Shown here: one piece after another, positions 1 through 64,000 of the stretch
Layout: each line of letters starts with the position of its first letter
Numbering within the stretch: position 1 is the first letter of the stretch
Source of the DNA: an uncultured Draconibacterium sp.
GTDB lineage: Bacteria > Bacteroidota > Bacteroidia > Bacteroidales > FEN-979
Direction of reading: 5' to 3'
Length of the DNA: 64,000 nt
Assembly (NCBI GenBank): GCA_964355945.1
Contig: CAYHGE010000001.1
Span: 133,486 to 197,485, forward strand
Notes under the pieces: generated by a model
What the model saw: only the letters and a program-made list of their open reading frames with translations
Databases searched by the model: none
Told to the model about the DNA's origin: nothing
Position numbers and translations under genes: made by a program

Positions 1-4
1 AAAA

Positions 5-32
5 GCCGACCCGTTGGGCCGGCTTTTTTTTT
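5..32. terminator. Rho-independent terminator-like hairpin with flanking A and T runs, downstream of rsmE on the minus strand
   Basis: The stem is GCCGACCC / GGGCCGGC (8 bp with one A.C mismatch) around a GTT loop. It is preceded by AAAA and followed by T9. Confidence 0.6.
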
Positions 33-48
33 GCAGCAGTATTCGGAT

Positions 49-747
49 TTAGCGGTTCAGCAGGTTGATCGTATGACATGCGACGATACCGGCAGTTTCA
101 GTCCGCAACCGGCTTGTGCCCAGGCTGACAGGAATAAACCCCGACTTTACCGCCATCTCCACCTCGTTTTTTGAAAAATCACCTTCCGGACCAATCAGGA
201 GCAAGGCACTGGAACCAGCCACATAAATTTTCCGGAGTTCAGATTCATTGCCGGTTTCGCAATAGCAGATGAATTTTTGTAAGGGGAAATCTCCATTAAT
301 GAAGCTCTTCAGCTTTACCGGCTCGTTCAATTTGGGCAGCCTCGACTTGAGCGACTGTTTCATAGCAGATACAAGAACTTTCTCCAGACGTTCCGGTTTG
401 ATGACCGTTCGCTCGGAGTGTTCGCAAAACAGGGGAGTTATCTCATCAATTCCGATCTCTGTGGCTTTTTCGAGGAACCATTCAAAACGGTCGATGTTCT
501 TGGTAGGGGCGATGGCAACATGCAGGTGCCACAAATTTGCCGGAACAAACCGGGTTGTTGCTATTTCAACCAGGCAGCCCTTGTGATGGATCTTTGTTAG
601 TTTTCCATGGTAGAAATTGCCAAGGCCATCGGTGAGGTCGATCGGATCTCCTTCGGTGAGGCGGAGGACTTTCATGCAATGCCATGACTCCTCCTCGCTC
701 AGAACACACGAATTACCTTCTATCCGGGGATTGTAAAACAACTGCAT
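49..747 (-). CDS. rsmE: 16S rRNA (uracil1498-N3)-methyltransferase RsmE
   Basis: 232-aa ORF with an ATG start. The N-terminal PUA-like segment (VLRL..GD.I.L.DG.G) and the C-terminal SPOUT segment (LLIGPEGDFS..E......G...VSLG..RLRTETA) are typical of RsmE. Confidence 0.85.
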   Translation of the reverse strand: MQLFYNPRIEGNSCVLSEEESWHCMKVLRLTEGDPIDLTDGLGNFYHGKLTKIHHKGCLVEIATTRFVPANLWHLHVAIAPTKNIDRFEWFLEKATEIGIDEITPLFCEHSERTVIKPERLEKVLVSAMKQSLKSRLPKLNEPVKLKSFINGDFPLQKFICYCETGNESELRKIYVAGSSALLLIGPEGDFSKNEVEMAVKSGFIPVSLGTSRLRTETAGIVACHTINLLNR

Positions 748-919
748 AAACCGATTTTGTTCTGTTAAGTTATATATTTTAAAGGGGTTATTTGATTATA
801 GGCAATGATACCAGTTGGAAAATTATCTATCATGTTATTCAGGATGCAGGCCGATAATTGGAACTAAAGGAATTGGCCGTCCTAATCGAATTTCTTGAAA
901 ACTGGTCCTGTAGGGACCT

Positions 920-1024
920 TATATGGGTAGCAACGAATTGCAGGACTGGTATTTCGTCCCGTACGGGACGAAATAATTCATCCCTGTACACAAATTCTAC
1001 CCATATATTGTGCCGATGGCACAA
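920..1024. other. Structured intergenic element made of an extended imperfect hairpin and an adjacent short hairpin
   Basis: An outer 11-bp perfect stem pairs TATATGGGTAG (920-930) with CTACCCATATA (997-1007). It encloses a perfect 26-bp palindrome, TATTTCGTCCCGT|ACGGGACGAAATA (950-975). A second hairpin follows: TTGTGCC-GAT-GGCACAA (1008-1024). Confidence 0.6.
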
Positions 1025-1094
1025 GAAAGGTGGGTCGGGCATTTCAACGGAGTTGGTAATGTATTGATTGATCATATATTGTTGTGCCCTGTAT

Positions 1095-3620
1095 TTAGTG
1101 CCTGGCAATGATGATGATTTTTTTAACAAGAAATTGACCTTCTTTTTCAATCTTCAAAAAATAAACCCCACCGGGGATTTCACGCACATCGACCAAAGAA
1201 CGGTCATGTTCCTGGGTTACTTCTGATTTTTTAAGGATAACCCCCTCCATGGAAATCAGTTGCCAGCTGCCATGCTGAAACCCATCGATTTCAATAAACA
1301 GCTGATTTGTTGCCGGATTCGGGTAAATGACAACTCCGGGCTGGTTTTGGGTTTCCTGCATACCGGTGCATGTTTCAAAGGTGATTTGAATACTGTCTGC
1401 CGTCGGACATCCGGATAAGTTGGTAACATTCACACTGAAATTGCGTGTCCCATATCCGATGCCCGTTGAATCAACAAGGATCGTTTGTGAAGTGGCGCCT
1501 GTTGACCACAGGTAGTTCATCCCGGGGTTCCCTGCATCGAGTAAGATCGAATTCCAGGGGCAGAGGGTTGTGTCGCTGCCAAGACTGACTAAAGGAACTG
1601 ATGCAACATTGATATATCCTGTCTTTATTTTGGAACCGGATGCATATCCGTTTGATGCAGAAAGGGTAGCATTGTAGATCCCGGGTGAATCGTAGCGGAT
1701 GTTCGCCGGGTTTTGCAGATTTGATGAAGTGGGTGTTCCTCCGGGGAATGACCAGTTCCATTGGGTAGGATTCCCGGAGGAGATATCCGTGAAGTTAACT
1801 GTTGTTCCCTGGCAGGGAACTGTATTACTTGCATTGAAGTTAACGATCAGGGGCGGAGTGAGCATCTCAACAGCATCAAGGTTGAAGCCCATGCCAACAC
1901 CATAAGATGCGCCACTGCCGCTGTCTTTGATATACAGGTAGCGCACCTTGCTCATTGGAGTTGCACCCAGTTCGAAACTGGTGGTCCCATTTCCCGCGCC
2001 GATCGTGGTGAATGGTCCGTCGATGTTGTTTCCACCCGAAACGGTGTAACCCTTGTTTGTGGCACCAGCCTGGATGACTTTAAAATCGGCCCCCGGACCA
2101 TTGTAAATGGTATCTCCCATGTCGATTACAATCCACCCGTTTTTCCCCAGAGAATAGGGAACACCATCGGGGACACCGATTGCACCGGGGGTATAACCTT
2201 CATCACCGAAATTATTGCCCGGGATCTGGCAGCTCATGACTTTGTACGCGTAATGGTTGGCTGCCGGTTTCAGCTGGATATCATTCACTGTTGTCCCCTG
2301 TGATGCAACCACCACATTCATGATGGTCTTCGGCTGGTAGCCATTTGCAACAACTTTCAGGGTATAGGTACCGGGAACCAGGTATTTATGGTAATCGCCA
2401 ACAAGAGGATCCGTGTAAACCGGGAAATAGTTGTTCACCCATATTGAGGCACGAACCGGCTCTCCGGTCACAGAATCGGTGATCATTCCTGAAACGCCCC
2501 ATGCACACTGGTTAATGATCTCGAGCATGGCCGGCTTGTTTGCATTGTAGTAGTAGCCGATCTGAGATGCAGGTGGTTGCTTGTCAAGCGAGATCTCCAT
2601 GGACCATCCGATATTGCCAAGGCTGCCATACTGGAAATCCTTGGTGCTGCCATTGATGGCATACATGATGTTGTAACCCTGCCCATACTGCAGGCTTGAA
2701 TAACCCGACGCATTGGAATATACAGCAGCAAGCTGGTTGATATGTTCATTATCCCTCGTAGGATCAGCGCGATAGCTCCATGGGTATGACAGTATCTCAG
2801 TTCCGCTGTGGTAGTTTGTATAAACGACAAACTGGTTATCCAGGATGCCATTGCGCAAGGCCTTTGTTTCAATTTGTGAAAATGCACCCCAGCTGTTTCC
2901 TTCTGCATTCCACATATATCCATTATCGCGGTTGCAATCGACCCCGTTGAGGTTGTACCGTGACATGGAGACCCGACCGTCGGGATTTACCATTGGATAG
3001 AGCCATATCTCCCTGTTATTCACAAGGTTGGTGATTGTCGGATTGGATCCGAAACCAAGGCATAAATCGCGGGCAAACATGATCACATTCTGCGATCCGC
3101 CAACCTCATCCCCATGAATTCCCCCGTCGAACATGATTTCAGGTTCCGGTTCGTCGATGTTGACGTTGTCGCTGATTTTCAAAGCCGCCAGCTGGCGACC
3201 CCCGACAGAAGTCCCCCAGCCTACCTTTTTACAGATTGACGGAAAATTGGCTGCAAGGCTGTCAACAATTGCAATGATCTGATCATAAGTATAATAACCA
3301 GGTGGAACGTTTGTGTTGTCCCAATAATGTTCAAAGTGCTTATTCAGGTCGGGGATGGTGATCTGATACCGAAGATTGCTGTTTGTCAACACCTTAAGTT
3401 GTTCAGGAACCAGGTACATCCTTACAATGCTTCCATCGGTTGCTGCAGGTTCGAATTCCAGGCCTAAACTGCGAACTTTTTGCGCATCAGCGATGTTGCC
3501 GATCATCACGTTGACCTCCATCTCACCGGTTCGCCAGCCCTGTGACCAGGAAGTAAACCCGATCAGGATAATGACCAGCGTCGCAGATATTTTTCTAATT
3601 ATATGCATCAGTCCGTTCAT
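1095..3620 (-). CDS. Secreted M14-family zinc carboxypeptidase with PKD-like repeats and a T9SS C-terminal sorting domain
   Basis: M14 motifs are present (GGIHGDEVGG and LYPMVNPDGR). The protein has an N-terminal signal peptide and PKD-like segments. Its C-terminus (VIYPNPATNQLFIEI...GVYFLKIEKEG) is typical of Por/T9SS cargo. Confidence 0.85.
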   Translation of the reverse strand: MNGLMHIIRKISATLVIILIGFTSWSQGWRTGEMEVNVMIGNIADAQKVRSLGLEFEPAATDGSIVRMYLVPEQLKVLTNSNLRYQITIPDLNKHFEHYWDNTNVPPGYYTYDQIIAIVDSLAANFPSICKKVGWGTSVGGRQLAALKISDNVNIDEPEPEIMFDGGIHGDEVGGSQNVIMFARDLCLGFGSNPTITNLVNNREIWLYPMVNPDGRVSMSRYNLNGVDCNRDNGYMWNAEGNSWGAFSQIETKALRNGILDNQFVVYTNYHSGTEILSYPWSYRADPTRDNEHINQLAAVYSNASGYSSLQYGQGYNIMYAINGSTKDFQYGSLGNIGWSMEISLDKQPPASQIGYYYNANKPAMLEIINQCAWGVSGMITDSVTGEPVRASIWVNNYFPVYTDPLVGDYHKYLVPGTYTLKVVANGYQPKTIMNVVVASQGTTVNDIQLKPAANHYAYKVMSCQIPGNNFGDEGYTPGAIGVPDGVPYSLGKNGWIVIDMGDTIYNGPGADFKVIQAGATNKGYTVSGGNNIDGPFTTIGAGNGTTSFELGATPMSKVRYLYIKDSGSGASYGVGMGFNLDAVEMLTPPLIVNFNASNTVPCQGTTVNFTDISSGNPTQWNWSFPGGTPTSSNLQNPANIRYDSPGIYNATLSASNGYASGSKIKTGYINVASVPLVSLGSDTTLCPWNSILLDAGNPGMNYLWSTGATSQTILVDSTGIGYGTRNFSVNVTNLSGCPTADSIQITFETCTGMQETQNQPGVVIYPNPATNQLFIEIDGFQHGSWQLISMEGVILKKSEVTQEHDRSLVDVREIPGGVYFLKIEKEGQFLVKKIIIIARH

Positions 3621-3626
3621 TTAGTC

Positions 3627-3659
3627 AGACCTTCCAGGTTTTCGAAACCTGGAAGGTCT
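3627..3659 (-). terminator. Perfect 15-bp-stem hairpin between the two T9SS cargo genes, with no U-tract
   Basis: AGACCTTCCAGGTTT-TCG-AAACCTGGAAGGTCT. It lies 11 nt downstream of the upstream gene's stop codon and 7 nt upstream of the carboxypeptidase ATG. Confidence 0.5.
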
Positions 3660-3670
3660 TATAGGGTCGT

Positions 3671-6600
3671 TTATCGTAACACCACCTTCTCCATCCAGGT
3701 TTCATGCTCCCCTGTTATCCGGATGAAATATATTCCTTTTGCAAATCCCGAAAGGTCGAGCTGATTTAAGTTTGTTCCAGTTTTTGAATTCAAAACGTCA
3801 GTATATACAACCTGCCCCTGAAGATTCATCACAGCCAAATTGACTTTCCCGGGACAATTGGAAATTGTAACGTTAAACAATCCCTGTGACGGGTTCGGAT
3901 AGATGTTTACGATCGGTTGTTTTTGAATGTTGCCAGGTGTTCCAACTGGTCCGCTGACCTGGATATCGTTCAGGAAAAGGTTATTGCCATAACGGTTATA
4001 CGATTCAAACATCAGCTTGACATTCTTGTTCCCGGCCCAGGGTGAAAGGTCGATGGAGTAACATCCTGTGCCGTAACTTCCTCCGCACCATTCCTCCGCC
4101 GATTCCGGGTAAAATGCGCTGTCTGTACTCGGGTGGGTGACAAAAACTGCGGGAGTTCCATCTGGCCCCATGCCCCAGACACGTTGCCAGGTACTTCCGC
4201 AATTGTCTGAAATTCTGATGATGAGGGAATCTTTTCGAACGCGTTGTTCATACGCATGCCTGAAGCTAAGCATCACCGAGGTGTAACCAGACAGGTTCAG
4301 CGACGGGCTGACCAGCTGATCCCTTTTGTTGAGTGTGGAATAGCTGAAGAAATTCATGAAGATGGCTTTTGAGCCAGGCAAGGTGCCTCCAACTGTGATG
4401 GTATCCCATGTAACTCCCATGTCGGGATTCAGGATTTGCCAGTGTTTTGTGTCGATCCCGGTTTCAAACGATTCGGTAAATGGTATTGAATAGCCGTCTT
4501 TGACAATATAATCCAGTCGTGTAAGGGTATTATTCCCTGCCGAGTTCACGATGGTTAAGCGAACATCATACTGTCCTGATGAATCAAACTGAACAACCGG
4601 ATTTTGGCTGGTGTTTGAGGTTCCTTCGAGGTAGGTAATGGTGTTGGGATTAAATTCCCAGATCCATGCCGACGGGCAATTCGTGGATTTGTCGATGAAA
4701 TGAACCACGTTATCCTCGCAAAGCACAAACTGGTCGGCAGTGAAGTTTGCAACCGGGAGGAGTGTGCTGCTTACTGTAATGAAGTTTGTCCTGGTGATGG
4801 AATCTGACCCGAATTCATTCCACACTTTAAGTTTTACGGTAAAGGTGCCCGCTGCGTTGTAAACGATACCGGATGGATTTTTCATCGATGATGTTGAAGG
4901 ACTGCCTCCCTGGAATTCCCATTGGAAGGAGGTTGGTACGCCATTGGAATGATCGCTGAAATCGACAGCACAACCAACAGGAACAACCGTCAGGGCAGTG
5001 GTAAAGTCTGCTTGCGGGTTTGTGTGGTACATGTCAGAGCTCCACAATCCCCTTCCGTACGTACTGGCCCGGATGGCATCCTGCGATACCGAGTCATTGT
5101 CGTAATAGATTTCCAGTTCGGTTATGCGGCCATTGGCAGGCAATCCGGTCCGGAAGGGAGTCCAGCCGGAGGAGGTTTCATCCCTGTAGTAAACGCCCGC
5201 ATCTGTGCCAACATACAATCCTTCATGGGCATTGCGATAACATGTGATTGTGTTTTTGGTGATGGCTGGCAGGTTTCCGGTGATGTTGGTCCAGGAAACA
5301 CCTTTGTTGACTGATTTGTACACTCCTGTTCCCATGGTGATAAAGACAATGTTTTCATCTGCCGGATGACTTTCGATATCATTCGGGGTTCCTGAAGCAG
5401 GGAGGGAATTCGACAAGTCGGACCATGCAGGGTTTGTGGCAAGACAGTTATCGCTCCGAAACAATTTGTTGTCGGAGCGGGCGGCGAAGAACACGTTTGG
5501 ATTTGCTGATGAGTGTTCGACAACAGCCATGTCGGAGCCGTTGGAGCCTGCCAGGTTTTCAGAGATTTTCGTCCAGATAATCGGATAATTAATCACATTG
5601 GAACACCTCCAGATGTTCTTGTACCCGACGAACATTCCCTTGTGATCGGCTTTATTCAGGCAAAACGGGGTTACCCATGCACCACTTTCCGTGATTCCGT
5701 GCACCCCGTTTCCTGCGATCTGGGTTTCACCACCATTGTTGTTCTTCCGGAAGATGTCGCCATAATAGATTGTATGATACGAATAGGCTGCATTTTCATA
5801 ATCAATGGCACACTCCATGCCATCACCACCGCCGGTAGCAAGCCACCCGCTGGGAGTATATGTATAGGTGCCGTTGTCCTGAAAACCATTGATCACCTTA
5901 TTTTTAACCGTTGCTGACTGACCGATTTTATAGATCTGGCCAATGGTCATTCCCACCGTCCGGTCGGTCCATGTGGTTCCGCCGTTGGCCGTAACCCAGC
6001 AGCCTCCGTCGTTACCGGCATATAGTTTGCCGTCAACCGGCGAAAATCCCAGGAAATGGCAGTCGGCATGCACTGCAGGAACGCTGCATCCACCATACCA
6101 GTGAGAGTTTATTGTCCACGTAGAACCGCCATTGGTGGATTTCCAGACATCCACCCCACCGGTATAAATAATCTCACCATTTATGGGATCTGCTGCGATT
6201 GAAAGATCATACCACCCCTGGCCACCTGAGCCGCTGCCATCGCACGACCAGTCCATGATGTTGGGTGAAGTCGATCGGGTGGTAAAGGTCAACCCTGCAT
6301 CGCTCGAACGGTAAAGTCCTTTGAATCCGCTGCTGCCATCGGATTGCAGGAAGTAAACGTACGCCGGACTGGCTGGCGTGACTGCGATTGCACCACGCTG
6401 ACCGCCGGTTAGTCCGGCAGTAATTTTCACGAAGGTAATTCCATTGTTTGAGGAGCGGTAAAAATCGGCCCCTAATGCAGCATAAACGACATAAGAGTCA
6501 TCCGGTTTGAAATGGATGTCTTTGAAATTTCCCGATTGGCTTAAAGTCCATGTTGTTCCGCCGTCGACAGAGCGATAGACCCCGCCGCTGGTGGCGGCAA

Positions 6601-7336
6601 GAAAAATCTGGGCATTGGCAGGATCCTGGATCATGCGTCCAACGGTTTTGCTTCCCATACCGGTAGTTGACAAGGCCCATGTCAATCCGCCATTTATGCT
6701 TTTGAATACTCCGAGGCCGGGAGCATCTCCGGCATCGCGGTCGCCTGTACCCATTAAAATATGGTCGGGATTGGTGTAGTCAACCACGATGGCCGACACA
6801 CCCAGGGTAGGCAATGTGTCCGTGTGGGATGCCCAGGTATCACCACCATCGGTTGATTGCCACAAACCTCCTGCAGGAGCGCCAACATAAATTTTGTTTG
6901 GGTCGGCAGGGTGGAAGGCGACCACATTGAGTCGTCCCAAACCTTCATATCCGGCAGGGCCGGGAGCCGGAATCTGCGAAGGACCGAGGTTTACCCACGA
7001 GCCGCTTGTGGAGCGCGTGTTGTTTGCGTAGGCGCTGTAAGTTTTGTAGGTTTCATCGGGAGCGCGACGGCTGCCATCAGGATTTATGCGGCTTTGCATC
7101 ATGTATTCCCAGCGCTTGAAGACCTTCCAGCCATGGCTGCGGGTAATTGCCCGGTCTTTCCAGTACATGTTAAATGCACGTTGCGTCTGAAAAAAGTTGG
7201 CATCAGGATTCTGCATCATTTCGATCCAGTAGGGGTAGTTGGCGGTGTCATTCACCGACGAATTGGAGGGAGTCTGTGTTTGTCCAGACATTACAAATAG
7301 TAGAATGACCGTAAGCAGGAGTAAGGTTCGTTTCAT
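3671..7336 (-). CDS. Large secreted BNR/Asp-box (sortilin/VPS10-like) repeat protein with PKD-like and MAM-like domains and a T9SS sorting domain
   Basis: Asp-box repeats are STDGGDTW, SINGGLTW, SVDGGTTW, STNGGSTW and TANGGTTW. The C-terminus (NIYPNPSQGLFNV...GIYFIRI) is T9SS-type. I moved the start to the ATG at 7336, which gives the signal peptide MKRTLLLLTVILLF. Confidence 0.8.
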   Translation of the reverse strand: MKRTLLLLTVILLFVMSGQTQTPSNSSVNDTANYPYWIEMMQNPDANFFQTQRAFNMYWKDRAITRSHGWKVFKRWEYMMQSRINPDGSRRAPDETYKTYSAYANNTRSTSGSWVNLGPSQIPAPGPAGYEGLGRLNVVAFHPADPNKIYVGAPAGGLWQSTDGGDTWASHTDTLPTLGVSAIVVDYTNPDHILMGTGDRDAGDAPGLGVFKSINGGLTWALSTTGMGSKTVGRMIQDPANAQIFLAATSGGVYRSVDGGTTWTLSQSGNFKDIHFKPDDSYVVYAALGADFYRSSNNGITFVKITAGLTGGQRGAIAVTPASPAYVYFLQSDGSSGFKGLYRSSDAGLTFTTRSTSPNIMDWSCDGSGSGGQGWYDLSIAADPINGEIIYTGGVDVWKSTNGGSTWTINSHWYGGCSVPAVHADCHFLGFSPVDGKLYAGNDGGCWVTANGGTTWTDRTVGMTIGQIYKIGQSATVKNKVINGFQDNGTYTYTPSGWLATGGGDGMECAIDYENAAYSYHTIYYGDIFRKNNNGGETQIAGNGVHGITESGAWVTPFCLNKADHKGMFVGYKNIWRCSNVINYPIIWTKISENLAGSNGSDMAVVEHSSANPNVFFAARSDNKLFRSDNCLATNPAWSDLSNSLPASGTPNDIESHPADENIVFITMGTGVYKSVNKGVSWTNITGNLPAITKNTITCYRNAHEGLYVGTDAGVYYRDETSSGWTPFRTGLPANGRITELEIYYDNDSVSQDAIRASTYGRGLWSSDMYHTNPQADFTTALTVVPVGCAVDFSDHSNGVPTSFQWEFQGGSPSTSSMKNPSGIVYNAAGTFTVKLKVWNEFGSDSITRTNFITVSSTLLPVANFTADQFVLCEDNVVHFIDKSTNCPSAWIWEFNPNTITYLEGTSNTSQNPVVQFDSSGQYDVRLTIVNSAGNNTLTRLDYIVKDGYSIPFTESFETGIDTKHWQILNPDMGVTWDTITVGGTLPGSKAIFMNFFSYSTLNKRDQLVSPSLNLSGYTSVMLSFRHAYEQRVRKDSLIIRISDNCGSTWQRVWGMGPDGTPAVFVTHPSTDSAFYPESAEEWCGGSYGTGCYSIDLSPWAGNKNVKLMFESYNRYGNNLFLNDIQVSGPVGTPGNIQKQPIVNIYPNPSQGLFNVTISNCPGKVNLAVMNLQGQVVYTDVLNSKTGTNLNQLDLSGFAKGIYFIRITGEHETWMEKVVLR

Positions 7337-7470
7337 TAAGCAGAGAGTTTGGATTAGGTTGTAAAGGTACAAAAAAAGTGTATAGGCGGAAGTAACGGCA
7401 AGGTTGAATCTGGTAAAGAAGATTCGAGTTAATTGATTTATGTATTTAATAATACTATTAAATTTGTTAA

Positions 7471-8100
7471 TTATTCGGGCCGAAGGCTTTTTAATATCAC
7501 CGTTGTGTTTTCCCGTTTCCGATGATCCATGAGGTTTTGGTATTCAGAATCCTGCATGGTTGTTATTGTCTTCAGGAAAGGGCCGGCGATAAACAATCCC
7601 AAATTCATGGAGAGGATCGTGAGCAAAAGTCCGGTTGCGGTCATGGGGCGGATGGCGCCCTTTTCTATTTCGAGGTTTAATTCACTTTCAATCTGTGATA
7701 TAAATGAATTTTCGGAATTTCCAATTTGTACTTTAAGTTGATTGAGCCGGGAAGGGCTTGTGTTTATTTCATTGAAGAAAAGAAATGGCAGTCCGGGGTT
7801 TGCCATCATGACATCAAAGTGTATCTCAACTTTTTTTCGCACTTTTTCTTCGAATGAAAGATGATCTTCCATTCGTTGAAGAAGGGAAGATATAAAGATC
7901 GTGGAGTGTTTTTCAAATACAGCATCAAAAAGCCGGTCCTTCGTGCGGAAATAGTAGTGAACCAGTGCCTGGTTGCAACCGGCGATCTTTGCAATTTCAG
8001 TGGTTGAGGTTAATGAATAACCTTTTTCCAGGAATAACTTCTCTGCGGTTGCAAGGATTAACTGTTCGGTGGTGATGTTTTGAGTCAGATCTTTTTTCAT
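7471..8100 (-). CDS. TetR/AcrR family transcriptional regulator
   Basis: The N-terminal HTH segment is TSTTEIAKIAGCNQALVHYYFRTKDRLF. The length is 209 aa. Confidence 0.85.
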   Translation of the reverse strand: MKKDLTQNITTEQLILATAEKLFLEKGYSLTSTTEIAKIAGCNQALVHYYFRTKDRLFDAVFEKHSTIFISSLLQRMEDHLSFEEKVRKKVEIHFDVMMANPGLPFLFFNEINTSPSRLNQLKVQIGNSENSFISQIESELNLEIEKGAIRPMTATGLLLTILSMNLGLFIAGPFLKTITTMQDSEYQNLMDHRKRENTTVILKSLRPE

Positions 8101-8200
8101 GATGCATAATTAAATTGAATATTTAATAATACAATTAATTTATGCAAAATAAAGACATTTTCCGGGAAATACCAAATTGATTTAAGAAAAACGAAGGAAA

Positions 8201-8998
8201 TCAGTAAGTCCCTTTTGATTCAGCTCCGGTAACGACATCAACACTGGCGCCGCAGCCCAGCCGGTTTGCTCCTGCATTGATCAAAGCCACAGCCTGGTCG
8301 AAATTCCTGATACCGCCACTGGCCTTGACACCCATGGCCGGGCCGACGATCCTGCGCATCAGGGCGACATCGTGGATGGTTGCACCCGTGCCTGAGAATC
8401 CGGTACTGGTCTTGACAAAATCAGCTCCGGCTTTCTTTGAAATTTCGCAGGCGATGATTTTTTCTTCATCGGTCAGCAGCCCTGTTTCGAGGATAACTTT
8501 TAAAATGGTGGTGCTCCTGCATGCTCTTTTAATGGCCCGGATATCTTCTTCGACTAACTTTACATTGCCGGATTTCAGGGCGCCCACATTGATTACCATG
8601 TCAAGTTCTGTTGCACCATTGGCCACCGCATTGCGTGCTTCAAAGGCTTTGCTGCGCGTATCCATCTCGCCAAGGGGAAACCCGATGACGGAGCAGACTT
8701 TAACACTCGTTCCACGGAGTCTCTTTGCCACAAAAGGAATCCACGAGGAGTTCACGCATACTGACATGAATTTGTATTTCACCGCTTCGTTGCAGAGCTG
8801 TTCAAACTGGAAAACCACTGCTTCCGGTTTTAGCAGGGTATGATCGATGTATCCGGCAAGTTCTGCAGCTGATATCCGCGGAGCAGGAGAGGACCTGGTA
8901 ACAGGGTCCCCGGTTTTATTGCTGCGGGTCGCGATCTCCTGGTTCAGCCGCTGCATGACCTCTTTCGTGATCTTGTCAATCAATTCATTTTGATCCAT
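8201..8998 (-). CDS. deoC: Deoxyribose-phosphate aldolase (DERA) with an N-terminal extension of about 45 aa
   Basis: DERA motifs are present: YIDHTLLKP, ELDMVINVG, LKVILETG and DFVKTSTGF (the Schiff-base Lys motif). At 265 aa it is longer than typical DERAs of about 220 aa. Confidence 0.9.
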   Translation of the reverse strand: MDQNELIDKITKEVMQRLNQEIATRSNKTGDPVTRSSPAPRISAAELAGYIDHTLLKPEAVVFQFEQLCNEAVKYKFMSVCVNSSWIPFVAKRLRGTSVKVCSVIGFPLGEMDTRSKAFEARNAVANGATELDMVINVGALKSGNVKLVEEDIRAIKRACRSTTILKVILETGLLTDEEKIIACEISKKAGADFVKTSTGFSGTGATIHDVALMRRIVGPAMGVKASGGIRNFDQAVALINAGANRLGCGASVDVVTGAESKGTY

Positions 8999-8999
8999 G

Positions 9000-9455
9000 T
9001 TATTTCCCTTCCCTTTCTATTGACATCATTTTATTAATCCGCGGCCAGTGCCTGCCGCCTTCAAATTTTGTTTCAAGCCACAATTTCGCCATTGCACACA
9101 GCTCTTCCTTCGGATGCTGGGCAGTTCCCATCGTCAGCACATTCGCATTGTTATGCTCGCGGCTGTTGACGATCGTTGCCGTGCTCCAGCATAAGGCTGC
9201 CCTGATGCCATGAACCTTGTTACACACCATGGAAGAGCCGATACCCGCGCCATCCAGCATGATTCCCCGTTCACAGTCCCCGGTCACTACTTTCTGGGCT
9301 ACGGCATGTGCGAAATCAGGATAATCCACTTTATCCGTACTATTATTGGTGCCAACATCGACCATCTTATACCCGGCACTTTCGAGATATCTGATCAGCA
9401 TCTCCTTTGCAAGATATGATCCGTGATCAGCACCGATGGCTACTTTTTTAATCAT
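9000..9455 (-). CDS. rpiB: RpiB/LacA/LacB-family sugar-phosphate isomerase
   Basis: Family motifs are VAIGADHGS, NKVHGIRAALC, EHNNANVLTMG and FEGGRH. The first M in the ORF track is a TTG codon; I prefer the ATG at 9455 (MIKKVAIG). Confidence 0.85.
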   Translation of the reverse strand: MIKKVAIGADHGSYLAKEMLIRYLESAGYKMVDVGTNNSTDKVDYPDFAHAVAQKVVTGDCERGIMLDGAGIGSSMVCNKVHGIRAALCWSTATIVNSREHNNANVLTMGTAQHPKEELCAMAKLWLETKFEGGRHWPRINKMMSIEREGK

Positions 9456-9488
9456 TCGCCTGTATTTCTCTAATCTTTTCAAAATATT

Positions 9489-9770
9489 TCAAACATTGGA
9501 ATCATACTGGATTTTATCCACGATTCCTGCTATAACAGCTTTCACTGTGAATGTATCCGGTTCACCAAGGATTAAACGTGCCGAACCGCCTTCTTCCATG
9601 ATCAGCACGATATCTCCGGGACCTGCCTGCATGGTATCAACCGCAAGAAATGACCTGCCGATGGCTTTTCCATCGGGTTTAACGGGTTGAACAACCAAAA
9701 TCTTCCTGGATTCATACCCGACTGCTTTTATGGTAGAAACCACATTCCCGGTAACTTTCGCCAATATCAT
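9489..9770 (-). CDS. BMC-P pentameric vertex shell protein (EutN/CcmL/PduN family), paralogue 4
   Basis: The N-terminus MILAKVTGNVVSTIK is family-typical and the length is 93 aa. Its ATG overlaps the upstream stop codon (ATGA). Confidence 0.9.
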   Translation of the reverse strand: MILAKVTGNVVSTIKAVGYESRKILVVQPVKPDGKAIGRSFLAVDTMQAGPGDIVLIMEEGGSARLILGEPDTFTVKAVIAGIVDKIQYDSNV

Positions 9771-10042
9771 TTTTTGTCCTCCAGATGAATGTTGTCCACG
9801 ATCCCCACGATTGCAGCATCACAGGGATTCATCAGCGTTTCAAGAACCCTTCCGGCCTCTTTGCTTGTTTCGTAATAGATCAGTTCGCCGATGCCCGACT
9901 GGATTGTGTCGAAAGCAACGAGCGGATCTCCATACGGGACGAGATGCTCATCAACAGGTTGCACAAGCATCAGTTTGATGCCTTCAAACTCGAAGACTTT
10001 CTTCGTGCTTACAACTCTGCCGGTGACTCTTCCAAGTTTCAT
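9767..10042 (-). CDS. BMC-P pentameric vertex shell protein (EutN/CcmL/PduN family), paralogue 3
   Basis: The N-terminus is MKLGRVTGRVVSTKK, followed by ...LVAFDT...AIVGIVD. The length is 91 aa. Confidence 0.9.
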   Translation of the reverse strand: MKLGRVTGRVVSTKKVFEFEGIKLMLVQPVDEHLVPYGDPLVAFDTIQSGIGELIYYETSKEAGRVLETLMNPCDAAIVGIVDNIHLEDKK

Positions 10043-10079
10043 AGCAATCGTTTCTTTTTGATTAACCTCATCCCCTGCA

Positions 10080-10103
10080 CCCCTTCTCCTGAAGGAGAAG
10101 GGG
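10080..10103 (-). other. Perfect 10-bp-stem hairpin inside the BMC operon
   Basis: CCCCTTCTCC-TGAA-GGAGAAGGGG sits in the 121-nt gap between the aldehyde dehydrogenase stop and the next BMC-P start. No U-tract follows it. Confidence 0.6.
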
Positions 10104-10163
10104 ACGGGCGTGGTTCATTTTTCATCAGGTCGTTTTATCACTTTCAGCGATTTGTTTCCGGGA

Positions 10164-11582
10164 TCAAATTATCCTGAAATAGTCAACCAGCGTACACCTG
10201 CGTTCCCGGGAGAAAGTTCTCGCCCTGGTAACGCCTTCACCGGTAGGGCTGGCAATGGTGAAGGATGCAAACCCGGCACCGCCTTGGCCCAGCCCTGCAT
10301 AGCTGGGGCCATTTTTGATAAAGATCGAGCAATTCATCGCTTTGGCCATTTTGCTGAGCTTGGCAATATTGAGGGAGTGCATGATGGCGGTGTGCCGGAA
10401 TCCATGTTCACATTCAACAGCAAGATCAATGGCGGCATCCACGTCTTTCACACGCACCAGGGGCATGACCGGCATCAGCTGTTCGGTCCATACGAGGGGA
10501 TGTTCCTTCCCCACTTCACAAAGCAGGAGCCGGGTTGATGGCGGCACTGTAAGCCCGATTTCCCTGGCAATGGCATCTGCATTCTTGCCGATATACTTCT
10601 TCTCAGCGGCCCCTTCTTTTCCCGGACCACCCGGATCAGAGATAACCAGTGCGGTGATTTTTTTAATTTGTTCAGGATTTAATTCGAAGGCACCGTTTTT
10701 AACCAGCTCTGCTTTTAACCGGTCGGCAACCGATTCAACAACGATGATCTCTTTCTCGCAAATGCAGATGATGTTGTTGTCGAAACCGGCACCATTGACA
10801 ATATCCCTGCCGGCTTTGGCCAGGTCGGCGGTTTCATCCACCACGCAGGGCGGGTTTCCCGGGCCTGCGGCAATGACCTTTTTCCCGCTGTTCATGGCAA
10901 CTTTCACAACGGCGGGGCCGCCTGTGACAACCAGGATGGCAATATCCGGGTGCGACATCAGGCTTTTTGCAGAATCAATGGTTGGTTCATCGATGCAGGT
11001 AAGCAAATTTGCCGGTCCGCCGGCTTCCATGATTGCATGATTAAGCAACGTGATGAGCCATCCGGAGACCTTCTTTGCAGAAGGATGCGGATTAAACACC
11101 ACCGAATTGCCGGCAGCGATCATGCCAATGCTGTTGCTGATGATGGTCACCGTCGGATTTGTACTGGGCGTGATGGAACCGATTACGCCATAGGGCGCAC
11201 GTTCTACAAGAGTTAATCCGTCATCATCCGAATAGGATTCTGATACAATATCTTCGACTCCGGGTGTTTTATGAATTCCCAGGCTGTTTTTAATGATCTT
11301 GTCTTCCCATCGCCCAAGGCCGGTCTCTTCATGGGCCATCCTGGAGATGTTTTCGTTGTTGGCAAGCGCGGTTTTACGGATACTCGTGATGATGTTTTTC
11401 CGGGTTTCCAGGGTTGATCTACTGAACTCCCTGAAAGCCAGTCCGGCAGCTGTAATCGCCTCATTGATGTTAGAAAACACCCCTGCATTTTTTGAAGAAG
11501 CCGCCGTTTTTTGCGGAAAGATGTTCATGTCCTGGATGACGTCCTGCACCAGCTGGCGTATGTTTTTTTCAAGATTGTCCAT
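10164..11582 (-). CDS. CoA-acylating aldehyde dehydrogenase (EutE/PduP-like) with an N-terminal amphipathic extension
   Basis: At 472 aa, it carries the catalytic Cys region GAGFDNNIICICEKE and the C-terminus RRCTLVDYFRII. An AGGAGGG SD lies 8 nt upstream of the ATG. Confidence 0.9.
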   Translation of the reverse strand: MDNLEKNIRQLVQDVIQDMNIFPQKTAASSKNAGVFSNINEAITAAGLAFREFSRSTLETRKNIITSIRKTALANNENISRMAHEETGLGRWEDKIIKNSLGIHKTPGVEDIVSESYSDDDGLTLVERAPYGVIGSITPSTNPTVTIISNSIGMIAAGNSVVFNPHPSAKKVSGWLITLLNHAIMEAGGPANLLTCIDEPTIDSAKSLMSHPDIAILVVTGGPAVVKVAMNSGKKVIAAGPGNPPCVVDETADLAKAGRDIVNGAGFDNNIICICEKEIIVVESVADRLKAELVKNGAFELNPEQIKKITALVISDPGGPGKEGAAEKKYIGKNADAIAREIGLTVPPSTRLLLCEVGKEHPLVWTEQLMPVMPLVRVKDVDAAIDLAVECEHGFRHTAIMHSLNIAKLSKMAKAMNCSIFIKNGPSYAGLGQGGAGFASFTIASPTGEGVTRARTFSRERRCTLVDYFRII

Positions 11583-12140
11583 TTACTTGCCCTCCTGCTG
11601 TAGGAAATATGGTTTTATTTCAGGGTGTGGCTGCGGGATCAGTGTTGACATGCAAAGCAGATCTTTCTCCCGGGCTTTGGCTGTTCCGGCTTCCAGGGCT
11701 GCCTCCATGGCATCCAGCGTTCCGAGCATTTTAACATAAGATTTACCTCCAAAACCGATGGCCAGCCTGATTTCTATTAGTTTAATATTGCTCTCTTTTG
11801 CTGCGAGGTCGGCGGCTTCAATGCTGGATACCACGGATAATGTTTCAATGATTCCGATGGCGTTCCAGTGATCGCAGGCAACAACGTTTCCGATGGCTGG
11901 AACAAGGTCCGGATGGGCCATGGGAAGAAACAGACTGTCGATGATGAAATTTTTACCGATTTCGAAACCTTTATTAAACGAGTATTCCACAGATGCAACA
12001 TCCCCGCTGAAGACGATCAGGTATTTGCCGGGGCAAAGCGTCCTGGCTTCAATGATTCTGACCGGAGCAATCTTTACCATTTCATCCAGTGCCTTGATCC
12101 CGATAGCAATGCTGCTATACTCCAATACCCCCAAAACCAT
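11583..12140 (-). CDS. BMC-T tandem-domain shell protein, PduT-like
   Basis: It has two BMC repeats in about 185 aa (LGVLEYSSIAIG... and IGIIETLSVVSSIEAAD...). The segment RTLCPGKYLIVFSGDV resembles the PduT Fe-S cluster Cys motif (TICPGKF). The first ORF-track M is a TTG; an ATG is at 12140. Confidence 0.8.
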   Translation of the reverse strand: MVLGVLEYSSIAIGIKALDEMVKIAPVRIIEARTLCPGKYLIVFSGDVASVEYSFNKGFEIGKNFIIDSLFLPMAHPDLVPAIGNVVACDHWNAIGIIETLSVVSSIEAADLAAKESNIKLIEIRLAIGFGGKSYVKMLGTLDAMEAALEAGTAKAREKDLLCMSTLIPQPHPEIKPYFLQQEGK

Positions 12141-12159
12141 CAATTCCGCCGATCCCTCA

Positions 12160-12447
12160 TTATTTCATGTATGTAACCTGCTCATTTTCATCAATCTTGT
12201 CGACAATCCCCACGATCAGTGCATCAACTGGCTTGTTGGTCGTAAGCGGTGTTTCCCTGGAAGGGCTGCCTTCCGTGACCATCACCAGTTCATCATGACC
12301 TGCACCTAGAACATCGAGTGCAACAAGGTAGTCTCCTTTTCTTTCACCATGCTGATTTGACTTCTCAACCAGGAGATATCGGGCTCCGTTCATGCTGTCA
12401 TTTCTTGAACTGCAAACGACTGTTCCGACTACTTTGGCTAGGATCAT
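12160..12447 (-). CDS. BMC-P pentameric vertex shell protein (EutN/CcmL/PduN family), paralogue 2
   Basis: The N-terminus is MILAKVVGTVVCSSR, followed by ...LVALDVLGAG...LIVGIVDKI. The length is 95 aa. Confidence 0.9.
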   Translation of the reverse strand: MILAKVVGTVVCSSRNDSMNGARYLLVEKSNQHGERKGDYLVALDVLGAGHDELVMVTEGSPSRETPLTTNKPVDALIVGIVDKIDENEQVTYMK

Positions 12448-12454
12448 GGGTCAG

Positions 12455-12751
12455 TTACCTGTTTTTCTGATACGTAAACGCGCCATCCTTTTCAATGTGA
12501 TCCACAATGGCAATGACGGCAGAATCAGAAGGCTTTCCTTCGGTCACATCGGTATTCCTGGCACTGCTGCCGGATACATAGAATACGATGTCTCCCGGTC
12601 CAGCACCCACACTGTCCATGGAAACGACAAAGTCACCTTTGCCTTTCATGCTCACAGGGTCGATTTTATCGAGTAGGAGGAATTTTATCCCTTCTATTTT
12701 CTGTGACTTATGACTGGAAACGACTGTTCCCACTACTCTTGCCAGAACCAT
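12455..12751 (-). CDS. BMC-P pentameric vertex shell protein (EutN/CcmL/PduN family), paralogue 1
   Basis: The N-terminus is MVLARVVGTVVSSHK, followed by ...VVSMDSVGAGPGD...AVIAIVDHI. The length is 98 aa. Confidence 0.9.
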   Translation of the reverse strand: MVLARVVGTVVSSHKSQKIEGIKFLLLDKIDPVSMKGKGDFVVSMDSVGAGPGDIVFYVSGSSARNTDVTEGKPSDSAVIAIVDHIEKDGAFTYQKNR

Positions 12752-12754
12752 TTT

Positions 12755-12790
12755 GATTTACGATTGGGGGATTTACGATTTACGATTTGA
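12755..12790. repeat. Imperfect 7-bp tandem repeat (GATTTAC) in the BMC-H / BMC-P spacer
   Basis: The sequence reads GATTTAC GATTGGG G GATTTAC GATTTAC GATTTGA. Confidence 0.8.
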
Positions 12791-12796
12791 GGTTTG

Positions 12797-13099
12797 CTAT
12801 TTTTTGGTGGTGCCTCTGCCCAATGGTAAAGCGCTGTCAACATTCTGGTGAGGTCTTGGGATGACGTGGGATGAAACAAGTTCACCGACTTTCTGGGCAG
12901 CCTGAACGCCGGCATCCACTGCAGCTCTTACTGAGGCAACATCACCGCGGACGATTGCAGTGACGTATCCACCACCAATTTTTTCGTAACCGACCAATTC
13001 TACTTTGGCAGCTTTTACCATTGCATCCGATGCCTCCACCATGGCGGAAAAGCCCCTGGTTTCTATCATTCCCAATGCTTCTGAAGTTTGATCATTCAT
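12797..13099 (-). CDS. BMC-H hexameric shell protein (PduA/EutM/CcmK-like)
   Basis: It carries the canonical BMC domain: [65 protein letters not shown] precedes the ATG. Confidence 0.95.
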
Positions 13100-13133
13100 G
13101 ATTATTTCTCCTTATTGATTAGTTGTTTATGTT

Positions 13134-13757
13134 TTATTTGTAATCCTCCCTGCCGGATATTTCGGCCAGGCGTTGTTCCACAATTGTTTTACATTCAAGT
13201 ACTTCTGCTTCTTCACCGCCAATATAGACCCTGCCGAACTTGCCAAATCCCATCACATCGATGATGTTGATATGGGCTGCTTTTTCTGCTTCATTGGCGG
13301 CATAATAGGCATATCCGGCGGGCTCAACTTCGAGGACAAACAGTGTGTCGCCTCTCAGCAGCATCATGCCCATCCGGGTCCGGTTGATCAGCTGGGCATG
13401 GTGATCTTCCACATTTTTAATCAGCTGACTTGTCAGGATCCGTGGTTTTATCCTGTCAAATTCAATTTTGTCGATGGCTTTCAACACCGCTTCGCCTGCC
13501 ATACGGGTTTCGCCCTGGCTGTCGGAATGGACTTCCAGCATGCCATAAGCCCTTTCGACGATTTGCATGCCCGGTGTTACACGGGTTGCCTTCAGGGCAA
13601 TGTCGGTGAGGGTGTTGATCTCTATTCCGGGCGCTATTTCTATGATACAGCATGCCTGTCCTGCAACAGGGAGGTAACCTCTTGATACGGTTGAGAGGTA
13701 AGAGGCCATCTGTAATTGCAGGGAGTCCAGAAAAATGTAGGTTCTTAGATCAATCAT
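13134..13757 (-). CDS. BMC-T tandem permuted-domain shell protein, CcmP/CsoS1D-like (double-stacking, gated-pore type)
   Basis: It is colinear by eye with CcmP: LRTYIFLDSLQ, GIEINTLTDIALKATRV.PG, YGMLEVHS, QLINRTRMG, LFVLEVEPAGYA and ANEAEKAA. The ORF-track start at 13787 is a TTG; I prefer the ATG at 13757 (MIDLRTY). Confidence 0.8.
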   Translation of the reverse strand: MIDLRTYIFLDSLQLQMASYLSTVSRGYLPVAGQACCIIEIAPGIEINTLTDIALKATRVTPGMQIVERAYGMLEVHSDSQGETRMAGEAVLKAIDKIEFDRIKPRILTSQLIKNVEDHHAQLINRTRMGMMLLRGDTLFVLEVEPAGYAYYAANEAEKAAHINIIDVMGFGKFGRVYIGGEEAEVLECKTIVEQRLAEISGREDYK

Positions 13758-13861
13758 GGTTGCTTTTTTTATACCGCTAAGGCGCAAAGACGCAAATAAA
13801 TAAGAAAACCGTTGCTTTTTAGCGTCTTGCCGTCTTCGCGGTGAATAAGGACTTTATGTTG

Positions 13862-13869
13862 CAAAGATA
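13862..13869 (-). promoter_or_regulatory. Candidate Bacteroidota sigma-A -7 box (TATCTTTG on the minus strand) for the BMC operon
   Basis: It matches TAnnTTTG and lies about 105 nt upstream of the first BMC gene's ATG. Confidence 0.4.
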
Positions 13870-13957
13870 GTTTTTTATACAACAATATTTAATGGTGATT
13901 TGCATCAAAAGATCATTTTTGAAACAGCCAAGATCGAGCTTTGAAATTTAAAAATCC

Positions 13958-13965
13958 TACCTTTG
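13958..13965 (+). promoter_or_regulatory. Candidate -7 box TACCTTTG for rlmF
   Basis: It matches TAnnTTTG and lies 14 nt upstream of the ATG at 13979. The same octamer recurs upstream of two other genes in this window. Confidence 0.5.
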
Positions 13966-13978
13966 TTCAAAAAACACC

Positions 13979-14947
13979 ATGCTCCCGAAGAAGAAAGACC
14001 ACCCCAAAGAAAAAACCAGGTTGCATCCCCGGAACAGGCATCGTGAGCGGTATGATTTTAAAGCACTTGTGGCAACCTGCCCGGAATTGGCTCAGTTCGT
14101 TACCCTGAATGTTTACAAAGACGAATCAATTGCCTTTTCAGATCCTGAAGCGGTGAAGATGCTGAACAAAGCGTTGCTTAATCACTTCTACGGCATCAGC
14201 AGCTGGGATATACCACCCGGGTATTTATGTCCGCCCATCCCGGGTCGGGCCGATTATATCCATCATCTTGCTGATTTATTGGGCAGCAAAAACTTTGGGA
14301 AAATACCAACAGGCGTGAATATCAGGTGTCTGGATATAGGAACAGGTGCCAATTGCGTTTATCCGATCATCGGGAACAAAGAATATGGCTGGTCGTTTAT
14401 CGGTTCTGATATTGATCCGGTTGCCATCGAATCTGCGAATAAAATTATTGACCTGAACACTGAATTAAAAGAATCTGTTGTTGTTCGTTTACAGCCTCAG
14501 CCCAATGATATTTTTTTCGGGATCATCCAACCTGAAGAGCTCTTCGATTTGTCTGTTTGTAATCCTCCGTTTCACGGTTCTCAAGCTGAAGCACAGTCAG
14601 GCACACTGAGGAAGCTGAATAACCTCAATCCGCAAAAGGTGACTGAGCCCGTTTTAAATTTCGGAGGCCAGAACAGTGAATTGTGGTGCAAGGGAGGCGA
14701 GGAGAAATTTGTGCGGGACATGGTTCGGCAAAGCAAATTTTTCGCTGAATCCTGTTTTTGGTATTCCACGCTTATTTCTAAACAATCCCATCTGAAAAGT
14801 GTGTATGAAGCATTGGAAAAAGAACGGGCTGTTGAGGTGAAGACGATCCCGATGGGCCAGGGAAATAAATCGAGCAGGGTGGTGGCCTGGACATTTCTTA
14901 CCCATGAGCAGCAAGGAGCCTGGCGCAATTCAAGATGGAAAGGTTAA
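13979..14947 (+). CDS. rlmF: 23S rRNA (adenine1618-N6)-methyltransferase RlmF
   Basis: Motifs are LHPRNRHRERYDF, CLDIGTGANCVYP and the N6-MTase motif CNPPFH. The length is 322 aa. Confidence 0.85.
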   Translation: MLPKKKDHPKEKTRLHPRNRHRERYDFKALVATCPELAQFVTLNVYKDESIAFSDPEAVKMLNKALLNHFYGISSWDIPPGYLCPPIPGRADYIHHLADLLGSKNFGKIPTGVNIRCLDIGTGANCVYPIIGNKEYGWSFIGSDIDPVAIESANKIIDLNTELKESVVVRLQPQPNDIFFGIIQPEELFDLSVCNPPFHGSQAEAQSGTLRKLNNLNPQKVTEPVLNFGGQNSELWCKGGEEKFVRDMVRQSKFFAESCFWYSTLISKQSHLKSVYEALEKERAVEVKTIPMGQGNKSSRVVAWTFLTHEQQGAWRNSRWKG

Positions 14948-14951
14948 GTAT

Positions 14952-16995
14952 ATGAAAGTCTCAGAGTTGAAAAAAATGCTGCCTTATGGCGTTGCAGTCA
15001 TTATTTTCCTTTGCATCACGCTGGTTTACTTTTACCCGCTTCTCGAGGGGAAAAAGATTTACCAGTACGATATCGTCAATTTCAAAGGTGTATCCAAAGA
15101 GATTTCAGATTTCAGGGATAAGACCGGGCATGAGCCGCTATGGACCAACTCGATGTACGGTGGTATGCCTGCCTACCAGGTATCCACCCGTTATCCGGGC
15201 AACCTGACAGGGTATATTGATACAATCCTCAGCCTTGGGCTTCCCCACCCGGCAAACGTTGTTTTTCTATACCTGATTGGATTCTTCATTCTGCTCCTGG
15301 CCATGAAAGTTGATCCCTGGCTCTCCATAGCCGGGGCTATTGCATTTGGGTTCTCCTCCTTCTTTTTCATCATCATTGAGGTCGGGCACAACTCCCAGGC
15401 TCATGCCATTGCCTATATGGCGCCTGTCATGGCAGGGGTTATCCTCACCCTGCGCAGAAAATTTCTCATCGGAGGCATCCTGACTGCGATCTTTCTCTCG
15501 CTTGAAGTAAAGGCCAATCATCCCCAGATCACCTATTACCTGGCAATGATCATCCTGTTGTACCTGGCTTTCAGGCTGTTTCAGTCCATCAGGGAAAAAG
15601 AGGCATTCCCTTTTTTTAAAGCTTGCGGAATTCTGGCAGTGGCAGTCGTCTTTGCCGTGCTTACGAACATAACAACACTATGGGCTACCCTTGAATATAC
15701 AAAGTTTACGGTTCGGGGAAAATCGGAACTGACAACCGACAAGCAGAACCGGACTGCAGGGATTGACCGTGATTATGCCACCCACTGGAGTTACGGCATT
15801 GGGGAAACCATGACCCTGCTGATCCCGAATATGTATGGTGGCGCATCAGGAATGAAGGTTAAAGAAAGCTCGGAGCTGGTCAAAGCCATGCAGAATAATG
15901 GTGTTGAGGAGGGAACGATCCGCCAGTTTATCAGTCAGCCAGTGCCATACCTCTATTATTGGGGAAATCAGCCCAGCACTTCCGGGCCGGTATATGTCGG
16001 TGCGATCATTTGTTTCCTTTTCTTCCTAGGACTTTTTGTGATCAGGGGTTATCTGAAATGGTGGCTACTTGCGGCCACGTTGCTCTCCATCATTCTTGCC
16101 TGGGGGCATAATTTTATGATTGCCACTGATTTGTTTCTTGATTATTTCCCCGGGTACAACAAGTTCAGGGCGGTTACGATGATTCTGGTCATTGCTGAGT
16201 TCACCATGCCACTGATGGCGATGCTTGCAGTGAAGGCGGTTTTGGAGAATCAGACTGATAAGAAGAGAAATGAAAGGGCACTTCAGATAACGTTTGGCAT
16301 CATCGGGGGGATTTGCCTTCTCTTCGCTGCCTTCCCGAGCTTGTTTTTTGATTTTATCTCACCGGGTGATGCGGAGCTTGGCCGACAGTTTCCCGACTGG
16401 TTCATGACTGCTGTGAGGGCCGACCGGAAAGACCTTCTCCAGAGTGATGCACGGAACAGCTTCATATTCATCACTTTTACTGCATTGCTCCTTCTGGGAG
16501 TGATGAAAGGAAAGATCAAAATAGCATACCTTGCTCCGGCGCTGGCACTCTTATTTCTTGCAGATATGTTTACTGTGAGTAAAAGGTACCTGAACAACGA
16601 TAATTTCACCTCAGCCTCCTCACTGGTGGTGCCATATGAGCCTACTTCCGCCGACCAACAGGTTTTACGTGATACGGATCCGGTTGCTGACGTATGCGCC
16701 AAACCTGCTAACCTGTAACTATCGTTCCCGCAACACAGGGCTTGCTGTTTTTTCAGAAATCTGGTATCCCAAAGGTTGGAACGCCTACGTAGACGGGCAG
16801 CTCACTCCGCATTTCCGGGCCAATTATGTGTTGCGGTCGATGGTGTTGCCTGCCGGGAATCACAAACTGGAGTTTCGTTTCGAACCCCGGGTATATGCCA
16901 TTGGAGAAAGAGTTTCAATGGTCAGTTCGCTGTTACTGTTACTCCTTTTGCTAGGCATAGGGCTGAAAGAAATGGTTATAATATTAAGGAGATAG
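14952..16995 (+). pseudogene. YfhO-family polytopic membrane protein, split over two reading frames (frameshift and probably an internal deletion)
   Basis: Frame A (ATG 14952 to the stop at 16718) encodes the multi-TM body. The conserved C-terminal block (LTYAPN...LAVFSEIWYPKGWNAYVDG...FRANYVLRSM..PAG.HK.EFRFEP) lies in the +1 frame (16636-16995) and overlaps frame A by 83 nt. Confidence 0.6.
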
Positions 16996-17002
16996 CTTAT
17001 GT

Positions 17003-17197
17003 TTGTATCTGTTATTGCATCTGTTTTTAAATATTATTTGGAACGAGCAAAAAGGCAAACTCAAACAGAAATTCGCCATCTTAACCGACAATGACCTGAT
17101 GTTCAAAGAAGGCAGGAAAGATGAAATGCTGGGCAGGCTTCAGGCCAAACTTGGCAAAACAAAGGAAGAGCTGATGAAGATCATCGCAACGATTTAA
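17003..17197 (+). CDS. CsbD-family stress-response protein, start codon uncertain
   Basis: It carries the CsbD signature [45 protein letters not shown]. There is no in-frame ATG after the upstream stop at 16985-16987, only TTG, CTG or ATT candidates. Confidence 0.6.
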
Positions 17198-18360
17198 TAA
17201 GTGTGTCCGCCCTCCTCCATCTCAGCAGCATCGATCTTTTTACTGTTGATCGCTCTCCAGGCATACCATATATAGGCGATAACAAAGGGCACCACCAGTG
17301 AAACATAGCTCATGACAGTGAGGGTGTAACGGCTTGACGAACTGTTATGAATGGTGAGTGAACTTTGTAAATCATACGTTGATGGATAATAGGCTGTATT
17401 ATTGAACCCTGCGAGACAGAACAGTGCAAAAACGGTGAGGATGGTTCCTGAACCCGCATACCAGATGCCCGAAGATGCATATTTGTTAATGTCAAGCAGG
17501 GGCAATGCCACGCCCAGCAGAACAAATACAACCCCGCCTGCAAACAACATCAGAACAATTGGCATTTGGGTGAGGTTGTGAAAGTACTTTAAGGACTCTC
17601 CGTAAATTAACCCGGTTTGCCCGCGGACCGCAAATCCGGGCATGGTTAACAAGGCCGCGGTGAAGGCCAGGAAGAAGACCAGGAATGGAATTACATTGAT
17701 CAGCAATTGCTTTTTTGAACGCATTGTAATGTTTTCGTCATCAATGGTATTCATGAAATAGAGGATGCCCAGCACCCTGGCCAGGAAAAATACGGCCAGT
17801 CCGAGGGCCACATTGCGCCAGTTTAAGACTGCTTCCAAACCATGTGCAGGATGCTGCCAGCGTGAAATTGCCGGGTCAAGAAGGTTGGTCAGGGCAGATT
17901 TATTAACCAGGAAGGCTGACCCGGTGAAAAATGTTGCCACAGCAGTGCCAATAAGCACTGTTCCCAGCAATCCGTTGATGATCAGAAACCATTCATACGT
18001 TTTATGTCCCAGGAAATTGTTCGGCTTACTTCGGAATTCATACGCCACCGCCTGGATGATGAACGGAAAGAGGATGGCCATCCAAACCCAGTAGGCCCCA
18101 CCGAAACTGGTGGAATAGAAGAGGGGAAAGGCTGCAAAAAAGGCACCGCCGAAGGTAACCAGGGTGGTAAAGGTGAATTCCCATTTCCGCCCGAGTGTGT
18201 TCACCAGCATTTTTCGTTCAGGTTCGGTTTTCCCGATGGTGTAAATCAACGTTTGTCCGCCCTGGACAAACATCAGGAATACGAGGAGGCTTCCGAGGAT
18301 GGAGATGATAATCCACCAATAAGTCTGCAGTGTTTCGATCGACATGGTTTCAAACATCAT
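17194..18360 (-). CDS. cydB: Cytochrome bd ubiquinol oxidase subunit II
   Basis: It is a 388-aa polytopic protein immediately downstream of cydA, with an ATGA overlap. A GGAGG SD lies within the cydA 3' end. Confidence 0.9.
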
Positions 18361-19934
18361 TTTTTTCCTCCATCTTTTGGTCCGAGCTTAATCTGTTTGA
18401 TCATGATCATCATTTCTGCAATGAGCAGCACGGTAAATACTGCAGCAAACAACCAGAAAGTGATGATGACCGAAGTAGCATCAATCTTTGAAACGGCTGC
18501 CAGAACTGGCATCAGATCCTGGATAACCCAGGGCTGGCGGCCAACTTCAGCCACCACCCAGCCAGCCTCCGAAGCCAGGTAAACCAACGGAATTGTGAAT
18601 ACTGAGATCCACAAAAGCCAGCGCTGTGCTTCGAGTTTATCATTCTTAACAAGATAAAGAATTATGGCGAACAGCAGGATAAAGTACATTCCCAGGTAAA
18701 CCATGAGGTGAAAACTATAAAAGGTAAGCGGAACATTCGGGATGACACTTTGCGGGGAGTTAAGATACGCATAACCGAACCAGGGGAAGTTTGCATTAAG
18801 TACATCCAATGCAAGGGTGGTCCCAGCTGTATCTTTTGCAACTTTTGCCTCCCGGTATGATGCCAGGGCTGCAACGGCAACTTTTCCCCGGCGGATCTTC
18901 TCTTCCACTGATATTGTCAGCTCTTTCTCTGCCGGATTTACATGGTCAAATCCGGGTTTATAGCCACCGTTTATAATGTTGTCTATGCCGGGCACAAAGG
19001 CATCCGGATTGCGGTATCCCAGGAATGAGAGGAGCTTGGGAAACTCGATTTTAAACAGGAAAGGCTCCTTTCCATCTCCCTGTTGCTTGGAGGGATCCAG
19101 GATGCCGAAGGCAACCAGGCCTGCCCCTTGTTTTCCCTGGTACAATCCTTCCATGGCTGCCAGCTTCATGGGTTGTTTTTGTGATACCTGGTAAGCAGAA
19201 CCATCTCCGGTAAATGCGAGAAACAGGGAAGTGGTAAGCCCGAATATACTGGCTATCAGGATGCTGCGTTTCGCCAGTAAAATATGTCGTTTCTTAAGAA
19301 GGTACCAGGCACTGATGCCGACGACAAATACAGAAGCAGTGACATAGCCGGATGAGACCGTATGAAGAAATTTATTGATGGCGACCGGTGAAAAGAGGAC
19401 TGCCCAGAAATCAGCCATCTCGTTGCGGGCCGTGTCGGGGTTGAAGTGCATCCCCACCGGGAACTGCATCCAGGCATTGGCCACAAGAATCCATAAAGCC
19501 GAGAGGTTGGCGCCGATGGCAGTGAGCCACGAAGCAGCAAGATGGAATCGTTTGCTGACCTTATCCCATCCGAAAAACATGACAGCGATAAAAGTTGACT
19601 CCAGGAAAAATGCCATGATTCCTTCAATGGCAAGAGGGGCACCGAAGATGTCACCGACAAACCAGGAGTAATTCGACCAGTTGGTGCCGAACTGAAACTC
19701 CAGGATGATCCCGGTGGCGACACCGATGGCAAAGTTGATCCCGAAAAGGGTCATCCAGAATTTGGTGATCTGTTTCCACTCAGGGTTCCCGGTTTTGACA
19801 TAAATTGTTTCCATGATGGCAACAATGAACGCCAATCCTAAAGTGAGCGGCACGAATATCCAGTGATAGATGGCAGTTAACGCAAATTGAGCCCTTGACC
19901 AGTCAATAAGCGATAGATCGACATGTTCAACCAT
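18357..19934 (-). CDS. cydA: Cytochrome bd ubiquinol oxidase subunit I
   Basis: The N-terminus is LSRAQFALTAIYHWIFVPLTLGL, and the motifs GWVVAEVGRQPW and a Q-loop region are present. The length is 525 aa. Confidence 0.9.
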   Translation of the reverse strand: MVEHVDLSLIDWSRAQFALTAIYHWIFVPLTLGLAFIVAIMETIYVKTGNPEWKQITKFWMTLFGINFAIGVATGIILEFQFGTNWSNYSWFVGDIFGAPLAIEGIMAFFLESTFIAVMFFGWDKVSKRFHLAASWLTAIGANLSALWILVANAWMQFPVGMHFNPDTARNEMADFWAVLFSPVAINKFLHTVSSGYVTASVFVVGISAWYLLKKRHILLAKRSILIASIFGLTTSLFLAFTGDGSAYQVSQKQPMKLAAMEGLYQGKQGAGLVAFGILDPSKQQGDGKEPFLFKIEFPKLLSFLGYRNPDAFVPGIDNIINGGYKPGFDHVNPAEKELTISVEEKIRRGKVAVAALASYREAKVAKDTAGTTLALDVLNANFPWFGYAYLNSPQSVIPNVPLTFYSFHLMVYLGMYFILLFAIILYLVKNDKLEAQRWLLWISVFTIPLVYLASEAGWVVAEVGRQPWVIQDLMPVLAAVSKIDATSVIITFWLFAAVFTVLLIAEMMIMIKQIKLGPKDGGKK

Positions 19935-20093
19935 GATTGTTTATTATTTAACGATGGCAAAGGTACCGAAAATATTATCGTTTATTTGGATTCAATTCTG
20001 ATAAAAGAATACTGATTTGTTTAATTTTGTAAGATCAATTCAAGAGGTTTTTTTTGTGGTTAATATGTTTAAAACCCCTTATATGAAAACCCT

Positions 20094-22520
20094 ATGTTAA
20101 ATTCAAAAGCCGGCCCGGAAAGTAAAAATAAAACCAATGCCTGCTACCACTGCGGGGAGGATTGTGGCACTGTCCCCATTAATCTGAGCGAAAAGCTGTT
20201 TTGCTGCAATGGTTGCAAAACTGTGTTTGAAATTTTGAGTCAGAGCAATGCATGCGATTATTACAAATATGAAGATCATCCCGGGCTGAAAGCCGGAAAC
20301 CCTGAAGTTGGCAGCAGGTACGCCTATCTGGACAATGACGAGATCAGACACGAATTGCTCGAGTTTTCTGAAGATGGGGTAAGCAAAGTCAAGCTGTTCA
20401 TCCCGGCCATTCACTGCAGCTCATGCATCTGGTTGCTGGAGAACCTGCAACGCCTGAATACCGGAGTGATGCACTCATCCGTTAACTTTGTTAAAAAGGA
20501 AGTGATTGTCACATTTCATGATACTGAGCTGACATTAAGGCAGTTGGTTGAGTTGTTGGTCGCCATCAATTACATTCCTCAACTTACCCTTGACTCACTG
20601 CAAAAGGGTGCAAAGCGGAAAATCAATTATGGAATTTACTACCGGCTTGGCGTGGCAGGCTTCTGCTTCGGAAATATCATGCTGTTCAGTTTTCCGGCAT
20701 ACCTGAGCGTGAATGATGCAGTGGAAAATCTGCTTCGTCATAATTTCGGGTTGCTCAACATCCTGTTCGGCATTCCGGTGGCCTTCTATTCAGGCTCGGT
20801 ATTTATCACATCTGCTTATAAAGGGCTGAAAAAGAAGTTTGTAAGCATCGATGTTCCAATTGCAATCGGGATTCTCGTCCTTTTTTTCAGGAGCGTATAT
20901 GAGATTCTTTCAGGAACAGGCCCCGGATTTATGGATTCGTTGGCCGGCCTGGTTTTTTTCCTCTCGATCGGCCGGTGGTACCAGGATAAAACCTACCAGG
21001 CCTTGTCTTTTGAACGAGACTACCGTTCGTATTTCCCTGTGGCGGTTACCTTAATTTCCGATATGGGAGAGGAGTCGATCATTCCCATCCGGAACCTGAA
21101 AACCGGGATGCGGATGCTGGTAAGAAACCAGGAACTGGTGCCGGCAGATGCTTTGCTTGTAAAAGGTGATGGCTCGATTGATTACAGTTTTGTCAGTGGG
21201 GAATCTTCTCCTGTTGCAAAAAAATCAGGAGATCGGGTCTTTGCCGGTGGCCGGCAGGTGGGAGCATCCATTGAACTCATTGTAGAGAAGGAAGTTGCCC
21301 AAAGTCATCTCACCGAACTATGGAATCAGGATATGACCGGCGGTGAAAAGTTGACCAGGTGGGACTCCATCCTGGATGTGATCAGTCGTTATTTCACCGT
21401 GATGATCCTCGTCCTTTCGACTGTTTCCGGAGTATTCTGGTGGTATTACAATCCCTCCATGACATTTCTTGTGGTTACAGCCATCCTGATTGTGGCCTGT
21501 CCCTGCGCCCTTGCCATGACCTACCCCTTTTCTCTGGGAGGCGCCATGCGGGTTTTCGGAAGGAACAACTTCTATCTTAAACGTACTGGCGTGGTCGAGG
21601 CCCTATCGAAAATTGACACGATTGTTTTTGATAAAACAGGAACCATCACCCGAAACGATGGACTGGGTGCCGATTTTACCAAGCTTGAATCATCCCGGGA
21701 GCAATTGCATTGGATCTCATCCCTTGTGAGACATTCGACTCATCCGGCCAGTGTGGCAATCTACCGTCAGCTTCAGGGTTTTGAAGCATTACCTGCAAGC
21801 GGGTTTGCGGAGATACCGGCCAACGGCATTGAAGGCCACGTTAACGGTCACCATCTGAAAATCGGTTCAGAGGAGTTTGTAACAGCGAATAAAACCATCA
21901 CTTCGGCCGGCAGCCATGTATTCATATCCTGTGATGGAAATCTTCTTGGATTTATAGCGATCAATAATCAGTACAGGGAAGGAATGAAGGAGGTGTTGTC
22001 GGAATTGGCGAAACGCTACGAACTCCATCTGCTCTCCGGCGACAATGATGCAGAGTTGCCAAACCTGCTGGAATTTTTCCCGTCGCGGAACCACCTGAAT
22101 TTTAACAAATCCCCCAAAGACAAACTCGAGTACATCCGGAACCTGAAAACTTCAGGAAAACGGGTTCTGATGATCGGCGACGGGTTGAACGATGCCGGGG
22201 CTTTACGTGAAAGTGATTGCGGGATATCAATTGCTGATGATATTTACCATTTTTCCCCTGCGTGTGATGCCATTCTCGAGTCGGGTCAGTTCAGAAACCT
22301 GCCACGGTTCATTGCTTTCAGCCGTACCAGCATGCGAATCGTATTCCTGAGCATGGGGCTCTCGTTTTTATACAATGTTGTTGGATTGTCATTTGCCATC
22401 ACAGGAAATCTCTCCCCTGTCGTTTCTGCTATTCTGATGCCGTTGAGTTCCGTAACAATTGTTGCGTTTGTTACGGTATCTGTTTTGATATCAGCCCGTT
22501 TTAGTAAATTAGACGCATAA
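20094..22520 (+). CDS. ccoI: Copper-translocating P-type ATPase of the CcoI/FixI type (cbb3 oxidase maturation)
   Basis: The N-terminus has a Cys-rich domain (CYHCGEDC...CCNGC). The TM motif CPC, DKTGTIT and GDGLNDAGAL are present. The gene heads the cco cluster. Confidence 0.85.
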   Translation: MLNSKAGPESKNKTNACYHCGEDCGTVPINLSEKLFCCNGCKTVFEILSQSNACDYYKYEDHPGLKAGNPEVGSRYAYLDNDEIRHELLEFSEDGVSKVKLFIPAIHCSSCIWLLENLQRLNTGVMHSSVNFVKKEVIVTFHDTELTLRQLVELLVAINYIPQLTLDSLQKGAKRKINYGIYYRLGVAGFCFGNIMLFSFPAYLSVNDAVENLLRHNFGLLNILFGIPVAFYSGSVFITSAYKGLKKKFVSIDVPIAIGILVLFFRSVYEILSGTGPGFMDSLAGLVFFLSIGRWYQDKTYQALSFERDYRSYFPVAVTLISDMGEESIIPIRNLKTGMRMLVRNQELVPADALLVKGDGSIDYSFVSGESSPVAKKSGDRVFAGGRQVGASIELIVEKEVAQSHLTELWNQDMTGGEKLTRWDSILDVISRYFTVMILVLSTVSGVFWWYYNPSMTFLVVTAILIVACPCALAMTYPFSLGGAMRVFGRNNFYLKRTGVVEALSKIDTIVFDKTGTITRNDGLGADFTKLESSREQLHWISSLVRHSTHPASVAIYRQLQGFEALPASGFAEIPANGIEGHVNGHHLKIGSEEFVTANKTITSAGSHVFISCDGNLLGFIAINNQYREGMKEVLSELAKRYELHLLSGDNDAELPNLLEFFPSRNHLNFNKSPKDKLEYIRNLKTSGKRVLMIGDGLNDAGALRESDCGISIADDIYHFSPACDAILESGQFRNLPRFIAFSRTSMRIVFLSMGLSFLYNVVGLSFAITGNLSPVVSAILMPLSSVTIVAFVTVSVLISARFSKLDA

Positions 22521-22554
22521 TTGTGAATTTAGACTGAATATAAATGTCTTCAAT

Positions 22555-22570
22555 TGTGTATAATTTCACA
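22555..22570. promoter_or_regulatory. CRP/FNR-type palindrome TGTGT-N6-TCACA upstream of ccoS-ccoNO
   Basis: The 16-bp sequence is TGTGTATAATTTCACA. It is centred about 64 nt upstream of the ccoS ATG. Confidence 0.35.
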
Positions 22571-22626
22571 CTTGTATTTTGGAAATTAGATACTTTAATC
22601 TTTATTTTGCTTCCAGGTAAAATAAT

Positions 22627-22836
22627 ATGAGTGTAATCTTAGTCCTTGTAGCTTTCAGTGTAGTTCTTGCCGGAGGTTTTCTGGCAGCATTTTTCTGGTC
22701 GGTCCGTAATGGACAATATGATGATACCTACAGTGCTTCTGTCAGAATTCTCTTTGATGATGACCTGCCTGTCGAAAAGACCCAAACCGAAACAACACCT
22801 GCCAGCCTGATCAATGAACAATCACCAAACCACTAA
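22627..22836 (+). CDS. ccoS: cbb3 oxidase maturation protein CcoS/FixS
   Basis: It is a 69-aa single-TM protein carrying FFWSVRNGQYDD. Confidence 0.8.
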   Translation: MSVILVLVAFSVVLAGGFLAAFFWSVRNGQYDDTYSASVRILFDDDLPVEKTQTETTPASLINEQSPNH

Positions 22837-22839
22837 TAT

Positions 22840-24999
22840 ATGGAAAATCAGACTTTTTACTATGACAACAAAATTGTAAAAAACTTTGCATATGCCACAC
22901 TCTTCTGGGGTGTGATCGGCATGGTTGTCGGACTTTTACTGGCATTACAATTTATCTGGCCATCTTTAACTTTCGGCATCCCCTACACAACGTTTGGCCG
23001 TATCCGCCCGATCCATACGAATGCAGTTATCTTCGCATTTGTCGGGAACGGGATGTTCACAGGGATCTACTATTCGCTCCAACGGTTATGCAAAGCGAGA
23101 ATGTTCAACGATCTGCTCAGCAAGATCAATTTCTGGGGCTGGCAGCTGATCATTGTATTTGCAGCACTTTCTTTTGCCTTCGGCATGACGACAGGTAAGG
23201 AATATGCCGAATTGGAATGGCCCATCGACATTCTTGTGGCAGTGATCTGGATCGTTTTTGGCTGGAACATGATCGGAACGATCATCAAGCGCCGGACACA
23301 GCATATTTATGTCGCAATCTGGTTTTACATTGCAACATTTGTCACCATCGCCGTGCTCCATGTTACCAACAGCCTCGCAATTCCGGTGAGCCTGTTTAAA
23401 AGCTATCCCATCTATGCCGGGGTACAGGATGCACTCGTTCAGTGGTGGTATGGACATAATGCAGTGGCATTTTTCCTGACTACGCCATTTCTCGGACTGA
23501 TGTACTATTTTCTTCCGAAAGCAGCCAACCGTCCGATTTTTTCCTACAGACTCTCCATTGTCCATTTCTGGGCATTGATTTTTCTCTATATCTGGGCTGG
23601 TCCTCACCACCTGTTATACAGTGCTTTACCCAACTGGGCCCAGTCACTCGGGGTTGTTTTCTCCGTCATGCTGATCGCCCCGTCCTGGGGAGGTATGGTG
23701 AATGGTCTTTTAACTTTACGCGGCGCCTGGGACCGGGTGCGCGAGGATCCAGTGCTGAAGTTCATGGTGGTTGCTGTGACTGCTTATGGCATGTCGACCT
23801 TTGAAGGGCCGTTGATGTCGACAAAGACAGTGAATGCAATATCACATTTTACCGACTGGACCATCGGCCACGCTCATATCGGAGCTTTAGGATGGAATGG
23901 ATTTCTGACGTTTGCAGTCCTTTATTACCTGATTCCCAGAATTTTTCAAACAAAATTATTTTCCGTTAAAATTGCAAACCTCCATTTCTGGATTGCAACT
24001 TTAGGCATCATTTTCTATGCGGTTCCTTTATATTGGGGCGCCATTACACAGGCTTCCATGTGGAAAGAGTTCACCGCCGACGGATTCCTGAAATATCCGA
24101 ACTTTCTCGAAACGGTTACCCAGCTAATGCCCATGTATGTTGCCCGTGCCATTGGCGGTGCCATGTACATCGTGGGTATCCTGCTTGGCGTATACAACCT
24201 GATTCTGACGATCAAGGCCGGGAAATTCCTTCCTGATGAAGCTGCTTCTGCACCTGCCCTGGCCAAAGCTGAAGGGAAACGTGGCTCAGGCGAAGGTATC
24301 CACCGCTGGCTCGAGCGCCGCCCGGTTCAGTTTACCATATTTGCACTTGTTGCGGTTTTAATTGGCGGAATCATTGAAATTGTTCCATTATACCTGGTAA
24401 AAACCAATATCCCGACCATCGCAAGCGTAAAGCCATACACCCCGCTGGAGCTTCAGGGACGCGATATTTATGTACGTGAAGGCTGTTATACCTGCCATTC
24501 GCAGCAAGTTCGCCCGTTCAGGTCAGAAACTGAGCGCTATGGCGAGTATGCAAAAGCCGGCGAATATGTCTATGACCATCCATTTCAGTGGGGTTCCAAA
24601 CGCAATGGGCCTGATCTTTCCAGAGAGGGCGTTGTTGGCGGACGTCAGTACCGACCGAATTCATGGCATTACAACCACATGGAGAACCCACAACGTTTGA
24701 ATGAACAATCGATCATGCCGGTATACAAGTGGCTGATCACTGACGACCTCGATCTCTCAACCACCGCAAAAAAAATCCGCGTGATGCAGACGCTCGGAGT
24801 TCCATATCCTGAAGGGTTTGATAAAATTGCAAACGACGATCTGATGGCCCAGGCCAGAGGAATTGCCGATGACCTGAAAAGCCAGGGCATCCAGGTTGAA
24901 CCGACAAAAGAGATCATTGCCATGATTGCCTATCTGCAAAGGTTGGGCAAGGATGTTCATGCAGCCGGTATGCCAACTGCATCCGTAACTGGTAAATAA
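22840..24999 (+). CDS. ccoN: cbb3-type cytochrome c oxidase, fused subunits I and II (CcoN-CcoO)
   Basis: It is a 719-aa haem-copper oxidase polytopic core (HNAVAFF, HHLLYS, GHAHIGALGW). The C-terminal CcoO part carries the haem c motif CYTCHSQ. Confidence 0.9.
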   Translation: MENQTFYYDNKIVKNFAYATLFWGVIGMVVGLLLALQFIWPSLTFGIPYTTFGRIRPIHTNAVIFAFVGNGMFTGIYYSLQRLCKARMFNDLLSKINFWGWQLIIVFAALSFAFGMTTGKEYAELEWPIDILVAVIWIVFGWNMIGTIIKRRTQHIYVAIWFYIATFVTIAVLHVTNSLAIPVSLFKSYPIYAGVQDALVQWWYGHNAVAFFLTTPFLGLMYYFLPKAANRPIFSYRLSIVHFWALIFLYIWAGPHHLLYSALPNWAQSLGVVFSVMLIAPSWGGMVNGLLTLRGAWDRVREDPVLKFMVVAVTAYGMSTFEGPLMSTKTVNAISHFTDWTIGHAHIGALGWNGFLTFAVLYYLIPRIFQTKLFSVKIANLHFWIATLGIIFYAVPLYWGAITQASMWKEFTADGFLKYPNFLETVTQLMPMYVARAIGGAMYIVGILLGVYNLILTIKAGKFLPDEAASAPALAKAEGKRGSGEGIHRWLERRPVQFTIFALVAVLIGGIIEIVPLYLVKTNIPTIASVKPYTPLELQGRDIYVREGCYTCHSQQVRPFRSETERYGEYAKAGEYVYDHPFQWGSKRNGPDLSREGVVGGRQYRPNSWHYNHMENPQRLNEQSIMPVYKWLITDDLDLSTTAKKIRVMQTLGVPYPEGFDKIANDDLMAQARGIADDLKSQGIQVEPTKEIIAMIAYLQRLGKDVHAAGMPTASVTGK

Positions 25000-25007
25000 G
25001 CCGAACA

Positions 25008-25199
25008 ATGCTGCGGGATGTATTCAAGTCGATTGGGGGCTTCGAAAGCTATGGATTAATCTCCATGATCATTTTCGGTGCGTTCTTTATGATGCTGATT
25101 CTTCACACCATCTCTCTCAAAAAGAAGGATGTAGAAGATTTCGGTCGCATGCCGCTGGATGATAATTCAAAGGAATCAGATAAAATTCAAGACAGTTAA
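25008..25199 (+). CDS. CcoQ-like small membrane subunit
   Basis: It is a 63-aa single-TM protein located between ccoNO and ccoP. Confidence 0.6.
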   Translation: MLRDVFKSIGGFESYGLISMIIFGAFFMMLILHTISLKKKDVEDFGRMPLDDNSKESDKIQDS

Positions 25200-25211
25200 A
25201 AAATATTTTCT

Positions 25212-25799
25212 ATGGAAATGAATCAGAATAAAACCGTCGAAAAGGATGAACTGACCGGTGATAAGCTGCTGGCGGGTCACGAATATGACAACATCAGGGA
25301 ATTAGACAACAACCTGCCAAAATGGTGGGTGTGGATGTTCATCATTACCATCGTATGGTCGGTGGCATATATTTTTGTATATGATGTAATCGAAGCCGCT
25401 CCCTATCAGCAGGATGAGTGGAAAAATGAGATGGCGGCTGCCGGGTCTTCCGCATCCGGCCAGTCTGCAGCACTTATCGCTGCCGACACGATTGCCCTTG
25501 CAGATCAACCCAGTCTGGACGCAGGCAAAGAGATCTGGATTAAGCAATGTAAAGTCTGTCATCTTGAAGGCGGGCAGGGGCTTGTAGGTCCGAATCTCAC
25601 CGATAACTTCGCAATATCCGGATGTTCTTATGCCAATGTGGTAAACATCATCAGGGTGGGAGCTCCGGAAAAAGGGATGATTTCCTGGAAAACCCAACTT
25701 TCTGATGATCAGATCAGAAAAGTCGCCAGCTATGTCATGACGCTCAAGGGTACCACGCCACCAAATCAAAAAGCACCGCAGGGCGAGCCTTGTAAGTGA
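25212..25799 (+). CDS. ccoP: cbb3 oxidase subunit III (CcoP), monohaem form
   Basis: It has the FixP N-terminal motif HEYDNIRELDNNLPKWW followed by a TM helix. Only one CXXCH motif is present (CKVCH). Confidence 0.8.
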   Translation: MEMNQNKTVEKDELTGDKLLAGHEYDNIRELDNNLPKWWVWMFIITIVWSVAYIFVYDVIEAAPYQQDEWKNEMAAAGSSASGQSAALIAADTIALADQPSLDAGKEIWIKQCKVCHLEGGQGLVGPNLTDNFAISGCSYANVVNIIRVGAPEKGMISWKTQLSDDQIRKVASYVMTLKGTTPPNQKAPQGEPCK

Positions 25800-25800
25800 T

Positions 25801-27207
25801 ATGCAAACAAATGAGGATTCTGCAGGCAGTTTTCGCGACAGGTTATACACCATCGATGAAAGCGGTAAAAGGCTATGGGTATTTGCAAAGAAACCAAAAG
25901 GGACTCTGACCAATGCCAGGAATATCACCGGCATTTTATTGTTGGTATTCTTTTTTTCAGCTCCCTTCCTGAAGGTGAACGGGCAACAGTTTCTGCTGTT
26001 TGATTTTTTCCACAGAACCTTTGTCATTTTTGGTGTCCAGTTCTGGCCGCAGGATTTCAACCTCTTTTTTATCGGAATGATCTCCCTGATGATTTTCATC
26101 ATTCTCTTCACAGTGACTTATGGGAGAATATGGTGTGGCTGGGCCTGTCCTCAGACGATTTTCATGGAGTTGATTTTTCGACGAATAGAGTATTGGATTG
26201 ATGGAGATACCCACCGTCAGAAGGAGCTGGATGCAAGTCCCTGGAATGTCGGTAAAATTTTTCGCCGGGGGCTCAAACATGGCGTATTTTACCTGATCTC
26301 ATTTATCATCAGCAACTATTTTCTCATGTATATCATGGGGTCGGATGCCTGGCGTGAAATGATTAGTGAAGACCCGCTGAATCATGTTGCAGGACTGACC
26401 GGCATGGCCGTTTTTTCGTTTATTTTCTATTTTATCTTCTCCTGGTTCCGTGAGCAGGTATGCACCATCGTTTGCCCTTACGGGAGGCTGCAAGGCGTAC
26501 TGCTCGACCGCGAAACCGTTGTGATTTCCTATGATTATTTACGGGGAGAGGAGCGAGGCGTTCTCAGGAAAAGTGAAAACAGAAGTGAAACTATGAAAGG
26601 TGATTGCATAGACTGCAACCAGTGCGTGATGGTTTGTCCCACCGGTGTGGATATACGCAATGGAACGCAACTCGAATGTATCAATTGTGCCTGCTGCATC
26701 GATGCCTGTAACGCTGTGATGGTCAGGACCGGATTCAAACCCGGTCTGATTCGCTACGCATCTGAAAAGATGATCGCCGATAAAAAACCATGGAATTTTA
26801 CCATTCGCTCTGCCGCATACACTACCTTGCTGGCCGTATTGCTCGTCGCGCTCGGGTATTTTTTGGTTTCCCGGAGCCCTGTTGAGGCAACTGTACTCCG
26901 TTCGCCGGGTATGTTGTTCCAGGAGCAGGAGGGTGGAAAGATAAGCAACCTGTACAGCGTGAAGGTGGTTAACAAGACAAGCAATGATCTGCTGCTGGAA
27001 CTCAGAGACCTTTCCGGCCTGGGTGAAATAAAAATCATCGGGAATGCACCGGTTATTGCAAAACAATCGCTGGGCGAGGTGGTTTTCTTTATTTTAATGG
27101 ATCGGAATAAAATTACCGGCAGCAAGACCGAAGTTGACATCGGGGTTTTCTCGGGTGGGAAAATGCTTGACCAGACACGGGCAACCTTTGTCGGTCCAAA
27201 TAAATAG
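25801..27207 (+). CDS. ccoG: CcoG/FixG 4Fe-4S ferredoxin-type cbb3 assembly protein
   Basis: Motifs are CGWACPQT and CIDCNQCVMVCPTGVDIR. The length is 468 aa. Confidence 0.85.
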   Translation: MQTNEDSAGSFRDRLYTIDESGKRLWVFAKKPKGTLTNARNITGILLLVFFFSAPFLKVNGQQFLLFDFFHRTFVIFGVQFWPQDFNLFFIGMISLMIFIILFTVTYGRIWCGWACPQTIFMELIFRRIEYWIDGDTHRQKELDASPWNVGKIFRRGLKHGVFYLISFIISNYFLMYIMGSDAWREMISEDPLNHVAGLTGMAVFSFIFYFIFSWFREQVCTIVCPYGRLQGVLLDRETVVISYDYLRGEERGVLRKSENRSETMKGDCIDCNQCVMVCPTGVDIRNGTQLECINCACCIDACNAVMVRTGFKPGLIRYASEKMIADKKPWNFTIRSAAYTTLLAVLLVALGYFLVSRSPVEATVLRSPGMLFQEQEGGKISNLYSVKVVNKTSNDLLLELRDLSGLGEIKIIGNAPVIAKQSLGEVVFFILMDRNKITGSKTEVDIGVFSGGKMLDQTRATFVGPNK

Positions 27208-27214
27208 ATGAACC

Positions 27215-27658
27215 ATGAAGTGGAACTGGGGAACCGGGATTTTTATCGTGATCGTTCTTTTTCTGGGGGCATGTGCCGCCTTTATTATCTATGCCCGGCA
27301 TGAAAAATGGAGTATGGTTGAGGAGGACTATTATCCCAAGGAACTCCGTCATGAAGAAAAACTCGTTAAGATCAGGAATGCCAATGCATTGACGACACAA
27401 CTGCAGGTTGCCTCAGACAAATCGAACCTGATCATACAATTTCCGGTTGATTTCAAAGGAAAATCACTGACAGGTCAGATTGATATCTACAGGCCTTCCG
27501 ATGAAAAACTGGATCTGATATTGCCAGTTGCTGCCGACACCGCATTACGCCAGTTTGTTGGGTTGAATCGGTTGTCGAAAGGACGTTATGTCGTTAAAGT
27601 TGACTGGGCCTCCGGGGGAAAGAACTATTTTACTGAACAAGACATTTTTATCCCCTGA
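27215..27658 (+). CDS. FixH family protein
   Basis: It is a 147-aa protein with a single N-terminal TM helix, and it sits after ccoG. Confidence 0.65.
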   Translation: MKWNWGTGIFIVIVLFLGACAAFIIYARHEKWSMVEEDYYPKELRHEEKLVKIRNANALTTQLQVASDKSNLIIQFPVDFKGKSLTGQIDIYRPSDEKLDLILPVAADTALRQFVGLNRLSKGRYVVKVDWASGGKNYFTEQDIFIP

Positions 27659-27659
27659 G

Positions 27660-28379
27660 ATGGATTTCTGGCAACCACTGATTATTGGCTTACTGGGTAG
27701 TTTTCACTGCATGGGAATGTGTGGCCCGATTGCACTTTCCCTGCCCTTGAAAGAGATCAACTGGACAACAAGGATCATCAGCGGGACATTATATAACCTT
27801 GGACGTGTTGTTACATATATTTTTCTCGGCCTGATCTTTGGATTGATGGGGATGGGGATCCATATCTGGGGCATCCAGCAGTGGGTTTCCATCGGCGCAG
27901 GCACCCTGATGATCCTGAGCGTTGCCTTTCCGGTTTTATTTCACGGGTCAGCATTGACCGGAGGCCTGGACAACCTCTTCTCAGGTTTTAAAAAGTTTTT
28001 TGGTAAATTTTTTGGTTTTCGTACCTATTTGTCCACCTGGGTTATCGGGATTCTGAATGGTTTTTTACCCTGCGGATTGGTTTATATCGCTTTGGCCGGG
28101 GCATTGGTTTCCATCAGTCCGCTCAGCGGTGCCTTTTACATGATGAGTTTCGGGCTGGGTACCATTCCTGCGATGCTGGCCCTGTCGTTGTTGGGAAATA
28201 TGATCAGTATGACCTTTCGGAGGAGAGTTCAGAAAGTGATCCCGTTTATGATCATCCTCATCGGCATTTTGTTTATCCTTCGCGGCATGAATCTTGGAAT
28301 TCCCCACCTCAGCCCCAAAATGGACCAACAATCAAAGCAAAAGACGGAACATCTGCAAAAACCCAAATGTTGTCCTTGA
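27660..28379 (+). CDS. TauE/SafE- or DsbD_2-like membrane protein typical of cco clusters
   Basis: The polytopic protein begins GSFHCMGMCGPIAL. I moved the start to the ATG at 27660 (MDFWQPLIIG), directly after the fixH stop. Confidence 0.65.
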   Translation: MDFWQPLIIGLLGSFHCMGMCGPIALSLPLKEINWTTRIISGTLYNLGRVVTYIFLGLIFGLMGMGIHIWGIQQWVSIGAGTLMILSVAFPVLFHGSALTGGLDNLFSGFKKFFGKFFGFRTYLSTWVIGILNGFLPCGLVYIALAGALVSISPLSGAFYMMSFGLGTIPAMLALSLLGNMISMTFRRRVQKVIPFMIILIGILFILRGMNLGIPHLSPKMDQQSKQKTEHLQKPKCCP

Positions 28380-28397
28380 AAATCCCGATATTTTGAA

Positions 28398-28405
28398 TAA
28401 TTTTG
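28398..28405 (+). promoter_or_regulatory. Candidate -7 box TAATTTTG for the cytochrome c gene
   Basis: It matches TAnnTTTG and lies about 125 nt upstream of the ATG at 28529. Confidence 0.35.
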
Positions 28406-28430
28406 CACCAGAATATAACAACAAAACAAA

Positions 28431-28496
28431 CCCGTTCACCCGTTCACCCGTTTACCCGTTTACCCGTTTACCCATTCACCCGTTCACCCGTTCACC
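28431..28496. repeat. 8-bp tandem repeat, about 8.25 copies (CCCGTTCA and variants)
   Basis: The copies read CCCGTTCA x2, CCCGTTTA x3, CCCATTCA x1 and CCCGTTCA x2, followed by CC. Confidence 0.95.
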
Positions 28497-28528
28497 AAAT
28501 AATTAACATACTCTAAAATTCCAACATT

Positions 28529-29005
28529 ATGAAAAAAACCACCCTTTTCCTGATCTCTGTTTTCGCGATTGCCATTTTTCTCACTTCCTGCGGCGGTGGC
28601 AGCGCGCCTGCAGCCGACCAGACTGTTCAGGCTACAGGTCCTTATGCCCATCTTCCTGCCGATATCCAGGCCATGATGCCGCGTGGTGAAGAGATTTACA
28701 AAACCAAATGCACCGTCTGCCACCAGACAACAGGGCTGGGCATTGAGAACGTTTTTCCGCCGTTGGCAAAGGCCGACTATCTCCTTGCCGACAAGGTCAG
28801 GGCAGTTGCTCAAACATTGAATGGTTCAAAACTTGATATGATGGTCAACGGAAAATTATACACACAGGAGATGCTTCAACAGGTTGATACAAAGGAAGAT
28901 GCTGTTGCAGTTATCAATTATGTTTTGAATAACTTTGGCAACAAGGATGGGTTTGTTACCATGGCAGAAGTTGAGGGTGTGGAGATTATGCCTCGCAAGA
29001 AATAA
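28529..29005 (+). CDS. Class I c-type cytochrome, lipoprotein
   Basis: It has a signal peptide with the lipobox LTSC, the haem motif CTVCHQ and a distal Met region. The length is 158 aa. Confidence 0.8.
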   Translation: MKKTTLFLISVFAIAIFLTSCGGGSAPAADQTVQATGPYAHLPADIQAMMPRGEEIYKTKCTVCHQTTGLGIENVFPPLAKADYLLADKVRAVAQTLNGSKLDMMVNGKLYTQEMLQQVDTKEDAVAVINYVLNNFGNKDGFVTMAEVEGVEIMPRKK

Positions 29006-29025
29006 CCAGACAAATTTTATTAATC

Positions 29026-29061
29026 AGAGGTGGTCTGAAAAATGACTGCCTCTTTTTTTTT
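29026..29061 (+). terminator. Rho-independent terminator
   Basis: The stem pairs AGAGGTGG with CTGCCTCT (8 bp including 2 G.U pairs). A T9 run follows. Confidence 0.65.
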
Positions 29062-29063
29062 GC

Positions 29064-29071
29064 TATTTTTG
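29064..29071 (+). promoter_or_regulatory. Candidate -7 box TATTTTTG
   Basis: It matches TAnnTTTG and lies 24 nt upstream of the ATG at 29095. Confidence 0.4.
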
Positions 29072-29094
29072 ACAAAAATTAGCCAATTAGCTCC

Positions 29095-30459
29095 ATGAAA
29101 AAGCAATTCAACCGCAGGGATTTTATCAAATCAGTGGCATTGACAGGTGTCGGATTAGCCGTTAGTGACGAACTTATGGCCTCCATGCAGCCCGACAGAA
29201 TCACTAGCCCATACCAGCCGGCCCCGATTGGGGAACCGATGAAAAAAGTACGCATCGGCTATGTGGGTGTTGGACTCCAGGGAACTTCACATGTTGAAAA
29301 CCTTTTGAAGGTTGAAGGAGCTGAAATTGTAGCAGTTTGCGACATCATCGAAAGCAAGGTTCAGCATGCGCAGGATATGGTTGAAAAAGCCGGGTTCAAG
29401 CGGCCGGAAGGGTATTCGAAAAGCGAGGTTGACTGGCAGCGGTTATGTGAGCGGAGCGACATCGACCTTGTTTATACCGCTACCCCATGGCAATGGCATG
29501 TGCCCATCTGCCTGGCTGCCATGAACAATGGAAAGCATGTGGCCACAGAGGTTCCCGCAGCCATCACCCTGGATGATTGCTGGAAACTTGTTGAAACCTC
29601 CGAAAAAACCGGGAAGTACTGCATCATGATGGAAAACTGCAACTACGATAAGGTGGAGATGATGATCCTCAACATGGTGAAAAAGGGAATGTTCGGGGAA
29701 CTCGTCCACGCTGAATGTGGCTATCTGCACGATTTACGCCCGGTTAAACACGACATGAAGGGGGAAGGCGTGTGGCGCCGCGATTTCTCCATGCATCACA
29801 ACGGCGACCTCTATCCGACGCATGGACTGGGTCCGGTGATGCAATGCATGGATATAAATCGTGGGAACTATTTCGACTCCATGGTCTCTTTTGGCTCAAA
29901 AACAAGAGGGTTGCACGAATATGCAGTAGAAAAATTTGGCCCCGACAGCCCGCAGGCACATGAAAAATTCGTACTGAGTGATGTGGTTACCACCGTGATC
30001 AAAACCATGAACGGCGAAACAATCGTGGTGACCCATGATACCAGTTTGCCGCGACCATACAGCCGAAATATCCTCGTTCAGGGAACCAGGGGAATCGTGC
30101 GCAAATATCCTGAACCGAAAATTTATATCGAGGGAGTGAGTAAAACGGATGATCAATGGGAACCCATTAATGAATACCTGAAAAAGTACCAGCACCCAAT
30201 CTGGGAGGAGCTTGAAACTGCCAGCAAAGGGGCCGGGCATGGAGGAATGGATTATATTGAGGATTATCGCCTGATAAACGCACTTCTGAAAGGTATTGAA
30301 CCCGATATGGATGTGTATGATGCAGTTGTAATGAGTGCCGTGCGGGTGCTTAGCGAACAATCTATCGCCAAAGGCAACAAAACAATGAAATTTCCCGATT
30401 TTACCCGGGGGATGTGGAAGAACAAACGTGAGTTGATGGTGATGACAAATCCCAGGTAA
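29095..30459 (+). CDS. GH109-family NAD-dependent alpha-N-acetylgalactosaminidase-like oxidoreductase (Gfo/Idh/MocA fold) with a Tat signal
   Basis: The N-terminus carries the Tat motif RRDFIKS. Long colinear blocks match what I remember of GH109: GMFGELVH, LYPTHGLGPVMQCMDINRGN, GETIVVTHDTSLPRPY and GAGHGGMDY. Confidence 0.8.
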   Translation: MKKQFNRRDFIKSVALTGVGLAVSDELMASMQPDRITSPYQPAPIGEPMKKVRIGYVGVGLQGTSHVENLLKVEGAEIVAVCDIIESKVQHAQDMVEKAGFKRPEGYSKSEVDWQRLCERSDIDLVYTATPWQWHVPICLAAMNNGKHVATEVPAAITLDDCWKLVETSEKTGKYCIMMENCNYDKVEMMILNMVKKGMFGELVHAECGYLHDLRPVKHDMKGEGVWRRDFSMHHNGDLYPTHGLGPVMQCMDINRGNYFDSMVSFGSKTRGLHEYAVEKFGPDSPQAHEKFVLSDVVTTVIKTMNGETIVVTHDTSLPRPYSRNILVQGTRGIVRKYPEPKIYIEGVSKTDDQWEPINEYLKKYQHPIWEELETASKGAGHGGMDYIEDYRLINALLKGIEPDMDVYDAVVMSAVRVLSEQSIAKGNKTMKFPDFTRGMWKNKRELMVMTNPR

Positions 30460-30491
30460 ATTAAATTCAAAGTGCAGAATTTAAATTCAAA

Positions 30492-32144
30492 ATGAAAAAA
30501 AGGAAGCGCCAGAGGCAGTTGAAAACCCATAATTTGAAATTTGCAATTTGCAATTTGCTTTTTGCATTATTTGTTTTTTTATCAACTGTCATTGTTCATG
30601 CGCAACAAAATATTGCCGACCATGCAAAATCAGTAATCACCCCATTCCTGTTAAAACAAACCATCAACTACCTGGCATCTGATTCCATGAAGGGACGTGC
30701 CATTCCGGCAGAAGGACTGGATCAGGCTGGTGAATATATTTCCAGGCAGTTCGAAACACTGGGTCTGCAACCGCTGAACGGCAGCTATTTTCAGGATTTG
30801 CTTTTCTGTTATACGGATCTTGGGACTGATAACTTTATATCTGTTGTTGAAGGGATGGCAACTAGAAACTATAAACTCAAAGATGATTTTATTCCTTATG
30901 AGATTTCCGGAAGCAACCCGGCAGAGGGAGCACTCATCTTTGCAGGTTATGGAATCACTGCTCCTGAATACAATTATGATGATTATAAGAATCTGGATGT
31001 GAAAGGAAAGATTGTCGTTGTGCTACGCCAGGAACCGGGACAAACGGATTCTACGCAGAAGTTGTTTGCAGGAACTGACCTTTCGAACTATTCGTGGTTG
31101 CAGGAAAAGCAGAAAATGGCCGCAGATCACGGGGCTGCAGGACTCATCGTGCTGTCGGGACCGCTTCAGTTTACAATGCTGAAACCGAGAGGTTATGCAT
31201 GGCCGTCCCTGTCGAAAGTTCTTCCAAAAGATGCATTGCCGCTGGGGTATTGCGAAACACAAAAGGAGTCGATACCGATGGTTCATGCGGGGGAGTCACT
31301 GATCAATGAGTTGTTCGGCAATGTTGATTCGCTGAAACAAATTCAGCAAAGGATAGAGGCAACCATGCGACCACATTCCTTTCCGATTCCGGGCAGGATA
31401 ATGGCGATGAACGTTTCATTTACACGCACGCCGGTAGGGGGCAGAAATGTAATCGCCTTTCTTGAGGGAACTGACCCACAGTTGAAAGAGGAGGTAGTGA
31501 TCATCGGAGGACATTATGACCATATCGGCTACAAGAAGGAGCAAGAGGCTGTTAAAGAGTACGTTAGCGGCCATGATTATATTTACAATGGTGCCGACGA
31601 CAATGCCTCCGGCACCAGCGGGATGCTTGCGGTTGCCAGGGCATTTGCCACCATGACTGAAAACCCGAAACGCAGTGTCATCTTTATGGCATTTGCCGGG
31701 GAGGAGAAAGGTTTGCTGGGAAGTGCTACTTATGTTGGAAAACCTTTATGGCCATTGTCAAAAACCGTTGCAATGCTTAACCTTGACATGATCAGTCGCA
31801 ACAACCCTGATTCACTCGAAATTATCGGGGCCAGGCAGAACCCCGGACTGATAAAGGTTATAAGGAAACAGAATAAAAAAGTTGGGTTTATTCTCGCGGA
31901 GAGCAAAGACAAGCAAATGGATGGGGGGAGCGACCATGCAAGTTTTTTTAATAAAGACGTGCCATCCATCTTCTTTTTTACAGGATTTCATCCCGATTAC
32001 CATGCCGTATCAGACAACCCTGATCGTTGCGATGCGGAGAAGGCGGCACGTGTTGCCAGGCTTGCATTTTTAACTGCCTGGAAGGTTGCGAATGAGGGCA
32101 GCCACTATAAAATTGTTAAACCGGCGGATAGCAAGGATGAGTAA
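30492..32144 (+). CDS. Secreted M28-family aminopeptidase with a PA domain
   Basis: M28 motifs are GGHYDHIG, GADDNASGTSGMLAVARAF, FAGEEKGLLGS and GGSDHASF. A signal peptide is present. Confidence 0.85.
   Translation: MKKRKRQRQLKTHNLKFAICNLLFALFVFLSTVIVHAQQNIADHAKSVITPFLLKQTINYLASDSMKGRAIPAEGLDQAGEYISRQFETLGLQPLNGSYFQDLLFCYTDLGTDNFISVVEGMATRNYKLKDDFIPYEISGSNPAEGALIFAGYGITAPEYNYDDYKNLDVKGKIVVVLRQEPGQTDSTQKLFAGTDLSNYSWLQEKQKMAADHGAAGLIVLSGPLQFTMLKPRGYAWPSLSKVLPKDALPLGYCETQKESIPMVHAGESLINELFGNVDSLKQIQQRIEATMRPHSFPIPGRIMAMNVSFTRTPVGGRNVIAFLEGTDPQLKEEVVIIGGHYDHIGYKKEQEAVKEYVSGHDYIYNGADDNASGTSGMLAVARAFATMTENPKRSVIFMAFAGEEKGLLGSATYVGKPLWPLSKTVAMLNLDMISRNNPDSLEIIGARQNPGLIKVIRKQNKKVGFILAESKDKQMDGGSDHASFFNKDVPSIFFFTGFHPDYHAVSDNPDRCDAEKAARVARLAFLTAWKVANEGSHYKIVKPADSKDE
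30531..30565 (+). repeat. 7-bp tandem repeat (AATTTGC, 5 units) inside the signal-peptide coding region of the M28 peptidase
   Basis: The units read AATTTGA AATTTGC AATTTGC AATTTGC TTTTTGC and encode ...NLKFAICNLLFA... Confidence 0.9.
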
Positions 32145-33009
32145 ATTTTCAGGATATCCGGGAAACTACTTCAGGATGTTTTTCAGGGCACTATTCATGA
32201 TGGCTGTTGTGCTGTATGCTCTTTCCTTGACAGCCCAGGAGAAAATAAACCTGATGTTCAGGTATCAGCCGGGTGAAATATACACCTACCGGTATTCTGA
32301 TACATTTGAATGCCAGCAGGAAGTTCGCGAAGCAGAAATGAACCTTGGTGGCGGGAACAACAGCATGTTCAAAATGGAGGTTGCTTCGGTATCTCCTGAT
32401 ACCAGCATCTCATTCATCGTCACCTGTGTGGAGATGAAATCCTTTGTAAATAATCCGGATACCGTGACGGAATATAACGAGCTTGTCGGCAAACGGGCAA
32501 AGGTTGTGCTTGACAGGCTCGGGCGTGAAACAGAAAAGGAATGGATGGATTCAGTCAATATTTCGGGAAGCACCGTCTCCCTGATGATGGGTTCCTACAG
32601 GTCTGTCAATTTTTTTCAGTTGCCGTGCCATCCCCTGGCTGCTGGTGAACACTGGAGTGCCCGGATAAATGACAGTGCAGAGATTGTGGGCGGATACGTC
32701 AAACAAACTGAATCCATAGAATATTCATTGAATGGTTTCTCACAAAAGAATGGCCATCACTGTCTGAAAATCGGCTACGTTTCAAAAAGTGAGAACCTTG
32801 GCAAAGCAAGTATGGAGGGGATGGAGATATACATAGAAGGCACAGGTGATGCGTCGGGAACAATATGGTTTGATCCGGATGCAGGCATCCTGGTGTACAG
32901 GGAAAGTTCGGTCGTGCAGGAAATGACGTACACCATCACCGGATCAATGTCGATGTCGGTGCCATTGATACAGACAATTAAATCAACCTGCAGCCTGGTG
33001 GAGGATTAG
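32137..33009 (+). CDS. Hypothetical secreted protein
   Basis: The ATG at 32137 overlaps the M28 stop (ATGAGTAA). The N-terminal signal-like segment is FFRALFMMAVVLYALSLTAQ. I recognise no family. Confidence 0.55.
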   Translation: MSKFSGYPGNYFRMFFRALFMMAVVLYALSLTAQEKINLMFRYQPGEIYTYRYSDTFECQQEVREAEMNLGGGNNSMFKMEVASVSPDTSISFIVTCVEMKSFVNNPDTVTEYNELVGKRAKVVLDRLGRETEKEWMDSVNISGSTVSLMMGSYRSVNFFQLPCHPLAAGEHWSARINDSAEIVGGYVKQTESIEYSLNGFSQKNGHHCLKIGYVSKSENLGKASMEGMEIYIEGTGDASGTIWFDPDAGILVYRESSVVQEMTYTITGSMSMSVPLIQTIKSTCSLVED

Positions 33010-33019
33010 TGGAGTGGAT

Positions 33020-34501
33020 TTACACCGGGTAAAACCGCAGAAAGTGAAAAGCCCATGGACCAAGGGCAACGTATAGTCCGGGGTCAGTCATCTCATCGCC
33101 ATTGCGTTCAAATGTAACTTCACTCAGTGAATCATTCAGCCTCCAGTTCCGTGAACGCAGGTCCTGATCGGGAATTTTCACGCGTCCCTGATTGGCATGG
33201 CCGGAATAATTGACAACGATTAAAAAGCGGTCATTACCGTCGCACCAGTACCAGGCGAGAAGATTCTCAAAGCCGGGGTTATCAGGCCATCCTGCACATT
33301 CACACAATTGCCAATCCCCTTCATGGAAAACAGGATGGGCAATGGCAAGGAGCAGGCGCTGGCAAAATGCCCGTAATTCAAAATCCACAGGTTCATCGGG
33401 TCGCCTGCAGAGGAATACGGGCAACCTTACTTTCCTGCCATCAAATTGTCCCTCGTGGTAAAGTTTTGCTCCAGGCAGTGTAGAGAAAATCACGGTTGCT
33501 GCACGGTTCTTGCCTGGCTGAAAGGCCACGACATGTCTTGGTTCATCATGGTTTTCAATAAACCGGATCATTTTCGACTGGTAAACCGGATCTGCCAGCA
33601 GGTGGGAACGAACAGCCTGTGCATTTTCATGCTCAAGCCTGTCGTATAAACGTTTGTCATAACAAAAATCAAAACCCTGCTGCTGGAGAATCCACTCCTT
33701 GTCCCAGTATGCTTCCGCAATAAAGATAAAATCCCGGTTGGTACGTTTTACGGCAGGAATAAGTTCTCCCCAATATTCAAGTTCCGGTTCAGGCCCTGCA
33801 CGCTTGCCCCAGGTGCGTTCAAAAACTTCATTCAACATAAGCATGGCCATGTCGCAACGCACACCGTCGCATTGGCGGGCAATGCGTGAAACAGTTTCAA
33901 TGATGTCTTCACGCAGCCCGGGGTGGAAGGCGTTGACCTGCAGCACATCCTGCCACGCAGGGTAAAAGGGGTCTTTCCCACAGGCAAAGATATTTCCGCC
34001 AATTTGCACGTAAGTAACCGGATCATCCCGAAGGTCTTCTTTGTTTCCTGAAATGAAATAATCCGGAGACTCTTCCACCCAGCGGTGGTCGTGGGCCAGG
34101 TGATTTGGCACGAAATCAAGGATAAGTTTGATGCCGCGCAGGGAAAGCTGTTCCCTGGCAATGGCCAGGCCTTCATCGCCGCCCAGTTGTGTATCAACAG
34201 CATACCTGCGGATACAATAGGGGGATCCGACATTGTCGGCGAAGCTGAAATCGGGCAGGGCCTGCCGGAAATCTGACAGATTGCCGGCGTGCAGGTTTGA
34301 AATGGCGATTCCCCTGGGGCTGCGTTCCCAGACTCCCATGAGCCATACAGCTTCAATGTGAAGGTGTGTCAGTTCATCCCATTTTTCTGTCGGTACGTTT
34401 GCCAGGGTGATGGGGAACTGCATCTGCTGGCTCATTTCGAAGAGCCACACCATGGTGTTGATCTCGTAAATGACAGGGTTTTTTTTCCAGGGAGGGGTCA
34501 T
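33020..34501 (-). CDS. GH13 alpha-amylase-family glycoside hydrolase (cytoplasmic)
   Basis: The GH13 conserved regions are LILDFVPNHLAHDH, GVRCDMAM, FIAEAYWD and FIENHDEPR. Confidence 0.8.
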   Translation of the reverse strand: MTPPWKKNPVIYEINTMVWLFEMSQQMQFPITLANVPTEKWDELTHLHIEAVWLMGVWERSPRGIAISNLHAGNLSDFRQALPDFSFADNVGSPYCIRRYAVDTQLGGDEGLAIAREQLSLRGIKLILDFVPNHLAHDHRWVEESPDYFISGNKEDLRDDPVTYVQIGGNIFACGKDPFYPAWQDVLQVNAFHPGLREDIIETVSRIARQCDGVRCDMAMLMLNEVFERTWGKRAGPEPELEYWGELIPAVKRTNRDFIFIAEAYWDKEWILQQQGFDFCYDKRLYDRLEHENAQAVRSHLLADPVYQSKMIRFIENHDEPRHVVAFQPGKNRAATVIFSTLPGAKLYHEGQFDGRKVRLPVFLCRRPDEPVDFELRAFCQRLLLAIAHPVFHEGDWQLCECAGWPDNPGFENLLAWYWCDGNDRFLIVVNYSGHANQGRVKIPDQDLRSRNWRLNDSLSEVTFERNGDEMTDPGLYVALGPWAFHFLRFYPV

Positions 34502-35292
34502 GATTTATCTTTCCAAATTTCCAGATGTTCCTGAATAAATTCAATAATTTTCAAATGTTCATCCTTCCCCGGGCCATGAACATCCATGGGCTTTCCAAAA
34601 GCAATGTGAACGTGCTTTTTCCGATCGATAGGGCCCAGGTAGCTCGAAAATTTCCCGAACCCCCAGAAATCAGTTTTAATCGCCACAGGAACCACCTGGA
34701 CACCTGCTTTTACAGCCAGTTTTGTTCCCAGTGAATTGAACTCTGACGGATTAAAAACACTTCGGCGTGTACCTTGCGGGAAGATGATGATTGAAATCTT
34801 GTTTTGAAGCCGGTCGAGGCCCTCTTCCATTACAATACGAAAATCTTCCCGTGCATTTGAACGGCTGAGCACGATGGGATTTCGCGACTTCATCACATTC
34901 TTGAATACCCAGTGATTCACAAGTTCATCCTTCACAACAAAAGTAACATCAATCAACGGTTGAATGATGCCCGGGAAGATCATGGTTTCCAGGGTACTCA
35001 TGTGGTTGCTTAGAATGAGCAGTGGACGGGGGTTGTTCCTGATGTTGTCCATTCCTGTAATGTGGATTCTTCCGCCACATTTTTCCACATCTGTGAAGAT
35101 ATCATGGGACGATGAAACCCATTGACTGGTGTCAAAAATGCCTTTTTGTGCCATCGTGCGGGCACCAAAAACCCGCTTTAAAAACAAGCTGATGAATACG
35201 AAACGGGAATTGAACGTGATTCTGTCTATTAGGATATGCGGAGTGTTCTCCGGTGTATGGTATTCGTTTTTAGCTGTAATATCCTGACGCAT
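34498..35292 (-). CDS. Lysophospholipid (1-acyl-sn-glycerol-3-phosphate) acyltransferase family protein
   Basis: It has an H(X)4(D/E) block (SNHMSTLE) and IFPQGTR. Its 3' end overlaps the GH13 start by 4 nt. Confidence 0.7.
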   Translation of the reverse strand: MRQDITAKNEYHTPENTPHILIDRITFNSRFVFISLFLKRVFGARTMAQKGIFDTSQWVSSSHDIFTDVEKCGGRIHITGMDNIRNNPRPLLILSNHMSTLETMIFPGIIQPLIDVTFVVKDELVNHWVFKNVMKSRNPIVLSRSNAREDFRIVMEEGLDRLQNKISIIIFPQGTRRSVFNPSEFNSLGTKLAVKAGVQVVPVAIKTDFWGFGKFSSYLGPIDRKKHVHIAFGKPMDVHGPGKDEHLKIIEFIQEHLEIWKDKS

Positions 35293-35597
35293 TGTGAAGT
35301 TTTTACAAATCCTGGTTCAATTTAACTGTTACGGTGTAACCGTTACAGGCTGAAATTTCAATAGCCAAATATAGTTAGTTTTAGATCATTCTCAGCATAC
35401 TTTGGTTTTGAAATGACATCCTGAAACGTATTTTCATGGGAAATGCGTGGAAATCATCCCCGCGCAAATGAAAAAGCAGGTTAAAACAGCTTTTGGGGCA
35501 CTTTATTAAATACTTTTCTAAATATATGGATTTCAACAGATGATAGCGGGTAGTCGGTAAAATATTAATGTTATGATAAATAAAAAATAAATTATAC

Positions 35598-35628
35598 TTG
35601 ACTTAGCATCTTCATCGTTGTACATTTG
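35598..35628 (+). promoter_or_regulatory. Candidate promoter for the orphan 753-aa gene (TTGACT, a 17-nt spacer, then TACATTTG)
   Basis: The -7 box TACATTTG is at 35621-35628 and a TTG-containing upstream element is at 35598-35603. This implies a leader of about 150 nt. Confidence 0.35.
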
Positions 35629-35786
35629 TAATAAATCTAAATAAAGATAACTGTGAAAATTTTAACAATTCTGTATGCCTGAAATTTGTAATTATATCAG
35701 TAGATGACCTGTATGTCAAATTGTTAAGTTATTGAACGCGGATACCGAAAAGCGAACAGAGTAGGTTTAAAAAAAAGGAGGAACAT

Positions 35787-38048
35787 ATGAATTATTCATT
35801 AAAGGGAAATCTTAGGGGATTTTATTGTGGCGATTGTTTTGACTTTCTTCACAATACAAAAATCCGGGTTTATGCGGCAGATCCAAAAACAAACCTGGCG
35901 GCTTTGGCTGTCTCACGCGAGAAAGAAACATTTCACCAACGCTCGGAAGATGAATTGAAATCGCTTCCCGACAGGTTATTGTTGGAAACAATGACCGATG
36001 AATCGGGGAATTTCACACTCGAATTTTCGGAAAAGCAGAAATATGAAGGAGGCGCCTTTGACATTGACTTTGTATGTGGTACAGGCTGGTCTCCTGCACT
36101 TCACGGACCTGACCCCGTTCGCCCGCCAAGACCTGGCGGACCGGTTCAATTTCACATAACTACACTTCAACCGTTGTGGAAAGAGGTTCAAAACAATGAA
36201 AACGACCGGAGATTATCGGCTTATTGGGAGTATGCAATTCCCTATAAATTCTGGTGCTGGATTCTGAGACTTTTCAGATGGTATGTCATTTGCGGAAATG
36301 TCGGGGATTGCAAAGGTGATTTCCCGGTAGGAGGAGTCAAAGTTTTTGCTTATGACGTGGATCTTATCCAGGATGATTACCTGGGATATGGAATTACTGA
36401 CCTGAATGGGAATTTTAAAATATATTATTCCGAAGCTGCCTTCAGTAAAACGATATTTAATTGGCTGAATGTTGAGTGGCCTGCCGGCCCCGATCTCTAT
36501 TTCAGGATCGAAGCAGGTGACGGCAGCGTTTTACTCAACGAGAACAGGCAGCGCGGACATGATCGCGACCGGACCAACGCTCCGAATTGCTTCTGTGTTA
36601 ATTTCTGTGTTGAATGTCCAAAAGGTTCACTGGTTTGTGACCTTACTGCACCATCTGGCTGTATCGATGATAATATAAAGTTGCTGGAGGATAAATATTT
36701 GGCCATTATTGGAACTGCAAGTGGTTGTGGCATGGTGGATTATGATCTGCAGCTGCTTTGGAACGGGACCAAAGATGTCTCCTCCGGGGCGATTATCTAT
36801 TCAAATTCCGGTGGGAACCCTGATCCTCTGCTCCTGCATGGGAATCACAGTGTGATGGGCGGTAATCTTGGATTTATTCTGATGACAAAAGCCATTGAAA
36901 ATGCCGGCAGCGACCTCATCACGTCCACCTTATTTGAAATCAGACTTACGGTGCATGGTTCTAGCAAGAGTGTTTGCACTTCTTCACTTTTATTCAGGAT
37001 TAAAGCAAGTGAAGTGTATATTAAGAACATTGGCGGCCGCGTAGCTCACGATGTTGCTGACCCCGGCGAACAGTTGCGTATAGCCGATGCTGCCGGTGCG
37101 GAAATTGGTGCAATTGGTATGGGTGCCAGCATTTGGGGTGCAGCAAGGGTTTTTGGCTGTCTGAATCAGAAGATCAATGATTACGGGATCTATTTTATTA
37201 AAGATGATTTTGTAACACCGCAGCCGGCAAATGGAACTTCTTATGATCCATTGGCGAATGGTTTCACAACCATTTGCAATGTTGACTTTGGTGCAGGTTT
37301 CAGTACATTTACACCTGATCAGCTCAGACAATGGAATGTTCTTCAGGGTCCCAATGCACTTATCTCAAACAATGGATTTTATACATACATTGATGTCATA
37401 ACCTTATACATTGGCGGTATACCGTTCGAATTGCAAATACCCGAAGGGCTGGTTGCCGGGATGAGTTGGAATACCGGGCCAAGCGGACGGTACAGTGTGC
37501 TGCTTAAGGTTACTGATACAAACGGTTTTTCATACTATGACATTCAGCGTGTGTGGGTTGATAATGAACTCCCCACTGCAGCTATTTATAATATTGGCAG
37601 TCTTCCACCATGCTCTGACCTCTATACCAAGACATGGGTTGACCCTGGAAAAACAATATCAAAATTCAAAGTGTTGGATATTAATGGAATGGCTTTTGAT
37701 CCCTTGATTATTGGTGCTGATCTGAACAATCCAAGTGATAATTTCAACTTTTATCAGCTCACCATAAAGAAGCAGGGGCTGGCGGGGCCTGAGGTGATAC
37801 ATACTTCGAATGTTACTGTTCCCGGTAGAGCATTGCCGGGAACCAACCTGTTCACGTTTGATCTCAGCTGGTTGGAAACAAATGCGCATGTTCCCGGGGT
37901 TCCTGACAACAAGCTCCTTCCGGATGAAACCTGTGCCTATGTGTTTTCACTTTGGGTGCAGGATAAAACAGCGCTAAATAACGCTACAGATGTACATCAT
38001 ACACATTTTGACTTCCCGGTAAAGATCATAAATAGTGTTGAGCCTTAG
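35787..38048 (+). CDS. Hypothetical 753-aa protein with two N-terminal carboxypeptidase-regulatory/transthyretin-like beta-sandwich segments and a Cys-rich linker
   Basis: A strong SD (AAGGAGG) lies 5 nt upstream of the ATG. The motifs IRVYA...DESGNFTLEF and VKVFAYDVD...DLNGNFKIYY are present. It has no signal peptide, no TM helix and no T9SS C-terminal domain. Confidence 0.7.
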   Translation: MNYSLKGNLRGFYCGDCFDFLHNTKIRVYAADPKTNLAALAVSREKETFHQRSEDELKSLPDRLLLETMTDESGNFTLEFSEKQKYEGGAFDIDFVCGTGWSPALHGPDPVRPPRPGGPVQFHITTLQPLWKEVQNNENDRRLSAYWEYAIPYKFWCWILRLFRWYVICGNVGDCKGDFPVGGVKVFAYDVDLIQDDYLGYGITDLNGNFKIYYSEAAFSKTIFNWLNVEWPAGPDLYFRIEAGDGSVLLNENRQRGHDRDRTNAPNCFCVNFCVECPKGSLVCDLTAPSGCIDDNIKLLEDKYLAIIGTASGCGMVDYDLQLLWNGTKDVSSGAIIYSNSGGNPDPLLLHGNHSVMGGNLGFILMTKAIENAGSDLITSTLFEIRLTVHGSSKSVCTSSLLFRIKASEVYIKNIGGRVAHDVADPGEQLRIADAAGAEIGAIGMGASIWGAARVFGCLNQKINDYGIYFIKDDFVTPQPANGTSYDPLANGFTTICNVDFGAGFSTFTPDQLRQWNVLQGPNALISNNGFYTYIDVITLYIGGIPFELQIPEGLVAGMSWNTGPSGRYSVLLKVTDTNGFSYYDIQRVWVDNELPTAAIYNIGSLPPCSDLYTKTWVDPGKTISKFKVLDINGMAFDPLIIGADLNNPSDNFNFYQLTIKKQGLAGPEVIHTSNVTVPGRALPGTNLFTFDLSWLETNAHVPGVPDNKLLPDETCAYVFSLWVQDKTALNNATDVHHTHFDFPVKIINSVEP

Positions 38049-38062
38049 TTGATTGTGCCTTT

Positions 38063-38136
38063 GTTCGGAGCTGTCTGAAAAGTATTTTTCCAGATGACAA
38101 ATCATTCAGGCGAAAACTTTTCAGATGGTTCCGAAC
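38063..38136. terminator. Long inverted repeat between convergent genes (18 of 21 bp in the arms, 32-nt spacer)
   Basis: GTTCGGAGCTGTCTGAAAAGT (38063-38083) pairs with ACTTTTCAGATGGTTCCGAAC (38116-38136). Confidence 0.45.
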
Positions 38137-38150
38137 CAGGGGATGAAGAA

Positions 38151-38675
38151 TTAGATTTCTTCGTGGTTGTACCAGCTGGCATACATCGTATAATTCTTTG
38201 ATATCCGGTTCACCTGTCCTTCCAGCAATGCCTGGTCGATATCTTTTATTTTGCGTGCCGGAAGGCCTGCCCAGACAGTGCCAGACTCAACGACCGTACC
38301 TTCGGTGACCAAAGCTCCGGCTCCGACAATTGAGTTGCTGTGGATCACTGCGCCATCCATCACAATGGCACCCATGCCGATCAGCACATTGTCGTGAATC
38401 GTACATCCGTGGATGATGGCTTTATGGGCGATTGAGACATTATTGCCGATAGAAACCGGTGCTTTCTGATATGTACAATGGATAATGGCACCGTCCTGGA
38501 TATTTACATTGTCGCCGATCCGGATGGTGTGTACATCACCCCGTACCACCGCATTGAACCAAACACTGCAGTTGTCACCCATTACCACATCGCCTGTTAT
38601 GGTGGCATTGTCGGCCAGGAAGCAGTTGCTTCCCATTATAGGCAGGATTCCTTTTACAGATTTGATGAGTGCCAT
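38151..38675 (-). CDS. Gamma-carbonic-anhydrase-like / hexapeptide-repeat (LbH) family protein
   Basis: Left-handed beta-helix hexapeptide repeats run throughout (IGDNVNIQDGAIIH...IGNNVSIAHKAIIHGCTI). The length is 174 aa. Confidence 0.8.
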   Translation of the reverse strand: MALIKSVKGILPIMGSNCFLADNATITGDVVMGDNCSVWFNAVVRGDVHTIRIGDNVNIQDGAIIHCTYQKAPVSIGNNVSIAHKAIIHGCTIHDNVLIGMGAIVMDGAVIHSNSIVGAGALVTEGTVVESGTVWAGLPARKIKDIDQALLEGQVNRISKNYTMYASWYNHEEI

Positions 38676-38709
38676 TTGTTTCGGTTAGGTTGTTAACTTA
38701 AATTTTCTA

Positions 38710-38757
38710 CCCCGTCAGGGTCTCCCACCCTGTCAGGGTCTCCCACCCCGTCAGGGT
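38710..38757. repeat. 18-bp tandem repeat, about 2.7 copies (CCCCGTCAGGGTCTCCCA)
   Basis: The copies read CCCCGTCAGGGTCTCCCA, CCCTGTCAGGGTCTCCCA and CCCCGTCAGGGT. They lie in the nadB / gamma-CA spacer. Confidence 0.9.
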
Positions 38758-38760
38758 ACA

Positions 38761-40332
38761 TTATCTGGGACTTGTACGTTGATAATCAAGTGAATAGTGC
38801 AGGCCCCTGCTTTCGTGTCTGCGACTGGCTGCCTTGATAATCAGATAGCCGATGTTAATGAGGTTGCGAAGCTCACATAATTTCGGGGTGAGAATCGACT
38901 TGTTATACAGATCTTCGGATTCGCGGTACAGAAGTTCCAGACGATCGAACGCACGCTGAAGCCGGAGGTTCGACCGGACAATACCGACATAGCTGCTCAT
39001 GATCGCCTGCAGTTCTTTGAGTGACTGCGTAATCAAAACCATCTCTTCATTTAATACCATGCCCTCTGCATTCCAGTCAGGAATATCATGGCAGTGTGCG
39101 ATGGTTTTAACATTCCGGATGGCCTCTTCACTTGCCCGGTGAGAAAAGACAAGCGATTCAAGCAACGAGTTGGAAGCCAGGCGATTTGCGCCATGAAGCC
39201 CGGTTGATGAACATTCACCAGAAGCATATAGGTTTACAATAGAACTGCGCCCGCATTCATCTACTTTGATGCCGCCACAGGTATAATGAGCAGCCGGAAC
39301 TACCGGGATCATGTCCTTGCTGATATCTATTCCGGCAGAAAGGCATTTTGCATAAATTGTAGGAAAATGGTGGATCAACTCATTTTTCTGGAGATGCCTG
39401 CAGTCGAGGTAGAGGTAGTCATCACCACTTAATTTTAATTCATTGTCGATGGCACGGGCAACAATATCGCGGGGTGCAAGTGACAGCCTTGAGTCGTATT
39501 TATGCATAAACTCCTTGCCATCGCGGGTTTTCAGCACTGCGCCAAAACCACGCATGGCTTCTGTGATCAGGAAGGCCGGCTTTTCATCCGGATGATACAG
39601 GGCAGTTGGGTGAAACTGAACAAATTCCATGTTTTCAACTGCCCCCTTGGCACGATAAACCATGGCAATCCCATCACCCGTGGAAATCAGCGGATTGGTG
39701 GTGTTGTTGTAAACATTCCCGGTGCCGCCCGTTGCGATGAGGGTGATTTTCGATAAAATGGTATCGACCAGCCGGGTCCGGGGATTCATGACAAAGGCCC
39801 CAAAGCAGGTGATTCCTGCAGTCCGGCTGTTCACTTCCAACCCAAGATGATGCTGGGTAATAATGTCGATGGTGAAGTGATTCTCCAGAATCTCGATGTT
39901 CGGATGCTGCTTGACCTGCTCCAGCAATTTGTTTTCGATTTCCCTGCCCGTACTGTCTTTGTGATGCAGCACGCGGTATTCGGAGTGTCCTCCCTCCTTG
40001 GCGAGATCGTAACGTCCTGTATTGGTTTTATCGAATTTGATACCCCATTTTACAAGCTCTTTGATTCGCTCGGTCGATTCACTGATGGTAAACCTGACAA
40101 CATCTTCCTTACACAATCCGTCACCTGCAATGATGGTATCCTGGATGTGTTTTTCAAAGGAATCAGGAGTGTACATTACAGCGGCAATACCTCCCTGTGC
40201 CCAGGTGGTGGCGGTGTCGTCCATCCTCGACTTGGTGACGATACACACTTTGCCATGCTTTGCTACCTTGATGGCAAAGGTTAGGCCGGCAATTCCGGAT
40301 CCGATGACCAGGAAATCTACGTTTTTTCTCAT
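38761..40332 (-). CDS. nadB: L-aspartate oxidase
   Basis: It has the FAD motif DFLVIGSGIAGL and fumarate-reductase/succinate-dehydrogenase-like blocks (HPTAL, GGI.VD, GANRLASNSLLE). The length is 523 aa. Confidence 0.9.
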   Translation of the reverse strand: MRKNVDFLVIGSGIAGLTFAIKVAKHGKVCIVTKSRMDDTATTWAQGGIAAVMYTPDSFEKHIQDTIIAGDGLCKEDVVRFTISESTERIKELVKWGIKFDKTNTGRYDLAKEGGHSEYRVLHHKDSTGREIENKLLEQVKQHPNIEILENHFTIDIITQHHLGLEVNSRTAGITCFGAFVMNPRTRLVDTILSKITLIATGGTGNVYNNTTNPLISTGDGIAMVYRAKGAVENMEFVQFHPTALYHPDEKPAFLITEAMRGFGAVLKTRDGKEFMHKYDSRLSLAPRDIVARAIDNELKLSGDDYLYLDCRHLQKNELIHHFPTIYAKCLSAGIDISKDMIPVVPAAHYTCGGIKVDECGRSSIVNLYASGECSSTGLHGANRLASNSLLESLVFSHRASEEAIRNVKTIAHCHDIPDWNAEGMVLNEEMVLITQSLKELQAIMSSYVGIVRSNLRLQRAFDRLELLYRESEDLYNKSILTPKLCELRNLINIGYLIIKAASRRHESRGLHYSLDYQRTSPR

Positions 40333-40341
40333 GAAACTTCT

Positions 40342-41574
40342 TTACAGATCAAGCAGTAATTTAATGGGATCCAGTCCTTCTGTCAGCATTTTTGCAGGAT
40401 CTTCAATCAACTCTTTAACTTTGACCAGAAAACTGACGGATTCCCGGCCATCGATCACCCTGTGATCGTACGAAAGCGCCACATACATCATGGGTGCTAT
40501 TACAACCTGCCCGTTGACCGCGATCGGGCGCTCCTGGATTTTATGCATCCCGAGGATGGCACTTTGCGGCGGATTCAGAATTGGTGTCGACATCATGGAA
40601 CCGAATACCCCGCCATTCGTAATGGTAAATGTGCCCCCCTTCATGTCGTCAATGGAAATTTTGTTGTCGCGGGCCTTTCCGGCCAGCTCCTTTATTTTTA
40701 ACTCAATCTCTGCAATGCTCATCATTTCTGCATTGCGTAACACAGGTACGACGAGTCCTTTCGGGGCACTTACGGCAATGCCAATGTCAACATACCGCGG
40801 AGTAATTAGGTCTTCACCATCAAGCATTGAGTTCACCTGGGGGAACTCCTTTAAGGCGATGGTTACCGCTTTTGTAAAAATGGACATCAATCCAACACCA
40901 ACCCCATAGCGCTCTTTAAAGGACTCACTGTATTTTTTCCTGATTTCCAGGGCTGCCTCCATGTTGACTTCGTTGAATGTTGTCAGCATGGCCGTTTGAT
41001 TTTTAACCGAAACAAGCCGCTCTGCGAGCTTCAACCTGAGGGTGGTCATTTTTTTGCGGTCAGCCTCCCTGGTTCCGGTAAACGAGACTGCCGACATTGT
41101 CTCTTTTTTAAGACTGATGAACAATTCAATATCCTTGCGGGTGATCTTTTTCCCCGGGAAAGCAATTGCCAGGTCTCCTGTATTTACATGTTTTTCTTCG
41201 ATGATCCTTTTGGCCAGAGGAGAGGCATGAAGGGTTACAGGCGGACTGGCGGACATAGGAGCAGCCTGGGGTTGAACTGGTGAAAGCACTGGCTCCGCTG
41301 ATTTTTGACTTTTGCTCTTTGACTTTGCATTTTGCATTTCCGACACTTCGATGGTCGCAATCACCCCTCCAACCGCCACAGTCTCACCTTCCTTCGCAAG
41401 GATCCTTATCACGCCATCTTCAGGGGTTGTTACCGGGAACGATGCTTTGTCGGAGTCGATCTCCACGATCTCCTGGTCTTTTTCAACCAGCTCCCCATCG
41501 GCAACCAGCCATTTTGCAAGTTGAACCTGGGTGATGGATTCGCCCGGACTGGGTACTTTTATCTCAATTGCCAT
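40342..41574 (-). CDS. sucB: 2-oxoglutarate dehydrogenase E2, dihydrolipoyllysine-residue succinyltransferase
   Basis: It has a lipoyl domain ([11 protein letters not shown]), an E3-binding segment, and a catalytic domain carrying SYDHRVIDG. Confidence 0.9.
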
Positions 41575-41623
41575 GGACTATTTTTGTTTGCAAAATTACA
41601 TCGAATGTGTGAATAACCCAACA

Positions 41624-44419
41624 TCATACAATCTGGAACTCATGCTCGGCACAATGAAGCCTGCATGACCCGTTCGCATGCTCGCAGGTGCATCTTCCCA
41701 GTGCCTTCTCAACAATCAGTTTCTGCTGAATTTTATGCAGCCTTGATGAACCTGTTGCCGGGCTTCCGCTGGCCGGACGGGCGGTATGGTGTAATACGGG
41801 TGCGACGGCAGGTGATTCGAAGACAAGATTCTGTAAAATAAATTGCCATGGACCCATATTAACCGGTTCCTCCTGCACCCATTCAAAGTGCAGTGCCAGC
41901 GGATACCTTGCAAACACTTCCTGCAACTGCTTCACAGGAAGAGGATAAAGTTGTTCCAGTCTGATGAGTGAAACTTCGTCTCTCTGCTGCTTCTCCTTTT
42001 CTTCAAGGATGTCGTAATAAACTTTTCCTGAGCAGATTACAACCCTCTTGATCTTCATGGGATCTGCTGAATAATCATCTATGACTTCCCTGAATCCTCC
42101 AGTTGTAAAGTCTTCAATGGAGGAAACACAACGTGGGTGGCGAAGCAGGCTTTTTGGCGTAAAAACCACCAGCGGTTTGCGGAAAGTCCAGTAGAGCTGC
42201 CGCCGTAAAACATGGAAAATGTTTGCAGGGGTTGTGCAGTTTACAATCTGCATGTTGTGATGTCCGCATAATGAGAGAAACCGTTCGATCCGAGCAGAGG
42301 AGTGTTCCGGACCCTGGCCTTCATACCCGTGCGGCAACAGAAGCACGGTGCCATTCATCACTTTCCACTTATCTTCTGCACTGCTGATATACTGGTCGAT
42401 GACAATCTGCGCACCATTGTTAAAATCGCCAAACTGGGCCTCCCAGATTGTTAATCCATCCGGGGTTGCAAAGCTATAACCGTATTCAAAACCAAGAACA
42501 CCATACTCAGACAAAGGGGAATTGTAAATACTCAGCTTGCCCTGTTCCGGTGAAATATGCTCCAGCGGTATGAATTTTTCTTCTGAATCCTCTACGGTAA
42601 GCACGGCATGCCGGTGACTGAATGTGCCTCTCTGGCAATCCTGGCCACTCAGGCGTACCGGGTGCTTTTCTGACAGGAGTGATCCGTAGGCGATCAATTC
42701 CCCCATCGCCCAGTCGAGTTTGCCGGCTTTGAGCATGGCTTTCCGGTCGTCCTGCATCTTGACGATCTTGCGGAAAAATGTTTTACCTTCCGGTAATGCC
42801 GTTAGTCTGCTGCCGATTTCATGAAAAGTTGATTCAGAGATTGCTGTAACCGGGGAATGGTGGAAGTCGGCCGGAATGGCTTTTCGCAGGTTTTCCCATT
42901 GCTTTCCCATGAAAGGGGTGATGTCGCCTTTGATGATCGTTTTTGCAGACTCAAACCCATGTTCCAGCGTTTCCCGGATGTCAGATTTAATCTGTGGAAA
43001 ATCAATGGATGCCAGTGTTTTTTCATCCTCAAGTTTTTTCAGGTATATCTCCAGCGGGTCGGGATGCTGTTCAATGATTTTATAGAGGATGGGTTGGGTA
43101 AAGCGGGGTTCATCGCTCTCGTTATGTCCGTATTTCCTGTATCCAAGGAGGTCGATGAAGATGTCTTTATGAAACTGTGCGCGGAATTCCATGGCCAGCC
43201 TGACGGTGTAGACAACGGCTTCCACATCATCTGCATTGACATGAAATACAGGCGATTGAATGGTCTTGGCCACGTCTGTACAATATACGCTTGACCGGCC
43301 GTCAAGGTAGTTTGTTGTAAACCCGATCTGGTTGTTGACGACCAGGTGGATGGTGCCACCGGTTTTGTACCCGTCAAGATCGGCCATCTGGATCAGTTCA
43401 TAAATTATTCCCTGTCCTGAAACAGATGCATCCCCATGGATGAGGATGGCTGCAACTTTCCCGTTGTCGCCACCATAAACATGATCGATTTTGGCCCGGG
43501 CAATGCCTTCCACAACAGGATCCACTGTTTCGAGATGTGAGGGATTGGGTGCCAGGGTCAGGTGAATGTTACTGCCATTGCCGGCAACAACATCACTTGA
43601 ATATCCAAGGTGGTACTTCACATCGCCCAGCAGGTCATCGTCTTCATATTCTTTCCCATCGAATTCAGAGAAAATTTCTGTAAATGGCTTGTGCATGATG
43701 TTTCCAAGAACATTCAACCGCCCCCGGTGGGCCATGCCCAGAACAAATTCGGCAATTCCAAGGTCAGCACCTTTCTGTATTACAGCATCGAGGGCCGGAA
43801 TCAGTGATTCCACACCTTCAAGAGAAAAACTTTTCTGTCCGGGGAATTTTTTATGGATGAATTTTTCAAAAAGGACCCCCTCCGCCAATTTGCGCAGGAT
43901 GTTTGCCTTATCAATGATGGCAAATTCAGGCTTGTTAAGGCGTGTCTCCATCTTCGATTTAAACCACGCTACTATTTCCGGCTTGCGGATGTAAAAATAT
44001 TCCACTCCGACCGACTGGCAATATGTTTTCTGTAAATGTGCAACAATGTCAGAGAGTTTGGCATTTCCCAGGCCCAGTTCTTTACCGGCCTGAAAGACTT
44101 TATTTAACTCCGTCTCCGCCAGTTCGAAATTTTCAAGATCGAGTGTTGGCAGGTATTTTCTGCGGGTTCTAACCGGGTTGGTTAAGGTGAACAGGTGTCC
44201 CCGGGCCCGGTATCCATTGATGAGGTTGATCACTTTAAATTCATTCGGTACAATGTATGCATTGCCCTGGTCGGCTTTGAAATTGGTCTGGCAAAATTCA
44301 AAACCTTCAAAAAATTTCTGCCAACTCTCCTCAACAGAGAGCGGATCCTGCTTGTATTGTTCATACAGCTCGTCAATAAAAGCGTTGTCCGGCTGATTCA
44401 AATAGTTGAATTTATCCAT
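41624..44419 (-). CDS. sucA: 2-oxoglutarate dehydrogenase E1 component
   Basis: It is a 931-aa protein with ThDP-dependent E1o blocks (GMAHRGRLNVL, HGDA...GQG, LPHGYEGQGPEHSSAR). Confidence 0.9.
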   Translation of the reverse strand: MDKFNYLNQPDNAFIDELYEQYKQDPLSVEESWQKFFEGFEFCQTNFKADQGNAYIVPNEFKVINLINGYRARGHLFTLTNPVRTRRKYLPTLDLENFELAETELNKVFQAGKELGLGNAKLSDIVAHLQKTYCQSVGVEYFYIRKPEIVAWFKSKMETRLNKPEFAIIDKANILRKLAEGVLFEKFIHKKFPGQKSFSLEGVESLIPALDAVIQKGADLGIAEFVLGMAHRGRLNVLGNIMHKPFTEIFSEFDGKEYEDDDLLGDVKYHLGYSSDVVAGNGSNIHLTLAPNPSHLETVDPVVEGIARAKIDHVYGGDNGKVAAILIHGDASVSGQGIIYELIQMADLDGYKTGGTIHLVVNNQIGFTTNYLDGRSSVYCTDVAKTIQSPVFHVNADDVEAVVYTVRLAMEFRAQFHKDIFIDLLGYRKYGHNESDEPRFTQPILYKIIEQHPDPLEIYLKKLEDEKTLASIDFPQIKSDIRETLEHGFESAKTIIKGDITPFMGKQWENLRKAIPADFHHSPVTAISESTFHEIGSRLTALPEGKTFFRKIVKMQDDRKAMLKAGKLDWAMGELIAYGSLLSEKHPVRLSGQDCQRGTFSHRHAVLTVEDSEEKFIPLEHISPEQGKLSIYNSPLSEYGVLGFEYGYSFATPDGLTIWEAQFGDFNNGAQIVIDQYISSAEDKWKVMNGTVLLLPHGYEGQGPEHSSARIERFLSLCGHHNMQIVNCTTPANIFHVLRRQLYWTFRKPLVVFTPKSLLRHPRCVSSIEDFTTGGFREVIDDYSADPMKIKRVVICSGKVYYDILEEKEKQQRDEVSLIRLEQLYPLPVKQLQEVFARYPLALHFEWVQEEPVNMGPWQFILQNLVFESPAVAPVLHHTARPASGSPATGSSRLHKIQQKLIVEKALGRCTCEHANGSCRLHCAEHEFQIV

Positions 44420-44614
44420 TTCCCGTAATTATCATTTCAGCGTCAAATATACTGATAATTGAATTATTGTTACGATCCCGACGCAGTCATCCATGATAAA
44501 ATCAGTATTTTTGCAGCGTAAGAAATTGCTATTAAATCCGTTTTTGATCAAAGAAGGCGCAAAGTGCCGCAGAGCTGAATAAATTATTTAACATTAATTC
44601 TAGATATCAGAACA

Positions 44615-45985
44615 ATGGAACACATCAGACAATACATCGACGAGCATAAAGACCGGTTTTTACAGGAACTTTTCGGATTGATCCGCATCCCTTCTGTGAG
44701 TTCGGTCCCGGAACATAAGGAGGACATGTTAAAAGCGGCGGAATACTGGCGGAAATCCCTCCGGGAGGCAGGTTGCGATCGTATTGAGATATTCCCTACC
44801 GATGGAAATCCTATTGTGTATGGCGAGAAGATCATTGATCCATCACTGCCGACCGTGCTGGTTTATGGTCATTATGACGTGATGCCCGTTGATCCTGTAG
44901 CACTTTGGAAATCAAACCCGTTTAAACCCGAAGTGCGTGACGGGAAAATTTATGCACGGGGCGCAGATGATGACAAAGGACAGTCATTTATGCATGCCAA
45001 GGCGTTTGAGTTGATGGTGCGCACCCAAACCCTCCCATGCAATGTTAAATTCATGATTGAGGGAGAAGAGGAGATCGGGTCGGCAAACATAGCACCCTTC
45101 TGCACAAAACATAAAGAGCTGCTGAAATCAGACATCATCCTGGTTTCCGATACAGGGATGATCGCCCTGAATACACCGTCGATCACGGTTGGTTTACGCG
45201 GACTTGCATACATGCAGGTTGAGGTTACCGGTCCCAACATCGATCTTCATTCGGGAATTTTTGGCGGAGCAGTTGCAAATCCGATTAATGCCCTCACCAA
45301 AATGATCGCCTCGCTTACAGATGACGAGGGCCGCATTACCATCCCGGGATTCTACGACGATGTGATTGAAATTACACGCGAAGAACGCACAGAGATGGCC
45401 AAAGCACCATTCGATGAAGCCAACTATATGAAGAGCCTTGGGGTGGAAGAGTTATATGGAGAGGCCGGTTTTACAACAAAAGAGAGAACAGGTATCCGGC
45501 CAACTCTCGATGTAAACGGAATCTGGGGTGGCTACACGGCTGAGGGTACCAAAACCGTTCTTCCTTCAAAAGCGTATGCGAAAATCTCCATGAGGCTCGT
45601 TCCAAACCAGGACTATGTTAAAATTGGAAAACTTTTTGAAGCATATTTTAAATCGTTGGCTCCCAAATATATCAAGGTGAAGGTAGATGCACTTCACGGA
45701 GGTCAGGCGTACGTTTCACCGATGGATACCATTGGCTATCTGGCTGCCAGCAAGGCGGTTGAAACAGTGCTCGGGAAAAGGCCCATTCCTGTGCGCAGTG
45801 GCGGAAGCATCCCTATCATCACACAGTTTGAAGAGATTCTTGGTGTGAAAACAATCCTGATGGGCTTTGGCCTTGAGTCAGATGCCATTCATTCGCCAAA
45901 CGAAAACTACCCGCTCGAAAATTTCTTCAAAGGCATTGAAACGATCCCTTATTTTTACAAGTATTTTGTGGAGATGTGGAAATAA
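44615..45985 (+). CDS. M20-family dipeptidase/deacylase
   Basis: Motifs are GHYDVMP, ARGADDDKG and MIEGEEEIGS. The length is 456 aa. Confidence 0.8.
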   Translation: MEHIRQYIDEHKDRFLQELFGLIRIPSVSSVPEHKEDMLKAAEYWRKSLREAGCDRIEIFPTDGNPIVYGEKIIDPSLPTVLVYGHYDVMPVDPVALWKSNPFKPEVRDGKIYARGADDDKGQSFMHAKAFELMVRTQTLPCNVKFMIEGEEEIGSANIAPFCTKHKELLKSDIILVSDTGMIALNTPSITVGLRGLAYMQVEVTGPNIDLHSGIFGGAVANPINALTKMIASLTDDEGRITIPGFYDDVIEITREERTEMAKAPFDEANYMKSLGVEELYGEAGFTTKERTGIRPTLDVNGIWGGYTAEGTKTVLPSKAYAKISMRLVPNQDYVKIGKLFEAYFKSLAPKYIKVKVDALHGGQAYVSPMDTIGYLAASKAVETVLGKRPIPVRSGGSIPIITQFEEILGVKTILMGFGLESDAIHSPNENYPLENFFKGIETIPYFYKYFVEMWK

Positions 45986-45987
45986 AT

Positions 45988-46041
45988 CAATGCAAGCAAT
46001 GCAAGCAATGCAGGCAATCCAGGCAATGCAAATAATGAAAG
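45988..46041. repeat. 9-bp tandem repeat, 6 units (CAATGCAAG and variants) between convergent genes
   Basis: The units read CAATGCAAG x2, CAATGCAGG, CAATCCAGG, CAATGCAAA and TAATGAAAG. Confidence 0.9.
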
Positions 46042-46048
46042 GGTTGGG

Positions 46049-47800
46049 TTAGTTTTTAATAAATTTTTCGGAGTGTGTTTTGGTGCCGCTGGTTCGTTGC
46101 AGAAGGTAGAGGCCTTTTGGCCATGCAGATATGTCAACCGCTTCAGGATTATTACCGGTGTAGTAACACTGTCCGGTTTCGTTGATGATCCTAACCATGT
46201 AATCGGCTGATGTGGTTGACGTTTCATGGATTGTTAAACGGTCGTGGCAAGGATTTGGCGATAAAAAGAAATCCCCATCCGCCTCATGATTTTTAATTCC
46301 CACGGTTGAATAGGTGAAAATAAATGGAGTGGCAAACGCCCCTGCCATAAACCCGTTATCAATCGCCTGAACACTGAAATAATAGGTCCCGTCCGGAATG
46401 CCTGTAAGGAGATAGCTCGTGTCGGTAGTTGCATTGCCCATGGAAGCGACCAGGCGGGAACCACCTGTTGACGCCAGCGGGGACAGGATGTCGGCATTGT
46501 CCGGCTGGCTGCCAATGCGGATGTTGTAGGAAAGTCCATGTTCAGGTGTGGTGCCATCGCTGGCGCTGCTCCAGTGCAATATGGCTTTGTCGCTTTGCAA
46601 GGTAACTGACAGGTTGCCCGGCGTGGTGGGAATTGTGTTGGTGCTGAACAAGGAGGTGTCTCCCAGGTTGTTGAGGTAGAGCGTGGTTTTCGGAACATCG
46701 AAGCCATCCGTTCCGGTAAGCAGGAGGTCACTGTATCCGTCGTTGTTATAGTCGCCCCAGCTTACAGACCCAAGGTCATAACCGGGCAACAGAGTACTGA
46801 TTGAGTTAAATACAAATGACCCGGTGTTTTTCAGGAGCAGGGTAGCAGGCGGACCGCCGCAGCCGGGGATCGTCCCGATGAGCGCTACGTCAACCAGGCC
46901 GTCGGCATTATAATCAGCCAGGTCGAAAAAGGGGTTCAGCAGGCTGGCTTCAGGAAATTCGAACTTTGTGAACTGGTCATCGCCTTCATTCCGGTAGAAA
47001 ATGAAATGGCCGTCAACATAAAGGTCAGTTCCGGCAATAACCAGGTCCTGGTCCCCATCGTTGTCAAGATCTGCCCATTTGGCCTGACCGCCGTATAGTC
47101 CGACAAATGGTTCAGGTGTGATCGTCACTTCTGTAAATACTCCCTGATCATTCTGATAGAGTTTGGAAATGATGCCACCACCGGTATTGCCTGCAATAAA
47201 TACATCTGACTGTCCGTCGTTGTTGTAATCGACCCAGCTGCAAACTGCTGCTTCCAGGTTGGGCAGACCCGCCTGAATACTGTCAAAATTACCGAAGCCA
47301 TCATTTTGGTAAATGCGAACCATGGAATTTCCTGCCAGGAGAACATCAAGGCTACCATCGTTGTTCACATCTCCGAACGTTGCCTGCCCGTCCACAACCC
47401 CGGGAAAAGGAACCCCGTAATACGCGAATGACCCGCCAACGTTGAGCATGACCCATGTATAGGGTACACCTGTCATGTCGATGCCGGTGGCCAGCAGGTC
47501 GAGGTCGCCATCCTGATCAATATCACCCCATTCCACGGAACCGTAATGAAGGTCAAAGCCTGTAACGGCTTCTGTGAATGTTCCGTTGTCGTTCCGGAGG
47601 ATTTTAGTTACAGGATAGTTTCCTTCTGCTCCCGTCAGGGCGAGATCCAGATCCCCGTCATGATCATAATCACCCCAGGCACTGGCACTGTACGCCAGCT
47701 GGGGCAGGACGATATTTGATGGTGAAAATGGAAGTTGCTGGGCGATAGATAAGAACCGGAATACCAGTAGAAAAAGGATAGAAACGATAAACGATTTCAT
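46049..47800 (-). CDS. FG-GAP/VCBS-repeat secreted protein with a T9SS sorting domain
   Basis: It has repeated D.D.DGD.D Ca-binding FG-GAP motifs. The C-terminus (FFLSPNPCHDRLTI...GLYLLQR) is T9SS-type. A signal peptide is present. Confidence 0.8.
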   Translation of the reverse strand: MKSFIVSILFLLVFRFLSIAQQLPFSPSNIVLPQLAYSASAWGDYDHDGDLDLALTGAEGNYPVTKILRNDNGTFTEAVTGFDLHYGSVEWGDIDQDGDLDLLATGIDMTGVPYTWVMLNVGGSFAYYGVPFPGVVDGQATFGDVNNDGSLDVLLAGNSMVRIYQNDGFGNFDSIQAGLPNLEAAVCSWVDYNNDGQSDVFIAGNTGGGIISKLYQNDQGVFTEVTITPEPFVGLYGGQAKWADLDNDGDQDLVIAGTDLYVDGHFIFYRNEGDDQFTKFEFPEASLLNPFFDLADYNADGLVDVALIGTIPGCGGPPATLLLKNTGSFVFNSISTLLPGYDLGSVSWGDYNNDGYSDLLLTGTDGFDVPKTTLYLNNLGDTSLFSTNTIPTTPGNLSVTLQSDKAILHWSSASDGTTPEHGLSYNIRIGSQPDNADILSPLASTGGSRLVASMGNATTDTSYLLTGIPDGTYYFSVQAIDNGFMAGAFATPFIFTYSTVGIKNHEADGDFFLSPNPCHDRLTIHETSTTSADYMVRIINETGQCYYTGNNPEAVDISAWPKGLYLLQRTSGTKTHSEKFIKN

Positions 47801-47805
47801 ACAAG

Positions 47806-49899
47806 TTATTTTTGTTGTTTGGCAAAAGCCGCGGTACCAGTATCCAGGAACTTTATAAATTTATCAATGTCAAGATCATAGGCGGTTGGAGAGGTGAGCA
47901 GGTTGCCGTTTGTGTCAAGCAATACATAATATGGTTGTGAATTGACGTTGAACCGGGTAATTTGCAGATCAGCAAATATTTTCCCGATTGTTTTCTTCAC
48001 TTTTTTGTCATACGCAGAGGTGATCCATTCATTTTGAGGTAATTCCGTTTTGTCATCTACGTAAAGTGCGGTCACAATATAGTTTTCCCTCATCCGTTTC
48101 AGCACGTTTGGATCAGACCACACATTGGCCTCCATTTCACGGCAGTTTACGCATCCATGACCTGTAAAATCAATAAAGATGGGTTTGTTTTGTTTTTTAG
48201 CACAGGCCAGTGCCTGTTTGTAATCGAAATATCCGTCCAGACCGTGTGGTAGTTTCAGGAAATCAGCATATTTTGGTTTTTCGCATCCGGTTGTCGCTGG
48301 TTGCGAACCTCCACCGGTAGCATTGATAGACCCGACCTCCTTCTGAACAATGGTATTGATGTCAAAATCCTGGTATGTGGCCGGAGGCAAGTATCCCGAA
48401 AGCGCCTTCAGCGGGGCTCCCCACATTCCCGGAACCATATAAACCACAAAACTGAAAACAATGATGGCCATGATGATCCTGGGTACGCTGACATAAGGCA
48501 TGTCCGAGTCATGGTTGAATTTTAATTTTCCGATCAGGTACATCCCCATAAGGAAAAAGATGACAATCCAGAATGCAAGGTAAACTTCCCTGTCGAGAAT
48601 GTGCCAGTGATAAGTCTGATCGGCGATACTCAGAAACTTCAGTCCAAGTGCCAGTTCCAGGAATCCGAGAATGACCTTCACTGAATTCAGCCAGCCTCCC
48701 GACTTCGGCAGGCCGTGGAGCCATGAAGGGAAGAAGGCGAATAGTCCGAAAGGCAATGCAAAGGCAAGGGAAAAGCCAAGCATCCCGATAATCGGCAACA
48801 CAAGTGCACCGCCGGCCGATTTAACCAGGATTGCACCCACGATCGGGCCGGTACATGAAAATGAAACCAGTACGAGGGTGAAGGCCATGAAAAACGCACC
48901 TGAATAACCCCCTTTGTCGGCTTGCTTGTCGGCTTTATTTACAATCCAGCTGGGCAGTGTAATCTCAAACATGCCAAGAAATGATGCAGCAAACACCATG
49001 AAAATCAGAAAGAAAAATACATTCGGAATCCAGTGTGTGCTGAGGAAATTGGCAAAATTAGCCCCCAGTGTCACTGCCACCAGTGTTCCGATAACCGTAT
49101 AAATAAAAACAATCGACAATCCGTAAACAATCGCTTCAAGCCTTGCCTTACGTTTGCTGGTGGTATCGTGCATGAAAAAGGTCACCGTCATCGGGATCAT
49201 CGGGAATACACAGGGTGTAATGATTGCGGCCAGACCGGCAACAAAAGAAAGGAGGAAAAACCAAAGGAGCGACTGGTCGGCAGCCTTGTCGGCATCTGTT
49301 TTTCCAAGATTCGCCTGCTCAATTTTTTTGGCTCCGGAATCGGCTTTGGCAATTGCCGCGGCTGCATTTTTTAAAGAATCCTCCCGGATGGTAGTCGGAT
49401 TAACAGGTTCAGTTGCTGCAGCGACCGGGACAACCGCATTGGGATTGCCCTTTACATTAAATTCAAATTCCACGTCATTTGGGGGGATACATTGCTTGTC
49501 GTCGCAACCCATAAAGTTTAAAACACCCTTTACGACAAAGTTTTTCTGGTTTAAAACTTTAATTTTTTGCTTAAAAACCGCTTTATCGGCAAAAAATTTA
49601 AGAACCATGTTGAATTGGGCGTCATTATCCAGGATTGGCTTCTGCTCCAGAACTTTACCATCCAACTGATAGCTCTGGCTTTTAGTAAATGTGAAGGTGG
49701 TCGGAATAGGGCCTTTGGGTGGAATATCCTGGGAATAAAGATGCCACTCCTTGTCGATTTTTGCAATCATCAGCAGTGTTGCTTCCTCTGGCTTCGTCTG
49801 CTCAACTTTAAATGTCCAGGTTATTGGTTCAAGGATCTGAGAGAAAGAAATTACAGGGAAAATCACCAGTAAGAAGAGGCTGTTCAGAATCTTTTTCAT
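47806..49899 (-). CDS. dsbD: DsbD-family thiol:disulfide interchange protein
   Basis: It has a central cytochrome-c-biogenesis TM domain (ITPCVFPMIP) and a C-terminal thioredoxin fold with CVNC. The ORF-track start is a GTG; I prefer the ATG at 49899 (MKKILNSL). Confidence 0.8.
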   Translation of the reverse strand: MKKILNSLFLLVIFPVISFSQILEPITWTFKVEQTKPEEATLLMIAKIDKEWHLYSQDIPPKGPIPTTFTFTKSQSYQLDGKVLEQKPILDNDAQFNMVLKFFADKAVFKQKIKVLNQKNFVVKGVLNFMGCDDKQCIPPNDVEFEFNVKGNPNAVVPVAAATEPVNPTTIREDSLKNAAAAIAKADSGAKKIEQANLGKTDADKAADQSLLWFFLLSFVAGLAAIITPCVFPMIPMTVTFFMHDTTSKRKARLEAIVYGLSIVFIYTVIGTLVAVTLGANFANFLSTHWIPNVFFFLIFMVFAASFLGMFEITLPSWIVNKADKQADKGGYSGAFFMAFTLVLVSFSCTGPIVGAILVKSAGGALVLPIIGMLGFSLAFALPFGLFAFFPSWLHGLPKSGGWLNSVKVILGFLELALGLKFLSIADQTYHWHILDREVYLAFWIVIFFLMGMYLIGKLKFNHDSDMPYVSVPRIIMAIIVFSFVVYMVPGMWGAPLKALSGYLPPATYQDFDINTIVQKEVGSINATGGGSQPATTGCEKPKYADFLKLPHGLDGYFDYKQALACAKKQNKPIFIDFTGHGCVNCREMEANVWSDPNVLKRMRENYIVTALYVDDKTELPQNEWITSAYDKKVKKTIGKIFADLQITRFNVNSQPYYVLLDTNGNLLTSPTAYDLDIDKFIKFLDTGTAAFAKQQK

Positions 49900-50023
49900 C
49901 TGCACGAGATTTGGAATTGCAAAATTAGAGAAAATTGTGGCACCACCCTAACATCCTTGAAAAAACGTCATGCGGGTGGACAAACGTTTTTGATGATGTA
50001 CCTTTAATAACGAATGAAAAGCT

Positions 50024-50031
50024 TAATTTTG
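50024..50031 (+). promoter_or_regulatory. Candidate -7 box TAATTTTG
   Basis: It matches TAnnTTTG and lies 21 nt upstream of the ATG at 50052. Confidence 0.45.
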
Positions 50032-50051
50032 CGCCAAATTAATCAACAAAC

Positions 50052-52109
50052 ATGAACATTCAATACATTGGTGAACATCTTTTCCCCGGGGAAATGGGGA
50101 GGTTCTTTGTCTGGCTTGGTTTTGGAACAGCAATTCTGGCTACACTATGCTATCTGCTTGCTTTTTACCATAAAGATCACCGCAAAATATGGCATGTTGC
50201 CGCCCGTGGATTATATATGGTACATGCATTTTCGATCGTGGCGGTTGCAGCGGTTCTCTATTATCTTATTTTCAACCATTATTTTGAGTATTCGTATGTC
50301 TGGCAATACTCTTCCAAAGAATTGCCAATGAAGTATATTGTCTCCTGTTTCTGGGCCGGGCAGGAGGGAAGTTTCCTGGTTTGGGCACTCTGGCAGGCTC
50401 TGATCGGGCTGGTTTTACTGTGGATCTCGCGTAAGTGGGAATCGGCAGTGATGATCATTTTCTCGCTTTCTCAGGTGTTTGTTACTTCCATGTTGCTGGG
50501 GGTGACTTTTTTGGGAGTTAAAATTGGGGCCAGTCCTTTTGATCTTTTGAGAAGTACTGTGGAGACTGTTGAAGGAACTGTTTTTGCCATGCCCAACTAT
50601 CTCAGCCAGCTAACTGATGGCAATGGACTGAACCCGTTGCTGGAAAATATCTGGATGACCATCCATCCTCCGATTCTGTTCCTCGGCTATGCACTGGCCT
50701 TAGTTCCCTTCAGCTACGCCATAGCATCATTCATGAAGCGGGATTACCACACCTGGATCAGCCGGGCACTGCCCTGGACCCTGTTTGCCTTGCTGATGCT
50801 CGGAGCCGGAATACTCCTCGGCGGTGCCTGGGCGTATGTTTCGCTCACATTCGGCGGTTTCTGGTCATGGGACCCTGTTGAAAATTCATCACTTGTTCCC
50901 TGGATGACCCTCGTTGCCGGACTACATTTTATGCTGATCGCCCGGAGACAGAATTTTGCACTCCTCGCGGCCTATATTTTAATGACCTTGTCGTATGTGC
51001 TGGTATTGTACGCAAGTTTCCTGACCCGTAGCGGGGTGTTGGCCGATACCTCGGCACACTCTTTCGGTGACAACGGCATGACCCTTCAGCTGCTGGTTTA
51101 CCTTCTCGTTTTCTTTGTCATCATGCTTGTTACCATCGTCATTAATTTTCGCAAGTTCCATTCAGCCAAAGAGGATATCATACTTTCACGTGAATTCTGG
51201 ATGTTCATCGGCGCCATCATCCTGGTTCTGGCTGCCTTCCAAATCATCTTCACAACCTCCATCCCGGTATTCAACACGCTGTTTCATACCGACATTGCTC
51301 CTCCGGTTGATCGGGTCGGATTTTACAATCGCTGGCAGTTGCCTTATGCCCTGCTGATTGCCGGTTTTATCGCCTTCAGCCAGTTTTTAACTTATAGCAC
51401 CAATGACCCTGGACAATTTCTGAAGAAATTACTTTATCCGCTGGTTACAGCCATTGCGATAACTATCCCGATGGTTGTTACCGGAATGGTGACACAATTG
51501 AATCACATCCTGGTGATCGTTTTTACCTTGTTTGCTTTGCTGTCATCTATTTACAACATGATTTTCCAGATTACAAAACCCCGGAACATCGGAGCAATTA
51601 TCACACATATCGGGTTTGTGATATTCGTAATAGGTTGTGTGCTCACCTTCTCCAACTCAAAAGTCATTTCGACGAATACTTCTAAATTCGACCTGGGAGA
51701 TCAGCAGGCCAATGCGGAAAATCTGGTGCTGATGCGGAGCGACACGCTGTATATGAACGGTTTTTACGTCTCTTATGTCAACAGCAAGCCTGAAGGGAAT
51801 ACAACAGTTTATCGGGTTGATTTTCTGACGAAGCAGAACAAAACATACAAACTTGAATTCTCCCTGAATCCCTCTGTCAATGTTCATCCGAGAATGGGCG
51901 CTGTTTACAATCCCGATACCCGCCACTTTTTAGGACGTGATTACTATACCTACATTGCCACTGTGTCGAAGGAGCCTGATTATATCGTGATCAAAGCCAT
52001 CATGAACCCGTATATCAACATCTTGTGGATTGGATCGGTGCTTATCACCGTTGGATTTGCCATCGCATTTGTCAGAAGAGCACGAAAAAGATGGCTGGGA
52101 AACTCCTGA
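50052..52109 (+). CDS. Haem-handling cytochrome c assembly protein (CcmF/NrfE/CcsA family)
   Basis: It is a 685-aa polytopic protein with the W-rich haem-handling motif GGFWSWDPVENSSLVPW. Confidence 0.75.
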   Translation: MNIQYIGEHLFPGEMGRFFVWLGFGTAILATLCYLLAFYHKDHRKIWHVAARGLYMVHAFSIVAVAAVLYYLIFNHYFEYSYVWQYSSKELPMKYIVSCFWAGQEGSFLVWALWQALIGLVLLWISRKWESAVMIIFSLSQVFVTSMLLGVTFLGVKIGASPFDLLRSTVETVEGTVFAMPNYLSQLTDGNGLNPLLENIWMTIHPPILFLGYALALVPFSYAIASFMKRDYHTWISRALPWTLFALLMLGAGILLGGAWAYVSLTFGGFWSWDPVENSSLVPWMTLVAGLHFMLIARRQNFALLAAYILMTLSYVLVLYASFLTRSGVLADTSAHSFGDNGMTLQLLVYLLVFFVIMLVTIVINFRKFHSAKEDIILSREFWMFIGAIILVLAAFQIIFTTSIPVFNTLFHTDIAPPVDRVGFYNRWQLPYALLIAGFIAFSQFLTYSTNDPGQFLKKLLYPLVTAIAITIPMVVTGMVTQLNHILVIVFTLFALLSSIYNMIFQITKPRNIGAIITHIGFVIFVIGCVLTFSNSKVISTNTSKFDLGDQQANAENLVLMRSDTLYMNGFYVSYVNSKPEGNTTVYRVDFLTKQNKTYKLEFSLNPSVNVHPRMGAVYNPDTRHFLGRDYYTYIATVSKEPDYIVIKAIMNPYINILWIGSVLITVGFAIAFVRRARKRWLGNS

Positions 52110-52119
52110 AGCGACAGGT

Positions 52120-52788
52120 TTATGTCTCCTTTGCTTTATCCTCAAGCATAGGAACAAACCTGAATGCCCCATACTCTTTTTTCGTGTAGGTGTTGTCTGA
52201 ATTTTTGGTGATGGTTGTCATGGTTTGTACATCATTGGCTCCAACCGGAATCACCAGGATGCCTCCCGGTTTAAGTTGTTCAAGAAGGGCCTCCGGCACA
52301 TAAGGGGCCGCTGCGGTTACAATCATTTTGTCAAATGGGGCAAAAGCAGGGAGGCCTTTGTAACCATCTCCGAAGAAAGTTTTAATGGTCGGGTACCCCA
52401 CAACATGCAAAAATTTACTCGTTTTGTCGAACAGCGTTTTCTGACGCTCGATGGAGAAGACTTTGGCTCCCAGTTCGGCCAGGATGCAAGCCTGATAGCC
52501 TGAACCAGTTCCTATTTCCAGCACTTTGTCATTTTTTTTTATCTGCAGCAGCTCAGATTGAAATGCTACCGTAAAAGGTTGGGAAATGGTTTGACCTGCT
52601 CCGATCGGGAAAGGCTTGTCTTCATAAGCATATTCCAGGAATGAAGAGTCGAAGAAGAAATGGCGCGGCACTTTTTCCAGGGCATTCAATACCTGCTGAT
52701 CGGCAATTCCTTTTTGCCTGATATGTTGTACCAGTAACTTCCTCAGTCCCTGATGTCGATAGGAGTCAACTGGTTTTGCGATCGTCAT
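52120..52788 (-). CDS. pcm: Protein-L-isoaspartate O-methyltransferase
   Basis: Motifs are GAGQTISQP and VLEIGTGSGYQA. The length is 222 aa. Confidence 0.9.
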   Translation of the reverse strand: MTIAKPVDSYRHQGLRKLLVQHIRQKGIADQQVLNALEKVPRHFFFDSSFLEYAYEDKPFPIGAGQTISQPFTVAFQSELLQIKKNDKVLEIGTGSGYQACILAELGAKVFSIERQKTLFDKTSKFLHVVGYPTIKTFFGDGYKGLPAFAPFDKMIVTAAAPYVPEALLEQLKPGGILVIPVGANDVQTMTTITKNSDNTYTKKEYGAFRFVPMLEDKAKET

Positions 52789-52844
52789 GCGTTTTGGTCG
52801 TTAAATTTTTCACGAAAATACTAAATTCAGACAGGGTAAAAACT

Positions 52845-52852
52845 TACCTTTG
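52845..52852 (+). promoter_or_regulatory. Candidate -7 box TACCTTTG
   Basis: It matches TAnnTTTG and lies 15 nt upstream of the ATG at 52867. Confidence 0.5.
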
Positions 52853-52866
52853 TAAAAAAAAATAAA

Positions 52867-53853
52867 ATGCTGAAAATTGGAGTGCTGGGAGCCGGCCATC
52901 TTGGTAAGATTCACTTAAAGTGTATCAAGGAAATTCCTGAATTTGACCTGATTGGGTTTTATGATCCTGATGAAGCCAATGCTGCCAAGATTGAGCAGGA
53001 ATTCGGGATTAAGAAATGGGGATCCCTGGATGATCTGATTGATGCGGTTGACGTGGTGGATATTGTAACCCCCACCATCTCGCATTTTGAATGTGCAGCC
53101 AAAGCACTGAAGAAGTGCCGCCATGTTTTTATTGAGAAACCAATTGTTACTACCCTGGAGGAAGCCCGTGAACTCATCAAGATCGCCCGCGAAGCCAATG
53201 TGAAAGTTCAGGTAGGCCACGTTGAACGGTTTAACCCTGCCTTTCTTGCTGCCGAGGCAACCTTCGACCGGCCGATGTTTATTGAAAGTCACCGCCTTGC
53301 CCAGTTCAATCCGCGCGGTACTGATGTTCCGGTCATCCTCGACCTGATGATTCACGACATCGACATTGTGTTAAGCGTTGTAAAGAGCAATATTAAGAAG
53401 ATCAGTGCCAGCGGAGTGGCTGTTGTTAGTGATACACCTGATATTGCGAATGCGAGGATCGAATTTGACAACGGATGCGTCGCAAATCTGACAGCGAGCA
53501 GAATCTCATTAAAAAATATGCGCAAATCCAGGTTTTTTCAGCGCGATGCCTACATTTCCATCGATTTTTTGAAGAAGGAGCTGGAAGTGGTTAAAATCAA
53601 TGATGTGAACAACGACTCTCCTCCCATGGGATTTTTGCTCGAACTGGGACCCGGCCGGGGAACAAAGCAGATCGTGTTCGATAAACCCGAAATAAAGCCT
53701 TTAAACGCGATCAAGGCAGAACTTGAGAGTTTTAATGCAGCCATCACCAACAATACCATTCCGATGGTGACCATCAATGACGGATACAGTGCCCTTGAAG
53801 TTGCCTATAAAATCATTGAGAAAATCAATCTGAACGCCGCGAACATGGCATAA
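52867..53853 (+). CDS. Gfo/Idh/MocA family oxidoreductase
   Basis: The N-terminal Rossmann segment is MLKIGVLGAGHLGKIH, and the EKP motif (FIEKP) is present. The length is 328 aa. Confidence 0.8.
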   Translation: MLKIGVLGAGHLGKIHLKCIKEIPEFDLIGFYDPDEANAAKIEQEFGIKKWGSLDDLIDAVDVVDIVTPTISHFECAAKALKKCRHVFIEKPIVTTLEEARELIKIAREANVKVQVGHVERFNPAFLAAEATFDRPMFIESHRLAQFNPRGTDVPVILDLMIHDIDIVLSVVKSNIKKISASGVAVVSDTPDIANARIEFDNGCVANLTASRISLKNMRKSRFFQRDAYISIDFLKKELEVVKINDVNNDSPPMGFLLELGPGRGTKQIVFDKPEIKPLNAIKAELESFNAAITNNTIPMVTINDGYSALEVAYKIIEKINLNAANMA

Positions 53854-53877
53854 TCTGAGATATCTGCAACTGTTCAT

Positions 53878-53885
53878 TACTTTTG
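53878..53885 (+). promoter_or_regulatory. Candidate -7 box TACTTTTG
   Basis: It matches TAnnTTTG. It lies only 8 nt before the ATG at 53893, which argues that the ATG at 53962 is the real start. Confidence 0.4.
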
Positions 53886-53961
53886 TTCAAATATGAACAA
53901 TATCGGCAAAAACCGACCGTTATTCTTTACAGGAATCACTGATTTCACCCACTATGACGAT

Positions 53962-54849
53962 ATGATTTACAGGAAACATTTTGGTTATTTCTGCGTTTTA
54001 TGTCTCCTGTTGATAACAGTTTCTTCCTGTGAAAAATACACGGGCGATCAAACAATTCCGGCTTATCTGAGCATTGACTCGATCTATATCACCACCAATT
54101 TTAATTCTGAAGGCACTGCATCCCAACGTATTACAGATGCATGGGTGTATGTGGATGATGATTTTCTGGGAGCTTTTGAACTTCCTGCATTGCTGCCGGT
54201 TTTGAAAACAGGGGAACATCAGGTAAAGGTATATCCCGGAATCAAGAAAAATGGCATAGCATCGACACGGACTACCTACGAGTTCTACAATCCGATTACA
54301 AGGGAGATTGTTTTTGCTGAAGACAGTACGACAAGGGCAGGTGCTATGAAGACAACCTATCAGTCAAAGACACTGTTTGTATGGAAGGAAGATTTCGAGG
54401 ACGCTGTAAATGTCACGCTCGATACAACAAGCGGCAGCATTGCAGATCTGCAGGATACGCTTACAGGTTCACCTCCTCCTTTTGAGGGAGTCCGCTCGGG
54501 AATGGTCATCCTGGATGAAAAGCATGATTATTTTGAATGTCAGACCCGGGCTGAATATCCAATACCATATTCTCCGGTATTCCTGGAGATGAATTTTAAT
54601 ACATCGAATTCCATCGTGGTTGGAGTTTTCAGCTATGGGAATACCATTCTTTATCAAACTCCGATTATTACACTGAACCCTACAAAAGGTCAATGGAAAA
54701 AAATATACATCGACCTGACCACAACCCTGAATGCCTATCAGGGAATGACCCATTACCGCGTATATCTCAGGGCAATGAAAGAATCCGGGTTAACACAATC
54801 AACGATTCTCCTCGATAATTTTAAAATTGTATCAAGGCAGGCGAAGTGA
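53962..54849 (+). CDS. Hypothetical lipoprotein
   Basis: The signal peptide with lipobox is MIYRKHFGYFCVLCLLLITVSSC. An alternative upstream ATG at 53893 would add 23 non-signal residues. I recognise no family. Confidence 0.55.
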   Translation: MIYRKHFGYFCVLCLLLITVSSCEKYTGDQTIPAYLSIDSIYITTNFNSEGTASQRITDAWVYVDDDFLGAFELPALLPVLKTGEHQVKVYPGIKKNGIASTRTTYEFYNPITREIVFAEDSTTRAGAMKTTYQSKTLFVWKEDFEDAVNVTLDTTSGSIADLQDTLTGSPPPFEGVRSGMVILDEKHDYFECQTRAEYPIPYSPVFLEMNFNTSNSIVVGVFSYGNTILYQTPIITLNPTKGQWKKIYIDLTTTLNAYQGMTHYRVYLRAMKESGLTQSTILLDNFKIVSRQAK

Positions 54850-54881
54850 AAGATGGCCAAAGAACTCAGAATTACTGAATT

Positions 54882-56297
54882 ATGAACAAACGATTACAGG
54901 TTGTAAAATATGTTGCTGCTGATTTTTTTACGGCATTTTTGGCCTGGACCCTGTTCTTTTTCTATCGGAAATATGTGGTCGACCATCAGGTTTTCAGTCA
55001 TCCGGAGGATATCATCAACGATAGAAAACTCTATTACGGAATTTCCCTTATCCCTTTATTCTGGCTGATTCTCTACACCCTGATCGGTACCTATCGTAAA
55101 ATTTACCGTAAAGCCAGGCTTCGGGAGTTTGCCCAGACAATACTTATTACGTTCATTGGAGTTACCATACTCTTTTTCACCCTGATACTTGATGACATCA
55201 TCATCAACCAGCAAACCTACATCGAGTTCTTCTTTATCCTGTTCACACTTCACCTGTTTTTCACAGGTTCATTCAGATTCTTCCTGACCTCCAGGGCTGC
55301 CAATAAAATTCACCATAAACTCATCGGATTCAACACAATAATTATAGGGAGCAATGGAAATGCCGTCTCCATTTATGAAGAGATTGAGAATCAGGAAAAA
55401 TCGTCCGGCAACAGGTTTGTCGGGTTTATCAATGTTGAGGGATACAGCAAGTATAAGCTGGCTGAATCCATTCCACATCTTGGCGGCCTCCAGAATCTGA
55501 ACAGACTTGTTAAGGAGTTAAATGTTGAAGAGGTCATCATTGCTATCGAACACTCCGAAAACCATACAATCGAAAACATCATCACACAACTTGAAGACAC
55601 GGATGTGGTCATTAAAATCATTCCGGCTATGCAGGACATACTCATGGGGTCTGTCAAAACAACTTCAATTTTTCACGCACCACTCATCCAGATTTACCCC
55701 GACCTGATGCCTGACTGGCAGATGTCGTTGAAACGGATCCTTGATCTGGTGATCTCAATTATCTGCCTGATCCTCCTGTTACCGGCGATGATCATCACGG
55801 CCATCATCATCAAGGTCACTTCCCCCGGCCCCGTCTTCTTTTCACAGGAGCGGATCGGAATAAAGGGAAAACCTTTCAAAATGCATAAGTTCCGCACCAT
55901 GTACCGGGATGCTGAAGTTACCGGACCGCAGTTATCTTCGAAAAATGACCCGCGGATCACCCGGTTCGGGAAATTTCTCAGGCAATTCAGGGTTGATGAG
56001 ATCCCCCAGTTTTATACCGTATTAAAAGGAGATATGAGCCTTGTAGGGCCAAGGCCGGAACGCCAGTATTACATCGATCTCATCATTCAGCGTGCACCGC
56101 ATTACAGGCTGCTTCATAAGGTAAAACCCGGTATTACCTCATGGGGGCAGGTGAAATATGGCTATGCAGAAAACCTCGATCAGATGGTGGAACGTCTGAA
56201 ATTTGACATCCTCTACATTGAAAACATGTCGCTGGCGATGGATTTCAAAATTTTAATCTACACCATCCTGATCATCATCCAGGGCCGCGGGAAATAG
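54882..56297 (+). CDS. Polyprenyl-phosphate glycosyl-1-phosphate transferase (bacterial sugar transferase, WbaP/WcaJ-like)
   Basis: The N-terminus has TM helices. The C-terminal catalytic block is KRILDLV...LSPGPVFFSQERIG..GK.F...KFRTM and DE.PQF..VL.GDMSLVGPRP. Confidence 0.85.
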   Translation: MNKRLQVVKYVAADFFTAFLAWTLFFFYRKYVVDHQVFSHPEDIINDRKLYYGISLIPLFWLILYTLIGTYRKIYRKARLREFAQTILITFIGVTILFFTLILDDIIINQQTYIEFFFILFTLHLFFTGSFRFFLTSRAANKIHHKLIGFNTIIIGSNGNAVSIYEEIENQEKSSGNRFVGFINVEGYSKYKLAESIPHLGGLQNLNRLVKELNVEEVIIAIEHSENHTIENIITQLEDTDVVIKIIPAMQDILMGSVKTTSIFHAPLIQIYPDLMPDWQMSLKRILDLVISIICLILLLPAMIITAIIIKVTSPGPVFFSQERIGIKGKPFKMHKFRTMYRDAEVTGPQLSSKNDPRITRFGKFLRQFRVDEIPQFYTVLKGDMSLVGPRPERQYYIDLIIQRAPHYRLLHKVKPGITSWGQVKYGYAENLDQMVERLKFDILYIENMSLAMDFKILIYTILIIIQGRGK

Positions 56298-57026
56298 CAG
56301 CTTTTCCAGACTTTTCATGATCACAGTCGCCTTTCCCTGCAGGAAAATATCCGTAATATGTTCGGTGTAATTTGATGGTTCAGGGTTGATTTCGATAATG
56401 GTTGCCCCATACTCTTTCGCGATCAATGGGATCTGGTTGGCAGGCATCACCTCCCCCGTTGTTCCGATGATCAGGAGTACATCCGAAAGTGACGCGACCC
56501 TGTATGCTTCTTCAAGTGGCAGCTGTGGAATGGCCTCACCGAAAAAGACGAAATCAGGCTTCAGCACCCCACCACATTCCCGGCAGGCGGGAGGAAGATG
56601 TTCAAGGCTTATATCCCGTGAATGATAAATCCGGTGACACTGCAGACATCTGATTCTTTTCGAATTTCCATGAAACTCTGATACCATTTTTAACCCGGCC
56701 TCCTGGTGAAGATTGTCGATGTTTTGAGTGATGGTACTCCCCAACATTCCCTCTTGCTCCATCCTTGCCAGAACCAGGTGTGCCTTGTTGGGTTTTGCTG
56801 TAGCCAGAAAATCATAAAAAATCTCCCTGATCACGTTCCATGATTCGACCGGGTTACTCAGAAAATACTGCAGGTCAAGAACTTCAGGGTCATACTTTTC
56901 CCACAATCCATCCTCGCCACGAAAAGAAGGAATACCGCTTTCAACAGAGATTCCTGCCCCGGTAAAGGCTGTTGTAAACCGCGATCGTTTCAGGATCTGA
57001 GCAGCCTCCCCAAACTTATCAGTCAT
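56253..57026 (-). CDS. cobB: NAD-dependent protein deacylase (sirtuin, CobB-like)
   Basis: It has GAGISVESGIPSFRG, QNIDNLH and the Zn-ribbon motifs CLQC...CREC. Its 3' end overlaps the convergent sugar-transferase gene by 45 nt. Confidence 0.85.
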   Translation of the reverse strand: MTDKFGEAAQILKRSRFTTAFTGAGISVESGIPSFRGEDGLWEKYDPEVLDLQYFLSNPVESWNVIREIFYDFLATAKPNKAHLVLARMEQEGMLGSTITQNIDNLHQEAGLKMVSEFHGNSKRIRCLQCHRIYHSRDISLEHLPPACRECGGVLKPDFVFFGEAIPQLPLEEAYRVASLSDVLLIIGTTGEVMPANQIPLIAKEYGATIIEINPEPSNYTEHITDIFLQGKATVIMKSLEKLLFPAALDDDQDGVD

Positions 57027-57083
57027 ATTCTCAAATATTTGCGAAAATCGGCGCCTTTTCCTGCGAAAATCAGCGGGAAATTT

Positions 57084-59174
57084 TTACTTAAGCCACCGGT
57101 CAAGCCAGTTATAGAAGGTTCGTTGCCATAAAATCCCGTTCTGTGGTTTCAACACCCAGTGGTTCTCATCCGGGAAGTAGAGGAACTCGGCAGGGATCCC
57201 TCTTAATATGGCAGCATTGAATGCCTGCTGACCCTGCGTAGCCACAATCCTGTAGTCGAGTTCTCCATGAATGCAGAGAATAGGGGTATCCCAGTTCTGT
57301 ACAAACCGATGTGGTGAATTAGCAAATGATCGTTGGGCAACTTTGTTGTTTTTATCCCAGAAGGGGCCGCCCAGGTCCCAGTTGACAAACCACATCTCTT
57401 CGGTTTCAAGATACTGTGCCTCTAGATTGAACATACCGTCGTGTGCAATGAATGCCTTGAACCGCTTGTTGTGATTGCCGGCAAGCCAGTACACTGAAAA
57501 CCCGCCATAGCTGGCACCGATGCAACCCAGTTTATCCTTGTTTACATAAGGTTCTTTGGTCATGGCATCGATGGCGCTTAAATAATCTTTCATGTTCTGC
57601 CCGCCATAGTCACCACTGATCTGCTCGTTCCAGGCTTGTCCGAAACCCGGGAGCCCCCTGCGGTTAGGCGCTACAATGATATAACCATTGGCAGCCATCA
57701 TCTGGAAATTCCAGCGGTACGACCAGAACTGGCTTACCGTGCTTTGAGGCCCGCCTTCACAATACAAGAGGGTAGGATACGTTTTTGTGGAATCAAAATG
57801 CGGTGGATAGATAATCCAGCTGTGCATGTCTTTATTGTCGGTGGTCTTGATCCAGCGTTGTTTTATGGGAGCCATGGTAAGTTTATCCAGCACTTCTTTG
57901 TTGGTGGTGGTGATCGGGGAGTCTTTTCCCGAAACCGGATCCACTGCATAAAGTTCAGCCGGCATTGACATCGATACGCGTGAAGCAATCAGCTTGTCTC
58001 CGGCAGGGATCACACCGGTATAGTTGTGAATACCTGCAGTGATTTTGGTGAATTTTCCATCTGCCAGATCCATCCGGTAAATTTCATCAGTTGCGTGAAA
58101 ATCGCTGATAAAATAGAGAGACTTGTTGTCGTCAGCCCACACCAGGCCTTCGACATTCTGATCAAAGGCTTTGGTGAAGTCAACTTTTATTTTCGAATCT
58201 GTGTCATACACAAACAGTCTGTTCTTATCTGACTCATAACCATCACGTTCCATGCTCTGCCATGCAATTTTTTTACCGTCTCCCGAAAAAATCGGAGCGA
58301 CATCGTATCCCATCATGCCTTCGCTGATGTTGGTGGTTTTTCCGCCATCAAGTTCATAGAGATAGATGTCGGAATTGGTCGAAATTGCATATTCAACCCC
58401 TTTTTTCTTCCTGCAGGTATAGGCGATCACTTTGCTGTCGGGGCTCCAGTTGATCTGCTCCATGCCGCCAAAAGGCATCAGGGGGCACTCATAAGGCTCA
58501 TTCAGCAATATGTCGGTTCCTTTGGTGATCTGCTCAGCGCCGAGGTCGGCAAAGAAAACATGACTGTATGCCTGTACCCAGGTATCCCAGTGGCGGTACA
58601 TCAGGTCATTGTAAATCCTGCCGCTCGCTTTTGGAAGATCGGTGTAAAGATCTTTAAGTTGTTTATCAGGAACAACATCCGCGGTATAAAGAAGTTTCTT
58701 CATATCCGGGGCATATTTATATCCATTGATCCCGTTTTCAATGTTGGTGACCTGTTTGCGGGTGGTTCCATCAGGAGACATCTCCCAAACCTGCATGGAT
58801 CCGCTTTCGGCCGACATGAAAACGACCTTCTTGCCATCCGGCGTCCACATTGCCTGGTATTCGCTGAATTTTGTGGTGGTTATCCGCTTGAAACCCTGTC
58901 CGTCTGTCCCAATCGTATATAATTCGCGGTTTCCTTTATTCTGGGCAATATCGTAATAGGTTACTCCGTACAAAATGGTTTTCTTGTCAGGAGATAATTC
59001 CGGTTCACTCAACCGGCCGAAACTCCACAGAACCTCAGGGGTCATCAGGTCACTTTTCAGTGCCATGGCTGGTTTTTCAATCAGGGGCACCTCTTCTGCT
59101 TTTTTTTCTACAGGTTTGCACGACCAGGACCCGGCAAACAATGCCAGCAAGAGTACATAGGATAGTTTTTTCAT
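57084..59174 (-). CDS. S9-family serine peptidase (prolyl oligopeptidase / acylaminoacyl-peptidase type), lipoprotein
   Basis: It has a beta-propeller N-terminal half. The nucleophile motif GASYGG and the segments IHGELD and DENH in the C-terminal alpha/beta-hydrolase half are present. The signal peptide carries the lipobox GSWSC. Confidence 0.85.
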   Translation of the reverse strand: MKKLSYVLLLALFAGSWSCKPVEKKAEEVPLIEKPAMALKSDLMTPEVLWSFGRLSEPELSPDKKTILYGVTYYDIAQNKGNRELYTIGTDGQGFKRITTTKFSEYQAMWTPDGKKVVFMSAESGSMQVWEMSPDGTTRKQVTNIENGINGYKYAPDMKKLLYTADVVPDKQLKDLYTDLPKASGRIYNDLMYRHWDTWVQAYSHVFFADLGAEQITKGTDILLNEPYECPLMPFGGMEQINWSPDSKVIAYTCRKKKGVEYAISTNSDIYLYELDGGKTTNISEGMMGYDVAPIFSGDGKKIAWQSMERDGYESDKNRLFVYDTDSKIKVDFTKAFDQNVEGLVWADDNKSLYFISDFHATDEIYRMDLADGKFTKITAGIHNYTGVIPAGDKLIASRVSMSMPAELYAVDPVSGKDSPITTTNKEVLDKLTMAPIKQRWIKTTDNKDMHSWIIYPPHFDSTKTYPTLLYCEGGPQSTVSQFWSYRWNFQMMAANGYIIVAPNRRGLPGFGQAWNEQISGDYGGQNMKDYLSAIDAMTKEPYVNKDKLGCIGASYGGFSVYWLAGNHNKRFKAFIAHDGMFNLEAQYLETEEMWFVNWDLGGPFWDKNNKVAQRSFANSPHRFVQNWDTPILCIHGELDYRIVATQGQQAFNAAILRGIPAEFLYFPDENHWVLKPQNGILWQRTFYNWLDRWLK

Positions 59175-59178
59175 GGTG

Positions 59179-59601
59179 CTATATTATTTTTGGTAAAAAT
59201 ATGATGATTCCGACTATTATAGCTGCAAATGCAATAATCAGTACTGCCCCTGCAGACAAATCTTTAATAATTCCAGCCTGTTTGTGATATTGAGGAGATA
59301 CAAAATCGACCAGTTTTTCAACTGCAGTATTCATCACTTCCATTGCAAGAACAAGGGAGATCATGATCACCAGGATGCACCATTCAACAGTGGTTGCCTG
59401 AAAAAATAATCCACCAGCTACAACAAAAAAGCCAATGCACAAATGAATCAGGATGTTTCGCTGGCCTTTAACAGCAACAGTGAGCCCGTTGAATGCAAAT
59501 CCAATACTTTGGAAAAGGCTCTTAGCGCCTTCGTGTCTTTGCGGTGTGTCAGGCTTAGTCACTGATTTTGCATTAAATATACCTTCTGACTTTTGATACA
59601 T
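59179..59601 (-). CDS. dgkA: Diacylglycerol kinase family protein (prokaryotic DgkA), start uncertain
   Basis: It has three TM helices and the motif LAMEVMNTAVE. The ORF-track start is a TTG inside the upstream gene; in-frame ATG candidates are at 59649, 59616 and 59601. Confidence 0.7.
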   Translation of the reverse strand: MYQKSEGIFNAKSVTKPDTPQRHEGAKSLFQSIGFAFNGLTVAVKGQRNILIHLCIGFFVVAGGLFFQATTVEWCILVIMISLVLAMEVMNTAVEKLVDFVSPQYHKQAGIIKDLSAGAVLIIAFAAIIVGIIIFLPKII

Positions 59602-60136
59602 ACGTGACCCATTCATTCCCAAATCTTGCAGAAAGAAATGCCTCTTCATTCTTAACAATCCTGTGATGGATGTATATCCCGTATATCATAAATGTAACAT
59701 TGATCAGGTCGGGGAAATAGATACAGGATCCAATGGAGATTAAATGTGTTCCCACATACAAGGGATTGCGTCTCAAACGGTAAATTCCGTTGGTTTGCAG
59801 TTTTGTCTCCATGCCTGGCAATCCGACAACCAGAGATTTTCCGAGGTTAATCAAAGCGAAGGTTGATATAAAACAACCTGTATAGAGAAATCCTACCGCA
59901 GTCCATGAAAATGAGTCCGGTGGGAAAATATATCCGACCCCGGGGTTGATGGCTTTTATAATGAAAAGAATCCATGTTGTGAAAAGTGCAACTTTGCCGG
60001 TGTAAAAATATAGCTTTTCTGCACTTGGGGTTCCCAGAAATTTTGCAGGCGAACTCTTTATCCGAATGTATTGGAGGATGAGAACCGCAAGGAGAAAGAT
60101 GAATGCTGTCAAAACCATGTAACTGTGGAGCGGCAT
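59573..60136 (-). CDS. Isoprenylcysteine carboxyl / phospholipid methyltransferase-family membrane protein
   Basis: It is polytopic. The C-terminal motif is GIYRLRRNPLYVG...E..L...FG..W..Y. Confidence 0.7.
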   Translation of the reverse strand: MPLHSYMVLTAFIFLLAVLILQYIRIKSSPAKFLGTPSAEKLYFYTGKVALFTTWILFIIKAINPGVGYIFPPDSFSWTAVGFLYTGCFISTFALINLGKSLVVGLPGMETKLQTNGIYRLRRNPLYVGTHLISIGSCIYFPDLINVTFMIYGIYIHHRIVKNEEAFLSARFGNEWVTYVSKVRRYI

Positions 60137-60212
60137 CTTTTTTTTGGTAAATTTAGATAAATTTCTGTTTTCAAAGCGTATTCACAGCCATATTTTTCAG
60201 ACTGATATTGAC

Positions 60213-60220
60213 TACCTTTG
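60213..60220 (+). promoter_or_regulatory. Candidate -7 box TACCTTTG
   Basis: It matches TAnnTTTG and lies 20 nt upstream of the ATG at 60240. This supports that ATG as the ABC-F start. Confidence 0.5.
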
Positions 60221-60239
60221 CCACTTATACGATTCAAGC

Positions 60240-62117
60240 ATGTCAACAATTCTTCAGGTTGAAAACCTGGCCCGTTCTTATGGTGAAAAAAATCTGTTTG
60301 AAAACATTTCATTTGTTTTGAGCCAGTCTCAAAAAGTTGCGCTTATTGCACGGAATGGTGCAGGAAAAACCAGCCTGCTCAACATTATTGCCGGACTTGA
60401 GCCTTGTGATGCCGGCTCTGTCAATCTCTTCAATCCGGAATCATTTGAATACCTCAGGCAGGAGCCTGACCTCGATCCGTCAAAAACTGTTTTTGAGGAG
60501 GTCTATTCTCATTCCAATGATATTCAGAAGACCATCCTCAATTATGAGCATGTCATCAAGGGTGAGGACAAAGCAGAGATTCAGCGCGCCATTGAACAGA
60601 TGGATGCCATCCAGGGATGGGAGTATGAAACCCGTGTGAAACAGATACTTACCCAACTCAAGTTGCCCGATCTTGACCAGCGGATCAGCCAGCTTTCGGG
60701 AGGACAACGTAAGCGGGTGGCTCTGGCGAAGGTACTTATCACAGAACCCACCTTTCTGATCCTTGACGAACCCACCAACCACCTCGATGTTGAGATGATA
60801 GAATGGCTGGAGGAGTATCTGGCAAAAAGCACTCTTACCTTGCTAATGGTTACCCATGACCGCTATTTTCTCGACCGGGTATGCGATGAAGTGCTCGAAA
60901 TGGAAAATGCGGCGGTTTACAAGTATATGGGCAACTATTCATACTTCCTTGAAAAACAAGCTGAACGCATCAACAACCAGAACAAGGAGGTGGAGCGGGC
61001 ACAAAACCTCATGCGCACAGAACAGGAGTGGATGCGCCGGATGCCCAAGGCCCGCACAACGAAAGCCAAAGCACGCATCGACAGCTTTTACGAATTGCAG
61101 GAGAAGGCATCCAGCAAAATCTATGAAGAGCGGATGAACCTCAACATTGAAGGTGTCCGCATGGGAAATAAAATTCTGGAGATCAACGATGTATCGTACA
61201 AATGGGGCGAACTCGCCATCCTGAAAGGGTTTACCTATACGTTTAAACGTGGTGAAAAGGTTGGGATTGTTGGTAAAAATGGCTCTGGTAAATCAACATT
61301 TCTGGATATCATCACCAGCAAAATAAGGCCGCAAAAGGGACATATTCAAACCGGCGAAACGATTCAGTACGGCTATTACAAGCAGCAGGGACTTGTGTTC
61401 AATGATGACACGAAGGTGATCGATGTCGTAAAAGAGATTGCTGAGGTGGTCAAACTCGGAAATGGAGACACCATTACAGCGGCAGCATTTCTGAACTATT
61501 TCATGTTTCCGTATCCTTCACATTTCCAGTCTGTTTATAAGTTAAGCGGAGGAGAACGCCGGCGGTTGTATCTTGTCACGGTCCTCATGCGCAGTCCGAA
61601 TTTTCTGATTCTCGACGAACCCACCAACGACCTTGACATCCTCACCTTGAATGTGCTGGAGGAGTATCTCGCATCATTCAACGGGTGTGTGGTTGTTGTT
61701 ACCCACGACCGATATTTCCTGGATAAAATCGTTGATCACCTCTTTGTCTTTGAAGGAGATGGTGTTATCAGGGACTTTCCGGGGAACTATACCCAGTACA
61801 AGGCATGGAGTGATGACCGAAAGAAGAAGGAGCAGCTTCAAAAACGTATTGCAGTGCGGAGTGTAGAAGCTCAAAAACCTGTTGTGGCTGCATCCAATAA
61901 GTTGTCATTCAAGGAGAAACGTGAACTGGAATCTCTTGAAACCGAGATTGCTGCTCTGGAGGCAGAGAAATCGGAGATTGAATCCGATCTTCAGTCGGGA
62001 AGTTTGAGCGCAGATGCCTTGACAAAGCGATCGGAGCGCTGGGCGGCGATTGTTCCGGAAATTGAAGGTAAAACAGAACGCTGGATGGAGCTGAGCGACA
62101 GGGATTCAAGTCAATAA
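60240..62117 (+). CDS. ABC-F family ATPase (Uup/EttA-like, two ABC cassettes, no TM domain)
   Basis: It has two Walker A motifs (ARNGAGKTS and GKNGSGKST) and two signature motifs (LSGGQRKR and LSGGERRR). The C-terminus has a coiled-coil tail. Confidence 0.85.
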   Translation: MSTILQVENLARSYGEKNLFENISFVLSQSQKVALIARNGAGKTSLLNIIAGLEPCDAGSVNLFNPESFEYLRQEPDLDPSKTVFEEVYSHSNDIQKTILNYEHVIKGEDKAEIQRAIEQMDAIQGWEYETRVKQILTQLKLPDLDQRISQLSGGQRKRVALAKVLITEPTFLILDEPTNHLDVEMIEWLEEYLAKSTLTLLMVTHDRYFLDRVCDEVLEMENAAVYKYMGNYSYFLEKQAERINNQNKEVERAQNLMRTEQEWMRRMPKARTTKAKARIDSFYELQEKASSKIYEERMNLNIEGVRMGNKILEINDVSYKWGELAILKGFTYTFKRGEKVGIVGKNGSGKSTFLDIITSKIRPQKGHIQTGETIQYGYYKQQGLVFNDDTKVIDVVKEIAEVVKLGNGDTITAAAFLNYFMFPYPSHFQSVYKLSGGERRRLYLVTVLMRSPNFLILDEPTNDLDILTLNVLEEYLASFNGCVVVVTHDRYFLDKIVDHLFVFEGDGVIRDFPGNYTQYKAWSDDRKKKEQLQKRIAVRSVEAQKPVVAASNKLSFKEKRELESLETEIAALEAEKSEIESDLQSGSLSADALTKRSERWAAIVPEIEGKTERWMELSDRDSSQ

Positions 62118-62956
62118 CAAGCTTCAATGATAACTGTGTCCATCCAATCACGGACAAATCCGAGGATGGCTTCCTTCTCAAATTCATTGTGAAGCTCGTG
62201 ATACAATCCATCCCAGGGTTTGAAAGTAAGCCCTGAAATAACCATTTCTGAAAATTTACTGGTGGCAGCAAAATCTGTCAGGTGATCATCTGTGCCGTGC
62301 ATCAGCAATAGCTGACACGTAATTTGGCCTGCCTGTTGGAGCGCATATTCGCCGGCATGAGAAATTTCGAAAAAAGTTCGTGCGGTAATCACATGGTGCA
62401 CCAGCGGATCTGCAAGATATTTTACGCCAACTTCTTCATCATGGCTTAGATAGGAGGGAATAATGCCATCGGGGGTGGTCATGGATGGGAAAAGTTTGTT
62501 GGCAATGGTTGCAACGACTGCTTTATAAAGCCGCGGTTTAACATTCAGCCTTAGCCAGGGACTTGTAACCACAGCGCCGGCTACAGAAGGATGGTTCCTG
62601 ATCAGGTAATTCAACACGAGATTTCCTCCCATGCTGTGGCCGTATAGAATAACCGGAAGCTCCGGGTGTCGCTTGCATGCTGCTTTAAGTAACAAGGTGA
62701 GATCACCCATTATACATTCATAGGAAGGGAAATGTCCTCTCGTCCCAAAGGAACGGCCATGCCCGCGGAGATCAACGACGATCAGGGTATAACCTGCTGC
62801 TGCAAAGTATGTTCCCACATATTCATAGCGCCCGGTGTGATCGCTCAATCCATGAATCAGCAGGATCACCCCTTTTGATCTCCCCAACGGAGACCATTCA
62901 CAGGCGAAAAACGACAATCCTTTTCGATATGGAATGTCAAATTCTGTTTTTGGCAT
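62111..62956 (-). CDS. Alpha/beta hydrolase (lysophospholipase / monoacylglycerol-lipase-like)
   Basis: It has HGLSDHTGRY and the nucleophile elbow GHSMGG. The length is 281 aa. Confidence 0.8.
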   Translation of the reverse strand: MPKTEFDIPYRKGLSFFACEWSPLGRSKGVILLIHGLSDHTGRYEYVGTYFAAAGYTLIVVDLRGHGRSFGTRGHFPSYECIMGDLTLLLKAACKRHPELPVILYGHSMGGNLVLNYLIRNHPSVAGAVVTSPWLRLNVKPRLYKAVVATIANKLFPSMTTPDGIIPSYLSHDEEVGVKYLADPLVHHVITARTFFEISHAGEYALQQAGQITCQLLLMHGTDDHLTDFAATSKFSEMVISGLTFKPWDGLYHELHNEFEKEAILGFVRDWMDTVIIEACY

Positions 62957-63074
62957 TTGATAAAGATAATAAAAAATAGTGAGTAATATTCAAACTGATT
63001 GAGGTCCCCGCGTTCTGCAGAACATCCCGTTTATATTTTTCAACAAACGCTTGACAGCCGATCTAAAAAACTGC

Positions 63075-63082
63075 TATATTTG
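63075..63082 (+). promoter_or_regulatory. Candidate -7 box TATATTTG for the tRNA gene
   Basis: It matches TAnnTTTG. A TTGACA lies 19 nt upstream of it. It sits 46 nt before the mature tRNA 5' end. Confidence 0.45.
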
Positions 63083-63127
63083 CGGCTGAATGTATGGCAC
63101 AATATACATCATGATTTATCAACAAAT

Positions 63128-63203
63128 GCGGTAGTAGCTCAGTTGGTAGAGCATCAGCTTCCCAAGCTGAGGGTCGTGGGTCCGAATCCCATTTACCGCT
63201 CCA
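63128..63203 (+). tRNA. tRNA-Gly (anticodon CCC), with the CCA end encoded
   Basis: I folded the cloverleaf by hand. The acceptor stem is GCGGTAG/TTACCGC, the D arm is GCTC-AGTTGGTA-GAGC, and the anticodon arm is TCAGC-TTCCCAA-GCTGA. The variable loop is GGGTC and the T arm is GTGGG-TCCGAAT-CCCAT. The discriminator is T, followed by CCA. Confidence 0.9.
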
Positions 63204-63214
63204 GTAAAATCAAG

Positions 63215-63244
63215 GGTTTCAGAATTTCTGAGACCTTTTTTTTT
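63215..63244 (+). terminator. Rho-independent terminator after the tRNA, also facing the convergent gene
   Basis: GGTTTCAGA-ATT-TCTGAGACC forms a 9-bp stem with one G.U pair. A T9 run follows. Confidence 0.7.
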
Positions 63245-63258
63245 ATTGAGCAATGCGG

Positions 63259-64000
63259 TCACTGATTGCTCAAAATTATCTTAAATTTAGTCGCCTCCAT
63301 ACCGTCTCTTTTCACCACCAGACAGTAATGTGCCGTTACAAGTGTGGTTAAATCGAGGATGATCATGTTTTTTCCCTTTGTTATCGGATAATCTTGCTTC
63401 AACATGATTTGACCCAAAAGATCATACAGGTAAATAGTGGAATTGAGATCACTCCCGGAAATGAAATCCAGGGTTAATTGTCCTGATGACGGATTTGGGT
63501 AGCATTTAATGGTGTTAATTTCAGGTGAAAGGTTTTCTGATGTCGATATGAAGCAGCCATTCGAATCGAAATAGGTCGCCCTGTAGGTGCCGGTTTCAAA
63601 AACCGGTATTTTCAGGGAATGCTCCCCGGGTATCACCTGATCATTAAAATACCATGTTATGTTTGTCGATCCTACAGGAAGGGAGATGGAGTCATGTTGA
63701 TGAATAAATACGTTTTGTGTGGCTATGTATTGAATATTGTCGATGAAAATAACGTTGTTTTGATAATTGTCAGGTGGGGAAAAGAATGGTTTGAACGCAA
63801 TTTTCTGATATGATCGTGAAGGTATTACCATTACTTCGAATTTCTGCCAGGTATAATTATTCAACACATCCGATTGCCACAATAATTCATATTCATCAGG
63901 AACTTGACAGTCGCCGTTAAATCCGATTACCTGCAAAACACTGGGATGGTCAAAAAAGTAAGTTACAAATGAGCACTCTGCATTAAATTCATGTGAAAGG
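63259..64000 (-). CDS. Secreted protein with a T9SS C-terminal sorting domain (5'-partial; the frame stays open to the window edge)
   Basis: The C-terminus (IKCYPNPSSGQLTLDF...IYLYDLLGQ...) is T9SS-type. The ORF-track M at 63936 is a TTG, and the frame has no stop up to position 64000. Confidence 0.7.
   Translation of the reverse strand, partial: LSHEFNAECSFVTYFFDHPSVLQVIGFNGDCQVPDEYELLWQSDVLNNYTWQKFEVMVIPSRSYQKIAFKPFFSPPDNYQNNVIFIDNIQYIATQNVFIHQHDSISLPVGSTNITWYFNDQVIPGEHSLKIPVFETGTYRATYFDSNGCFISTSENLSPEINTIKCYPNPSSGQLTLDFISGSDLNSTIYLYDLLGQIMLKQDYPITKGKNMIILDLTTLVTAHYCLVVKRDGMEATKFKIILSNQ

Follow-up and report, generated by a model that had tools for sequence, protein, structure and literature searches.

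An SPU2-type microcompartment operon of an uncultured Bacteroidales, with a probable route from deoxyribose 5-phosphate to acetyl-CoA

The ten genes at positions 8201-13757 of the window (the whole 64-kb stretch of DNA that was analysed) probably form a bacterial microcompartment (BMC) operon of the sugar-phosphate-utilising subtype SPU2 in an uncultured member of the Bacteroidales, which would convert deoxyribose 5-phosphate (dR5P) into acetyl-CoA within a closed shell (we put this at about 0.75). The locus is an ordinary member of an already catalogued BMC type and not a new system.

All ten open reading frames lie on the minus strand, in the order CcmP-like BMC-T (BMC-Tdp), BMC-H, BMC-P, BMC-P, PduT-like BMC-T (BMC-Ts), aldehyde dehydrogenase (AldDH), BMC-P, BMC-P, RpiB-like protein (RPI) and deoxyribose-5-phosphate aldolase (DERA). 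The gene content, order and tight packing described in the first-pass annotation are thus confirmed: the BMC-P genes at 9767-10042 and 9489-9770 share an ATGA overlap, RPI and DERA stand 1 nt apart, and AldDH follows BMC-Ts directly (0 nt). The one larger spacer (121 nt, 10043..10163, minus strand) separates AldDH from the third BMC-P and holds a perfect 10-bp hairpin at 10080-10103, which occurs once in the window and is common only to the 98%-identical MAG L006. Since the arrangement is repeated on independent assemblies and in this MAG, it is not an assembly artefact. The same gene order is common to at least 12 related loci of Bacteroidota and Spirochaetota (at least ten Bacteroidota MAGs are among the relatives matched); the Atribacteria locus L023 also has it, but with no BMC-Tdp match on its contig. 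The operon is under purifying selection (dN/dS against L007 of 0.01-0.10 for all ten genes).

Profile searches (PF00936, PF03319, PF02502, TIGR00126, PRK15398) bear out the families assigned earlier. Seven genes encode shell proteins, all on the minus strand. BMC-Tdp (13134..13757) is a CcmP-like double-stacking trimer of 207 aa when read from the ATG at 13757 (217 aa from an alternative TTG at 13787); the gene call for its counterpart in metagenome contig L001 is likewise 207 aa. It aligns end to end with both CcmP of the beta-carboxysome (PDB 5lsr/4ht5: 238 bits, E=1e-69) and BMC-T2/T3 of Haliangium ochraceum (5v76/5v74: 224-233 bits), and its E68/R69 (13551-13556) is aligned with the identical ER pair of CcmP, presumably forming the pore gate as it does there. 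A role as carboxysome part was considered and rejected: the score against the NCBIfam CcmP model NF053796 is 282 bits, below the equivalog cutoff of 340, and the protein is therefore a paralogous shell component. The main shell protein, hexameric BMC-H (12797..13099, 100 aa), matches PF00936 at E=8e-33 and NCBIfam EutM at 130.5 bits, and is 100% identical to the L006 copy; a second BMC-H, upstream of Tdp, is present in the nearest relatives (L007-L014), whereas the window has only one. The four pentameric vertex proteins all match PF03319: BMC-P 1 (12455..12751, 98 aa, E=1.3e-22), BMC-P 2 (12160..12447, 95 aa, E=3.9e-26), BMC-P 3 (9767..10042, 91 aa, E=1.1e-23) and BMC-P 4 (9489..9770, 93 aa, E=1.9e-22). 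A 95-aa 'kermit' green-clade BMC-P is present in the catalogued Bacteroidetes SPU2 loci (Sutter et al. 2021). The tandem-domain protein BMC-Ts (11583..12143) carries two PF00936 domains (E=6e-37) and aligns with PDB 3nwg (140 bits) and PduT 3n79 (125 bits), with E values of about 1e-35 to 1e-40 for the two; its pore cysteine C37 is kept (codon 12033-12035), with 'TLCPGKY' aligned to PduT 'TICPGKF'.

The three enzyme genes share the strand of the shell genes. The signature enzyme, DERA (8201..8998, 265 aa), scores 284 bits against TIGR00126 (cutoff 117) and 270 bits against PDB DERA 8qps, its domain running from residue 46 on. The triad D133/K196/K225, equivalent to E. coli D102/K167/K201, is invariant in the alignment. 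Before the domain stands an N-terminal extension of 45 aa (8864-8998) with an amphipathic helix at residues 5-22 (8933-8986); across phyla the helix is conserved and the linker variable. The CoA-acylating AldDH (10164..11582, 472 aa) reaches 682 bits with NCBIfam PRK15398 (cutoff 403) and 489 bits (E=2e-145) with PDB 5jfl, which we take to be the aldehyde dehydrogenase of the R. palustris BMC. Its catalytic Cys273 (10764-10766) is kept and aligns with the residue mutated in 5jfn. Residues 1-18 have a hydrophobic moment of 0.60, the highest of the whole protein, and the N-terminal amphipathic helix (11517-11582) is likely an encapsulation peptide (EP); such helices of AldDH and DERA are both conserved across phyla. 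The RPI (9000..9482; RpiB/LacAB family, PF02502 E=1.5e-48) is 160 aa long with a TTG start and 151 aa long if translation begins at the ATG at 9455. Its N-terminus is shorter than in relatives, with no EP left. An alignment to E. coli RpiB and C. thermocellum 3he8 shows Asp77 (9252-9254) in place of the catalytic Cys66 and Ala79 in place of Thr68; the pocket is otherwise conserved, and both replacements are SPU-specific.

Comparison with the SPU2 definition gives a match item by item. The SPU type was first named by Axen et al. (2014), and the 2021 catalogue lists 53 SPU2 loci, mostly from Bacteroidetes and Spirochaetes (Sutter et al. 2021, Supplementary Data 2). According to the same authors SPU2 loci encode AldDH, DERA and RPI as their only enzymes, together with one or two BMC-H, four BMC-P, a CcmP-like BMC-Tdp and a PduT-type BMC-Ts (Sutter et al. 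2021). Likewise, enzymes of the window locus are limited to AldDH, a PF01791 DERA and a PF02502 RPI; its shell set has four BMC-P, made up of a triplet and a further one, besides a CcmP-like BMC-Tdp and a BMC-Ts of PduT type with pore Cys; the EP of AldDH is N-terminal; the host phylum is Bacteroidetes; and, as in most members, PduS, PTAC and alcohol dehydrogenase (AlcDH) are absent. Two of our relatives come from genomes catalogued as SPU2: L023 (Atribacteria CG2_30_33_13), with the gene order of the window, and L024 (Bacteroidetes GWA2_30_7), a cut fragment whose DERA is 73% identical to ours. The differences (one BMC-H, an RPI without EP, a downstream TetR gene against DeoR in other members, and the lineage-specific hairpin in the AldDH-BMC-P spacer) are minor and inside the described variation. 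The earlier suggestion of an SPU-type locus is thereby substantiated, but the name 'PVM-like' offered with it belongs to loci of another type, whose core is a class II aldolase; no such enzyme is present here.

The only SPU system with purified enzymes is SPU6 of Chloroflexi bacterium GWB2_54_36 (Dwyer, Sutter & Kerfeld 2024, PMC11585597). It resembles the window in its DERA (N-terminal extension and Asp/Lys/Lys triad), the Cys66 to Asp exchange in RPI, and in having AldDH, BMC-Tdp and several BMC-P. However, SPU6 has three BMC-P against four, the order RPI-DERA-Tdp-H-P-AldDH-Ts-P-P (as in L041, L064 and L080), a C-terminal EP on AldDH, a GntR-family regulator, a DERA extension of ~70 aa and an RPI EP linker of ~75 aa. 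SPU-type shells of Hodarchaeales, which self-assemble in vitro and recruit EP-bearing enzymes (2025 preprint, PMC12747264), share the DERA and AldDH core, the same proposed chemistry from dR5P to acetyl-CoA and NADH, an oxygen-adapted host and a CPGK Fe-S motif in Ts; their flavoprotein-DERA fusion, citrate synthase-PTAC, MNdh/PduS and DNA-binding disordered tail on one BMC-P are absent in the window. With Eut and Pdu the locus has in common the shell families BMC-H, BMC-P and PduT, and the principle that a signature enzyme yields a volatile aldehyde which is consumed by an encapsulated CoA-acylating AldDH of the EutE/PduP family. Unlike these, it has no B12 genes and no PTAC and AlcDH for internal cofactor recycling, but does have a BMC-Tdp, found in neither canonical Eut nor Pdu. 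The statement that this is not a Pdu, Eut, Grm or carboxysome locus is correct: no diol dehydratase, ethanolamine ammonia-lyase, Grm or carboxysome signature enzyme is present at the locus (for the beta-carboxysome, RuBisCO, carbonic anhydrase and CcmM/N are all missing).

Based on these assignments we propose that the seven shell genes described above would build a closed protein shell, into which DERA and AldDH may be directed by their N-terminal amphipathic helices; RPI probably enters bound to DERA, because its own targeting peptide is lost. dR5P, presumably from breakdown of DNA or deoxynucleosides, might enter via the pore of BMC-H or the gated one of BMC-Tdp and would be split by DERA into GAP and acetaldehyde; AldDH (Cys273, NAD+, CoA) would then turn the trapped acetaldehyde into acetyl-CoA and NADH. 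This chemistry, already proposed in the first-pass annotation, is the same as the published model for the SPU type. Because PTAC, alcohol dehydrogenase and PduS are all missing from the locus, acetyl-CoA, CoA, NADH and NAD+ would have to cross the shell, most plausibly by the large gated CcmP-like pore, though such an exchange through BMC-Tdp is a conjecture. The direction of flux is most likely catabolic, from dR5P to acetyl-CoA. With bd and cbb3 terminal oxidases and a 2-oxoglutarate dehydrogenase among its genes, the host has the means to reoxidise NADH and to burn acetyl-CoA, in keeping with this direction.

DERA and the acylating AldDH both catalyse reversible reactions. It is conceivable, but quite improbable, that the pathway runs in the condensing direction: AldDH would reduce acetyl-CoA to acetaldehyde as NADH sink, DERA would join acetaldehyde and GAP into dR5P for further processing by the RPI-like enzyme, giving a store of carbon and electrons. 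With neither PTAC nor AlcDH the gene content is compatible with either direction. On the other hand, it is not obvious why a host with these terminal oxidases and 2-oxoglutarate dehydrogenase should need a fermentative NADH sink, and to our knowledge the characterised metabolosome AldDHs (PduP, EutE) run oxidatively in vivo. Moreover, RpiB-type chemistry cannot isomerise dR5P, which lacks a 2-OH, and SPU RPIs are in any case without the catalytic Cys and Thr. The condensing direction was put forward by Nobu et al. (2016; summarised in PMC6281690) for Atribacteria loci of a type that is represented here by L021-L023, with the gene order of the window. A relic cluster, decaying or silent, can be set aside almost entirely: the cluster lacks the PduS and second BMC-H that relatives have, and its RPI is without a targeting peptide, but these losses fall inside described SPU2 variation, while ten of ten reading frames and the catalytic residues are intact and the dN/dS range (0.01-0.10) is low.

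The conservation of RPI bears on another unlikely alternative to which we give some weight, namely that the compartment handles another or an additional sugar phosphate and the Asp-variant is a working enzyme feeding or draining DERA, so that 'dR5P utilisation' would be an incomplete description. Among 46 DERA-linked RPIs from ~ten phyla (mean pairwise identity 52%, minimum 32%), the pocket is strongly constrained: six of its eight core positions are at least 95% conserved, against 30 of 149 columns overall (p ~9e-4), and Asp occupies the Cys66 position in 46 of 46, as reported for all SPU RPIs (PMC11585597). The dN/dS of RPI against L007 (0.038) equals that of DERA (0.035), and an RPI-DERA fusion occurs in L013. 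Such fusions are also described for SPU3 loci, and RpiBs are noted to be often promiscuous (both per Dwyer, Sutter & Kerfeld, PMC11585597). However, no candidate substrate is known, and ligand binding or a DERA-binding surface, rather than catalysis, could explain the conservation. Purified SPU6 DERA is active on dR5P, whereas the RPI, with negligible isomerase activity on R5P, binds DERA in a complex that leaves DERA kinetics unchanged (PMC11585597). The role of the RPI partner is not accounted for by the catabolic dR5P reading. The claim that the locus stands out as the window's best candidate for an experimentally undescribed system, unusual for Bacteroidota, fails, since the catalogue already contains SPU2, with these signature enzymes and this shell set and most often in Bacteroidetes and Spirochaetes, and since the core enzymes of an SPU locus have been studied in vitro (PMC11585597); a new BMC type is accordingly highly unlikely. 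Part of its basis, the supposed lack of any biochemical characterisation, is contradicted by the purified SPU6 DERA and RPI (PMC11585597) and the assembled archaeal shells (PMC12747264). It does hold that the literature contains no enzyme assay or other experimental study of SPU2 and no in vivo proof for any SPU compartment; a cultured Atribacter carrying the cluster showed no BMCs in EM.

Genes for dR5P supply and acetyl-CoA fate, which the catabolic reading would lead one to expect, were not found in the 64-kb window: Pfam scans of ~30 large ORFs, together with tblastn searches using PduS, PduL and TPI, gave no deoA/B/D, deoK, nucleoside transporter, pta or ackA. Upstream of the operon lies a non-coding region (13758..13978, minus strand), likely the promoter region. 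A sigma-70 scan gave no enrichment; TATCTTTG at 13862-13869, 105 nt upstream of the first ATG, is a candidate -7 element by consensus match to TAnnTTTG, which we take to be the Bacteroidetes promoter consensus. On the other side, 100 nt downstream of DERA and on the same strand, a TetR-family gene (7471..8100, minus strand; PF00440 E=1.7e-13) is a candidate local regulator. Its family is not the sugar-phosphate-sensing DeoR or GntR, an observation that sits uneasily with dR5P use; L015, L023 and L025 have DeoR-family genes instead. No relative more distant than L006-L008 was found to have a TetR gene after DERA, and in L006, L007 and L008 it occupies the same position with identities of 96%, 62% and 60%.

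Ten consecutive minus-strand ORFs are found between 8201 and 13787 (ORF list for 5-20 kb of the window), and their gene families were assigned with Pfam and NCBIfam profiles. In transcriptional order they encode a CcmP-like tandem BMC protein (BMC-Tdp; 13134-13757; NCBIfam CcmP, 282 bits), a BMC-H (12797-13099; PF00936, E=8e-33), two BMC-P (12455-12751 and 12160-12447; PF03319), a two-domain PduT-like BMC-T (BMC-Ts; 11583-12143; PF00936, E=6e-37), an acylating aldehyde dehydrogenase (AldDH; 10164-11582; PRK15398, 682 bits), two further BMC-P (9767-10042 and 9489-9770; PF03319), an RpiB/LacAB-family protein (RPI; 9000-9482; PF02502, E=1.5e-48) and a deoxyribose-phosphate aldolase (DERA; 8201-8998; TIGR00126, 284 bits at a cutoff of 117). 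The shell genes (three PF00936-type and four PF03319) cluster within 5.6 kb. Third and fourth BMC-P genes share an ATGA overlap, while RPI and DERA are separated by 1 nt and BMC-Ts and AldDH by 0 nt; one larger spacer, of 121 nt, follows AldDH (10043-10163). The content, order and tight packing proposed for 8201-13757 by the first-pass annotation are borne out, and all families it had suggested checking with profiles (PF00936, PF03319, DeoC, RpiB and Aldedh) were found. The operon holds no enzyme genes beyond AldDH, DERA and RPI. A DERA of identical sequence, flanked by the same genes, is encoded on each of seven independent metagenome contigs. The locus is also present in the Bacteroidales MAG Ja1_bin-2221 (L006), where its proteins are 94-100% identical to those of the window. 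These occurrences show that it is real and did not arise through assembly.

The first-pass annotation had regarded the operon as the best candidate in the window for an experimentally undescribed system, though it noted that sugar-phosphate-utilising loci appear in BMC catalogues. The remark on catalogues was right and the claim of novelty is not supported: the sugar-phosphate utilisation (SPU) type was named by Axen et al. 2014 from eight loci, comprised over 280 loci spread across 26 phyla and divided into seven subtypes in Sutter et al. 2021, and received an experimental treatment in Dwyer, Sutter & Kerfeld 2024 (PMC11585597). The latter study includes biochemical work on DERA and RPI of subtype SPU6, of which the annotation had been unaware. 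For SPU2 we used the definition in the supplement of the 2021 catalogue: AldDH, DERA and RPI as enzymes (PTAC, AlcDH and TPI in few loci only), one or two BMC-H, a BMC-P triplet joined by one further copy of the green clade, and a BMC-Tdp from the CcmP-like clade, in Bacteroidetes, Spirochaetes and Atribacteria. The operon has the same enzyme set, with four BMC-P and one BMC-H. Judged by sequence, it agrees with the SPU type and the SPU2 subtype in every criterion tested.

To collect relatives, a genome collection was scanned with the window DERA and then searched by tblastn with each of the eleven window proteins. The order [H]-Tdp-H-P-P-Ts-AldDH-P-P-RPI-DERA is conserved in MAGs of Bacteroidales, Lentimicrobiaceae and Draconibacterium (L006-L014), so that the supposed rarity of such a compartment in Bacteroidota is not confirmed, and it recurs in three Spirochaetota loci (L017, L020 and L025). 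The locus of Atribacteria CG2_30_33_13 (L023) has the same gene order, but Tdp was not found on its contig. Shell proteins of this genome and of Bacteroidetes GWA2_30_7 are labelled 'bmcType=SPU2 (main)' in the catalogue trees; the latter genome is represented by a cut fragment (L024) with a DERA 73% identical to that of the window. SPU6-type loci (L041, L064 and L080, from Chloroflexota, Gemmatimonadota and others) have a gene order unlike the window's. On its content, gene order and homology to catalogued members, the locus is an SPU2 member, and thus a further Bacteroidales example of a catalogued, partly characterised kind. Where it departs from its nearest relatives, the differences are minor and stay within the range of variation described for SPU2. 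The nearest relatives have two BMC-H, the window locus one; PduS (Complex1_51K/RnfC/SLBB) lies between the second BMC-P and BMC-Ts in L017, L020 and L023, L023 also carries PduL, and L020 carries TPI. Using the relatives' copies as tblastn queries, we found no PduS, PduL/PTAC, TPI or second BMC-H in the 64-kb window: besides chance matches (E>2), only the known BMC-H and Ts were recovered.

The locus was also compared with two other compartment types. PVM and PVM-like BMCs, a label that had also been suggested, have as their signature a class II aldolase (PF00596), for lactaldehyde derived from fucose or rhamnose. PF00596 is absent among the ten genes and the window aldolase is a class I DeoC, so the locus is not PVM-like. 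Carboxysomes are defined by RuBisCO and carbonic anhydrase, accompanied by CcmK/L/M/N/O or CsoS genes. Both enzymes are missing from the operon and from the window ORFs that were scanned, in line with the first-pass annotation; since the likeness is limited to shell paralogues and the CcmP score falls under the equivalog cutoff, the locus is not a carboxysome.

The shell proteins themselves can be compared with known structures. BMC-Tdp has its best PDB matches in CcmP (5lsr/4ht5), with which it aligns end to end at 238 bits, against 176 bits for CsoS1D; its E/R pair, presumably the pore-gating pair, is identical in CcmP. In the catalogue, the Tdp proteins of Bacteroidetes SPU2 loci have lengths of 208-213 aa and carry the label 'ccmPlike'. 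The four BMC-P genes lie in two neighbouring pairs, and their products are about 31-39% identical to one another. BMC-Ts aligns with PduT and retains the pore cysteine C37 (codon 12033-12035) in a CPGK motif, which is also present in L006-L009, whereas the sister Bacteroidota loci L010-L014 have SSGK instead. According to the catalogue supplement, PduS co-occurs with BMC-Ts in about 25% of SPU2 loci and the pore Cys is kept in 80%. In the window C37 is kept although PduS is absent from the locus and from the 64 kb, which suggests either a distal redox partner in this lineage or a recent loss of PduS.

By analogy, the published SPU model most likely fits the window locus unmodified; the chemistry put forward in the first-pass annotation (acetaldehyde released by DERA and converted to acetyl-CoA by AldDH) is the same. 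In this model 2-deoxyribose-5-phosphate (dR5P) would pass into the shell, where DERA would split it into glyceraldehyde-3-phosphate (GAP) and acetaldehyde; the encapsulated AldDH would then form acetyl-CoA from acetaldehyde, NAD+ and CoA, after which GAP and acetyl-CoA would exit. Activity of DERA on dR5P and inactivity of RPI on R5P have been measured for SPU6 only (Dwyer et al. 2024, PMC11585597); the window locus itself shows the gene identities, catalytic residues, extensions, a conserved gene order and purifying selection, and from these we infer that the shell closes and encloses its cargo, by which routes metabolites pass, in which direction the flux runs and where the substrate comes from. 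Because PTAC, AlcDH and PduS are all missing from the locus, cofactors would not be recycled inside the shell. SPU subtypes without PTAC typically have a BMC-Tdp, and acetyl-CoA could get through the large gated pore of this protein (Dwyer et al. 2024, PMC11585597); the window locus conforms to this pattern.

The flux could also run the other way, as in the scheme of an 'NADH sink / aldehyde condensation' put forward for Atribacteria that ferment (PMC6281690). In the window, respiratory genes at 17194-19934, 22840-27207 and 38761-44419 encode a cytochrome bd oxidase, a cbb3 oxidase with fused CcoN-CcoO (719 aa), CcoP and CcoG, the E1 and E2 subunits of 2-oxoglutarate dehydrogenase (OGDH), and an FAD-dependent flavoprotein of the succinate-dehydrogenase/fumarate-reductase type (PF00890, PF02910). 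Given these genes, this Bacteroidales host respires oxygen, is no strict fermenter, and can respire NADH and oxidise acetyl-CoA. We therefore favour the catabolic direction and disfavour the reverse scheme. The surroundings of the operon consist of respiratory oxidases, OGDH, T9SS proteins and peptidases; a Pfam search of about 30 other large window ORFs gave no deo genes, nucleoside or other transporters, pta/ackA or another BMC locus.

Both enzymes of the proposed pathway retain their catalytic residues. In DERA, D133/K196/K225 correspond to the catalytic D102/K167/K201 of E. coli K-12 DeoC and are invariant in the alignment. AldDH scores 489 bits against PDB entry 5jfl, which we take to be the BMC aldehyde dehydrogenase of Rhodopseudomonas palustris, and in the alignment its Cys273 falls on the position that is mutated in 5jfn. 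Residues 1-18 of AldDH are the most amphipathic stretch of the protein (muH 0.60) and constitute a candidate encapsulation peptide (EP). The DERA fold starts at residue 46, preceded by a 45-aa extension. In this extension the first ~22 residues (MDQNELIDKITKEVMQRLNQEI) are conserved among Bacteroidota, Spirochaetota and Atribacteria, and a variable linker comes after them. A putative helix at residues 5-22 is conserved across phyla in the alignment, and DERAs of Streptococcus and other non-BMC sources match the window protein only from residue ~46. A conserved N-terminal segment followed by a variable linker has been described for all SPU DERAs (Dwyer et al. 2024, PMC11585597), and the catalogue supplement lists EPs for all SPU2 AldDH N-termini, for roughly one DERA in two and for one RPI in three.

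Five pairs of DERA and Asp-type RPI (L037, L039, L054, L057 and L078, from Acidimicrobiia, Vicinamibacterales and Acidobacteria MAGs) have no shell genes within about 10 kb. Had these been non-BMC pairs, the partnership of RPI and DERA would predate encapsulation. We rejected this reading: the DERAs have an N-terminal EP-like helix followed by a conserved Cys-rich motif, C-x-C-H-G-x4-C-C-P-D-R, so the pairs probably belong to fragmented BMC loci. Four other loci (L038, L073, L075 and L079) have DERA extensions that are Cys-rich but of a different kind. Such extensions may be metal- or Fe-S-binding parts of DERAs in fragmented BMC loci.

Alignment of RPI with the E. coli and C. thermocellum RpiB places Asp77 at the position of the catalytic Cys66 of the E. 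coli enzyme and Ala79 at Thr68, with H99/N100/R133/H134/R137 retained. The Cys-to-Asp change occurs in all SPU RPIs and has been linked to the missing R5P isomerase activity of the SPU6 protein (Dwyer et al. 2024, PMC11585597). The comparison was extended to 46 RPIs linked to a DERA, drawn from about ten phyla and with pairwise identities that average 52% and go down to 32%. Asp was found at the Cys66 position in 46/46; D9, H10, H99, R133 and R137 are 100% conserved, and N100 and H134 about 90%. Core positions that are >=95% conserved amount to 6/8, against 30/149 columns overall (p about 9e-4; 46 sequences). Relative to the related locus L007, dN/dS is 0.01-0.10 for all ten genes, RPI (0.038) being as constrained as DERA (0.035); dS is saturated and the ratios are approximate. 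This argues against a decaying locus and suggests that the RPI pocket still has a function, be it ligand binding or chemistry besides R5P isomerisation.

RPIs of Spirochaetota, Atribacteria and Victivallales carry a targeting helix ('..I(I/V)xNVVSGLY..') with a linker. The window RPI (9000-9482) is without it, having 12 residues (MKRLEKYRRMIKK) before the fold, or three if the ATG at 9455 is the start; about 15 linker residues are deleted in comparison to L007:9472-9999, and L017:9428-9997 was compared as well. A DERA-RPI complex has been demonstrated for SPU6 (Dwyer et al. 2024, PMC11585597). In the Bacteroidales MAG Bjer_18-Q3-R1-45 (L013:9512-10783) a single ORF of 423 aa, uninterrupted by a stop, covers both RPI and DERA; the locus has SPU2 gene order, and the DERA targeting helix has turned into an inter-domain linker. 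On account of this complex and this fusion, the simplest inference by analogy is that RPI would enter by piggy-backing on DERA. Published RPI-DERA fusions belong to SPU3 (Dwyer et al. 2024, PMC11585597), and the one in L013 may be an independent event.

Whether RPI is more than a dead packing scaffold can be argued from the same data. Its replacements are limited to Cys66 and Thr68, the residues of the 1,2-proton shift, a step that is impossible on a 2-deoxy sugar; the His and Arg residues and Asp9/His10 are kept. From RpiB enzymology we take the His equivalent to H99 to serve ring opening and the Arg residues to bind phosphate. RPI might, for example, open the furanose ring of dR5P and pass the open-chain aldehyde to DERA, or it may act on some other sugar phosphate. 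The conserved pocket, a dN/dS equal to that of DERA and the fusions in L013 and SPU3 leave some room for a working, Asp-dependent sugar-phosphate-binding protein tied to DERA; nonetheless we consider this reading unlikely.

With respect to regulation, DeoR genes are seen in L015, L023 and L025, whereas the window operon has a TetR-family gene (7471-8100, minus strand) 100 nt downstream. The spacer between AldDH and the third BMC-P contains a hairpin on the minus strand (10080-10103) with a perfect GC-rich 10-bp stem, CCCCTTCTCC-TTCA-GGAGAAGGGG, that is not followed by a T-run. The hairpin occurs nowhere else in the window and has no equivalent in the corresponding spacers of L007-L013. As it is shared only with the 98%-identical L006 and has a fold z-score of only -1.9, it was rejected as a conserved regulatory element. 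The hairpin may be a lineage-specific RNA-stability or attenuation element, and as such may divide the operon into a shell/AldDH and a BMC-P/RPI/DERA half. Neither sigma-70 promoters (6 against 9.6 in shuffles) nor intrinsic terminators (10 against 7.8) are enriched, as expected for Bacteroidota. At 13862-13869 (minus strand), 105 nt upstream of the first operon gene, TATCTTTG matches TAnnTTTG, which we take to be the Bacteroidetes -7 promoter consensus; no -33 TTTG was seen at suitable spacing from it, and the -7 element is a consensus match only.

By itself, one more Bacteroidales example of a BMC type known from several hundred loci changes little, and the remaining interest concerns the SPU type overall (in vivo function, cofactor exchange and the conserved Asp-variant RPI). 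SPU compartments are among the most widespread metabolosomes and are thought to recycle the deoxyribose of environmental DNA. The literature so far holds no demonstration of their function in a cell, and in the only cultured organism with such a cluster BMCs were not visible. The window locus offers a clean minimal template for reconstitution: ten genes, three enzymes, no PduS, PTAC or AlcDH, an oxygen-respiring host and an RPI without targeting peptide. It could be used to study how NAD+ and CoA are exchanged when internal recycling enzymes are lacking, and what part the Asp-variant RPI plays.

Elsewhere in the window, three plus-strand ORFs of 604, 307 and 318 aa (14904-16718, 32086-33009 and 53893-54849) have no Pfam match at E<=1e-4; the first resembles a polytopic membrane protein, and its ORF shares 44 nt with the end of the upstream methyltransferase gene. 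Three large secreted proteins with a T9SS C-terminal sorting domain (Por_Secre_tail) are encoded at 1095-7372 and 46049-47800: an M14 carboxypeptidase with PKD, a protein of about 1230 aa with PKD and a faint Sortilin/Vps10 match, and an FG-GAP repeat protein. Their sorting domains are consistent with a Bacteroidota host.

Follow-up and report, generated by a model that had tools for sequence, protein, structure and literature searches.

A predicted SPU2-type sugar-phosphate microcompartment locus of a Draconibacterium: missing recycling enzymes and a conserved pore cysteine

Recent catalogues of bacterial microcompartments describe a sugar-phosphate type, SPU2, whose enzymes comprise only AldDh, pfam01791 and pfam02502; TIM, PTAC and AlcDH are rare, and the type comes without satellite loci (Sutter 2021, Nat Commun 12:3809). 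Its shell combines one or two BMC-H with a BMC-P triplet, a further BMC-P copy, a CcmP-like Tdp and a Ts; the Ts has a pore Cys in 80% of loci, PduS being present in only a quarter (Sutter 2021, Nat Commun 12:3809). For SPU types that lack PTAC, the crossing of the shell by cofactors is already a published hypothesis: exit of acetyl-CoA through the BMC-Tdp pore has been proposed, and such types typically encode a Tdp (Dwyer, Sutter & Kerfeld 2024, Commun Biol 7:1562). Published work also gives the BMC-Tdp tile a role in sugar phosphates, which speaks against that hypothesis. Fe-S BMC-T tiles depend on MNdh/PduS to export electrons (Sutter 2024, PNAS 121:e2414220121).

The window analysed here, 64,000 nucleotides from an uncultured Draconibacterium sp., contains a ten-gene microcompartment locus at 8201-13787 on the minus strand (Pfam and NCBIfam profile searches; Table 1). 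The genes run in the order CcmP-like BMC-Tdp, BMC-H, two BMC-P, PduT-like BMC-Ts, acylating AldDH, two further BMC-P, RpiB-like protein and DERA (DeoC), an order retained in about 70 Bacteroidales MAG loci. An initial sequence-only reading had placed the ten ORFs at these positions and had named TetR and rlmF as the flanking genes; the gene calls agree on both counts, the flanks by NCBIfam profile matches. The shell is complete, with one BMC-H, four BMC-P, one PduT-like BMC-Ts and one CcmP-like BMC-Tdp. Gene maps show a second BMC-H upstream of the BMC-Tdp in most relatives and a single one in this locus; they also place a TetR gene after DeoC in the closest relatives (L012-L022, 60-96% identity), and this TetR-family protein may regulate the operon.

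Table 1. Genes of the microcompartment locus and its immediate neighbours (positions counted from the first letter of the window).
Feature	Position	Strand	Evidence
CcmP-like double-domain BMC-T (BMC-Tdp)	13134..13787	-	NCBIfam NF053796 CcmP, 281.8 bits, below the 340-bit equivalog cut-off
BMC-H hexamer shell protein, the sole BMC-H of the locus	12797..13099	-	Pfam BMC, 112.7 bits
BMC-P pentamer protein 1	12455..12751	-	Pfam EutN_CcmL, 80.6 bits
BMC-P pentamer protein 2	12160..12447	-	Pfam EutN_CcmL, 91.8 bits
PduT-like tandem-domain BMC-T (BMC-Ts), pore motif CPGK	11583..12143	-	two BMC domains, 125.9 bits
CoA-acylating AldDH, EutE/PduP type	10164..11582	-	NF011927, 682.5 bits
BMC-P pentamer protein 3	9767..10042	-	Pfam EutN_CcmL, 84 bits
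BMC-P pentamer protein 4	9489..9770	-	Pfam EutN_CcmL, 80 bits
RpiB-like protein	9000..9482	-	LacAB_rpiB, 164.7 bits
DERA, signature enzyme, same operon as the shell genes	8201..8998	-	TIGR00126 deoC, 283.6 bits, match from residue 46
TetR-family regulator, directly downstream	7471..8100	-	NCBIfam TetR-family matches
rlmF, divergent upstream neighbour, outside the system	13979..14947	+	NF008725 RlmF, 444.3 bits against a 302-bit cut-off

Two cargo enzymes, DERA and the CoA-acylating AldDH, have N-terminal encapsulation peptides. That of AldDH, MDNLEKNIRQLVQDVIQDM, precedes a linker that varies across 72 orthologues, with the N-terminal helix conserved among them. DERA has an N-terminal extension of ~45 residues in which the peptide DQNELIDKITKEVMQRLNQ again precedes a variable linker, the helix being conserved across 56 distinct orthologous N-termini. 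The RpiB-like protein shows no clear encapsulation peptide, its N-termini varying among relatives, and it has an Asp where RpiB has its catalytic Cys (LDGAG opposite ICGTG in alignments to E. coli RpiB 1NN4 and C. thermocellum 3HE8), a change reported for all SPU RPIs (Dwyer 2024, Commun Biol 7:1562). A DeoB-type phosphopentomutase was not found in nine locus-bearing genomes, which leaves the supply of the presumed substrate unaccounted for and weighs against the reading favoured below.

DERA encoded with shell genes, an adjacent Asp-type RpiB, a tagged AldDH, a limited enzyme set and the composition of the shell all point to SPU2, the match to its BMC-P triplet plus extra copy coming from the count of four EutN_CcmL proteins. 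Synteny agrees: a Bacteroidetes locus that the published Tdp tree lists under SPU2 (L073, GWA2_32_17) shares the gene order, and its Tdp is 84% identical. By its gene content the locus is thus an ordinary copy of the catalogued SPU2 sugar-phosphate (deoxyribose-phosphate) microcompartment in an anaerobic Bacteroidales host. The missing recycling enzymes and the two special shell tiles to which the sequence-only reading had drawn attention are published traits of this type, which that reading did not recognise; its account of the locus is confirmed, but its suggestion that recycling enzymes are encoded elsewhere is not supported, with encapsulation peptides or in a satellite locus.

The fate of that suggestion depends on the rest of the genome (G000), which is 89% complete and in 137 contigs, so that absence calls rest partly on relatives. 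PTAC, ADH and acetate kinase are indeed absent from the locus and its flanks by Pfam and NCBIfam annotation. PduL is missing from all 22 locus-bearing genomes searched, namely this one, five relatives (two of them complete chromosomes) and 16 more. MNdh/PduS, defined by pfam01512, pfam10531, an Fe-S dicluster and pfam13375, is likewise absent from all 22: the six Complex1_51K genes of this genome are all NuoF-like and lie in NuoE/F/G-type operons, and the significant RnfC_N matches in the 21 relatives are all RnfC, flanked by rnfB and rnfD in rnfBCD operons. The PTA_PTB family is represented in this genome only by MaeB and by the ptb of a ptb-permease-buk operon, a gene cut by a contig end, with its last 16 codons opening contig C28. 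AckA and the single Fe-ADH begin right at their catalytic domains, and AckA, Buk, MaeB, Fe-ADH and the contig-cut Ptb make up the untagged cytosolic partners. Profiles of the two encapsulation peptides, run against the genome, recover DERA (4.2e-13) and AldDH (6.5e-13) and no other carrier below E = 0.1. Elsewhere in the genome no further BMC or EutN genes were found, and neither PTAC nor ADH recurs among the flanking genes of the roughly 70 Bacteroidales MAG loci. The sequence-only reading had proposed looking for pduL, pta, adh and ackA with extensions resembling encapsulation peptides; PduL is absent and the remaining candidates are untagged.

With no PduL, no MNdh/PduS and no further tagged protein, we infer a compartment without private CoA or NAD+ recycling. 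The best explanation is probably an SPU2 metabolosome whose cofactors exchange with the cytosol, the likeliest of the three possibilities raised from the sequence and the one left standing. Acetyl-CoA/CoA and NADH/NAD+ would pass the shell, for which the CcmP-like tile with its predicted large, gated pore is the most plausible route. Outside the shell, cytosolic Ptb-type phosphotransacylase and AckA/Buk could recover CoA and make ATP, and NADH might be reoxidised by Complex I and by several hydrogenase-like complexes that contain NuoF. That the CcmP-like tile belongs with CcmP and CsoS1D, as first proposed, is upheld by a full-length alignment in which its residues 12-214, two permuted BMC domains in ~205 residues, match residues 17-219 of CcmP 4HT5 (7.2e-70); it also aligns to H. 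ochraceum BMC-T2/T3 (5V76/5V74). Its E78/R79 correspond to the CcmP gate pair Glu69/Arg70 and are invariant in 88/88 orthologues. The true start of the gene is likely the ATG at 13757, where the sequence-only reading had ended the locus, giving a protein of 207 aa, equal to that of relatives.

The second special tile is harder to accommodate. Over its full length the PduT-like protein aligns with the PduT structures 3PAC (5.8e-38) and 3N79 (3.1e-35), and the Cys of its CPGK motif coincides with the PduT pore Cys in these alignments. The codon assigned to it at 12035-12033 reads directly as TGC within ARTLCPGKY. The Cys is residue 36 if translation starts at the ATG at 12140, or 37 with the TTG at 12143 as start. 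Cys occupies this position in 61/73 orthologues and Ser in 12/73, the latter forming a single clade in which Ser-Ser replaces Cys-Pro and the minimal enzyme set is unchanged. In a set of 60 distinct orthologues whose pairwise identity spans 45-98%, only 34 positions never vary; the Cys is among them and falls within the 18% most conserved, and on the tree it was lost once (branch support 100/95). This pattern suggests that the Fe-S-type pore Cys is kept under selection, and its strict conservation points to a function that cofactor exchange does not explain. Such selection in genomes without MNdh/PduS raises a tentative and not very likely extension, in which the PduT-like tile of Bacteroidales SPU2 compartments may bind a functional Fe-S cluster whose role has yet to be described, either passing electrons with an unknown luminal partner or acting as a redox-sensitive plug that controls shell traffic.

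Could electrons, then, be what crosses the shell instead of cofactors? A putative 4Fe-4S cluster at the PduT-like pore would carry them from luminal NADH to a cytosolic acceptor, with an unrecognised partner replacing MNdh/PduS. The part of this proposal that concerns the tile has held up: it matches the CP(G/S)K motif of electron-transfer tiles exactly, the Cys is invariant among the 60 distinct orthologues and changed just once on the tree, and conservation in genomes that lack MNdh argues against neutral retention. The part that concerns the donor has not, as the only known one is missing from 22/22 genomes and no other protein of this genome bears either encapsulation peptide. AldDH is not known to have a flavin or other route by which single electrons could reach a cluster. 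In addition, the Ser-Ser clade of 12 loci keeps the same enzymes, and such a route would leave CoA unrecycled. Electron export in place of cofactor exchange is therefore improbable.

Enzymes without a tag can be packaged by binding a tagged partner, which counts against cofactor exchange: RPI binds DERA in SPU6 (Dwyer 2024, Commun Biol 7:1562), and an Asgard preprint describes AK and RPI binding to shells. On this precedent, recyclers encoded elsewhere, such as the Ptb-type phosphotransacylase and a YqhD-like Fe-ADH, would be recruited untagged by binding DERA, AldDH or the shell. This genome does have the contig-cut ptb, buk, ackA and one Fe-ADH, and one relative has ackA, ptb and buk side by side. 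However, all the candidates start right at the catalytic domain, the peptide profiles match nothing beyond DERA and AldDH, the candidate genes are unlinked to the locus in about 70 relatives, and the catalogue lists no satellite loci for SPU2 (Sutter 2021). The position of ptb in an operon with an amino-acid permease and buk points to butyrate or amino-acid fermentation. Untagged recruitment is slightly less probable still than electron export. Least probable, by a small margin, is the proposal made for SPU2 by the catalogue authors (Sutter 2021, Nat Commun 12:3809), that the pore Cys is a leftover in a tile retained purely as structure, with no redox role, after recent loss of PduS: the MNdh partner is absent and the Ser-Ser clade shows the Cys to be dispensable, but a Cys that never varies in 60 distinct sequences diverged to 45% identity, lies in the top 18% of conserved positions and was lost a single time on the whole tree, with MNdh absent across many families and not just on recent branches, argues against recent loss followed by neutral drift.

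Cofactor exchange thus remains the favoured reading, and what is added to the published SPU2 picture is the absence of PduL and MNdh from 22 genomes, the results of the encapsulation-peptide profiles, the untagged state of AckA, Buk, the contig-cut Ptb and the Fe-ADH, and the conservation of the pore Cys with its single loss.

Comparison with other known systems places the locus. Like the Salmonella PDU and EUT compartments, it would enclose an aldehyde-producing signature enzyme and an AldDH targeted by an N-terminal peptide; unlike them, it has neither the luminal PduL/Pta that recycles CoA nor the PduQ/EutG that recycles NAD+, and it has the BMC-Tdp that they lack. It has the PduT fold with tandem BMC domains in common with the MNdh (PduS)/BMC-T^SE module, as well as the pore motif, CPGK here, that binds 4Fe-4S in BMC-T^SE, but the module is incomplete, no MNdh lying beside the tile, elsewhere in this genome or in 21 related ones. 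The likeness of its BMC-Tdp to the CcmP/CsoS1D carboxysome tiles and H. ochraceum BMC-T2/T3 is a strong full-length alignment and a common Glu/Arg gate pair, although here the tile belongs to a catabolic aldehyde-oxidising compartment and not to a carboxysome. From SPU2 itself there is no difference of substance: the enzyme set is identical (DERA, RpiB-like and AldDH only), the encapsulation peptides are N-terminal in both, the Bacteroidetes taxon is shared, and the shell set agrees (one or two BMC-H and four BMC-P, along with a CcmP-like Tdp and a Ts of PduT type bearing the pore Cys); what distinguishes this copy is one BMC-H where most Bacteroidales relatives have two, with TetR and rlmF as lineage-specific neighbours.

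Ten closely packed minus-strand genes, identified with Pfam and NCBIfam, lie at window positions 8201-13787 (table). The sequence-only reading had described this locus as pairing two specialised trimeric shell tiles, one PduT-like and one CcmP-like, with no cofactor-recycling partner, and domain searches, alignments and a reading of the codon uphold that description in all details, including the pore cysteine codon that it had placed at 12035-12033, which reads TGC. The assembly (GCA_964355945.1) has no other BMC-domain or EutN-domain genes outside the locus. The TetR-family gene is kept in the ten or so closest relatives (60-96% identity) and not in more distant loci, and may be a local operon regulator. 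In most relatives a second BMC-H gene lies directly upstream of the CcmP-like tile gene (window 13788-13978 compared with loci L013-L091); the window and its nearest relative, L012, are without it and have rlmF in that place.

Genes of the microcompartment locus and its flanks, in window coordinates
Feature	Position	Strand	Support
CcmP-like double-domain BMC-T	13787/13757-13134	-	NF053796, 281.8 bits
BMC-H, single copy	13099-12797	-	Pfam/NCBIfam
BMC-P, first pair of two	12751-12455 and 12447-12160	-	Pfam/NCBIfam
PduT-like tandem-domain BMC-T	12143-11583	-	Pfam/NCBIfam
EutE/PduP-type CoA-acylating aldehyde dehydrogenase	11582-10164	-	NF011927, 682.5 bits
BMC-P, second pair of two	10042-9767 and 9770-9489	-	Pfam/NCBIfam
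RpiB-family protein	9482-9000	-	Pfam/NCBIfam
Deoxyribose-phosphate aldolase (DERA)	8998-8201	-	TIGR00126, 283.6 bits, match from residue 46
TetR-family regulator, follows DERA	7471-8100	- (strand of DERA)	
RlmF	13979-14947	+ (opposite strand)	444 bits

The combination of DERA, an RpiB-like protein and a CoA-acylating aldehyde dehydrogenase (AldDH) with this shell set is the hallmark of sugar-phosphate-utilising (SPU) microcompartments. The published description of the SPU2 subtype, found chiefly in Bacteroidetes and Spirochaetes, gives AldDh, pfam01791 and pfam02502 as the only enzymes. Its shell has one or two BMC-H proteins, a triplet of BMC-P with a further copy, a BMC-Tdp of the CcmP clade and a BMC-Ts; the BMC-Ts has its pore cysteine in 80% of loci, although only a quarter of the loci have a PduS homologue. 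The window locus agrees with this description point by point. With one genome scanned per species, 346 stretches were found to encode relatives of the CcmP-like protein. Of the 80 best, almost all come from Bacteroidales metagenome-assembled genomes, and about 70 keep the gene order (H)-Tdp-H-P-P-Ts-AldDH-P-P-RpiB-DeoC. One locus of this order, from Bacteroidetes GWA2_32_17 (L073; Tdp 84% identical), is tagged SPU2 in the published BMC-Tdp tree. With one genome sampled per family, the tile is present in three of 120 other families of the order, and the locus is thus patchy but widespread.

The fold and key residues of both special tiles are fixed by alignment to solved structures of PduT and CcmP. 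Over its full length the PduT-like protein matches PduT (3PAC, 5.8e-38; 3N79, 3.1e-35) and also 3NWG (8.3e-40). Its cysteine, in CPGK, falls at the PduT pore position; in the C38S mutant (entry 4NWN) the same alignment reads SPGK there. Residues 12-214 of the CcmP-like protein align with CcmP (4HT5, 7.2e-70) and with BMC-T2/T3 of H. ochraceum, the CsoS1D match being weaker (2e-51). E78 and R79 correspond to Glu69 and Arg70 of CcmP, and this gate pair is unvarying in 88 of 88 orthologues.

Could the recycling enzymes be encoded elsewhere in the genome? The sequence-only reading had raised this possibility and named a satellite phosphotransacylase (PTAC) and alcohol dehydrogenase bearing encapsulation peptides (EPs) as one case that would overturn its view of exchange across the shell; the genome search found no such pair, and the idea that the enzymes lie elsewhere is unsupported. 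PduL (PF06130) is missing from all 22 genomes searched, namely this assembly, five larger relatives (two of them complete chromosomes of 5.5 and 5.6 Mb) and sixteen more locus-bearing genomes, one with locus proteins 93-100% identical to those of the window; genomes found via their loci are mutually related, so that these counts are not independent, and the absences in the assembly itself (3.70 Mb, 137 contigs, 89% complete) rest partly on the relatives. The sole full-length PTA_PTB family match in the assembly is not Pta; a 764-aa NADP-malic enzyme carries it as its C-terminal domain. In relatives, a 300-aa phosphate butyryltransferase (Ptb) adjoins butyrate kinase (Buk), in one case with ackA too. 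The seeming absence of ptb from the assembly is an artefact: positions 1-48 of contig C28 hold its final 16 codons, followed by an amino-acid permease gene and buk; the gene is cut at the contig break, and a plain family search misses it. In the assembly, AckA (404 aa), Buk and the only Fe-ADH, which is YqhD-like, have their catalytic domain right from the start, and the Fe-ADHs of two relatives with complete chromosomes and of the one whose locus proteins are 93-100% identical also begin at the catalytic domain. In one complete relative the Fe-ADH lies in a 454-codon open frame, with a plausible start at the domain and an upstream stretch unlike an EP. Profiles of the DERA peptide (from 56 sequences) and the AldDH peptide (from 63), searched against all open frames of at least 120 codons in the assembly, match their own proteins only (4.2e-13 and 6.5e-13), with no further match below E = 0.1. 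The weak N-terminal matches, to a histidine kinase (C18), a seryl-tRNA synthetase (C15) and an orotate phosphoribosyltransferase (C123), are chance hits to unrelated housekeeping proteins. Neighbouring genes in the relatives offer no candidate either: the occasional operon inserts in a few loci, the recurring flanking genes (RecQ, a KpsF/GutQ-like isomerase, LptB and a carboxymuconolactone-decarboxylase-family protein) and an aldo-keto reductase flanking four loci are not PTAC, alcohol dehydrogenase or the PduS homologue MNdh, and none of them occurs in the window.

The two EP-bearing enzymes differ little across relatives in their targeting sequences. DERA starts with a helix, DQNELIDKITKEVMQRLNQ, kept across all relatives and followed by a poorly conserved Pro/Ser/Thr-rich linker, and AldDH starts with MDNLEKNIRQLVQDVIQDM, after which comes a linker that varies. 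The RpiB-like protein has a basic N-terminal stretch that differs between relatives and is often missing. Aligned to E. coli and C. thermocellum RpiB, this protein has Asp at the catalytic-Cys site (window 9252-9254, minus strand; LDGAG versus ICGTG), a trait already known: Dwyer 2024 (Commun Biol 7:1562) reported the Cys-to-Asp change in all SPU RPIs, and also that ribose-5-phosphate isomerase activity is negligible and that a complex is formed with DERA. RpiB and DERA make up one fused protein of about 425 aa, in which the DERA peptide separates the two domains, in L084, L085, L086, L090 and L091; such a fusion is described in the literature for SPU3, and here it is found in SPU2-like Bacteroidales loci. 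As for substrate supply, the bacterial-type phosphopentomutase DeoB (TIGR01696) was not found in the assembly or in eight other locus-bearing genomes, two complete chromosomes included, which leaves the usual deoxynucleoside route to deoxyribose 5-phosphate, the presumed substrate, unaccounted for.

A second way out for reducing power would be electron export. MNdh, the flavoprotein partner of Fe-S tiles, relays electrons from NADH, through clusters of its own, to the cluster in the pore of a CP(G/S)K BMC-T; it never occurs without such a tile, while the tile can occur without it (Sutter et al. 2024, PNAS 121:e2414220121). The motif is present in the PduT-like tile of the window. The six Complex1_51K genes of the assembly (on C11, C15, C41, C73 and C100) are not PduS: all are NuoF-like and lie in complex I or in NuoE/NuoF/NuoG-type operons resembling hydrogenase or formate dehydrogenase. 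Every significant RnfC_N match in 21 relatives is RnfC itself, between rnfB and rnfD. With its partner missing, the known mechanism of electron export cannot operate. Why, then, is the cysteine there? The 2021 catalogue (Sutter 2021, Nat Commun 12:3809) proposed that the tile is retained for structural reasons after a recent loss of PduS, a view that fits poorly with how well the cysteine is conserved. Of 73 orthologues, 61 have Cys at the pore position and 12 have Ser, with Ser also replacing the adjoining Pro in those 12; the 12 form one clade in the tree (support 100/95), so a single change accounts for them all. In 60 distinct Cys-bearing sequences with pairwise identities of 45-98%, the cysteine is one of 34 invariant positions of 186. 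It is not drifting. Nor is it indispensable, since the Ser-Ser clade, into which all five RpiB-DERA fusion loci fall, retains the minimal enzyme set unchanged.

The likeliest reading is that the cofactors themselves cross the shell. DERA would yield glyceraldehyde 3-phosphate and acetaldehyde within the shell, and AldDH would next yield acetyl-CoA and NADH. As there is no internal recycler, CoA/acetyl-CoA and NAD+/NADH would have to be exchanged with the cytosol, probably through the CcmP-like tile, whose pore is the only one of the shell set big enough on current structural knowledge. The exchange hypothesis is already in print (Dwyer et al. 2024), along with the remark that SPU types lacking PTAC usually have a BMC-Tdp. 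For the cargo of such tiles the 2021 catalogue had suggested sugar phosphates or large cofactors. Outside the shell, Ptb with AckA/Buk could restore CoA and give ATP, and complex I and several NuoF-containing complexes could reoxidise NADH. The assembly has no Rnf complex. Its gene content suggests an anaerobe that lives by fermentation and has many ways of reoxidising NADH in the cytosol.

How metabolosomes without PTAC, alcohol dehydrogenase and MNdh are supplied with NAD+ and CoA is an acknowledged open question, and several such types are listed (Sutter 2024). The window holds another copy of a catalogued type and hence no new route to an answer; the initial observation, like two of the three inferences drawn from it, repeats published points, and the finding is already known. 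What this analysis adds is the negative outcome of whole-genome searches in 22 genomes and the way in which the orphan pore cysteine is conserved. These results narrow the options for Bacteroidales SPU2, with no hidden recycling genes, no other EP bearer and a pore cysteine conserved without a known partner, making it a clean test case for BMC-Tdp permeability and for spectroscopy of an orphan Fe-S-type tile. The locus lacks the complete core of PDU/EUT-type metabolosomes and, with MNdh missing, falls outside the MNdh/BMC-T^SE module. On all defining features that were checked it is a member of SPU2, its single BMC-H falling within the published range of one or two.
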